In this document: one piece after another, positions 1 through 53,703 of the stretch
Numbering within the stretch: the first letter of the stretch is position 1
How the letters are laid out: every line of letters begins with the position of its first letter
Source: Chromera velia
Taxonomy: Eukaryota
Length of the DNA: 53,703 bases
Direction: 5' to 3'
Assembly (NCBI GenBank): GCA_018398765.1
Contig: JAHBMJ010000236.1
Location: 1 to 53,703, forward strand
Program-made: the position numbers and the translations under genes
The notes under the pieces: generated by a model
What the model saw: the letters and a program-made list of their open reading frames with translations, nothing else
Told to the model about the DNA's origin: nothing
Database searches by the model: none

Positions 1-33
<33 letters not shown>

Positions 34-136
34 GAGACTTACGCCGACGCCGCCTCCTTTTGAGTTGCAACAAGAAGTCTGTGCACATCCTTCAAAGATC
101 GGACGCCGATCTGCATGCATCAGCACAAACCCATAT

Positions 137-204
<68 letters not shown>

Positions 205-307
205 GAGACTTACGCCGACGCCGCCTCCTTTTGAGTTGCAACAAGAAGTCTGTGCACATCCTTCAAAGATCGGACGCCGATCTGCATGCATCAGCACAAA
301 CCCATAT

Positions 308-352
<45 letters not shown>
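1..352. repeat. 171-bp tandem duplication containing (GA)n/(CA)n tracts and an identical 68-nt exon
   Basis: 43-110 is identical to 214-281, each flanked by CTTAC and CTGCA splice signals. Confidence 0.85.
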
Positions 353-353
<1 letters not shown>

Positions 354-3300
354 ATCATGAAGGACGGAAGAAAGCGACAAGGAATGGAGCCACAATCAAT
401 TATCGTCCCCCTCCCCTCCCTTTCCTTTTGTCACCCTCTTTTCCTCTTTCATCTTGATGCTCCCTCCACTCGTTGCACGTACCCTTGATCCCTCCAACCC
501 TTCTTTCTGCCTCTTTCCCCGCAGAACCTTTGCGTACCTCCCTACTGATTGACTCGACCAGTTGATCCATCAGGCCTTCCCCTGCATGCATGCCTACCCC
601 TTTCCACTACATGCCCTCATGAATCCGCTAAGTGGTGCATGGCCTGCATGACACGGCCACTGCTTGACTGATGTACTGACTGACCAGAGCCTTGCGGCCA
701 TCCACACACATCTCCAGCACAAAGTCGTCCCCGTTGAGGTATTCGATCAACTGACAGACAGACAGACAGACAGACAGACAGAACGACAGACAGACAGACA
801 GACAGACAGAATGACAGACAGACAGACAGACAGAATGACAGACAGACAGACAGACAGAATGACAGACAGACAGAATGACACAGAGGGAGACAGACACACA
901 TACACAGACACACACACAGAGGGAGAGAGAGAGAGAGAGAGAGAGAGGCTCTCAAGCGATGTGATGGGCCCAGCTGGGCTCACAAACGGATGGACATGCG
1001 ATGACATGCAGCGAGGGAGGGGGGGAGGCAGACCGATCGACCGACTGCATCACCGCATCTGCATGGACCCCCTCTTCCTTCCTCTCTCACTCGACGGCCG
1101 GACCGCTCAAATACGGATAAGGTTTCATTATGCTCATTCCACGGAAAGGGAAGCCAGAGAGGTGGAAAAAGGAGAGATGAGAAAAAAGGATAACCAGATC
1201 CGTCTCGCTCTGTTCCTCCTTTCCTGCAGCTGACTTTCCCTCCTTTCCACTTCTTCTGCGCATGTATGCAATCGCTAAGTCAGTAGCTTTCTTTCTGTCT
1301 CTGCATCAGAGCAACAGGATGGGGGTCTTCTCTGCCCCCCGTGATCTCCAGCCGTCCTCTTTCCATTTCTGTGCCTAAAAACTGACGGCGCACCTTTCTG
1401 TACACTTCTCGGCGGACATAACCGTCGGGCCATCCAGACAAGACGAGAACCTGAAAGAAAGCAGAGAGAGAACACAACAGCAGGAGGAAAATCCAACCCT
1501 CCCATACCGAAAGGAAAAGACAGAGCACATACACCGAACAAGGGTGTAATGTCAAATGTCGACAGAACAAAAGAAAATTGCCCTGCACAAGAGAAGGGCG
1601 CTGGTCAACCAGTCCACCCTCCCACTCACTTTTTCCATTAGAGAAAAGGGAGAGAACATATGAGAACAGGCAAGAGAGAGAGAGAGTGCGAACGAAACCG
1701 CGAATGTGGTTCCCGCTCTTCCTATTTCTTCTTTCGCTCTCTGTCAATGCTGCAAACCAGCCGCCTGACCGCCGACCAACCAGCCAGCCAAGCAACCAAC
1801 CAACCTGGGTTGCCGGGACGTCCCACGCTACTGGTTCAAATCTGCGACAGGGAAGAAAACATACAAACCATAAAATTATTGTTCTTTTTTTCGACGTTCG
1901 ATGAGAGCCGAACATCCCACCAGAAAGAGGAGCAAGAAGGCAGGAGACCCACAAACGAACTAAGATACAAATAAAAAATGAAACAAAAAGAGACAAAGAC
2001 AGATTGAGAGAAAATAAACAAAGATCGAAAAATCGATTCACCATGCATCTTCTAATTGAGCACAACTCTTTTGAAGCCTTCCTGGGATGCAAAGGGAAGC
2101 GCCGATTGATCGAAGAGAAAGCTGCCAAACTGGTCAGAGAAACCAAATGGACAGAAAGAGCAACAGCACAGCAAGGAAACATCGAGAGAGAGGAGTAAAT
2201 TGAAGAAGGAAAGCGAGACTCCAAGTTTCCTTCCCTCTACTCTTCACTCCTCTGTTTGTCTGACCGTCGTCGGAGAAGTTCCAGATCGAAGTCGTCGACC
2301 TGACAACACCCGTTCATTCATTCATTCATTCATTCATGCATTTGTCAAGTCAGTCAGTCCATCGGTCAGTCCATTTTAGTCAGGTCAAGTCAGCTGGGTA
2401 GGAGGAAGGGCACGCAGAGATGGCACGAAGATAGAACAGACGGAGAGAAAGGCACAAAGGAAAAAGAGAAAGAATGAGAGTGCAGGAGAATGAATGACCA
2501 GAAGGAGCTAAGGAAAACCAGAAGAATGGATTAAAGGACAGATTACTTCTTCTGCGATCTCCGTAAAGTGTAAGAAAACACCTTGTTTACAAAGAAACTT
2601 CTCTTTTCAAGCGAGAAGGTAAAAAAAGAGCTAAGCGAGAAGAGTAAGACCGGACGGTTTGCAGAAAATTCGACTTCATCTCGTCAATACCTCAACTTAC
2701 CGTATACTTCTTTATTTTCTGTCGGCTGCTGCTTGCCTCCTCAGTATCTCTTTCCCTTTCCCTGGTTCCTCTTGCTTTGCCTCGGCTCTTCGTTTCTTGC
2801 CTCTGCCCTCCTCTCCTTGCTTCCCTGCTCGGACGCTCATACCTCCTTCCTCCTCCTCGCCGTCTCCTCGGCGACACAGACACAGACTCATAGGAGGAAG
2901 AGGAGTAATAACTTGAAGAGGAAGAACAATCAGATGACGAAAAGTCGGAATCTGTGTCAGACAGATCATCGTCCTCCGACCCGTCCCCACTGTTGGGGGG
3001 AAACCCAGATCCTAAACCTTCTTCTCTCCACCTCCCTCCTCTGGCATTTGTGCTCTTCCCTCCTCTCTCACTGTCCTGTTCCCTCCTCGGCACTCTCGAT
3101 GAGGAAGGAGAAGGAGACGGCCGGGCCGAGGCCTCTGCATTTCTCTGTCTCAAATGCTTCTCATCTCTGCTGCGTGGTTCTGGTCTCTCCCGTCTTCCTC
3201 CTCGACTTCTGAGATCCTCAGCCTCTTCCTCCTCAGAAGAATAAAAAGATGAGCCATCGTCCTCTGAATGCACTCGACGTCTCTCAGCCCCGTGACGCCT

Positions 3301-3712
3301 CTCTGCTCTTTCACGTAACCGCGCTTTCCTTCTTTGTGCAGTTCGCCTTCCACTCTTTCCCTCTGCTGCTGAGGAGCCCTTTCTGAAATTATCTCCATCT
3401 TCTCCCTCCCCGTCTCCTTCCAGTTCCTGGATTTCACTTACGACTCCCCCTTCTTTCTTTTCTCTCCACACATGACCCCCGACCACAGGCTTTTCCGCCT
3501 TGGCCTTCTTCTTCTTCCTGTTTCCCGAGACCTCCGCTGCCTTCGGCTCCGGCTCTTCCCCCTCTGCTGGCTCAGGAGACGGACAGGGAGAGGAGGCGGG
3601 CACGGAGCGAAACCCAGAGACGACAGCGTCCAGCCGTCTCTTTACATCCTCCACTAATTCATTTTCCTCTTCCAATTCTTCCTGCACACCCATGCACGCA
3701 CGCACACACATA

Positions 3713-3745
<33 letters not shown>

Positions 3746-5654
3746 GTATATACACGTATATACATATACACACATACATACAACAGACCAGAAGGGAAGC
3801 ACCCTTCTATCTCTTTAGAGTCTCCCCTTGATGAGAATTCCCTTGCAGACTATCGTTCAGAACGCAGACAGGGAGGAAGGAGGGGACAAAGGAAGGAGAC
3901 AGAATCCGGTGAGTGTGGACTTGAACGAAGATAGACATACAGAGTCACTTACAGACCTCTTTGAGATTCTCCTGTTGCAGGGATAGCCTCTCTCTGAGCT
4001 TCTCCCTCTCTTTGCGCAGTTGCCTCACCTCCCCATTTGTCAGCCCTGCCTCTAGACTCGTCAGGGCCCCGGCACGAGGGGGGTCGCTCAAGAGGGGAAT
4101 GGGCGTCGTGTTGACGGAGGGGACCGGCTTCCTCTCTTTTTCCTTGTCTTTCTCCTTCTCTTTGCTCGGCTTCAGGTCAGACGTTTCCGAGGCCGTCTCC
4201 TTATCCCTCTTCCTCCAGGTAATCTCCTCGGCATCTTCCCCCCCTGAGAAGAACAAGGACAGTCGGTTAGGTATCAATACAATGGGAGGGGAGGAAAAGG
4301 CGAGCGCTATGAGGGAGAAAGAACAAGGGAGCATGAGAGGAAACAGTGAAAAAAAAAGAGGAGCATCGGAAGACAGCAAGATGGAAGAACAAGAAAGAGC
4401 AAATGAGGACCGTCAGAGTGATCCACAGACAGAAAGAACGAGAGACTCTCAAAGGGACAGAGGCAGAGAGAGAGAGATAGAGGGAGAGAAACCAACAGGC
4501 AAGAAGCAAGAAGACACCCATCGAAAGAGTCCTGTATGCATCAGCCGTCGTTTGTTGCCACTCAGTCACACAGTCATTCTTCCTCAACTCCTGAGCTTTA
4601 TTGAGCCTTCATGTTCGTTCTTCTGCTGACCTCCGTCTGTTCCGGCATCGTCCTTCTCGTTCTGCCCCAACGTTACCGCCTCCTTCCCTGTCTGCCCTGT
4701 GCTCTCCCCATCCTTTGGCTTCTCCCTCTTCTTCCACACCGCCCCTGTCAGGAAAGGCTGCCCCCCTCTCTCCTCAGGAGACGGGGAAGGAGACGGCGAC
4801 CCTCTCTCTCCAAGGCACTCACCCGAAGGAGACGGGGAGCTGCTTCCCGTCTCCAGACGTGCCTTGCCATTCACAACAGACTGACGCACGCCAGACACCC
4901 CAGACGATTCAGTCACCGGGCTGCCGGCAGGTGGTGGGCTGGCAGCCCCATCCCCGTCCTCTCCAGTGAGGGCAGCTGCCTTCTTCCGTCTCCTCTCCTC
5001 TTTCGCGTGTTTTTTTCGCATGTGAGGGGGCATGTAGAGACCGGCAGTCCCTGGAGGCTGCTGCCGTGGGGCGCGAGGGGGGCGCTCCGAGGGCGAGCTG
5101 GAGGGTGCAGAGGGAGAAGCGCGGGAAGGGGGGGCCTTTCCTCCTCTATCCCCGACCTCGGTCTCCCCTTCCTGGTGATCCTGCATTGACACACACAGAC
5201 ATCACGAAACAAGGCCCGTTCAAGGAACAAAGCAGTTATCGAATGGAATGAAAAGAAGCAAAGTGAAACTATGAAAGCGAAGAAAGAACGCACAGCAGAG
5301 GTCGACAAGAAGGATTGATGTGAGACCCCTCGAATCATATTTCTCTGCCGTGGCGCTGCCCTGCAGGCGCGACTTGCAGCTCGCTGTCGCTTACATGGTC
5401 GAGCATTGCGATGTCCTGCCTCCTGTGTTGAGCCGCTTTCACAAGCAGTGCTTGCCGCAGCTGGTTCCTCCGCTCAGTCAAATCCCAGCCAGTAGTAGCG
5501 AAAAACCTACAAACATGCAAAGACGTCTGTGCAAAGTCATGCAGAAAGTCATGACAGGAAAGATCGCTTGCAGGAGCCCGTGCAGCAGGAAGAACCCTCT
5601 GCGGGCAGACGGCTTGTTCCCCTTCCACTCGTGAAGTCTGCCTGCAAACGTCAT
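43..5654 (-). CDS. Multi-exon gene for a large low-complexity (Ser/Glu/Arg/Lys-rich) protein of unknown function; 3' end lies beyond the left edge
   Basis: Phase-compatible GT-AG exons: 5395-5506, 4631-5180, 3957-4243, 2701-3681. Small exons follow, e.g. [12 protein letters not shown] (~2265-2299), [19 protein letters not shown] (~1394-1451), 685-750 ([22 protein letters not shown]), 483-581, 214-281/43-110. Candidate ATG at 5654 in AAAATG context; the first donor is uncertain. Confidence 0.7.
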
Positions 5655-6414
5655 TTTGTGACTTCTAGCACCTTCCAGATTCTTCCAGCTACACAGGCAA
5701 AAAAATTGCAGAGCGTCTCGAATTGTGCATGCATGATCGTGAGAAAAATGTGAGAAAACCATGCTTCTGACGCACGCGCGCGAAATCGCGCGAAAGTGAT
5801 GCGCTGCAATGCGCTGCATTTTTTTTTTTTTTTACATGGAACAAAGCGAAAAACGTGGCCCAACACAGAGCATATACAAACAATGTTATCACAAAGGAGA
5901 GAGAGATCTACTTCTCGGCCGCTCATGCAGAGGGTTCCTAGGGTATCACACTAGGGTACGGTCGTATGAAAGTTCTAGTCAGTTTCACTCTTAAAAACTT
6001 AGTTAGAATCATATCAGACGAGGTTCACAATTGAATTTAAAGCTCAACAATGTTAAAGAACCCGTTTAAACACTAAATTAGATGTATTGCTATGTGCTAG
6101 TCTAGACATAAGGCTAGTCTGGACATAAGAAAATATATAGAACTAAAAGAAAGTGATTGATAAGAGAAAAAAATTAATTCCAAAATGATAGAAAAAGTAT
6201 AAGAAAGTATTGTTAAAAGTATTAGAAAATAAAACAAAAGAAGTATGAAAAAAATATCGAAAAATGATAGAAAATAATAGAAAAGCTGCAAAGAAGTTAA
6301 TATTTTATTTAGAAAAAAGGACGAAGACCAAACGATTGAAAATAAAGGTAAAAAGAAGTAAAAAGATAAGAAAAGACAAGAACCAGGCAAACACGATACT
6401 TTAGATAGGACCCA

Positions 6415-6485
6415 GCCTCCGTGGCCTAGTGGTTAGGATGAGAGGCTCAGACCAGGAGGTCCCGAGTTCGAGTCCCACCACCGGT
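6415..6485 (+). other. Degenerate tRNA-derived sequence (SINE-head-like or tRNA pseudogene)
   Basis: A-box TGGCCTAGTGG and B-box GAGTTCGAGTC at tRNA spacing; acceptor, anticodon and T stems do not pair well. Confidence 0.55.
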
Positions 6486-6507
6486 AGAATTCCAAAATGC
6501 ATGTATC

Positions 6508-6700
6508 CGAATAAAGCGCGATCTAAAATCGATAGAACCGAATAAGACCCGGTCAGAAATCGAGACATTGAATAGTGCGCGGTCAGAAATCGGGGCATCG
6601 AATAGTCCGCGGTCTGAATTCGAATAACCGTCAGGCCGAAAACCGAATAGTACGCGGTCTAAAACCGAAGTACCCGAATACCACGTGGTCCATGCTTAGA
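6508..6700 (+). repeat. Degenerate ~30-bp tandem repeats (CGAATAGTNCGCGGTC...)
   Basis: About 6 recurring units starting CGAATA and containing CGGTC/CGATC. Confidence 0.6.
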
Positions 6701-8128
6701 ATAGCCGATTTTGCCTGGTCGAATTTTATGTGGTTTGAATTTGAATTTGAGCGCGGCGATTATTCGGCTCTGAGGTCGAATAATCGCCCAGTCTGAATAG
6801 CCTGTCGCATATGCAAAATCGGATCACACAAGAAAAATCAAAATCTGGATTTTCCCGAGAGGACCCCCGAGGTCATCGGTCACCTCTGGAGGTCCGACAC
6901 CCTCAGAATTGCCTCTCTGAAACCAACCTCCAAACTTGAGCAAAATCGAGACGATTTGCACTCAATATTGACTTGAAATCGATTAAAAAATGATCGATCA
7001 TAGCGCCATACATTGAACTTTCTTGAACCAAACCTCTGACTCTTTAGACCCTTAGACTATCTTGAAACCTCATTGGAGTTTGACTAGCGCCACTTCCCTT
7101 TGTCTATTCTAAGGGCTTCCAGTAGCTCTTAATATGTGGTGACACCGAAACTCGAGAGATCAATCGTATCTCACAGAGCGGAGCGAACGGAAAGCATCCT
7201 TCTCTTCTTCACTCCACCGAACACAACCAAATCTGAAATCAACTATTCCTATCCCGTTTATGCAGGTGATGCAAGAGACTCTTTTCCTTATAGGAAACCC
7301 AAGAAAAAGAAGAAAGGAAAGAATTGAGTACTTTGGGCTTTTCCTCTCTTTTTAAAACAGATATCTCCGAGCTCTTTTCGTGCAACCTCACCTGACTCTA
7401 CTCGACTTAGCTGTCCCCACGCGTCTCTGTCTGTCCATGTTCAGGATGGACTCTGCTGAAACGTGGAAAAGAGTAGCCCCTCTGGACCCAGCGCTGTCTG
7501 GTCTCCCCTTCTTGCCGAATAGACTACCGACCCACCGATTTTCCTTCACCCCTACTCCTCTGCACGTCTTCTACCCGTTCTGACTAAAAGGAGAGACCTG
7601 CAAAAATCAAGATCCTTCTGCTACTTTGTACAAACTTCTGTGTTCTGACTGAAACCAAGCCTTACAGCGAAGCTCTGCCCAAAATTTCCACAGACAAGAA
7701 GCAACTCTCCTGTTTTCCTTGTCAAAACTCTTGCTTCCAGGAAAACCAGACCTGACAGCGAAGCTCTGTCAAAATTTAGCTTCCAAGCAAAACTCCGATC
7801 TCAGATTCTGTTTTGTATCGTAGTGCCGCTGATCGTGACTTCACTGACCCGATAGAGAAAGCCCTTTTAATTACAGACCAGACTATAGAAGAAAACTACA
7901 AGTTCACTCACAGCAGAAAGGGTTTCCGGACCTTTCTTCTGGATCAACAGACAGCCTTCCTGAAAGCACACCACCATCTCTCAAAAAGAACACACCAAGC
8001 CCTTGCACTAGACACTATCAGTCAAGAGAGGTTCATGTCTATCTATTCCAAATACCTTCCCCCGTACGTCGAACCCCCAGGACAGTACATTTACCCCATG
8101 AAAGACTGCTCTTTGTGTCGTTCACAGA

Positions 8129-10200
8129 ATGCCATCAAAAGCCAAGAAGGTAATCAAGCCTAAGGCTAAAGGCCTTGTACAACTAAAAGTAAAAGCAAAG
8201 GCAAAAGCGAAAGCAAAAGCTCACCCAAAAGCCAAGGCTGCTCCACCAGCAGCACCCGTAGTCCCTCAGCCAGAACCTGCGAATAATCCCCCTCTCCTAG
8301 CCAACCATGCAGCAGCAGAAGAAACCGGTGTACCCGAAGGACAGGTAGAGGAGCAAGCCCAGCCATTGGGCCTGCAGCAAATAAATCAATATGAACAGCA
8401 AGAAGAGAATTAAAGGGGCAACTCAATGAGTATGAATGCCGCAGGCGCTGTTCACAACGTATAGGGTTTAATGCAATCTGCCATCTCTCAGGAAGTAAAG
8501 AACGAACTAGAAAGATAGGGGGTCCTTCTGCAACCTAAACAAGATAGAACGTATGATCTCGTCTTTATGATAGATAGACAAGGAAGAAATGATGGGGCAA
8601 ACAGGGATACAGAGAGACAGACAGCAGCGGCAGCATCAGTGCCTTCATCTATCGATCCAGTCAGACAGACACACAACGCTTTCTCTAATCAAGAAAGGTG
8701 TGTGAATCCAGTAAGTGCTGCAGTCGAACAAACTGCTCCCTCCCCGGGGACAGTAAACCTAGCAGTAAACCCAAAAATCTCTGTCGACTTACCTCACTTC
8801 CACGGGGATCGGGTGACCGCTCCCACCTTCTGGAATTCATTTGAAATGCTTGCTTCGTCCTGCAGATGGACATTCACGGCAGTCAGAGATGTCTACTTTC
8901 CCTCTGCTCTGCACTAGGGCCTGGCACTTATATTGGGTTACAGGTTTTAACACCCCCCGTATGTAAGGGTATACCCCCCTGTAATGTTACCCTTACTTCA
9001 AAAGTGGTCCCAATCGATCAATCTCATCAGGTTACGTCTAAAAATATTGAAAACATCTTCTGTTGATTGAGGTTACATAAGAAACTGATGAAAAACGATG
9101 TGTCCCTTTCACTTTGTAGCCAAACCCCTTATAACCTTGTAACCTGTAACCTAAAATAACCCTCTTCAAAAGTGATGTAACCTTCGTCTACATGCATTTT
9201 AAAGTGTTTTTGAAGTAATTTGAAGAGTTTTTGAAAGTTGATTTTTTGGTTGGTTACGGACCTCAAGATCCCTTGTAACCTTGTAAGTTAACCTGTAACC
9301 TTGTAAGGGGACATATATAATAAGGGGTGTAACCTCATGTAACCATATAAGCTATACAGTAAAAGTGATTGATTTTGAAGTAACTCAACATACTGGACCT
9401 CTAGCTTGTCTAAAAAGCTCGTCTAAATGTTTTTTGGTTCATTTTTTATGTCATTTTTGCACTTGTAACCCTATATGAGCCCAAGAGTGCCCCCCCCTAG
9501 GCTCTGCAAGGATCTGCTTGTCAATGGTACAACAGACTCCTTTTTGCCGACAGGATAGCCATCTAAAATCTGTCTGACCTCAAAACCTTGTTCTTGGACA
9601 ATGTTATGTATTCCATCGACAAGAATAAAACAGAAAACATACGGATCACCCTTTATTAGATAAAGCAGCTCGAGTATAAGTTTATAGATAAGTATGCAAA
9701 AAGATTTCAACGCCTCTGTAAAGGAGCAAATTTGTCCATCAATTCTAAAGAAGCCATGACTGCGTTCAACAGAGGTCTCCGAGAATCCACTATCAGAATA
9801 CACTTACAAGAAAACTATCCTGCCTTTTCAGCTCTACTGAAGGAAGCCAGGAGACTTAGTGCAATTATTGGCAATACCTGCAGTGGTGATAACGAAGAGA
9901 AAGGAGGTTTGAAAATCAGTACCGTGGTCACGAAGGAAAATCAGGGACAGGCGGCAACACAGTCGACACAAGCATAAAATCAGCTGCCAAGAGAAGAAGA
10001 CGCACTGCAGTGCGAATAGACATGGCAGCCTTAGTAAACGCGATTGTTCATAGTACTACTGCAGTGCAAGAGTAGAGAATAAACTGTGACAAGTATGGAG
10101 GATACGCTCCACACACAGCAGATGGGTGTACACTTTCTCCGTTCATAATATGCGAATATTGCTGTAAGCAAGGTCACAACAGTGCAGCATATCCTATGAA
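8129..10200 (+). pseudogene. gag: Gypsy gag with in-frame stops and a MITE insertion
   Basis: ATG 8129 is in frame with LPHFHGDRVTAPTFWNSFEML. After MITE removal it reads YFPSALQGSACQWYNRL, then AFNRGLRESTIRIHL. Degenerate knuckle CEYCCKQGHNSAAY at 10151. Confidence 0.8.
8914..9500. mobile_element. 587-bp non-autonomous hAT-like DNA transposon (MITE)
   Basis: 8-bp TSD GCTCTGCA (8906-8913, 9501-9508); imperfect TIRs CTAGGGCCTGGCACT / AGTGCCCCCCCCCTAG; ten or more GTAACC/GGTTAC motifs; excision restores the gag frame. Confidence 0.85.
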
Positions 10201-11000
10201 AAAAAGAGATGACTATTGAAGGCAGGCTGCCCCTTCTCCTTTTGAAGTCCCCAGACCGGTCGTACATCTCTACAATGGACCTCTGAGAAAAAGGCTCGGT
10301 TTCTTCCCTCCAACAGATAGACAAACTCGACCTCGGTGAGACGAAAGGCTCAACTTTTCACGTAACCAAACTTTCGAACCACGATACCCGAGGTGGAGAG
10401 AAAGACAAAATGACTTACCAGCAAATCCCTTCTTGGCTGTCTAAGGGTAAACTGCTCCTCTCTTACCATGGTCTCAGTCTGTTCAACCCCTCTCGCAGGC
10501 CGTCCAGTAAAGAGGAATGATGGTGCTTCCTCCTCCTCCACAAAAAGGAATGCTTGCACTTCCTGCTCCGCCTCCTGGCCTTAAACCTGATATCAGGACA
10601 GGAGGAAACAGACAACCAATATTGGGCAAGGGGTTCAATAAAAGAGGGGACAGTTGATCGATGAATGGAAATCAGCAAAAATATGGTTAGGTCTGCAGAA
10701 CAGGAGCCTCTGCAGACCTAGTTATTTCAAATGGCTCCTCTTGAAGGGAAGGACGTTTTGTTTTCAATTGTTCTCTCTCAAAAAAGACCTATGCATGAAG
10801 TGACTCCTGATCCTAGTGAGGCGCAAGAGCAAAAAGAAACGAGAATTGATCCCCTGCCTTCTTCCACATTAAATGAAGGTGTAAGAGGCGATCAAACCGA
10901 CCGAAAAGAGGATAGGGACCGAAAAAGAAAAATCCAGAAGATTGCCTCTATGCTCGCTACACTTAAAAAGAAATAGAGAGACGAAGAAAAAAGCACCAAT

Positions 11001-14000
11001 GTGAGTAAGAAGAAAGTAGCACATGTCCATTTGTCTTCTGTAGCTATGCAAGTAGGACTGCTCCTCCTACTTGAAAGAAAAGTAACAGTAGCTGCGCTTG
11101 TGGACATAGGGGCAGATGTCAGTTTGGTTAGCGAGGATACATGGGAACGACTAAAAATGGAAAACCCACAGTTGAAGGTCTTTCCTTCAGCCATCCAGAT
11201 TAAAATGGAAAGGGGGAAAGAATTGGAAACAAAGGGAGTAGTCCCATTGAAATTCTTTTTTAGTGAACAGCGTAAATAGCAATTTCATGTTTCTCCTGTA
11301 CTCAGTCATATGTGCATATTGGGAAAAGACTGGTTGGATACTGATGCTGAAGGAATCTTCTTTCAACGAGATAGGCTGAAATTGAGGAAAACGTTTGGAA
11401 AAGAAGCTTTCTCTCTTCCTCTCTCTCCCATTATGAAATTAGAAAAGTCCAAGCAGGTCTTTTCAGTTTTGGTGGCGACTCTCTCTTCGACTTTACTTAG
11501 TGAAAGACAAGCTTTTCCTCTCTATCTCTCCCTCCCTCCCGCCTGTGAGTCTCTGATACCTGATGGCGTAGATCTCTATGTTAAACCCACGCAGATAGAG
11601 TTGTCTGCAGGAATACTGGTTGCAAATACCATCAGCAAGGTGCATAACAAGAAAGTGTCTGTGATTGCTGTGAACACCACCTACTATGACTACACCCTTC
11701 CAGGCAGTCTGCCCGTTGCGTCCATGTCTATTTGTTCCGATCTCATTAAAAAGATTCGAAAAAGACATCAGATAAAGAAGCATCAATGGAGGCAAGGAAG
11801 AATTAAAAAGAAAAGGATGCGGAAAAAGAAAAGAAGGAGGAAGCAGAAGCAAAAAAACAAATAGAAGAAGCCGTAGAAAAGAATAGTCAGCTCAATAAAG
11901 AGCAAAAGGAGCAGCTGAGAAACCTACTCCTTAAGTACATAGAACTCTTCCCAGCAAAGGAACAGGCAGGCACCCTCAAGGGAATCGAGGTGGAGGTCGA
12001 CACACAGGGGGCTGATCCTGTTTTTCAAAAGCCTCGACCAATGCCCCACACCCTAAGGGAAGAAGTGAATGAAATTATTACCGACCTGCAGGCACAGGGA
12101 GTGATTGAACTATGTTCATCTGAGTGGGGGTCACCCCTGGTGATAGTAAAGAAACCAAATGGACGTCTTCGCGTATGTATTGATTTGAGAAAGATCAACT
12201 CTCTGATCAAAATCCCTTGCTATCCGCTCCCCAATATGGATGACCTGCTGCACAAATTGCAAGGCGAATGTTTTTTCACATTACTTGACTTAAAGGGGGG
12301 GTTTCATCAAGTGCTGGTCAAAAAAGAATACAGAGACAGACTGGCTTTTGTGACAGAAAGAGGAATGTATAGGTATACAAAGATGCCTTTTGGTTTGGCG
12401 TCTGCGCCTGCAGTCTTTCAGAGGGCAGTTGACACAATATTGGCAGGATTGATCGGATTGAGTGCGCAAGCATACATTGACGATGTTTTGATTTCTTCCA
12501 CTACATGGGAAAGGCATTTGATGGACTTGGAGGAAGTTCTTCTCAGGCTGAAAGATGCAGGGGCTCGTCTTGCTCCAGGAAAATGCGTGTTTGCTCGAAA
12601 TGAGTTGATCTATCTGGGGCATGAGGTATCAAGGGAAGACATCTGACCATCAAAGGAAAAAACGAAGTATGTGCAGGAAGTATAAGTGCAAAAAATCCCA
12701 AACAACTGAAGAGCTTTCTGGGGATGGTTGGCTTCTACAGAAAATTCGTGAAAAACTTCGCACCACTTTGCACAAATAGCTGCCCCCCTCTACACTTTGC
12801 TCAAATATGACACACCTTGGCAATGGCTAAGACCACAAAAAGTGGCTTTCCAGAAGCTAAAGGAGGCTCTCATGTAGGACGGTACCCTATCTTTATTCAC
12901 CCTGACTTCTCTCAACCATTCACTCTGAAAACAGACGTAAGTGGGGAGGCTCTGGGAGCGATCTTAGCATAAACAGACAAGGAAGGAAGAGAGAGAGTGA
13001 TTTAATATGCATCAAGAAAACTTACAGATACAGAGAAAAGATGGTTGGCTACCAAGCAAGAAGGTCTGGCTTTTGTTTGGGTGGTTACACAGCAATTCAA
13101 GAGTTTCTTGTATGGAAGGAAATTCTTCGCATACACAGATTGCCGAGCACTGCAGTACATTCAAAAATAAAAGGAAACCTCTCCTCGTCTGTTCAGATGG
13201 TCGCTCAAACTGGCCATTTATGACCATGAGATCAAGCATTGTGCAGGGAGAGCCAACAATGATATTGACTCTCTCACCAGGGCACCTTTTGTAAGCAAGG
13301 ATTTTCCACCCTCCATGCCAGACTAAGAGACAGATGACTCTATTGTAGTGGCAGCAGTCACAGAAAGAAAAGAAAAAACCGAAAAGGGGAAGGAAGAGCC
13401 CACCTTTAAAGCTCCGGAATCGTATTCCTCTGCAGAGATCAAGAAAGTACAGGCGGAAGATGTAGATCTCTCTTCTATAATTAAGTACTTACAGACTGAA
13501 GAGTTGGATGAGAGGCTCAGCAATAAAGAACAATTGACTATTCTTGCACAGGCACCTCTATACATACTGCATGAAGGAATTCTTCTTCGTCTTTTGCCTC
13601 CACTAAATCAACATGGGAAAGGCGTGCGTTTTCTTTTTACTGTACCAAAAAGCATGAGAGAAAAGATCTTTCATGAATACTATAAGGAGTATTTGAGTGG
13701 GCACTGCGGAATACACAGGTGCCTTCAGTCAATCTCACAGTACTATTACTGGCCCACACTCACCACTGACGTCAAATGGCACATCAAGACCTGCAGACAG
13801 TGCCAGCAAAGAAAGAAGAGAAAGCAGAAGAAAGATTTTCTCATCCAATCATTTACAGATGTGGAACCCATGTCGTCCTGGACTCTAGATGCCTGTGGTC
13901 CTTTTCCAGTCTCAGAGGAAGGATATCGTTTTTGCCTGACTTTCATAGACATACTATCGTCTCGTTACATTGAAGCTGTTGCCATAAAAGATCTGAGAGT

Positions 14001-14448
14001 GGAAACAATAGCACAAAAAATCATAGAGGTGCTACTTTATAGATACGGAAGACCAGTGTGGCTCTTGAGTGATCAAAGATCAAGCATGCTGGCACCAATC
14101 GTGCGGGCAGTGAATGATTTGGTAGGGACAGAAAGGGTCACAACGACAGCTTACCACCCTCAAACAAACGGAAGGCTTGAAAGGATGCACGCAAATTTGA
14201 AAAGGGTCTTGAGCTTGTACGCAGAACAAAACCACAAAAATTGGTTATCCTTTGTTCCTTTCGCTGTCTTTTCTCACAATTCCACCATTCACACAGCCAC
14301 AGGAATATCGCCATTTCATGTTCTGTACGGGAGAGAACCTCTGTATCTATTACGCTACCTTATTACCCTGGAAAAAGCGGGAGGACCAGTTTTTCCTCCC
14401 AACTACGTTGAGCAGCTGAGTGACAAACTTAAATCTTTGTTTTTTTAA
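11001..14448 (+). pseudogene. pol: Gypsy pol: protease, RT, RNase H and integrase, with stops and frameshifts
   Basis: ALVDIGADVSLVS (protease); RVCIDLRKIN, LDLKGGFHQV, MPFGLASAPAVFQ, YIDD (RT, 11990-12646); TDVSG, YAS (RNase H); GHCG..CRQCQ, SDQRSS, YHPQTNGRLER (integrase, 13348-14448). Confidence 0.95.
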
Positions 14449-15379
14449 AAAAAATTATATATTAATTTTGTCCTCTTAGGTAGTATCCGTATCGAGTTGC
14501 GGATACTTCAAGTATTCGACAAAGGAGTATATCTGCGTTAAATCTAATATTGAACCTATTAAATTCAATAAATTTGAATAAAACTCTAGATAAAACTCGA
14601 ATAAAATTAAGACTGCATAGACGAAAAAAAAAATATGTAATTTGAAATCTAGTTTCAAATTATGTATACCAACATTTTTGCATATATGTATATGTTTTTA
14701 TTTATGTATACAAATTCCTAGTGATGCTCTGATAGATCAAAGGGGGCATACACTGCCAGTGAAGCTTATGAAACTAGAAGGCACGGCACGACCGCCACGG
14801 TATTATAAAAACGAGCTATAGATAAAGTGGTGTCCGAGTCATGATCAACATCGCAACACTTTGGTTCCTCATGGTTTCTCGTTTTCCTAGTCGTTTTCCG
14901 ATATCAGTTTCTCAAATAGATTGAAAGTTAAAACCCTACTTGAAGATGCATGCCAAAAACATTCAGGACCTGGCGTGCCGCAGGCGTTGTGATTTTTTTT
15001 GTACGGGCGTGCACTAGCAAAGAGGCCAGCCAGCGCCCAGCAGAATGGAGAGGAACTGTCATCCCCCGGTGAGTCGAGGGCGTGCCAGTTTCATTCCTTC
15101 CTTCGAACGAAAAACGAAAAAAGATCACATCCAAATTTCCCTCTACATGAAAGTACTTAATTCCAACGAGACAAGAGCGGAGAGTGGGCCATAGCACAGT
15201 CACCCCTGCTTGCCTGCCTCTTTTCTCTGCCCCCGATTCCCCTCCCCTGCCTCTCTGCTACGTCACAACGGCGTGCACAGTGGTCACAGTGGCAGGCAGA
15301 AGGCCGCTCAAATACAGTCGGGGCGTCATGATGAATTAGTTCCTTGCATTCTGAATTAGAGTTTTCTGCTGAATTCGTG

Positions 15380-17222
15380 TCACGTGTTGCCCGCTGCTTT
15401 TTGCTTGCTACTGATCGCCATCGAGAGCCGCCTGCTGAGCGTCGCTTTGGTCTTCTGAAGTTCGTCTCGCTCTGACTGCACACACGCACGCACACACCAC
15501 ACGCATGCAGAGTGAATGGAGAAAGAAAGAGAAGAATCAAATCATAGAAAGAAAAGTAAGTCCTGCGTGGATGAAACCAGTCAGGCAACAGGAGACTCTT
15601 CTCTGAGTATCCCCACATGCAGAAATCAGCGTGTCCTTCCGTCTGGGTGTCTGTCTGATGGAGCGAACGAGTAACGAAACAAGGGAAGGGGGGAGGGAGT
15701 TCTCCCAGAGACAGCTAGGCATTGCGCCGCTGCAGAGAGGGCCGGGATCATCACGCGCTCCGATCCCTCATTGAATGCAACGAAGGAAGAGAGAGGAGTT
15801 CGGGGAAAGCAAAGAGGGCGTGACCAGGCGACACACGGTTTCGTACAAAGGGGTGTCGCTGACCTGTTTCTGTCCACACAAGTTAAGAGACAATCAAGGA
15901 GAAGCAGGGAGAGAGAGCAACACTTTCCTAAAATTAATGAGGAAAAATACGGGATAGTAATCTGGTGACAAAGAAAGAAAGGAATGCAACAACAGGAGGA
16001 AAGAGGAGAAAGGAAAAAAGAGACATACACATTCTGACCTTGACAGTCTCTAGTTCCTGTTCCACCTCTGAGATCTTCTTCACAAGTTCCTCCATTCCCT
16101 TCCTCGTCTGGTCACTGTTGCCGCTCGTCGCAAGGCTTGATCGAAGATCCTCGATCGTCCTCTGCATTCGAATATCCATCCATCCATCCATTCATCCATC
16201 ATGCATTCATTCATTCATTTATCCATTGATGAGACACAACTCGGGGGCGTGCCAGTCATTGTTTACACATCAATGCTCCAGGCAGATGCGCACATGGTCA
16301 CGCAAGAAATACAAAGATTAGGGCAAAAAGACGGACAGATACAAAGAGGGAGAGAACACGGGCAAGGCCGAGGAGAACAGAAGAAACCAGTCAAGGTCAT
16401 ATGCGCTCTGTGGGCAGGATACCGATTTGACGTGTTGCCCACAAAAAACAGAGGAGGATCACAGAAAGAGATCGAGAGCAAGCAAGCAAGCGAGAGAGAG
16501 GCGTGGACATAGAGAGAGAAACGAACCTTGAACCCCTCCTCGTTGTCCGCGTTGACCTTCTCCACCCGCACCTTCTCGTTCATCAACCTGCACGGTTGGA
16601 AAGCACCTTTGGCATTTTTTCATTGTTTTCTGCATACTTCCTGGTTTTCTCTGTATATCTACCACTGTTTTTATTTTCGTTCTCAACTCTTCTGGTCAAT
16701 CAACCGGCATGGACAACCGAGAGCAGAAGAGACAGGCGTGTGAGACCGGACAGCAGGATGCGTCCTCTTGTCCTTCAGTCTCAGATACGGAAGGACTCAC
16801 ACCCAGGAAGTCCGAACAAGAGGAAAGGTGGCAAGCAAGGGTGAAGGAAGGAAAAGCAGAAAGAAGATAACACGTTTACGATGGACACAGAGACAGAGAC
16901 AAAAAACAGACGAAACACACGGGCGCGTGAGGGTGAGGATATCATTTCTTTCTCCGTTTTGCACAGGAAGGAGAGGTGCTTTCCGTATGCTTTCTGTGAT
17001 GGACCAGCCTGCCCAAACTGATTTTTTGACACAACGACCCACCGGTCGTTCTGCTGCTTCACGTGGAAGAGTTGTTTCTCCATCGTGCTGATCGTCTCCT
17101 TCATGTCTGCATTCATTTATTCATTCATTCATTTGAAGAAAGGGAGAAGGAGAAAAGAGGGAGGGAGGAAGGGGATCAATCGACCAGCAGATCAGATCAC
17201 TCAATCCATCTCTCGGCAAAGA

Positions 17223-17267
<45 letters not shown>

Positions 17268-18444
17268 ACCACGACGCAGGACGCGCACTGCCAGATGGAG
17301 AAAGAACAAACGTGAGAACAAGAGAGAAGCAGAGAGGAGACTCCGCCGCTCACCCTTCGCAAGCTCCTGCGCCTTCTTCCCCTCCCTCTGCTTTCCTGCG
17401 CGCTCCTTCTCAGCTTCTGTTCGCAGCTCTCTCAGGCTTGCTTCCTGCAGACAGGCAGGCAGCAAAGTAGACAGATGAAGTACGGTGGGAGGGAAGTTCA
17501 ACACACACAAAGAGGAGACAGTGTTCGAAAGGGACAGAAGACGCGAAGCAGATGGGAAAAAGGGAACGAGTGGAAGGAACACGGCAGAGAGAAACCAAGG
17601 ATCGGTTTTTAGATCGAAAAGAGACGATGATCTTGTTCTGTCTGCATGCTGATCTCCGTTTTATCCGTTTCTCTCTTTTGAGCCACACGGGGGCGAGAGC
17701 GGAAGGGCCCCCTTTTCCTTCCCGTTGCTTTCCGTCCTGCTTCGACTTATTGACTTTCGAGTGTCTGACTGAACCCCTGGCTACGGATCGACTGACATTC
17801 TTGAGGCGCTCCGTCTCCCACGTGTTCTTCTCTCTCTCTGCCTCTTCCTGCACCTGCACACGCGCACCACGAACACACAGCCGATCAGTGCGGCAGTCAC
17901 TGTTTATGACACCAAAAAGAAGAAAGAACCTCATGGGACAGCGGCAGAAGAACAGAGGCAGGCAGGCCGGCTTGACGATACATAAACAGCTGCCCAGAAA
18001 GCGGAAAGAAAACAAAAGCATCAAGACAAGATCAAAGCATGCACCCTAGCCACAAGCATCTGTGCACTGTCACTGGAGCTCACAAGCATCTGTGCGCTAG
18101 CTCACCTCTGTCAGCCGTCGTTTCAGTTGTTCAATCTCGACAAGCTGCACAGAGAAGGGGGGGAAAAGAAACAAAAAAGTCGACGAAGGAATGAAAGAAG
18201 GCAGAAAGACTCAAATAGAGAAAGAGACAGAAAGAAAGAGACAAACAAGCAAGTGAATATGAAAAGAAGACGGCGAACCAAACAAGAAAACAGAGAGAAA
18301 AAAAAAAAAAACGCTTGGGTCACTTCAACTGGGCGCAAAAAGACGAAAACCAATCCGCTTCTACCGACCGAATTACCCAAAGAGAAATGAAACCGACAGC
18401 AGGCAGGAAAACATACTTTCTGTCGGCTGAATAGTGCAGCGCTC

Positions 18445-18479
<35 letters not shown>

Positions 18480-21400
18480 ACTCTCTCTGTGAAAAGAACA
18501 ATAGAGTGTGGATGCATGTGATGACAACAGAAAGGAAGCAAAGCAGGGCAGACACAGAGAGACCTACGCCCAAACCATCTCACTACACGTAAAGCCGCAG
18601 AAGCTGCTGCAAAAGCAAGCATACCTTCTTTTTCACTTGCCCTGCCGCTTCCTCCACCGCCTTTGCGGCCCTCGCCTCTGCTTCTCGGAGGGACTGCTCA
18701 CTCTCTCGGAGACGGGTCTGCAGGGAAGGATCTCACAAGAGACGGATAAACAGAATGATACAATACAGAAACAGACACACATAAGCTTACATCAAAGCTT
18801 AAGCCCGATCGTTCGGGCCCACGGGCATGGGTGAGTACTCAGATAGAGAGAGTAAGCCTGTCCGCCCGCACTCGAGGGCGTCGCAAGGCAGTGGAAAGGC
18901 GAAAGAGGAAGGGTGCGCAGAAATGCAATCACTTTTACAGACAAAGAGGACCACACACATATACACCCACCCACCTGCAGCCTTTGACTCTCTGTGTTCG
19001 CCTCCTTTTCTCCCTTCCGAGCTGCTGCCTGCAAGGAAGGTCCCAAAAAGATCAAAAGCCCAGGGAGCAGAATCACATGCAGTACGTTGACGCAATTCGG
19101 CGGAGTTCAGGAGCCACAGAGAGGGGGGCCTGAGTGATCAAGAGAAAACGAAAAGCTTCATAACCCGAATGCAGACAGTTCTGGGCTCTCTCTGCGTCAA
19201 AAGAAAAGAAATCAAGACTGAGACAGACTCCGGAAGAGGCCCTCGGATGTCTGTGGATGTTGGGACACGGCGGACAGGCACGAACATGAATTCAAGTGCT
19301 TCACTTCTCTTGCCAAACGAGAAAACGAGAAAGACGAGACAAACTGACCACCTGCAACCGCAGCTTTTCCCTCTCCGTCTGCACCTGTGCGAGTGCTGCG
19401 GAGGGCGCCTGTGCGGCTGCTCCCACCTCTGCGCTCAGTCTGAATGCCTCTCTGGATGCCGCAGCTGCTCTCTCCGTCTCTTGTTGAAGACGGATGCTCA
19501 GGGCGTCTCTCTCGTTCTTCACAGCCTCCAGTTCACCCTGCATACACATGGTCAGAGACAGACAGACAGACAGACAGAGTGAATTCAGAACTTTGGGGCA
19601 CAAGAGAAAGGCCTGAACATTGAGAGAAAGGAAGCACACAGAGACGAACCAAGGAAGAAAAAGAAGAAAACGACACAGAGACTTGCACACTAATAGAGCA
19701 CCCTCCCTCTTTCCTTCCAGTATTACCATGACGGGAAAGGCCCATGTCTGTCCAGGAAAGCATGCGAATCCTGGGACTTGACTTTCCCCAGCCAATTGTT
19801 CCACACAATCTGCGCCGGTGTCTTTTTTTCCCTCTCTTTTCAATGAACTCTTGATGCGAGTCTGTCTGCTTCGCTTGTTTGACACTCTGTTCATCTCAAC
19901 GAGCACTGACCTGTTGTTTCTTTGAGAGCTCGTAGAGTTCTGCCACCTGTGCGCACTGCTGACGGGCGGCCGAGAGAGCGCTTGTAGCCTGAGGAGCGAT
20001 CATGGAGTTTGAGCAAAGCCGAGGAAGGGATAAGAAGAGGAACAAAAAAGTGAAATAGCCAGACATCAGATAGGCGGAGAAGAATACACACGCAACGGAA
20101 CATGGGAGAGAAACGGGAGACACGAAAAGCTTTAAAACGAGAGAAGGAGCGTGCGTCGACTCATGCGAGTTGAATGAGAACAGAGACGGATTTGCTTGTC
20201 TCTTTTCACTTCACTCCTCTGCCTGACCTTTTCCCTCTCCACTTCCACTCTTGCGGCTTCTTCTCGCACCCGTGCGAGCTCTGCCCTCAGTCTCTCTGCC
20301 TCAGCCTCGGCCTCCCTCGCCTGTCGCTGCTGCGCCTGATTGCCCCCCCCCGCCCCACTGCCCCCAGTGCCGTTGCTGTGAATGGCCATCGTGAGGGACC
20401 CGGCCATTGCCGTGCCCATTCGGTCCATCACGTCACGGTGCCCCACCCCGCCCCTCGAGGTTGCCTGGGAGGGGTACGGCATCTGCATTCATTCATTCAA
20501 GCAGCATCTTCGGGCATGTTGTGGGTATGAGTGCTTATGAAGCGAAGTACTTATCTTTTACTCATGCTTGAGCTGAGAAGTGTCGGCTTGCCCTGATGAA
20601 TACAAACACATATACAGAAGGGAGAAGGACAGTGCAGCTTCCGTGTGCGAAGTGGAGTGTTCATCCGTTCATGAAAGAAAAGAAAAGGACCAACGGTTGG
20701 AAAGGGCTGGTGGGAAGACACAAAAAAGGACGGCATGCAGGAAAGGAAGCCCCGCTCGCAGTGCCTCCCTCACTAACTTACATAGAGCGGTTTGCCTCCT
20801 TCTCCCTCGTCTCCCACGACGCTCTCGTCTCCCTCCTGCGTGCTCTCTCTGCTGTTGATTCCGTTCGTCACGCTCGAGCTCGCTGCAACATAGGTAGACA
20901 AGAAAGCAGAAAAGAAAGAAAGGAATTTGGACCTCTCTTCGGACAGCACTTTCGGAGGACGGGGCATGCCGAGTGATCACTTCTTTCTTTCTTTCTTTCT
21001 TTTCTTTCTTTCTTTCTTTCTTTTCTTTCTTTTCTTTTCTTTTCTTTTCTTTCTTTCTTTCTTTCTTTCTGTGGTTTAAACATGGACACGGAAAAATACA
21101 GACGAATAGGAAATTGCAGAGACGGGAATGCAGAAAACAGAAAAAAACGAATGAGCTGGAGACGATATGAATCTTCCTAGGAATCTTCAGCACTGACCGT
21201 TTTTGGTTGACTCCAGTTCTTCTTTGTAAATGTCAATGGTTTGCTGAAGGAAGGAAGGAAGGCACACAGATGCGAGCAGGGCGTTGGATTATGTGACCTT
21301 GCAGTTTTGCTCACGCAGAGAGAGAGGGCTTTGGGTTGTGGTGGCGGCGTATCGCCATTTTTGAACGCACGCTCTTTTGCGTCTTTGTGTGTGACTTTTC

Positions 21401-24400
21401 TTTTTGCTTTCCAGGACGAGTGGCAGACCTACAGATCCTCCCATCCACTCAGAAAAGCAGACTGGCTTTTCGTCTCGGGTTCTCGAGAAAGTGAGAGCTC
21501 CACTTGGAATGAAGTGAACAAATCATACAGATGCACAGACAGAGAGCATGAAGGAAGCATTGGGGCAGGCAGATCCTCAAAGGAGCGACCAACCTGCAGA
21601 GAAACTTTCTCCAACACCTGCTCCTCCACTGCCTCGCGCTGTCTGCACACACAAACAGAAGAAGGTGAAACAGAAGGACAGACAGACATTGCCGAACCAT
21701 GAAAGCGCTTCAAGCTGGACACGAACTTTGTTCCGGTGAGGATCGACAAAACACACTTTTCGGGCTTCTTCGTCCACTTCTTCTCCAAACGCCCTCCCCC
21801 CCCCTCGCCCCCGGCACAGAAGGTGGGCAGAGAGGGAGGACGGAAGGAGGGAAGAAGTTAAAGACGAACAATAGAAACTGCCTCAAGACCCTGCCACACT
21901 GTCCTCACTCACTCACTCACACACGCACACACACGCACACACACACACACAGAGAGAGAGAAGAGGGGGTGCGGGGGGCAGAAAAAAACCGAAAAGGAAG
22001 ATAGCATATGAAGCAAAAAAGAAGAAGGAAAACAAAAACGCCGAAAGACTCACTTCTCAAGTTCCCTCTCGACTGCCGCCAACTCCTCCCGCATTGCTGC
22101 CCGTTGCTGCAGAGGCGGAATGAAGAAACGGATAGAGGGAATGAGGGAGGCCAGAAAAGTGACTGTGCGGTGACCTCACACAGATATTTGCGTGCAGGAA
22201 GCCAGCCAAAGCAAGCAGGCAGAAAAAAGAAAAGACGGGCCCGGCCTGCAGGACAGGAGGATGAAAGCTGCACAGGAGTGGAAGTGGGAGGGGGGGCATG
22301 AAGTGGTGGGGGAAAAAGGAGGGCGATGATGGCAGGGCAGAGGGGGAAGGGAAGAAGAGCTCTGACCATCTCTCTCCTTTCCCCGTTTGCTTGCTTTTCC
22401 CTTCCGCCGCCTGCACACAGAACCGACCGCTGCGTCCATTGCTCTCTCGAGTTTCTCCTCCATCGACCGTCTCGACTGTACCACCCGGAGAGACCTCTCG
22501 TCCTGCAGGCAGCAGTCAGATTCAGAAGGGAAAAGTGCTCTTCTGACCATCCTCCGCACCCCTAACATGAACCATCAGTTGGTCCGTCGGTTGGCTTGCC
22601 ATGGACCCTCGTGGTGCAGTTTGGAGTGTCTCCTTAGAAGGGCCCATCGTTCAAATTTGAGGAAATACTACAGAGAGATGGAATTCCTGCCGCTTGTATT
22701 GCAGAGACTTCATTCAACAAAGCGCCTTCAGAGCGATAGAGAGAAGGGGAAAATAGACAAAGAGATAGCAAAGAAAGCCCAAAATGAAACGCTCAAATTG
22801 CTCACAACAGCTTCACAACGCTCAGACAGGGGAGACCGAAAAGAGAGGCACGTATGCAAGCAAGCGAACAGCCAGAGGTCCCCCCTCTGTGTATCCCCTC
22901 CCCCCACCGGTCGCTTTGCCCTCTCGGTCGCTTCTGCTTCTAGAGTCCTCAGAAACAGCAACGCCTCGTCGCGGTCACTCTCCAGCCCCCCCCCCGGCTG
23001 CTGCGTCTGTTGAGTTGCTTTCTTGTGGTTGTGCATGGGGAACTCAAGGCGAAGAGACTGCAGGGACGCGCCCTGGCCCCTGCACGACTCTGCAGGCAGA
23101 CTGAGCTCCACGTTCTGAACGTCGTAGGGTGAGGCGTCGATCGAGAATGCGTCGGTGCCGAGAGAGATTTCAATCAGCTCCGGGGCAGAGGCCGCAACCG
23201 GCGGGACCGGCGCGGACTCTGCAGAGAGAGGAGCAACGAAAGGGGGGGGTGGAGTGGGCTGAAATGAAAAGAAAAGTAGAGAAGAGAAGCGATGCTTTCA
23301 AAAAAAAAAAAGTAAGAAAGTGCCCGTGGTCTCCTGTAAGCGTCTTGTGTGTGTGATTATCTATGTGTGTGTCCATGTGTTTGTGTTTTCTTTCTGCTTT
23401 CTTCGACCCAGTCATCGGATTTGTTTCTCGGCTGTTCTTACTGACCATTAGAGGAGTTTCTGTAATGAGTCCTGTCTAGTTTTCTCAGTCTCAAGGTCTC
23501 CCTCTCCCTCTCCCCCCCCTGGAGAGACGAAGAAAGCGACCCGGGGGGGTGAGTGCTTAGAGAGAGCGTGTAGGGAACTTTGGCCATTGGAGTCCCTGTC
23601 TGGCTGTGCGCCAGGGATCCGCCAGACGAGGGGAAGAGAGCGTAGCACTCGAAAGTCCGACACTGTCGTTCTGCAAATTGTCGTCATGGGGGTGGGCAAG
23701 AGGCAAATGGACACACAAAGACACGCACGCGCAAACACCCAAACACAGTCAGAGACAAACGAGCAGACCTGACGGCCGTATGCCGTATGCCCACACTGCA
23801 TCGGTAGGCAGGCCGCCATTGAGGGGCAAATCGGATCTTTTGCTATTGCCGACGACAAAATGATGAGGGAATGGAGGGAGAAAGGCAGGGAGGGAAAGGG
23901 AAAAAGGCAAAGACGAACAGCCCACTGATGGACCCACCCACCAATATTTCTCCGCAGTTGTTCCACTGAACCCACTGTCGGCTTGATGGGACCGACAGAT
24001 GCGACAGCAGTGCCTGCATGGAAGGAAGACAACCAAAGGGACAATAAAATAAGGGCAACAAAGGGGATGACAGAAGGAAGAGGCAACTGTTGGGAAGGGG
24101 CACATCAGGCAATGTTGAAAAGGACATATCATGCCGTGTCCTCTCCTCTCCTCTCAGCCTTTTTGTCTCCCTTCGTCTTGTCCGAATGACCCCCCCCCCC
24201 ACACACACACACCTTTGAGTGAGGGATCGGATCCATCAGGGACTGCCTTCACTTCAATTTTGGAGTCAAAGTCATCAGCACTCAGGTGGTAGGTCCTGCA
24301 GGGAAGGTATACCGACAAGTCTTCATGAGTCAACTCATCCCTGTTCTTTTCTGATCCCCCCTTCTCTACTCTTGGAGAGTAACCTCAAGCAAGAGAGACC

Positions 24401-25006
24401 GCCTACGGAATGGGGCTTGCTTGACAGACTCAAAACTCCAGCGGATAAACCTCTCTCTTATTCGGAGAGACGGATCCAAAAACAGGACTCAGAGATAACG
24501 AGAGAACAAAAGACCACTGGACCGTTATTCATCCCAGCAAGAAAAAACTGGTCAGCAGCATCCCGACGATGAGGATAGAACAGAATTTGCACCCTGGAGA
24601 CGGTCATAAACGCTCAAAAAGGAGGACCGCGAAGGAGACTGCTAGAGCAACACCCAGAAGGCAAAAGAAAATGTCAGACTGAGGAAGACCCCAGCGAAGA
24701 AGCCGCTGACTAAGAGACTGACAGGCAATTCGATCCTGCTCTAGTGATTCGTGTGCGTTGGCCTCTTCGCACTCTGTACCATTTGTAGGCAACCATACAG
24801 GCACTCTGGCCAGTGTACTCTTCCGGCACAGCACAGGCGTGCACTACTCCTGCTTCCTTGTGCAGCTCTAATGTCAGCTCGAAGTTGCAGTCAGGCGATT
24901 GAAGAACAGTGGCCTCTCCCACGACCTTCACTTCCTCCTGGCCATGCTTCTGGAGCTGTGAGGAGATCCATTCACCTCCCATGCGAAGAAGTCCGGGGAC
25001 CGACAT
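15380..25006 (-). CDS. Multi-exon protein with an N-terminal AIR9/A9-type Ig-like domain and a long coiled coil
   Basis: ATG 25006 (CCCAAAATG). Exons 24723-25006, 24213-24295 and ~23940-24013 splice in phase to YKWYRVRRGQRTRITRAGSNCLTYHLSADDFDSKIEVKAVPDGSDPSLKGTAVASVGPI. Many heptad-rich exons follow (e.g. GELEAVKNERDALSIRLQQETER). Last exon SERDELQKTKATLSRRLSMAISSKQKAAGNT ends at the stop at 15380-15382. Confidence 0.75.
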
Positions 25007-25249
25007 TTTGGGCTCTCGATCAATCTCAGTTGACGTCTCTTCCTCTGCATGCAAGCCCTTTGTACTGGCGTTACTGCCTGTTTACGCACTACCTCTCCCA
25101 GAAACAAAGAGACAAGACAGACTGCTGCACAGATGTAGAAATCGCACTGTGCACTGAAATGAATCAACGCGGGAGAATGCAAGAAATGCGAGAAATGAAG
25201 CAAAGATCTGACGGACAGAATTTTGCGCTTAATTCAGCTGCCACGGCGG

Positions 25250-25420
25250 AAAGCATGCAGGTGTCGCGTCGCGCGGCCCCACCTCGCGCGAGGCCGGGCG
25301 GGCCCGCGCGCGCGGCTCTGCACCAGCTGGCTGACGCCAGGCCGAGCCCGGCTCCATATATTGAAAAATCGATTCGTCGATCGATCCGATCGACGTCGAT
25401 CGACGCTTTCCTGCATGGTG
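25250..25420. promoter_or_regulatory. Putative bidirectional promoter: GC-rich tract plus GATC/TCGA cluster
   Basis: Lies between divergent starts at 25006 (-) and 25664 (+); contains ATCGATTCGTCGATCGATCCGATCGACGTCGATCGA. Confidence 0.45.
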
Positions 25421-25663
25421 TGGGCTCGAAGAATGTCGAAGAAGATTTTTGTCTGCAGCCAGCTAGGGCGGCTGCAAGATTTCCATCGCCTAAGCAGTTG
25501 CTAGGAAAGAAATCATGTCATTCAGCTTGCAAGTTTTTTGAGTGAGCGAACAGAGGAGACGGACGACGCTCAATGGGACGGGACGCTTTTGACTTGATCC
25601 ATCCGACTTTGATCGTGCGTGAGTCTTTTTTGTTCGTCTGACAGGCTTTGGTCAGCTCCGAAG

Positions 25664-27133
25664 ATGCTTTCCTCGTTAAATTTTCTTGCAGCTCTGGTCA
25701 TTTGTGCGTGTCTGGCAAGCGCTGATATAGTAGGTGTGCGGGCAGATGCAGAGACGCCAAGTGAGGTCGCTGTCTCCCGTCTCTGTCCGGATTTAAAGTC
25801 TGGGCAAATTCCTTCGTTTGGGGAGGAGATGAGGATGTGCTGGTTTGGACATTTGAACAGTACCTGGACTTTTCTCAACCACGGGAGCTATGGTGCCCCT
25901 CCCCTCTCTGTGATTCTGGGACAGGAGGAGATTCAGAGACGGGCACGGTCGAATCCCGACGTTTGGTTTCGGGAGCGAGACGGACTAGACGGTCATGTGA
26001 ATGCAACTCTGGATGCCGTGTCTTCCTATCTGGATCCCTCTGGATCCAATCAATTGCGCGACTCTCTCTTTCTCGTAGAAGACGCGAGTTCCGGCATCAA
26101 CGCGGTGCTTCGTTCTTTCCCCTTTGAAAAAGGAAGCCGGGTGCTAACCACCAGTCTCTACTACCCAATGGTCAAGAACACCCTCAATTTTCTAGAAGAG
26201 CACAGAGGAATCGTCACAGATGTTGTGCAGCTCTCCTTCCCGACCACTGAAGATGCCATCATCGAAGCCGTCTCCCGTCATCTAGCCGTCTCCCGTCATC
26301 TAGCCGTCTCCGAGAGAAACGAAATTGTGTACACCGACTCCGGGAAAGCAGGCTCCAAGGAGTCTCCGCCTCCCTACGCCATGGCGGTCTTGGACCACAT
26401 CACTTCCTTCCCTGCAGTTCTCATGCCGGTATTTTCCCTTGTCCCCTTATTGAGGTCCCATGGGGTTGGACGGGTACTGATCGACGGTGCGCACACAATT
26501 GGGCAACTTGAGCCGTCGGTTGTTGCCTCAAGTATGAGGCTCTCTGATTGGTATGTCGCGAATGTGCACAAGTGGTTGAACGGTGCCTGGTCTGCTGCTG
26601 TGCTGTTTGCCTCAGAGACAGGTCAGGCCTCTCTGCACCCAGCAGTGATTTCCAATTTCTTCAGGCAAACGCTGGCGGCGGAGTTTCGGTATGTCGGCAC
26701 CAGGGACTATGCGCCGATTGCCTCTGTTGCCGTTGCCGTGCAAACAAGGTTGGCTGCCGGGGATTCAGCCTGGAGAGGTTACTCCTCAGATATATGTGAC
26801 AAGATGGAGAGCCACTTAAGGGCCCACTGGAGTATCTCCGATCCGAGACCGAAGCTCCAAGCACCGTCTCTTCGAATGGTTGGGCCCCTTCCCTTTCCCT
26901 TCGAGTGTGGGGGCGATCCAAGTTTTGTGATGGAGGCGTTGAGGAGACGAAATGTGGTCGCAGTGATACAGGCTGTTGGCACTCAGCCGTCTGCACAAGT
27001 TTGGCTGCGCCTTTCATGTCAGCCGTACAACGTTCTTGAAGACGCGGAGGTCACCTCACGAGCGTACGATGAGGTTGTGGGGGCGTGCACTGCGACTCCA
27101 AGTGAACGCCCGTTGAGCGTTGAAGAAGCATGA
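25664..27133 (+). CDS. Class-V PLP-dependent C-S lyase/epimerase family protein (L-cysteine desulfhydrase / Egt2 / isopenicillin-N-epimerase-like) with predicted signal peptide; no coding introns
   Basis: Motifs FLNHGSYGAPP, DHITS, IDGAH and NVHKW (PLP lysine); hydrophobic N-terminus MLSSLNFLAALVICACLASA; 18-bp in-frame duplication AVSRHL x2 at 26267-26302. Confidence 0.9.
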   Translation: MLSSLNFLAALVICACLASADIVGVRADAETPSEVAVSRLCPDLKSGQIPSFGEEMRMCWFGHLNSTWTFLNHGSYGAPPLSVILGQEEIQRRARSNPDVWFRERDGLDGHVNATLDAVSSYLDPSGSNQLRDSLFLVEDASSGINAVLRSFPFEKGSRVLTTSLYYPMVKNTLNFLEEHRGIVTDVVQLSFPTTEDAIIEAVSRHLAVSRHLAVSERNEIVYTDSGKAGSKESPPPYAMAVLDHITSFPAVLMPVFSLVPLLRSHGVGRVLIDGAHTIGQLEPSVVASSMRLSDWYVANVHKWLNGAWSAAVLFASETGQASLHPAVISNFFRQTLAAEFRYVGTRDYAPIASVAVAVQTRLAAGDSAWRGYSSDICDKMESHLRAHWSISDPRPKLQAPSLRMVGPLPFPFECGGDPSFVMEALRRRNVVAVIQAVGTQPSAQVWLRLSCQPYNVLEDAEVTSRAYDEVVGACTATPSERPLSVEEA

Positions 27134-27685
27134 GGTGGGGGGCCTAATGAGACCCTTAATTTGCTCCTTTAGGGGATGTGAGATGGACCCAGAGATGGGC
27201 TCAAAAACTGTGCAAGATTCAAATTTATAAGGTTGATGCATGGATCCGAGTCGGCCATTTAGAACATAAGGTTTTAAACATTCAACGTACAATAAGAATT
27301 CAATCGGCGGCGGACAATCACACTACAGACTGGAAGCTACTAGTAAGCTCAAATTTTTATTAAGAATCTTAAATTCAAACAATTCAAAATTTGAATGGAT
27401 TTAATGGAATTAATTAAGTAGGATCAATAATTATGTGATGCTGAATATCTCGCAAATTGTAAGATAAACTTGATATCTAACAGTCAGATTCTAACTTAAC
27501 ACAAAATATACAAAGCTTGATCAGATTTAGCCTAACAATTTGAAATAACAAAAACTTAAAATTGTCATAGTGATGCCACTGTGATGGTACACAATCCTGT
27601 AATAAAGTGTTTTTAGCTATGACTACTAGCATGCACTGTTTCTAGGCTAGCTAGCTCTGCATGACCTCCCTAAACCTAACCACCA

Positions 27686-27863
27686 CTTGAAAGTTCAAGC
27701 CGCATTTTTGGATAAGCTTGAAAGTCCGTGCCGCAGGCGCGGATCATTTGCGATGTCTTGAAAGCCAAAGCCGTATATCTGGACGGTGTCTTGAATGCCT
27801 ACGCCACAAGCGTAGACGTACGGTCTCTTGAAAAACGATGCCACAGATAGAGATCATCTTGAT
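27686..27863 (+). repeat. Array of CTTGAA-N7-GCCRYA motifs
   Basis: Copies at 27686, 27717, 27757, 27790 and 27827, partial at 27858; spacing 31-40 bp. Confidence 0.65.
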
Positions 27864-29662
27864 TATATTTTTTTAAGTGGCACTTAGGTTCAGAGAGGTT
27901 CTCTGCATTAAAAAAAAAAAACGAAACAATGCTGTTTTTTTTATATATATATATCAGCACAACAAGTGTTATTCTTCAAGCAGCACCTGCAACACTATGT
28001 AATTGTGGAGTCCTACCCTGTGACGCCACCCTTTGAGCCTTCGCATGCGCCGTGACTGAGTGAACCAGCGTGCCGCGCCATATTCCGCCGCCGTGCTTTG
28101 CTTCGTACGTGTTGCGCGCGTATCGATCGAAGTCGAGTCTGACCTTCGCAATGTTCGTATATTCAAACAACATGTCACTTGAGCAACAGATAGGATCGTT
28201 TAAGGCTAATGTCTGTTTATCATAAATCAGGAGTCTAAAACTCTAAGAGAGAGGAACAGAGAGAAGCATAAGTAGAAATTGTGCAATAATAGAATGAACC
28301 CAGCTGATTGGAATCCCAGATCGCGCTAGAACTTCAACTGATGTAGGGATGAACCTTCTGTAAACTGTTGCATAACTGAGTGTTGTAGATCTTCCCTAAG
28401 GTTCTTGTCCTCGCTTTACCTTCTGTCTGGATGCCATAAGATGGCCAGACAGGGGGGACAAAGCACAATACTCTTAAAAACATATAAATAACATCTTAGC
28501 AATACCCTAACAATACCTAAATAAGTATGATTTTTTGTGTACGTGTTTAACACTTTTTGATACTTTTTGTAACATATGTGAATATATGTGAACAACATCC
28601 TTACTAGTTGCTTCTAGTTGCTTCTTAAGTTCGCAGCACACTATTCGCTCCCTGAGAGGAAATGGTCTTTGGGGTCCAGAGGACTCTGAAACAGTCTGAA
28701 AGGGGGGCCGGCAATCGTAAAAGTGCGCGGCGCCTCGGTATTTTTCAGGGTTCCAGCCGGCCGGCCGGCCGGTGATCGCAGGGGCGCGCCCCTGGCCGGG
28801 CTTCGGGCTCCACCCCCTGGAGACCTTCATATACATAAATTAAAGCCCACGTACCATGCGTGTGCATAATCACGAGTACATCCAACCAGTTGGGTGAGTG
28901 CCTCGGGAGGCTATTTAGGGGGTCGGCCATAATTTGATTGCATGATGCAAACGCGTACCATCAGGGGCTTGGGTATATCTTGCCTGCAACCGGTAAGTAT
29001 CTAGGGCTACGCGGCAATGTGTGCAAAATATGCTTTTCGGGACCGCGTATGTGTATGCACGCTTATACAACTCCGTGCGAGTTACTTGAGGGGCACGTAT
29101 ATCATGAGGAGCGAATTAAGTGTGATCGCGGCTCCGGCAAGTTGCTTGAGGGGCATATTTTGGAATTAGGGCGACACCGTGATAGATAAACAAACAGACA
29201 GACACTGAGCCCCCCCCCCCAAAAATGAAAAAATGCTGTGGCCCCTAAGCTACGATATCTGTAGCCCAAACCAAAAGGAAAAAAGTAAAGGTGAGCCCTG
29301 TTAGTATAACACGGCATGTACACGGCATGTCTTTGAGGCCACGGTCAAAACTAGCCGATTTTGATTGATCGATCGAGATTTCGATTGACGTGTACGTTCG
29401 CAACACTACAGTGTAGAAAGTACTAAAGCAACAGAAAGTACAAACTGACCGTTTGTCTAGGGAAAGTACTAAAGCAACAGAACTTCTGAATATGTTGAGA
29501 AGGGATCTGTGAGCTTTAGACTTCAGGAACAGTCAGAGTTAATCCTAAAAGTAGTAAGAAAGATAGTAGGACAGATTGTATTCATATCAGTGTATCAGAC
29601 TCCTGTGTCATTATATCTGATTTTCTTCTCTTTCTTTTATCTCGGTCAGAAGCTTCTCCGCC

Positions 29663-30622
29663 ATGTCTGCTCCCTCTTATTACTCTGGCGTTCCTCTTTT
29701 CAGTCTGTACTGTGAAGATGGAATACATGAAGAACGACAGGTCTTTCGCGAGGTTCTCGAATCAGTCCTTGCGGTGCATTTGAAGGCTGCAGGAACTAAC
29801 GTTGACAACCGTAACTCTCATCTCCGTTCGATCATTCTTGTTCCTGGTCAGGGAAAAGATGGGCGTCCCAATACCCACTATATATAGATCACGAGGACAG
29901 CTTTAGACACTGCCACGGCTACCCGCACTCAGAACACCGATCCCGTCTGCGAGAAAGACGTCATTGACGTCATTGAAAAGAAGGTTCTTGAGGACGCTCT
30001 GCGTCTCTGTCTGGATCTTCTCGCTGCAGTTCATGCCATTGAACAGCGGGAGGATGAATCGACTAAAGATTTCTGTGAGCGTTTCTACAAGCTCATCGGC
30101 AGTCATGATGTCGTTGGCAAAGCCGCCGGAAAGACCTTAGGAGATGATGACAAGTTTATCCAGATTGTGCGCGCCTTGCAGGACGGTCTACATCAAGCTT
30201 TTGCCCGGTTTCTCAACGGATCGGAGAACTGGTCCGATGTGGACACCGCCTTTGACAAGGAGATCTCGGAGGAGGCGATTTCAAAGCTTTGATCCTCTTG
30301 TCAGACGGCAAGGGGCCATCTTGCAGCGTCGGCTTTTGGAGTTCAGAAGAAGTCCCGCCCGCACCAGTTCCCTGCTACAACATCTTCCTCCACGGGGGAG
30401 GGATACCCCGCTCTAGCCTGCGGAGCGTGTGGCTTTCCCGCAGAAATGGGAACGCACATCTGCCCTGTACGTGACAAGCAGTGAAACAAGTGCAGCAGCA
30501 TTGAACACTCCACATGGATGTGTCGTTCTCAGATGGGACACGACCAGAGGGGCGAGCGCGGGTCTCACTCGGCAACCAGCAAATCCACTACAACTTCTGA
30601 AGACGCTATGTGGCTCGCGTAA
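29663..30622 (+). pseudogene. gag: Array unit 1 gag, with stops and small deletions
   Basis: Near-identical to the intact unit 2 ORF; CAG>TAG stop at 29885-29887 plus further lesions. Confidence 0.85.
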
Positions 30623-31628
30623 GAGAGCAGTACGTATTGAGATAGAGACCGAAGGCTGAGGTTATACCTTCCGTTCAGATTTTGGTGTGACAGTCTGCCT
30701 GTCCGCAGAGTTAGGCAGGAGACAGAAAGAAGATCGATTGAGATTGAATGTTGAGTTCGACAATAAGAAAGTCTGACCACCCGGCAGAGTTTGGTGGCTG
30801 GTCGTCAAAAACTGTTTTCATCTTCTTGCGCGTTAGCGTCTGTGTGTGTATTTTTTTTTTCTGATATTTTGAATGCGTCGTTATCTTCCTCTCTCTTCCT
30901 TCGTCTTTGCACACAAGTTCAGCCAGCTTGTTGTGCTTGTTTTTGTGAAGGTGATGTGATGTTGACTGAGATCGGGGGGGCATGAGGCCTGTGTTTCTCT
31001 CTGATTAATTTCAACGTCTTTATGAAGCAGTTAGAGATGAGTGGCGCCAGAAAGTTTCTTTCATCAGCGTCAGCTTTTCTTCTACCTGCAAGTTAATGAC
31101 TTCGTGAGCGGGTGTGTAACTGCTGAAATGACGTTCCCATTACTTAGTGTCTGGACTTGCTGTCTCGGGTCGCCTTTTAAGGACCGCTAATGAGAATATC
31201 GTTTCTGTTGATTCATTTTTCTTGTGTTTGGACGGTTTGCAATCAAGCTTACAGTGAAACGCTTGATTGAGGGGGGAATGTTAGCACAACACGGCATGTA
31301 CACGGCATGTCTTTGGGGCCACGGTCAGAGCTAGCCGATTTTGATTGATCGATCGAGATTTCAATTGACGTGTACGTTTGCAACACTGCAGTGCAGAAAC
31401 CGAACTAACCGTTTGTTTAGAGAAAGTACTAAAGCAATAGAACTTCTGAATATATTGAGAAAGGATCAGATTTTGTGAGCTCTAGACTTTAGGAACAGTC
31501 AGAGTTGATCCTAGAAGTAGTAAAAAAGATAGTAGGACAGATTGTATTCATATCAGTATGTTAGACTCCTGTGTCAGTATATCTGATTTTCTTCTCTTTC
31601 CTTCATCTCGGTCAGAAGCTTCTCCGCC

Positions 31629-32579
31629 ATGTCTGTTCCCTTTTATTACTCTGGCGTTCCTCTTTTCAGTCTGTACTGTGAAGATGGAACACATAAAGAA
31701 TGGCAGGTCTTTCGCGAGGTTCTCGAATCAGTCCTTGCGGTGCATTTGAAGGCTGCGGGAACTAACGTTGACAACCGTAACTCTCGTCTCCGTTCGATCA
31801 TTCTTGTTGCCGGTCAGGGAAAGGATGGGTGTCCCAATACCCACTATATACAGATCGCAAGGACAGCTTTGGACACTGCCACGGCTGCCCACACTCAGAA
31901 TACCGATCCTGTCCGCGAGAAAGACGTCATTGACGTCATCGAAAAGAAGGTTCTTGAGGACGCTCTGCGTCTCCATCTAGATCTTCTCGCTGTGGTTCAT
32001 GCCATTGAACAGCGGGAGGACGAATCGACTAAAGATTTCTGCGAGCGTTTCTATAAGCTCATCGGCAGTTATGATGTTGTTGGCAAAGCCGCCGGAAAGA
32101 CCTTAGGAGATGATGACAAGTTTATCCAGATCGTGTGCGCCTTGCAGGACGGTCTGCGTCAAGCCTTTGCCCGGTTTCTCAACGGATCGGAGAACTGGTC
32201 TGATGTGGACGCCGCCCTTGACAAGGTGATCTCGGAGGAGGCGATTTCAAAGCCTCGATCCTCTTGTCAGACGGTAAGGGACCATCTTGCAGCATCAGCT
32301 TTTGGAGTTCAGAAGAAGTCCCGCCCGCACCAGTTCCCTGCTACAACATCTTCCTCCACGGGAAAGGAATACCCCGCTCTGGTCTGCGGAGCGTGTGGCT
32401 TTCCTGCAGAAATGGGAACGCACATCTGCCCTGCACATGATAAGCAGTGCAATAAGTGTAGCAGCATTGAGCACTCTGTACGGATGTGTCGTTCTCAGAT
32501 GGGACGCGACCAGAAAGGCGAGTGCGGGTCTCACTCGGCAACCGGCAAATCCGCTACAACTTCTGAAGACGCCATGTAG
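31629..32579 (+). CDS. gag: Array unit 2 Gag, open 316-aa frame with double zinc knuckle
   Basis: Capsid-type motif EQREDESTKDFCERFYKL; CGACG..HICPA..CNKCSSIEHSVRMC; ends 3 codons early via TGG>TAG. Confidence 0.85.
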   Translation: MSVPFYYSGVPLFSLYCEDGTHKEWQVFREVLESVLAVHLKAAGTNVDNRNSRLRSIILVAGQGKDGCPNTHYIQIARTALDTATAAHTQNTDPVREKDVIDVIEKKVLEDALRLHLDLLAVVHAIEQREDESTKDFCERFYKLIGSYDVVGKAAGKTLGDDDKFIQIVCALQDGLRQAFARFLNGSENWSDVDAALDKVISEEAISKPRSSCQTVRDHLAASAFGVQKKSRPHQFPATTSSSTGKEYPALVCGACGFPAEMGTHICPAHDKQCNKCSSIEHSVRMCRSQMGRDQKGECGSHSATGKSATTSEDAM

Positions 32580-33598
32580 CTCACATAAGAGAGCAGTGCA
32601 CATTGAGATAGAGACCGAAGGCTGAAGTTATACCTTCTGTTCAAATTTCGGTATGACAGTCTGCCTGTCCACAGAGTTAGGCAGGAGACAGAAAGAAGAT
32701 CGATTGAGATTGAATGTCGAGTTCGACAATAAGAAAGTCTGACCACCCGGCAGAGTTTGGTGGCTGGTCGTCAGAAACTGTTTTCATCTTTTTGTGCGTT
32801 AGCGTCTGTGTGTGTGTTTTTTTTTTTTTTCTGATATTTTGAATGCGTCGTTATCTTCCTCTCTCTTCCTTCGTCTTTGCACACAAGTTCAGCCAGCTTG
32901 TTGTGCTTGTTTTTGTGAAGGTGATGTGATGTTGACTGAGATCGGGGGGGCATGAGGCCTGTATTTCTCTCTGATTGATTTCAACGTCTTCATGAAGCAG
33001 TTAGAGATGAGTGGCGCCAGAAAGTTTCTTTTATCAGCGTCAGCTTTTCTTCTATCTATAAGTTAATGACTTCGTGAGCGGGTGTGTAACTGCTGAAATG
33101 ACGTTCCCATTACTTAGTGTCTGGACTTGCTGTCTTGGGTCGCCTTTTAAGGACGGCCAATGAGAATGTCGTTTCTGTCGATTCATTTTTCTTATGTTTG
33201 GACGGTTTGCAATCAAGCTTGCAGTGAAATGCTTGATTGAGGGGGGAATGTTAGCGCAACACGGCATGTACACGGCATGTCTTTGGAGCCACGGTCAGAG
33301 CTAGCCGATTTTGATTGATCGATCGAGATTTCGATTGACGTGTACGTTTGCAACACTGCAGTACAGAAACCGAACTGACCGTTTGTCTAAGGAAAGTACC
33401 AAAGCAACAGAACTTTTGAATATATTGAGAAAGGATCAGATTTTGTGAGCTCTAGACTTTAGGAACAGTCAGAGTTGATCCTAGAAGTAGTAAAAAAGAT
33501 AGTAGGACAGATTGTATTCATATCAGTGTGTTAGACTCCTGTGTCAGTATATCTGATTTTCTTCTCTTTCCTTCATCTCGGTCAGAAGCTTCTCCACC

Positions 33599-34549
33599 AT
33601 GTCTGCTCCCTCTTATTACTCTGGCGTTCCTCTTTTCAGTCTGTACTGTGAAGATGGAACACATAAAGAATGGCAGGTCTTTCGCGAGGTTCTCGAATCA
33701 GTCCTTGCGGTGCATTTGAAGGCTGCGGGAACTAACGTTGACAACCGTAACTCTCGTCTCCGTTCGATCATTCTTGTTGCCGGTCAGGGAAAGGATGGGT
33801 GTCCCAATACCCACTATATACAGATCGCAAGGACAGTTTTGGACACTGCCACGGCTGCCCACACTCAGAACACCGATCTTGTCCGCGAGAAAGACGTCAT
33901 TGACGTCATCAAAAAGAAGGTTCTTGAGGACGCTCTGCGTCTCCATTTAGATCTTCTCGCTGTGGTTCATGCCATTGAACAGCGGGAGGACGAATCGACT
34001 AAAGATTTCTGTGAGCGTTTCTACAAGCTCATCGGTAGTTATGATATTGTTGGCAAAGCCGCCGGAAAGACCTTAGGAGATGATGACAAGTTTATCTAGA
34101 TTGTGTGCGCCTTGCAGGACGGTCTGCGTCAAGCCTTTACCCGGTTTCTCAACGGATCGAAGAACTGGTCCGATGTGGACGCCGCCCTTGACAAGGTGAT
34201 CTCGGAGGAGGTAATTTCAAAGCCTCGATCCTCTTGTCAGACGGCAAGGGACCATCTTGCAGCATCGGCTTTTGGAGTTCAGAAGAAGTCCCGCCCGTAC
34301 CAGTTCCCTGCTACAACATCTTCCTCCATGGGAGAGGGATACCCCGCTCTGGTCTGCGGAGTGTATGGCTTTCCTGCAGAAATGGGAATGCACATCTGCC
34401 CTGCACATGATAAGCAGTGCAATAAGTGCAGCAGCATTGGGCACTCTGTACGGATGTGTCGTTCTTAGATGGGACGTGACCAGAAAGGCGAGTGCGGGTC
34501 TCACTCGGCAACCGGCAAATCCGCTACAACTTCTGAAGACGCCATGTAG
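33599..34549 (+). pseudogene. gag: Array unit 3 gag, two CAG>TAG stops
   Basis: Stops at 34097-34099 and 34466-34468 where other copies have CAG. Confidence 0.85.
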
Positions 34550-35560
34550 CTCACGTAAGAGAGCAGTGCGCATTGAGATAGAGACCGAAGGCTGAGGTTA
34601 TACCTTCTGTTCAAATTTCGGTGTGACAGTCTGCCTGTCCGCAGAGTTAGGCAGGAGACAGAAAGAAGATCGATTGAGATTGAATGTTGAGTTCGACAAT
34701 AAGAAAGTCTGACCACCCGGCAGAGTTTGGTGGCTAGTCTTGAAAAACTGTTTTCATCTTCTTGTGCGTTAGCGTCTGTGTGTGTGTGTTTTTTTTTTCT
34801 GATATTTTGAATGCGTCGTTATCTTCCTCTCTCTTCCTTCATCTTTGCACACAAGTTCAGCCAGCTTGTTGTGCTTGTTTTTGTGAAGGTGATGTGATGT
34901 TGACTGAGATCGGGGGGGCATGAGGCCTGTATTTCTCTCTGATTGATTTCAACGTCTTTATGAAGCAGTTAGAGATGAGTGGCGCCAGAAAGTTTCTTTT
35001 ATCAGCGTCAGCTTTTCTTCTATCTATAAGTTAATGACTTCGTGAGCGGGTGTGTAACTGCTGAAATGACGTTCCTATTACTTAGTGTCTGGACTTGCTG
35101 TCTTGGGTCGCCTTTTAAGGACGGCCAATGAGAATGTCGTTTCTGTCGATTCATTTTTCTTGTGTTTGGACGGTTTGCAATCAAGCTTACAGTGAAACGC
35201 TTGATTGAGGGGGGAATGTTAGCGCAACACGGCATGTACACGGCATGTCTTTGGGGCCACGGTCAGAGCTAGCCGATTTTGATTGATCGATCGAGATTTC
35301 GATTGACGTGTACGTTTGCAACACTGCAGTACAGAAACCGAACTGACCGTTTGTCTAGGCAAAGTACCAAAGCAACAGAACTTCTGAATATATTGAGAAG
35401 GGATCTGTGAGCTTTAGACTTCAGGAACAGTCAGAGTTGATCCTAGAAGTAGTAAAAAAGATAGTAGGACAGATTGTATTCATATCAGTGTGTCAGACTC
35501 CTGTGTCATTATATCTGATTTTCTTCTCTTTCCTTCATCTCGGTCAGAAGCTTCTCTGCT

Positions 35561-36526
35561 ATGTCTGCTCCCTCTCATTACTCTGGCGTTCCTCTTTTCA
35601 GTCTGTACTGTGAAGATGGAACACATGAAGAATGGCAAGTCTTTCGCGAGGTTCTCGAATCAGTCCTTGCGGTGCATTTGAAGGCTGCGGGAACTAACGT
35701 TGACAACCGTAACTCTCGTCTCCGTTCGATCATTCTTGTTGCCGGTCAGAGAAAGAATGGACGTCCCAATACCCACTACATGTAGATCGTGAGGACAGCT
35801 TTGGACACTGCCACGGCTGCCCGCACAGTGACTCAGAACACCGATCCCGTCTGCGAGAAAGATGTCATTGACGCCATCGAAAAGAAGGTTCTTGAGGACG
35901 CTCTACATCTCCGTCTGGATCTTCTCGCTGCGGTTCATGCCATTGAACAGCGGGAGGACGAATCGACTAAGGATTTCTGCGAGTGTTTCTACAAGCTCAT
36001 CGGTAGTTATGATATCGTTAGCAAAGCCGCCGGAAAGACCATAGGAGATGATGACAAGTTTATTCAGATCGTGCGCGCCTTGCAGGACGGTCTGCGTCAA
36101 GCCTTTGCCTGGTTTCTCAACGGATCGGAGAACTGGTCCGATGTGGATGCCGCCCTTGACAAGGTGATCTCGGAGGAGGCGATTTCAAAGCCTCGATCCT
36201 CTTGTCAGACGGCAAGGGGCCATCTTGCAGCGTCGGCTTTTGGAGTTCAGAAGAAATCCCGCCCGCACCAGTTCCCTGCTACAACATCTTCCTCCACGGG
36301 AAAGGGATACTCCGCTCTGGTCTGCGGAGCGTATGGCTTTCCCGCAGAAATGGGAACACACATCTGCCCTGCACGTGACAAGCAGTGCAACAAGTGCAGC
36401 AGCATTGGGCACTCTGCACGGATGTGTCGTTCTCAGATGGGACACGACCAGAGGGGCGAGCGCAGGTCTCACTCGGCAACCAGCAAATCCACTACAACTT
36501 CTGAAGACGCCATGTGGCTCGCGTAA
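35561..36526 (+). pseudogene. gag: Array unit 4 gag, one CAG>TAG stop
   Basis: Stop at 35783-35785; otherwise full length with an intact CNKCSSIGHSARMC knuckle. Confidence 0.85.
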
Positions 36527-37094
36527 GAGAGCAGTGCGCATTGAGATAGAGACCGAAGGCTGAGGTTATACTTTCCGTTCAGATTTTGGTGTGACAGTCT
36601 GCCTGTCCGCAGAGTTAGGCAGGAGACAGAAAGAAGATCGATTGAGATTGAATGTTGAGTTCGACAATAAGAAAGTCTGACCACCCGGCAGAGTTTGGTG
36701 GCTGGTCGTCAGAAACTGTTTTCATCTTCTTGCGCGTTAGCGTCTGTGTGTGTGTTTTTTTTTTTTCTGATATTTTGAATGCGTCGTTATCTTCCTCTCT
36801 CTTCCTTCGTCTTTGCACACAAGTTCAGCCAGCTTGTTGTGCTTGTTTTTGTGAAGGTGATGTGATGTTGACTGAGATCGGGGGGGCATGAGGCCTGTGT
36901 TTCTCTCTGATTGATTTCAACGTCTTTATGAAGCAGTTAGAGATGAGTGGCGCCAGAAAGTTTCTTTTATCAGCGTCAGCTTTTCTTCTACCTGCAAGTT
37001 AATGACTTCGTGAGCGGGTGTGTAACTACTGAAATGACGCTCCCATTACTTAGTGTCTGGACTTGCTGTCTTGGGTCGCCTTTTAAGGACGGCN

Positions 37095-38095
37095 TGCGTC
37101 AAGCCTTTGCCTGGTTTCTCAACGGATCGGAGAACTGGTCCGATGTGGATGCCGCCCTTGACAAGGTGATCTCGGAGGAGGCGATTTCAAAGCCTCGATC
37201 CTCTTGTCAGACGGCAAGGGGCCATCTTGCAGCGTCGGCTTTTGGAGTTCAGAAGAAATCCCGCCCGCACCAGTTCCCTGCTACAACATCTTCCTCCACG
37301 GGAAAGGGATACTCCGCTCTGGTCTGCGGAGCGTATGGCTTTCCCGCAGAAATGGGAACACACATCTGCCCTGCACGTGACAAGCAGTGCAACAAGTGCA
37401 GCAGCATTGGGCACTCTGCACGGATGTGTCGTTCTCAGATGGGACACGACCAGAGGGGCGAGCGCAGGTCTCACTCGGCAACCAGCAAATCCACTACAAC
37501 TTCTGAAGACGCCATGTGGCTCGCGTAAGAGAGCAGTGCGCATTGAGATAGAGACCGAAGGCTGAGGTTATACTTTCCGTTCAGATTTTGGTGTGACAGT
37601 CTGCCTGTCCGCAGAGTTAGGCAGGAGACAGAAAGAAGATCGATTGAGATTGAATGTTGAGTTCGACAATAAGAAAGTCTGACCACCCGGCAGAGTTTGG
37701 TGGCTGGTCGTCAGAAACTGTTTTCATCTTCTTGCGCGTTAGCGTCTGTGTGTGTGTTTTTTTTTTTTCTGATATTTTGAATGCGTCGTTATCTTCCTCT
37801 CTCTTCCTTCGTCTTTGCACACAAGTTCAGCCAGCTTGTTGTGCTTGTTTTTGTGAAGGTGATGTGATGTTGACTGAGATCGGGGGGGCATGAGGCCTGT
37901 GTTTCTCTCTGATTGATTTCAACGTCTTTATGAAGCAGTTAGAGATGAGTGGCGCCAGAAAGTTTCTTTTATCAGCGTCAGCTTTTCTTCTACCTGCAAG
38001 TTAATGACTTCGTGAGCGGGTGTGTAACTACTGAAATGACGCTCCCATTACTTAGTGTCTGGACTTGCTGTCTTGGGTCGCCTTTTAAGGACGGC
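37095..38095 (+). other. Probable assembly overlap duplication
   Basis: Appears identical to 36093-37093 and is separated from it by a single N at 37094. Confidence 0.85.
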
Positions 38096-39679
38096 TAATG
38101 AGAATATCGTTTCTGTCGATTCATTTTTCTTGTATTTGGACGGTTTGCAATCAAGCTTACAGTGAAACGCTTGATTGAGGGGGGAATGTTAGCGCAACAC
38201 GGCATGTACACGGCATGTCTTTGGGGCCACGGTCAGAGCTAGCCGATTTTGATTGATCGATCGAGATTTCGATTGACGTGTACGTTTGCAACACTGCAGT
38301 ATAGAAAGCGAACTGACCGTTTGTCTAAGGAAAGTACCAAAGCAACAGAACTTCTGAATATATTGAGAAGGGGTCTGTGAGCTCTAGGCTTCAGGAACAG
38401 TCAGAGTTGATCCTAGAAGTAGTAAAAAAGATAGTAGGACAGATTGTATTCATAAGCCCCGCCCCTTACACTGAATTTCGCACGCGCGCCACCTATGTAC
38501 TTCCCTATATTTCGGGTCGCAAACGCCTTACGGGACCGCACAGTAAAAATTTTGTGCATGCATGATTGAAATGATTAAATTTGACCGCCTCTGAGGTCTG
38601 AATTCAGATGCGCTATCAGATGCGCTGTTTAACAGCTTTGTCAGACTTTGTAATGTGGATGAGCAGATGAGGGAAATCTTCAACTTAACGACGGACGTGG
38701 GCATGACAGTGAGTGAGAGCTAGGTAAAAACACTACTCTTCAAACGCCGTCTCCGCGCGTCTTAATCTGTCTGTTGTGAGTTTTATATTGTTTCCGGACT
38801 AAGCAGATCTCCCTTTTGGTCAGGTCCCCACCTGTCCTGCTCCAAGGAAAGGTGAGTGGTCAATCTGTTCCTGTCTTCATATTCCTCCTGTTTATTTAAC
38901 TCCATAAATGAAAGGGAGACAGTTAGAGACAATCTGGTAGTAAGCGCATACGACTCTTTACCGTGAGCGAGCTGCTGAACCCGGGCGCCTATGGCTTTCC
39001 TCTAGCTCTATTCACCCTGTTTGAGCCTGCCATGCAATATATGTGATTTCCTGTCTGTACTGACTTTGGGCTGTGAATCCTTCTATCTTTGAGTAAATGG
39101 GTGAATGAGTAGGCGTGTTAGGTTTCCGTGTCCATCTACATGTCTGTCTTAAAGTATCCCCCCGTTGCTGTTCATAATACTCGTTTCGATGCACGGTGCT
39201 CCTGTAGACAAATTTTTCCGGTATTTATGTGCGTGGATGCCAGTCTGTGACGTGGTTTTATCTTCGTGTGCTCTGTTCGGCTTTCTCCGTTCCACATTTT
39301 TCTGTGTCTCTTAGGCTATGTGTATATTGAAATTCGTCTCCTTTGAGTGACCGGGTGCATGTTGATTGAGTGCAGGAGTGCTGAGACTCTGAGGAGAAGT
39401 GCAAGGGCGAAAGACTGACTGACTGACTGATTAACTGACTGACTAACCCACTAATCGACTGGTAGCGACAGACAGTCACAGTGACTCACTATTTGTCTGT
39501 CTTCTAGGTCTGTCTTGCTGTCTATAAAAAATTCCCCTCCCCTGAAATTAAAATATGGCCTGTCTGGCAGTGCCTGCCTGCCCACCTGCTTGCCTGCCTA
39601 TGTATTTGTCTGCTTCTCCATATGTTTCTCTGTATGACATTGTATGTAGGTATATGCGTATGTATATGAGGCCAGGAGG

Positions 39680-39705
39680 CACAGAGAGAGAAAGAGAGAG
39701 AGAGA

Positions 39706-39745
<40 letters not shown>

Positions 39746-40245
39746 AAGAGCGAAAGCGAGACAGAGAGAGAGAGAGAGAAAGAAAGAGAGAGAGAGAGAG
39801 AGAAAAAGAATGTAGGCAGCTTGTGCTTCAAGGCTCTAGCAGGATTACATCTATGATGTATTTCATTGTGTTGGCCTTTCTGCCTCGTGTGTTTTTATAC
39901 GTACGTGAGAGCTTCCTCTGAAAGGCTCTATGACATTCCCGCTCCACTCTACCGTAAGGCCTGTGTATGCTAGTATGTATGGTTGTCTCTCGGAGTGTGT
40001 TTGCCTACATATTCCTTTGTACGACCACCAGGCAGTGCACCGAGGTCTGCTTATTTGAAATCACACTCAAAACTCTCTAGGTTGCTTGCCTGCTTTGGGG
40101 TCACTGCCCAGGGCCACTGCCTCTTTTTGCACTGCATAATTTTGAATGTTCTGCATATCAGTCTGTGAATGAAATGAAAGCTTTAGAAACTTTAAAGGAA
40201 AGGGAACATTTCTTAGTACGTTCCTATCTGATCTTCTGTTCTCTT

Positions 40246-40296
<51 letters not shown>

Positions 40297-40392
40297 ACAT
40301 CTGTGCATATGCGATCTATACCTGTGCGAGCTTGTCAGTCTGAGTAATGTGCGTGCTTATGTGTGCATGCGATGTAGCGGTGAGAGTGTGAA

Positions 40393-40436
<44 letters not shown>

Positions 40437-40451
40437 ATGTGTGCGTGAGTA

Positions 40452-40550
<99 letters not shown>

Positions 40551-40640
40551 ATGTGTGTGTATGTATATGTGTGTGTGTATATGTGTATGTATGTGTGTGT
40601 GTGTGTGTGTGTATGTGTGTGTGTGTGTATGTGCGCACGT
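39680..40640. repeat. Compound (GA)n, (CT)n, (GT)n/(GTAT)n microsatellites
   Basis: Directly visible. Confidence 0.9.
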
Positions 40641-40961
40641 TAGCAGACAGGTGGCAGACGAAGACTCATGATCAGGGAGAGATAGAGAGCGAGAGAGGGA
40701 AAGAGCCAGATGGATATACGGTTCTGCATAAGAGAAAGAGATCGAGGCCGATGCACCCAGACTGAAGTAAAGAAGCTGACAGTGTCTCAGACAGACAGAA
40801 AAATTGAAAGACAAAGGCTAGGACAAAGGGTGAAAAATGATAAAAGAGTAACTATTGTATAAGTGATGCAGACATATATGCAGACACTATAATACACTGT
40901 CAAAGACTAGGTCAAATACTGTTGGCTCACTCCTCTCCGGTCCCCGGACCGTCCTCCGTGT

Positions 40962-43900
40962 TATGTTAACTAAAGACTATTGTGCAGTGACTATCAATTT
41001 TTGGTAAGAGATTCAGAAGGTCTGATAGTATATATACAAACGTACAGATACTTGCAAGTCATACAAGTCTATCAAATCGATTGGCTAAATTGATTTGGAT
41101 GCGCGTGCTCAAATTATAAATCGATTCTATCAGTCGATCGATCGATTCAATTGAATATACAAATTCGATTCTGTATTGCATACAACGAGAACGGAAATTG
41201 AATACGATGAGACGGCATTGTTGCACTATTGCTTCACGCATGCGCGATATGATGTATGAACATTTTCAAGGCTACGGCATATCCGAAAATACGCGAACGC
41301 ATGCATGCATACCGATACAGATGGATAGAGGCCACGCGCGGAACTGTTTAGATATCATGCATGGCTAGTAGGGTGCTACAGCATGCACACGGCCTATAGA
41401 GCATCACAGCAAAAGAAGTCTTGGCTCAACAGATCGCCCCCCAAGTATCGTTGCAATGATACGAATAATGCTTGACTGACATTCATAACACAGACAGACA
41501 TAATGGATGCACATGCAAGACAGGTTTACTTCACTGAAGCATTAACGACCAAAAGATGACCAAAGGCTTTCAATCTTTGGCGAAGGACCAGATCAATCAC
41601 AATAAAAAACAAGGAAACGAAGCTTGCGAGAAAGAATTGAACAACAAGCATGAAATTGCATGAAATGCTTTGATTCACTTTCTTGTTATATGGGAGTAAA
41701 AGTGAAACGAAGAGAAGAAAAAGAAAAGAACAGAATCATGAAGACATGCAAAGAGGAAGATGAAGAGAAAGAAACACACAAACAAAGAACGCTCAATCAC
41801 TGTCAGCTTGCCCTTTCTTCTTTAATTCTTCTTTCAATTCACAGTCTCACTCAGACAGAAGACACTTCGTCATTCTATCTGCTCTCATCTCATCTGTTGG
41901 GACACGCACGAACTCTGCATTCATTTCCTTTCTGCATTGCAGTACAGACTCAAGCATGCCTTGCTAACTGGGATCAGAACGGGCATGATCAGAGACTAGC
42001 TGTGCAAGCAGAGGTTGAGAGTCAAGAATGAACTGAACTGTTAGCTTGGCTTTCTACATCCTCTCTACAAAAAAAAAGTACTTAAAGGCAGCTTTCACCG
42101 CATCGCGCAGAGCAATCAGTTCAGCCGAAGTTGTTGAGCTAACTTTCACTTTCAAAGAACGTGACTTCCAGAAAACAGTGTTACATTCTTCCTTGCTTGG
42201 CAGAGAAGCGTCTTTCTCCAACAACTGAATCTCAAATCCTATCTGTGCAGAATATTTTCTGAGAGAAAAAGATACATCTGACCAGATACGAAGGAGAGGG
42301 ACCGACAACAGACGGACAAAGACAAGAGGCTTTGCATGAAGCTGTGCATGTACAATCATACGACGAAGGGTGTCAATCAATCGGTCAGTCGGTTTAGTAT
42401 TGAATCGTCAAACGAATGAGAATGCGAATGCGTAGGCAGGCAGAGTATAACACACCCATCCTAACTTGCCCATCCATAACTGATACTGAGAGACAAGCGA
42501 GGGATTGACAGATTCATTGAGAGAGGGAGGGAAAAAATCAGACCTGCGAAGAGCTCTCTTTCCTTTGTCCCCCAGCTCCGTCAGACATTCCAGCGCTTGA
42601 AGGTAATCAGTCTGGTTGATGATCAGCATGTCATTGATAATTCTAACAGTCTGTCCGACGTAGGTATGCGGAGCACCATCACTGAGCAGCTCGGAAGGGT
42701 CCATGTCTACCTCCTTCCTGATGGCATAGAGAATGCCCATCGAATCCTTTCCCCATGCCCAGAGATCATCGACGTACATGATCAGAATGGCATCGATCTC
42801 TCCTGAAGGATCTCTGCGAACGAGGATAGACTCGCTTGCCTCCTTGAAACCAAACTTCTTCGCCTTGGACTTAAACCACTTGGTGTAGACGTGTGGACTC
42901 TACTTCAATCCGTAGAGAGCATTGTTGGCACTTGCAATCGCCCCTGGCATGTACTCCGGAATCTCTTCAGTCACGACAGCGGGAATCTCGGTGGGGAGCT
43001 TGATGTAGACTTTCTTTCCCACATCCATGGGGGCCTGTAAGAAAGCTATGGACACATCAGACTTAGCGCACGCGAAGGAGTTGCTAAGGGCGTAGATGAT
43101 GGCTGCTCTGACGAGGCCAGGATCGGGAGTGCCAGAGAAGGTCTCGATCACTGTGGAGTCTCGATGACCCATGACAACGAGGCATGTTTTAGGAACTCGG
43201 CGGTTGCCCTTAAGCTTCCACGTTAGGACAAAGCGCATCGGAATGGCCTTGTCGAAGTCAGGAGGCATCTCTCCCTTCTGCATGACGTAGATAGCAAGGT
43301 TGTTTTTGTACTTGCGCATCTCAGTGAGGATCGACTCATCGAAATCACCTTTTGCTATCTCCTCCTTGGTCGTAGGTACGTGACCTTTCAGGACTTTGAC
43401 TGCCCGAGTGGAGGCAGCCATCTCAACGAGCTCGCAGAGGTCAGTAATCTTCACTTCCCTTTCCTGATCTGGAGGGAAGATCCAGTCCCCATCGACTACC
43501 TCTGGCTCGTCCATGTGTTTATCTGCAGATGGAGCGGCTTCAAAAGGAGAGACATTCATTTCCCCGCCCCCTGAAGCCGCGAAGGGCTCAGAGGTGGGTA
43601 GATGGAGAGGAGGCTCACCGTCCTCAAGAGGGAAAGAAGAAAAAATATTTCCTTTCGGCAGACGAACAATTTCTCCCCACTTCCATCCTTTCATTCCATC
43701 AAGCTTTGTCAAGAAAGAGACATCAATGGATACACGCATGACTCGAACAAGGATAGCAGAGAAAGTGGGACCTCCACGCTCAAAAGAAGCAAAGACACTG
43801 ACACCTGGCTGAAGTTCAATGGATGTCTGTTCTCCGTTTCTGTGTGCATGCGACTCGTCTTCCTGTAGACTATCACCACTGACAACCTCCGTTAACATAG

Positions 43901-46900
43901 GGACAGATGGCAGTGGAAGCAGATGAGAGGCAGCAGAGGAGTGAACAGAACAAACGTAGCGAGGATGCAGATGCAAAGCTGTCCATCTGTTTTCTCTTTT
44001 CACAAGAACAGAGCAGGAAGACTCATTCCACTCACCCCCGAAAATGCCTACTTCATCCCTTGGAAACAATGATTTCATTCGAGGCTTTGGATCAAAAGCA
44101 AGCACGGGCATGCCAACGAGAAGTGAGTGCATGGGGGGAGGACGGCGATAGATAGCTTTGAACGGTGACTCACCCAACACTGAATGTACAGTGGTGTTCA
44201 GAGCATAGCACACACCCGGAAGGAGTGTGGGCCAGGCAGAATGAGGGAACTTATACTGATCGAGCAACTTTTTCATCACCTTCTTGATCTCTCTGTTGGC
44301 CCTCTCGATGATGCCCTGAACTGCCGGAGTGTACGCGGGCCCAGTCAGATGTGTGATGCCTCGTTCTCGACAGAACTTCTTGTACTCGTGGTTGACAAAC
44401 TCCCCACCGTTGTCTGTGCAGATATAGGTGGGCGCCCCCCACTTGGCAGTCCAGGCAATGAGGTGATCGAGGGCGGCATCCTTGGTAGTGAGTGCCATGA
44501 GGGACTTGAAGCGCTTGCTGCTGTCAACGATGACAGAGAGGTAGACGAATCCACCTATCCCTTTGTCGTACATCTCCGTCAAGTCCTGAAAGATCTTGTA
44601 GTTGAAGGGATGTTTGTTTTGCTTAGAGTCGTCTCGACTCCCAATCTGTCGCTTCACCGCATTGACTGCAGGACAGACTGGACACGCACGCACAGCCTTC
44701 TCACAGTTACTCTTCTTGCCGATGTCGTACCCCCTTTCCTTGAGGGTGCGATACATGGTTCGAGCAGAAGGATGACCAAGGAACTTATGAATCTCGGAGA
44801 GGGTATGCTGAGAGAGATCGGGCTCCTCTCTCTGTGCGTTGACTTCAGAAGCACCCTGCTTTGTTTGCTTAGAGTCTGTATTCTCTGTGTTCGAGTCGTT
44901 GTTGTTTGCCTCGTTCTCGTGAGCAGAATCAATAACAAAAGACTGTCACTGACTCAGCTCTTCAGCATGTCGGTGTAGAAGAGCACGGAGATGAGCTCTG
45001 TCTGCATCAACGTTGCGGTTAGGGACCCATATGGGGAACACGGTGAGTCCGTTGATGATGGGGCCTCTCAAGCGTTTAGAAAAACCGGGAATGGTCTTAA
45101 CAGGGGTGACAAAGTGGTCGGCGTTCTTGCAGTATCCAACAGGCGCAGGGACGAGAGCTCTGCGTCCGTTACCCTTGATCATTGCTTTTTCCCACACTGT
45201 GTAGACGGACCAGCCTGTCGCGTCCATAGTAGGAATGGTGAGAACAACGTCCTTGTAAATGGTCAGCTTGCCCTTCTTCTTGCCACTGAGGGTCTCTACG
45301 GTATTGAACGATGTCGTGTTCTTCACGGACTTCACCACGAACCGTCGGAAAGATTCGGGGAAGAGACCTTTTGTGCACCCGGAGTTGACGACGAGGTGCA
45401 ATCCCTCCAAGAGCTTCTGGCTAGCTCATATAGCAGAGCCGCATGTCAGCGCTGCACAGGCGTGACGGGAGGGAGAAAAGACAGAGTGGTGACTCTGGTC
45501 TTTCTAAAGAGAAGAAGGCAAAACTGACTTTCTGACTCTGCCAAAAGCTAAGTCTAAAGCAATTATCTCGGCTTCAGGAGTGCTGCTGATCAGTGTCTTG
45601 CAAGTCAGACTTTTCCATTCAGTTTCAGTGTAAGAGGGGAAACCAAGCAAAGTACCGCAGCTTTGAAGTCTATCAGACTATGCGGCACACTCTTTCCGAC
45701 TCTGACCTATATGTGGTTGCGTATCAGCCCCTTCGGTCATACAGATCCACTCGGTGTACAAGTCAGCTGCATCAGCCTTTTCATGTTCATGATCATCCGC
45801 CAAGTCAGCGAAGCAGACGTTCTTCTTGCCTTAGCCGACCAGTGGTTCTTCTTGCCACAGTTGTAGCACTTGTCGTCCGGTTTGACCGGGCACTCATGAG
45901 GCTGAGTCCGGTTGCAACGGTAGCATCTCTTCTTGTTGTCCTCCTTCCTGACCTTGTCGGCGGGGAAGCGGTTCGGTTGGAACTTTGACTTAGTCCCTCC
46001 CTGCAGACCACGACGACGACGATGATCTGTAACACCAGCCATCTGCCCTTGCTGTGCGGGCGGCTGTAGAGAAGAAGAAGCCGAACTCAAGATGGACTCC
46101 TGCTTCGCGAGCACATCGAGACGGTCGAGGATACTGGTGACATCCTCGGCAGCGAGGCTATCAACTAGTCTATGCTTGTGCTTGTCGGCAACGGAAGCAA
46201 CCAAGGTAAGAAATTAGTCGCTGTCACTGGGGTCATAGTTGACTTCCTTGTAGTCGTGCATCAGTTGCTTCCAGGCCTCTATATGTTGATGGAGGTTGTG
46301 GTTGTAATGTTGCCTGAAGGCCTTGAAACGCTTCTGCACATCGAGGCGCCTTTTTGTAATATCCGGCAGGTAATGTTTCTGCAAGGCATCAAGGATCTCT
46401 TTGCGTGCAGGGGGAGCGTCAGGGTCAGTCACAACTGACTCAATAACCTCCATAAACTCGGCGTTTGGCCCTCTAGCAGTGCCTGCGTGGATGATGAGGC
46501 CGAGCTCTGCCTGCTTCTTCATGGGCGCATCGGTGAACGTCATCGTTGCTAAGTTCAACATGATCTCAAGAACCTTCCTCCAGGATTGGAAGCGTCCCTT
46601 TCCATAGAGAGAGAAGAGAGGGATGTTTTAGAATGGAAGGTTAGAGGAGTGCCGATTCGCCATGGTCTTGCGCAATAGTTGGAAGGTCAACGAAGGAAGG
46701 AGAAAGGAATCAAAGGTCTGCACACACTGATATGTTAATTAAAGACTATTGTGCAGTGACTATCAATTGTTAGCAAGAGATTCAGAAGGTCTGATAGTAT
46801 ATATACAAACGTACAGACACTTGCAAGTCATACAAGTCTATCAAATCGATTGGCTAAATTGATTTGGATGCGCGTGCTCAAATTATAAATCGATTCTGTC

Positions 46901-47200
46901 AGTCGATCGATCGATTTAATCGAATATACAAATTCGATTCTGTATTGCATACAACGAGAACGGAAAGTGAATACGATGAGACGGCATTGTTGCACTATTG
47001 CTTCACGCATGCGCGATATGATGTATGAACATTCTTAAGGCTACGGCATGTCCGAAAATATGCGAACGCATGCATGCACACCGATACAGATGGACGGGGG
47101 CCATGCGCGGAACTGTTCAGATATCATGCAGGGCCAATAGGGTGCTACAGTATGCACACGGCCTATAGAACATCACAGCAAAAGAAGTCTCGGCTCAACA
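40962..47200 (-). mobile_element. Full-length, decayed Ty1/copia LTR retrotransposon
   Basis: 470-bp LTRs at 46731-47200 (5') and 40962-41431 (3'); TSD CGTGT/TGTGT (40957-40961, 47201-47205); purine-rich TTGGGGGGCGATC before the 3' LTR; order gag-PR-IN-RT-RH. Confidence 0.95.
41834..46663 (-). pseudogene. Copia gag-pol with stops and frameshifts
   Basis: ATG 46663. Knuckles CYRCNRTQPHECP and CYNCGKKNH; protease LVVNSGCT; integrase HKFLGHP..CPVC, TDNGGEF, QGIIERAN; RT AFLQA, LYGLK, YVDD; RNase H SSTTSAELIAL, RADRMTK. Confidence 0.93.
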
Positions 47201-47832
47201 TGTGTCTGGGGCTTTTTCACAGATATCTTTACTGTGTTTTCGTATCGAACCTAATCGAGTTATTAGTGTATTGAGAGATCACGTTAACTAGAAAATGAGT
47301 CAATCATTCTCTAGATCGTCATTTTTTCCTTTTTAAAAATGTTAGAAAAAATATGGCAAATTAGTTTTATAAACTCAGGTAAAGAATATGTAATGTAGAC
47401 AGTTTGCAGATCGATTTGCTATAACTATGAGTGAGAATTTCAGACTAATTTTTAGTCGTATTTAGGCCTTCATACGCGATAATGCGCGACCCCTGGTTTC
47501 CCCCTTTCACCGGGGCCATGGCATGCTCCGCAGGAGCATCAAAATGCGTTATGCGAGTGCGTGCGATCTCAGGGCCTCTCGGCTGATCTCAGCAAAGCTG
47601 AGCTGCCCCCCGAGGCGATTGAGCGTTCGTCTCGTCGTTCTCACTTCGTTTCGACTGAACCATGCACCCTCACGTCCCATTCTGAGCACACTCACGCTTC
47701 ACTTGATCGAGTTACCAGCCTCACTGAAACACGTTTGGTGAGAAATTGGTGTAGAGTTTTGCTCATAGAGACGAATGCCGTGCAACTCATGCGTGATCGT
47801 GGACTTTCTTCTGTAGATGTCACATTTGTGCA

Positions 47833-49164
47833 TTGAACTTGCCTGACCTTCGCGAAGTTTCAGTCTGGATTGCGCAATTTTGTTTTGCGTTCCCAATGCG
47901 GTCACCCAGCTTGAGTGGTGCACCGCCGCATCCAGGTAGAGATGATTCGAACTTTCTACCAGACGCACAAAGTCCTTCTGTCTCTCCCCAGGCTGCTGCG
48001 GAAGGTGGGGGCCAAACGGCTACTCTCCCTGGGACGGCTGCAGCCGTAGATACGTCAGATCCACCGGATTGTGAATGGCGCCGCCTCTTGGATGACAACG
48101 GCCCCCCTCTGTCAAAGAAGTAGGAGAGTGCTCTTCGGGTGATCGCGGAGTCTCTTCGTGCGGGAATCAACAGCGAATTCCGCCTGTTAGCAGAAGACCC
48201 GCGACTGGCTGTGCGACTGAAGTTCAAAGACATCTTCAGGGGTAATTCCACATTGCTTGTCTGTCTGTACTTACTCGCGATGGTTGCAGAAGCTTGTGTC
48301 TCCTTCGCAGCAAGGTTAGCAGGACTTGATGAAGATGGTGAGGAATTGGTGACGCCGTCTTTGACCCGCCGCCAGCTGTTTTGGCTTCTCTTTGGAGCGC
48401 GAGTGCTGCTCACGTTGCCCGTTATGCTGATGATGGGCTTTGGTGAGCGGTACAACCTCGGATTACGCCGGTATCGGGAGTTGAGGCAAGATTATCTAGC
48501 GGTTGTTCGGCGTCTGGGTGAGAAACCCTCAGAAAACTGGAGCATCAACCTTCAGGCGTTCTACAAGTTGACGCATCGACAGCTTCTGCAAGGTACCTTG
48601 TGCATGATCGCGACTCTTGCCATCAACGCGATGGCTGACTCGATCATTGAATGTGTATTGAATTTGATGGCGGTCCACCTGCTGACTCACCTTGACGAGT
48701 GGGGTGCCAACAATTTCGCTCTGAATCGTTTGAACCTGCGAAAACTTATGGCACGGAATGATCGGGGTTGCCTAGTTGTAAATGGCTGCATCCCGTCTCT
48801 GATGGGTGTATGGGCAAAATTTGTGAGAGAGAGCCCAGAACATGCGCTGGCTCTTCTCGATAGCGACCCAGCTTTGTACCTTGCGGAAAGCTACCTGAGC
48901 TTTTGGGGAATTCCGGTTTCTAACACTTTTCGCGACGCTCCTCAGATATCACAAGCACCCGCTGTTTTCGCACAATCGTCACCACCACCACCACCACCAC
49001 AAATTCAGCCGATGCCCCCGCAGAGAAGTGCAAGCCAACTTCAAGGAAGTCGCCTTTCCCAACAGCCTGCCAGTGGCCCGCCGGGGGCTGACCCTGACCG
49101 GCCGGTGGTAGACAGAGATTCTGCTAGAGATTTTGTTTGTTGTCCATGTTTTGGCTCAGTGTAG
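47833..49164 (+). pseudogene. Intronless multi-pass membrane-protein ORF interrupted by an in-frame TAG
   Basis: ORFs 47833-48123 and 48139-49164 share a frame across TAG 48121-48123. Several hydrophobic segments, a SIIECVLNLMAVHLLTHLDE motif and a Pro/Gln-rich tail. True start unclear. Confidence 0.55.
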
Positions 49165-50880
49165 TACGATGTTTAGTGTTTCAGGTTGAATCAATCAATA
49201 GAATCGAAGAAATAAAGAAGCAGATTCTAAGTAAAGTCTGATCAAAATTAACTTAAAAACGATTTTCAAGATTTGAATAAGCAAACTTTGAGCAACGTGA
49301 TGTACGTAAAATTATATTGTATGACATAAATTAAATATAACTTAGGCCATTATTTGGTAGTCCCGCCGGACCATAATCTAGACCATAATCTATATAGAAA
49401 AAATTATTCAAGTTTCTGTGTCATTCGATACTAAGCCAGACATAAGCCTAAACCGTCTCTAGAACCGTCTCTAGAACCGTCTAGAACCGAACTGTAAGAA
49501 TGTTCTAGTATGATTAGTTCTCTTCCAACAGCCGAGACAGTCCTGCTATGCACGTACTGTTCACTAAGGGACTGACGATGGACTCTACCGAAATCACCAA
49601 CCCCAAGATTGATTAATGTGACGGCATGCTCTCACTTCTGGATAAGTCAAGTAATCGAACGAAAAGAATGCATGCAAAAAATTCAACTTTTGTACGATCT
49701 GGGTGGGGACGCCGAAAAAAGTGAATAATTAATGTATGTACCTTCTACACGCGCATCATTCGCAAAAAGTCATAGGTCTGATCGCATATACAATGGTGCT
49801 GACACATCGGAACCGTGCATGCAATATCAGACGAACTGACTCCAAGAATGCAACATCTGATCAATCGAAAAGCATAGGACAAGGCATGAGAACCGATGTG
49901 CAAGACCCCTCTTTCCCCTTTGCTGCTGTCTTTTGTCTATCACTTCCAGCAGGTGAATAGTACACTCAATGGTATAAGCAGGAAAGAATATAAGAAGATC
50001 AATTATCAAAGGAGGGAATGTAACAAAATCAACCAAGAACAGTAAAAAGAAAGAAAGTTCTTTCATTCCATAATGCGATCAATGAAAGACTCCTCGAACG
50101 AGCAATAACATCAGAAAAAACCTTCACGAGAAAATAAAAAGGCCAACGAAGAAGAAAACATTCAAAAAAAAGAAAAGTCAGTTCATCAATAAGAACATAA
50201 GCAGGGGCATTACAGGAAAGCAAAGAACGCAATACATTCGAACTCATCTGTCCGATCATTCCCTGCAACCGAGGAATACAAGAAAAACCATGGATGAATC
50301 TAACTCTCTTCAGCGTAGGGAAGGGAGGGAATGGAAGAGCATTATCGAAATCATGGAGGCAAAAAAAAGAAAAAACACAAAGGTCATGATACCATTCGAT
50401 GAGAGCATCCCGATTAGGGTTTATAGCTGTAAAAAACAAAATAGAGGGTGCCTGTTAGAGAAAGAAAATCCGAAGCCCCAGCACTGTGGAGCCTTCCTAC
50501 CTTTCCAAGACATATTCAGGACTGTAAAGATCTTCCTGTAAAAGTAAAGCAGGAGGGCTCCCATCCCGAAAACTCATTACATCAGAAGAAGCACAGCCAG
50601 GAAAATGAACAAAAAGAGAGCGGTCATCCATATATCGTGCACCAAAGCATGACTTGTCTTCCCAAGATGAAACAGAGAAAGAATCAGTAACCGAGAACTG
50701 CTTATAGATTTATATGTACGTATGTATACCTTGTCTAATATAGAGCTAGATAAAGATTATGTAGTAGAGTCACGCAAAAAACCTAGAAATAGTCTAATAA
50801 GGATCTATAACCTCTAGCATGACTGTAATGATAGTTAAAATTTTTAAAAGTTTAATCTTAAGACGTCTCACTTAATCTAG

Positions 50881-51102
<222 letters not shown>

Positions 51103-51805
51103 TAGGAAGTACTTAGCAAACGCCGAAGAAGGCATTCAGATGGAGGAGCGTCAAGTATGAGGTCATATGAGAGAGAGAGCTAGTAGCGAGAGCAGTAATC
51201 AGGACAGAAGGAAGAGATGAAAGACGTATAGGCCAGACGCTAGGAACAAACTTTAAGTTGAACCTGTGTGGACTGTACTGCCAATCTATGCAGATACTGT
51301 AAAAAACTAGTTATGACAATTCCAGTGAACTTGAGCAACTCAGACTTCTTTGTTTTACCTTCGTTCATCATGCATTTTGCATACTAGGAGTAATTTTCAA
51401 AAAAAAACCAAAAACCAAAAAAAAAAATACGGTCTCCAAGGCTTTTTTTTTTTCTTTACTTTTCAATGATAACCTCCATCAAGACATGACAAGCATATGC
51501 AAGACCTTGCAACACACAAACAAGAGTTGTATAACAGTGCAACAACATTCATTTATCATTATAACAAAGAAACAATAGTATAACAACACTTAAACAACAC
51601 TTGTTAATTCATGCAACACATCAACAACACTTAAACAACATATTTTTTAGTTTGGCATCAGAAAACAAACAAACAAAAAAGTGAAAATGACCTTTTTTTT
51701 TTTTTTTGAAAATTACCCCTAGTTTGCATACTCTATTACTCTCTCAAAAAGATCTCAAACTGCTTGTTTTCATAATAGTTCTCATTTCATTTGTAATTTC
51801 TTCGG

Positions 51806-51871
<66 letters not shown>

Positions 51872-51927
51872 GTTTTCGACTACACTGCTGAATTTATTTG
51901 CATGCCCTAGCACCACCACAGTCCCTC

Positions 51928-53296
51928 TCACTGATCGTCCGGCAAGGACGGCAGGGGAGGTCTGGTGGCTATCCAGGAGGAGGGGCCAAGAAGGGGAAAC
52001 AGGTGGAGGAGGAACCGGAGGCCCCCTCCCTCCTTTCCCCACACACCCCTCCTGGTCATGTCCTCACGGAGAGGATCCGCAAACGCGATGGACAAAATCA
52101 AAAAGTCCAAACTTGACACTGCAGAACAAAAGAAATACACGGATAACCAAGAGGCGGGAGGAGGGAGGGGGAGACGTAGATGAATGAGATGTGCGTGAAG
52201 TCCGACTGTCTGCTGACCAAAGCCAGAAAGCGCAGGAAGGAGAAAAGAATTACGCACGGTCCAGCAACGTGAGAAGAAACAGTGGGTGCGTGGGTGGGTG
52301 AATAAGTGAGTGAGTAGGTGGGTAGGCGTGTGGATGTGTGTGTCTGTGTCACAGGAAGTGATTGAAATGCTGTATTTTCGTCTTCTTTCCAGTCGTCGCC
52401 TTTCCTTTCTCTGTTGCATGAGTCTGGGTTCGTCATTGCGTCTTCCTGCCTTCTGCTTCTCTCCTTCTCTCCTCTCCCCGTCGACAATGACTCGAAAGCC
52501 CGAGACAAAACCATAAGAATATCAGTGGAGGGGCACTTATCTTTTTTAAAAAAACCAAGCAAGACCGACCATGAACCAAGGCTTGTTGCGACCAGAGTTC
52601 CTTGAATCCCCTCACCACCTCATCCCAGCTTTGTCTGCTCTCCTCAGAGAACACAGACCCCGGAAGAATTCCAAAACTCAGCCAGCAGGCCCAAGCAAAA
52701 AGGCCTAATCCAAACAGACGATTCTCCAACAGCTTCTTTCCAGGAAACTCATCAGAAAACCCCACATTGACCTGTGGGGAGAGGAAACACATGGGAAGAA
52801 AATGATGAGGTCGGAATCGCACTTTATCGAGAAGCACTGCAGATGGGGGCTTCCAGCACATACACACACAAAAAAGTCAGGCGAAGAGTTTACGCAAAAA
52901 CTCAAAGACCGTCAGTCAGAAAACACACAAAAGGACTACGCGGCAAGGAAAGCGAATTCACGTTGACTTGGGGTCCTAATCCTACCTGTTTGAAAACAGA
53001 ACAATGCAACTTTCCCGATCGAGAATTCATCCCCCCCTCTCGTTCCACCCAACCCCATTCCAGCTACTTGCAGCCCCCCCAGACCCCCCATGCACCTGCT
53101 GAGAGCGGAGGGCCAGATAGGGTCCTGTGGCGAAGAAGCCCAAGGCGAGGGACGAGAAGAGATACGGGAGCGGGGGCACTTTCTGCCTCTTCTCTCCTGT
53201 CTGAGGGTCCACGCCCCCCCCAGGCAAAAGCACTGCCATGAAGACAGCCGGAAGAACGCCGAGGGCATTGAACACGAAGTTGAAGAGCCGGTTGAT
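51928..53296 (-). CDS. Last three exons of a DUF2834-like (cyanobacterial/plastid-type) membrane protein; 5' part lies beyond the right edge
   Basis: Exons 53096-53296, 52570-52771 and 51928-52118 splice in phase: FNALGVLPAVFMAVLLP..QKVPPLPY..ALGFFATGPYLALR..LVHVSSLDFLILS..EDMTRR..PLLGP..RPPLP*. Confidence 0.75.
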
Positions 53297-53466
53297 CTGC
53301 ATCCATCAAAACAAAAAGGAAAAGAAGGAAGACGGGCAGCAAAAGGATCGGGGAAGCAAGAAGAAAACCAATCTAACAGAGACTCACGTGAAGCTGACAT
53401 GTAAAGACGTGTATCGACATACACAGACAGAGCGACAGACAGACAGACAGACAGACAGACACACAC

Positions 53467-53552
<86 letters not shown>

Positions 53553-53703
53553 CAGCATGAAGGACGGAAAAAAGCGACAAGGAAGGAAGCCACAATACAC
53601 ACATACACACGTACATACACACACACACACACACACATACGTACATACACACACACATACACATACTCACACACGGACACACACACACACACACACACAC
53701 ACA

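What the first reader, a model, noticed from the sequence alone, without database searches (positions are those of the whole stretch)
29299..38454. Tandem array of a Gag-only LTR retroelement (LTR-gag-LTR-gag-...) inside a single TSD
Seen: ~1970-bp units, each with a 268-288-bp LTR, a short leader, a ~319-codon gag with double Zn knuckle, ~650 bp of apparently non-coding DNA and a copia-type PPT (TTGAGGGGGGAA|TGTT). Adjacent units share one LTR, there is no PR/IN/RT/RH, and only the outer ends carry the TSD AGCCC. Known: Gag-only LTR elements (TR-GAG) and LTR-sharing tandem TRIM arrays are described mainly from plants. Inference: a non-autonomous family that supplies its own capsid, borrows Pol, and amplifies as multimers. 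I do not know of one described in this kind of protist.
Basis: partly seen in the sequence, partly recalled or inferred. Interest (0 to 1): 0.85.

Follow-up and report, generated by a model that had tools for sequence, protein, structure and literature searches.

The report
Tandem Gag-only jumping gene in alga
Four decayed head-to-tail copies of a jumping gene that encodes only a predicted shell protein sit in one insertion site of what is likely the alga Chromera; it likely borrows its copying enzymes from a relative, likely starts copying from a fragment of valine tRNA, and its newest copy was likely added through an RNA copy, which makes it an unusual form of a known kind of element.

Summary
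The array is real: five LTRs, four gag-bearing units, one 5-bp TSD, no pol. Corrections: the apparent fifth part-unit is a 1001-bp identical overlap across a scaffold N (likely artefact); three of four gags carry premature stops; units differ 3-6%, mostly by C>T/G>A changes with no detectable selection on gag. It is a Copia derivative: its Gag is homologous to that of a pol-bearing Copia 2.5 kb away (25%, E 2e-13), which shares TGTT..CATA ends and the primer site. Units 2 and 3 are sisters, so the array grew stepwise, not as one multimer; the LTR between them switches ancestry inside the inferred R region, as a cDNA-made LTR would (one event). Public contigs show other LTR ends with different flanks and pol-less colinear copies. 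Gag-only elements and LTR-sharing tandems are each well known; the scan noted related pol-less, tandem and half-tRNA elements in other genomes, none with this sequence. New variant of a known kind.

The parts
29294..29298 (.). left target-site duplication AGCCC
   Evidence: sequence
29299..29586 (+). LTR1 (288 bp, carries a 20-bp internal duplication); TG..TA ends
29471..29505 (+). inferred R region (alignment columns 173 to about 207; 35369 to about 35403 in LTR4)
   Evidence: one contig of run X4 begins here with loose 5' letters and another ends here in a run of A; weak, contigs only
29587..29601 (+). PBS of unit 1, complement of tRNA-Val(AAC) anticodon arm, one G>A change
29663..30622 (+). 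gag of unit 1, 319 codons, premature stops at codons 75, 210, 274
30623..31266 (+). non-coding tail of unit 1; 30859-31058 is unusually conserved among units
31267..31278 (+). polypurine tract before LTR2
31279..31552 (+). LTR2 (shared); left part shares 3 states with LTR1, right part identical to LTR3
31553..31567 (+). PBS of unit 2
31629..32579 (+). gag of unit 2, the only open copy (316 aa)
   Evidence: homology to neighbouring Copia Gag; Gag-like in ESM Atlas
33237..33248 (+). polypurine tract before LTR3
33249..33522 (+). LTR3 (shared), chimeric: LTR4/5-like up to 33400, LTR2-like from 33432; switch within 33401-33431
33523..33537 (+). PBS of unit 3, exact complement of unmodified tRNA-Val(AAC) nt 29-43
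33599..34549 (+). gag of unit 3, premature stops at codons 167 and 290; sister of unit 2
35205..35216 (+). polypurine tract before LTR4
35217..35484 (+). LTR4 (shared)
35485..35499 (+). PBS of unit 4, with C opposite the wobble position (fits inosine-34)
35561..36526 (+). gag of unit 4, 321 codons, premature stop near codon 75, 6-nt insertion
37094..38095 (.). single N followed by a 1001-bp exact repeat of 36093-37093: likely scaffold-join artefact
38175..38186 (+). polypurine tract before LTR5
38187..38454 (+). LTR5 (3' terminal)
38455..38459 (.). right target-site duplication AGCCC
   Evidence: sequence
40962..47200 (-). neighbouring decayed full-length Copia (470-bp LTRs at 46731-47200 and 40962-41431; gag, protease, integrase, RT, RNase H order) with the same TGTT..CATA ends, a PBS starting with the same 9 bases and a homologous Gag: shows the lineage, not the direct parent

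Best explanation
This is a four-unit, LTR-sharing tandem, inside one target-site duplication, of a small pol-less element whose Gag is homologous to that of a neighbouring Copia; it likely moves as a non-autonomous family by borrowing Pol, likely primes reverse transcription with a 5' fragment of tRNA-Val(IAC), and the array grew in steps, the last of them likely by recombination of a cDNA copy into the locus. Shown: anatomy, Copia-lineage Gag, complementarity of the PBS to tRNA-Val nt 29-43, sister relation of units 2 and 3, chimeric LTR3, C>T/G>A decay. Inferred: a unit-length RNA runs from R to R, is packaged, and is copied by the Pol of an unidentified autonomous Copia of the same lineage; integrase made the first insertion and the dispersed copies; a cDNA or one-LTR circle from the ancestor of units 2/3 (LTR = U3 of its downstream LTR plus R-U5 of its upstream LTR) recombined into the array. 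My odds by step: family lacks pol 0.7; tRNA-Val fragment is the primer 0.8; last duplication went through RNA 0.55; Gag of the array is now under selection 0.15.
For: Anatomy. Gag: tblastn to the neighbour's Gag 25% over 286 columns, E 2e-13; ESM Atlas nearest clusters are zinc-knuckle/retrotransposon Gag (best 0.94) and 4 of 10 structure rows are named copia-type Gag PF14223, TM 0.43-0.45. Neighbour has integrase (rve E 7.6e-11) before RT (RVT_2 E 0.0016, under the cut-off). PBS: 67 of 118 metagenome loci holding the unit-3 15-mer are tRNA-Val(AAC) genes with the 15-mer as anticodon arm; units 1 and 4 have C at the wobble position; with inosine modelled as G the 6 best of 302 windows of unit 4 all hold the PBS (-35.7 to -34.5 against a median of -21.2 kcal/mol, tRNA of another organism); the neighbour keeps the first 9 bases. 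Family: DNA contigs leave the reference at the exact LTR start with two different flanks and at the LTR end with a third; a gene model from elsewhere, Cvel_12850, is 84-86% identical to each unit's Gag; a DNA contig with 37 differences in 374 bases runs colinearly across the gag stop into the tail in both DNA runs, and overlapping X4 contigs (99 differences in 1251) cover gag, tail, PPT and LTR without a skip and end in a run of A inside the LTR. Stepwise growth: 42 of 53 two-against-two sites join units 2 and 3. Breakpoint: LTR2 and LTR3 differ at 11 of 170 left columns and 0 of 104 right columns, including a shared 6-bp insertion; 0 of 3 informative sites up to column 203 but 42 of 50 beyond join units 2 and 3 (Fisher p 0.007); the 31-nt switch interval is 1.6% of a unit and 12% of an LTR and lies in the inferred R.
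Against: No whole genome was available, so the family was seen only through capped contig tables (15 of 18 loose-end rows shown), and no two outside flanks form a TSD pair. Loose ends at 35539, 36057 and 36991 were not followed and could belong to a relative with another interior, pol included. The RNA route rests on one breakpoint and on an R region read from two contigs of one run whose RNA nature is the tool's guess; LTR3-left is as close to LTR5 as to LTR4 (4 of 170 each), and LTR3 and LTR4 share no derived left-hand state against LTR5, so a DNA-level exchange or conversion fits too. Three of four gags are broken, and the X4 copy has a 2-base insertion before the knuckles (may be a read error). 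Pfam finds no family in the open Gag; Foldseek gives no match at E 0.001, the top rows being retroviral capsids at E 0.18 and weaker on a pLDDT-46 model. The host's own tRNA-Val was not seen; the neighbour's PBS needs a one-base bulge. No nucleotide similarity to the neighbour beyond shuffles for LTR or tail, so it is not the parent.
Confidence: 0.6

Rival explanations
1. The array grew only at the DNA level, by unequal exchange or gene conversion between LTRs or units after one insertion; the position of the LTR3 switch in R is chance.
For: One TSD around all units; near-neutral decay; the duplication followed about 32 C>T/G>A changes on the unit-2/3 stem; unequal recombination is the usual explanation for TSD-keeping tandems in sugar beet (PMC13570524, passages); chance of this position is 12% if exchange is confined to LTRs.
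Against: With three units already present the exchange could fall anywhere in about 1970 bp (1.6% for this interval); LTR2-left shares three states with LTR1, which simple LTR1 x LTR5 exchange does not give.
Confidence: 0.35
2. The element is a local or recent deletion derivative of a pol-bearing element of the same family that is still in the genome, not a Gag-only family in its own right.
For: The neighbour shows that the lineage has gag, a stop-rich linker and pol; the first 300 bases of the tail align end to end, though not significantly (17 of 200 shuffles as good), with that linker; unexplained loose ends at 35539 and 36991.
Against: No shown loose end between the gag stop (36526) and 36991; copies 8-10% diverged are colinear across the gag stop; no Gag-Pol-length relative among 3362 candidates (weak); no relative between 89% and 29% identity in the 50%-cluster library.
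Confidence: 0.2
3. The whole array was reverse-transcribed as a multimer (repeated strand transfers or read-through RNA) and inserted once by integrase.
For: One TSD; a junction switching in R is also what repeated strand transfer gives; proposed for Cassandra (PMC7215508, passages) and left open for rice tandems (PMC11899658, Discussion); units 1, 2/3 and 4 are roughly star-like.
Against: Units 2 and 3 share 42 sites, mostly C>T/G>A decay, and differ by 3.0% against 5.0-6.4% for the other pairs; this needs either a later duplication or donors already related in just this way.
Confidence: 0.12

Closest known systems
TR-GAG elements of plants (Chaparro et al. 2015, PMC4350172; abstract and passages read)
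   Same: Under 4 kb, LTRs, PBS, PPT, 5-bp TSD, one Gag ORF, no protease, integrase, RT or RNase H, more than one copy.
   Different: Host is likely an alveolate; ends TG..TA; internal-tRNA PBS instead of a 3'-end tRNA-Leu site; copies here are tandem ('tandem' has 0 occurrences in that paper's text) and mostly broken.
LTR-sharing tandems: Cassandra/TRIM arrays (PMC7215508, passages), sugar beet non-autonomous families (PMC13570524, passages and section 42: 97 tandem copies in 38 families, 73 with TSD; 29 families with GAG/PROT), rice tandems (PMC11899658, abstract and Discussion)
   Same: Alternating LTR and internal region inside one TSD.
   Different: Gag-coding unit, 3-6% diverged units whose order of origin can be read, and a junction LTR that switches ancestry in the inferred R.
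cDNA recombination into resident elements: Tf1 integrase-independent insertion, Ty1 and Ty5 tandems (PMC11042837, abstract and passages; the Ty1/Ty5 papers seen only as its references)
   Same: Tandems separated by a single LTR, hybrid within that LTR.
   Different: Shown there by experiment in yeasts with pol-coding elements; here inferred from one old junction of a pol-less element.
Half-tRNA-primed Copia lineages: Osser, Bryco, Gymco-II (half tRNA-Met) and Bianca (half tRNA-Ile with inosine; gag and pol apart in 55%) (PMC6317226, passages and Additional file 5); Drosophila copia (PMC10275265, passage)
   Same: PBS complements a tRNA anticodon arm; inosine footprint as in Bianca; the neighbour has a stop-rich gag-pol linker.
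   Different: The tRNA is Val(AAC), and pairing runs to the end of the anticodon stem (nt 43). No tree was built, so kinship with Bianca is untested.

Membership tests
TR-GAG | length under 4 kb with LTRs, PBS and PPT | tested here: met
   unit with both LTRs about 2.24 kb
TR-GAG | single ORF with similarity to Gag | tested here: met
   Pfam blank, fold search weak; open in 1 of 4 units
TR-GAG | no protease, integrase, RT or RNase H | tested here: met
   no ORF of 100 aa in tails, six frames closed, no tblastx hit to the neighbour's pol
TR-GAG | at least two copies, dispersed with different 5-bp TSDs | tested here: inconclusive
   three outside LTR ends with different flanks and one outside gene model, but no matching TSD pair; no genome
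TR-GAG | TG..CA termini (as in the type elements) | tested here: not met
   TG..TA at the TSD here and in the neighbour; so filed as TR-GAG-like, not as a member
Ty1/Copia lineage | integrase before RT in pol; RT phylogeny | tested here: inconclusive
   the element has no pol; the order is met in the neighbour whose Gag, ends and PBS it shares; no RT tree built
Half-tRNA-primed Copia | PBS next to the 5' LTR complementary to a tRNA anticodon arm | tested here: met
   67 of 118 loci, tRNAs of other organisms
Half-tRNA-primed Copia | the tRNA fragment is shown to prime reverse transcription | not testable with these tools
   needs particle RNA or cDNA ends
TRIM / tandem-array TRIM | no coding domain, short | tested here: not met
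   951-966-bp gag in every unit
Tandem LTR retrotransposon | units share internal LTRs, one TSD outside | tested here: met

The most novel reading that the evidence does not exclude
Chromerid algae host a Copia lineage that primes on a tRNA-Val(IAC) fragment cut after the anticodon stem (nt 43) and integrates with TG..TA ends, and a Gag-only satellite of it builds LTR-sharing arrays by recombining its own cDNA back into the locus, leaving junction LTRs that switch ancestry exactly at R: a sequence signature that can decide, genome-wide, between RNA and DNA routes to tandem LTR elements.
Probability: 0.4. Interest if true: 0.6.

Novelty: new variant of a known kind. Interest (0 to 1): 0.42.

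Why it matters
How LTR-sharing tandems arise is stated as open (PMC11899658, Discussion). Here heavy C>T decay marks every unit, so the order of events and one breakpoint can be read, and the breakpoint falls where an RNA intermediate would put it; the same test can be run on any tandem with diverged units. The tRNA-Val anticodon-arm PBS adds a primer to the short list of half-tRNA primers and implies a cut at a different place. It extends Gag-only elements to a likely alveolate host. None of this is a new kind of system.

Tried and rejected
Whole genome: none held. dN/dS was computed out of frame and discarded; redone (pN/pS 0.40-0.55 with equal rates looks like selection, but 0.64-0.89 with transition weighting and no excess over a C>T/G>A null). 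Self-priming: best LTR complement of the leader was 7 bases. Pol remnants in the tail: none. Splicing out of pol, suggested by a GT donor-like motif over the gag stop: no skip joint in any of 4 runs; dropped. Depth in the laid runs is no copy number and was not used; nor was the absence of cover over the unique flank in X3 and X4. No RNA holder on record was listed. Relatives in metagenome contigs: 134 pattern matches, 0 confirmed. Longer Gag-Pol relatives: 0 of 3362 candidates. PDB by sequence: only knuckle proteins, best E 0.018. Single-sequence fold pLDDT 41, not searched; the VIA-align searches could not be run. Five non-tRNA loci where the 15-mer follows CA could not be extended; among 51 non-tRNA loci 8 have CA and 9 TA before it, no clear signal. 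Empty site: flanks have no other copy in the window. No tRNA in the window. Loose-end letters at 35325, 35539, 36057 and 36991 were not searched. Literature: 10 searches; none listed a paper on Chromera LTR elements, a half tRNA-Val primer or Chromera methylation by title or start of abstract; most listings were not opened, the library lacks most subscription papers, Repbase was not available, and the per-element PBS table of PMC6317226 (Additional file 1) does not seem to be among the 17,418 characters searched.
Full report
Observation. The region 29299-38454 holds five LTRs of 288, 274, 274, 268 and 268 bp, with AGCCC on both outer sides and nowhere else at an LTR end. The right end reads CATA before the duplication, so the termini are TG..TA. 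Each internal region is a 76-base leader, a gag of 316-321 codons, about 650 non-coding bases and a purine tract. The window's only N is at 37094; the 1001 bases before it recur unchanged after it, while real units differ by 3.0-6.4%. I read this as a scaffold join and count four units; further near-identical copies of unit 4 hidden there are not excluded.

The protein. Only unit 2 is open; units 1, 3 and 4 have 3, 2 and 1 premature stops. Pfam finds nothing in the open copy and a sub-threshold knuckle in the unit-4 piece (E 0.007). The ESM Atlas places it among knuckle and retrotransposon Gag clusters (best 0.94, but 145-157 shared features, under the 170 that usually marks the same family), and 4 of 10 structure rows are named copia-type Gag. 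My models were poor (pLDDT 41 and 46); Foldseek gave no match at E 0.001, with retroviral capsids on top. The firmest evidence is local: a decayed full-length element at 47200-40962 on the minus strand has gag, a protease-like motif, integrase (E 7.6e-11), RT (RVT_2 E 0.0016) and an RNase H-like end in Copia order, and its Gag aligns with the array's at 25% over 286 columns, E 2e-13. It has the same TGTT..CATA ends, a 4-of-5 TSD, a similar purine tract and a PBS with the same first 9 bases. Its LTR and linker show no nucleotide similarity to the array beyond shuffles, so it marks the lineage, not the parent. Of 8 hits to a profile of these Gags, 5 are named Chromera velia and the other 3 are the window's own sequences; a gene model of that species stitches units 3 and 4 together (Cvel_15990). 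The host is therefore likely Chromera velia.

The primer site. The 15 bases after each LTR do not start with TGG. From memory I suspected tRNA-Val and tested it: of 118 metagenome loci returned for the unit-3 15-mer (a scan of 6 of 64 parts), 67 are tRNA-Val(AAC) genes by ARAGORN, with the 15-mer complementary to nt 29-43, the anticodon arm through the end of its stem. Units 1 and 4 carry C where units 2 and 3 carry T opposite the wobble base; C is what copying of inosine-34 gives (established chemistry; the same logic is given for Bianca in PMC6317226, passage), and T fits the C>T decay on the unit-2/3 stem. With another organism's tRNA and inosine modelled as G, the 6 best of 302 windows all contain the PBS. 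The plant survey lists only half tRNA-Met and half tRNA-Ile; searches listed no paper on a half tRNA-Val primer. The host's own tRNA was not seen, and priming is inferred.

Is it a family? No genome was held, so I laid contigs of 4 of the 8 listed runs. In the two DNA runs, contigs leave the reference at the LTR start with two different flanks (35215, 35217) and at the LTR end with a third (35486); none pairs as a TSD; 15 of 18 loose-end rows were shown. Others leave at 35325, 35539, 36057 and 36991 and were not followed. A contig with 37 differences in 374 bases crosses the gag stop into the tail colinearly in both runs, and its counts against unit 1 match none of units 2-4. Cvel_12850 is a Gag piece 84-86% identical to each unit. 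In X3, three pieces match unit 4 with 0 differences; in X4, overlapping contigs about 8% from unit 4 cover leader, gag, tail, PPT and LTR without a skip, one ending in a run of A near 35396-35403 and one starting at 35369 with loose letters that I recall as a library adapter. Both runs are RNA only by the tool's guess, and the X4 copy has 6- and 2-base insertions in gag. This fits a small dispersed pol-less family with a unit-length transcript, without proving it.

History of the array. Of 192 variable columns, 139 are private to one unit, and 111 of these are C>T or G>A, enriched before A and G, as from cytosine deamination; the cause was not tested. In gag 44 of 113 changes are synonymous against 0.35 expected from such changes at random (p 0.20-0.23): no sign of selection. 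Unit 1 has 59 private changes, unit 4 has 30. Units 2 and 3 share 42 of 53 two-against-two sites, 32 of them C>T/G>A on their stem, so their ancestor decayed before it was duplicated, and the four units were not inserted at once from one template. LTR3 is chimeric: it differs from LTR2 at 11 of 170 left columns and 0 of 104 right columns, and from LTR4 at 4 of 170 left columns; informative sites switch between columns 172 and 204 (Fisher p 0.007). The X4 contig ends put R at columns 173 to about 207. A cDNA-made LTR takes U3 from the downstream LTR and R-U5 from the upstream one (established mechanism), which is this pattern; recombination of such a cDNA or its one-LTR circle into the locus gives the present order. 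Unequal exchange would hit that interval 1.6% of the time over a unit, or 12% if confined to LTRs. It is one event, LTR3-left is equally close to LTR5, and conversion can mimic it, so I put the RNA route at 0.55. The duplicated ancestor had an open gag (unit 3's stops are private), which fits but is not significant. LTR1 and LTR2 share three left-hand states that I cannot explain with confidence.

Comparison. TR-GAG is defined by size under 4 kb, LTR, PBS, PPT, Gag and no enzymes (PMC4350172, abstract and passages); this element meets those points, differs in its ends, and dispersed TSDs are inconclusive. LTR-sharing tandems within one TSD are common in plants (PMC13570524, PMC11899658, PMC7215508) and occur in yeasts, bivalves and flies (PMC11042837); cDNA recombination as their source is shown for Tf1. 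A TR-GAG has been seen to transpose (PMC8704663, passages). Earlier notes of this scan describe pol-less, tandem and half-tRNA-Ser elements in other genomes (unchecked), and none like this protein.

Verdict. Real, partly mis-counted, mostly decayed; a TR-GAG-like Copia derivative in tandem. The new parts are the likely host group, the tRNA-Val anticodon-arm PBS with TG..TA ends shared by the lineage, and a junction that points to an RNA route. New variant of a known kind; interest 0.42.

Noticed in passing
window 40962-47200 (-): Decayed full-length Copia; LTRs differ at about 25 of 470 sites; 3 stops in the first 109 codons of the gag-pol linker against 2 in the next 840, so gag and pol may be separate frames as in Bianca.
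   Followed up: partly
window 30859-31058 (and equivalents): A 200-base part of the tail has 4 variable sites against 16.6 expected from context rates (P 0.008 over all windows): a cis-acting signal, a conversion tract or an unmethylated patch.
   Followed up: partly
P0013, P0014, P0020; window 45752-45741 (-); 36512-36526: A third Chromera Gag family (24-29% to the array) ends its frame at WIC; the neighbour has EWIC and the array MWLA-stop at the matching place, so the array's gag stop may be ancestral rather than made by pol loss.
   Followed up: partly
P0018 (Cvel_15990): A 477-aa database protein is an automatic gene model joining gag pieces of units 3 and 4; likely spurious.
   Followed up: yes
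window about 8567-14448 (+): Broken Ty3/Gypsy-type element (RVT_1 E 2.6e-30, Integrase_H2C2 E 3e-17); no direct repeat found in 5500-16000.
   Followed up: no
window 27800-28495 and 28844-29298: Flanking DNA draws very many contigs in both DNA runs: the array sits in a high-copy repeat of unknown kind.
   Followed up: no
window 25664-27133 (+): 489-aa ORF with an N-terminal hydrophobic stretch and motifs that look, from memory, like a class V aminotransferase / isopenicillin N epimerase; Pfam gave no family.
   Followed up: no
L016, L041, L052, L054, L097 and L057, L078: Non-tRNA metagenome loci in which the same 15-mer directly follows ACAACA or TTTCA, like LTR-PBS junctions; may be other elements with a tRNA-Val arm PBS; records not held.
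   Followed up: partly
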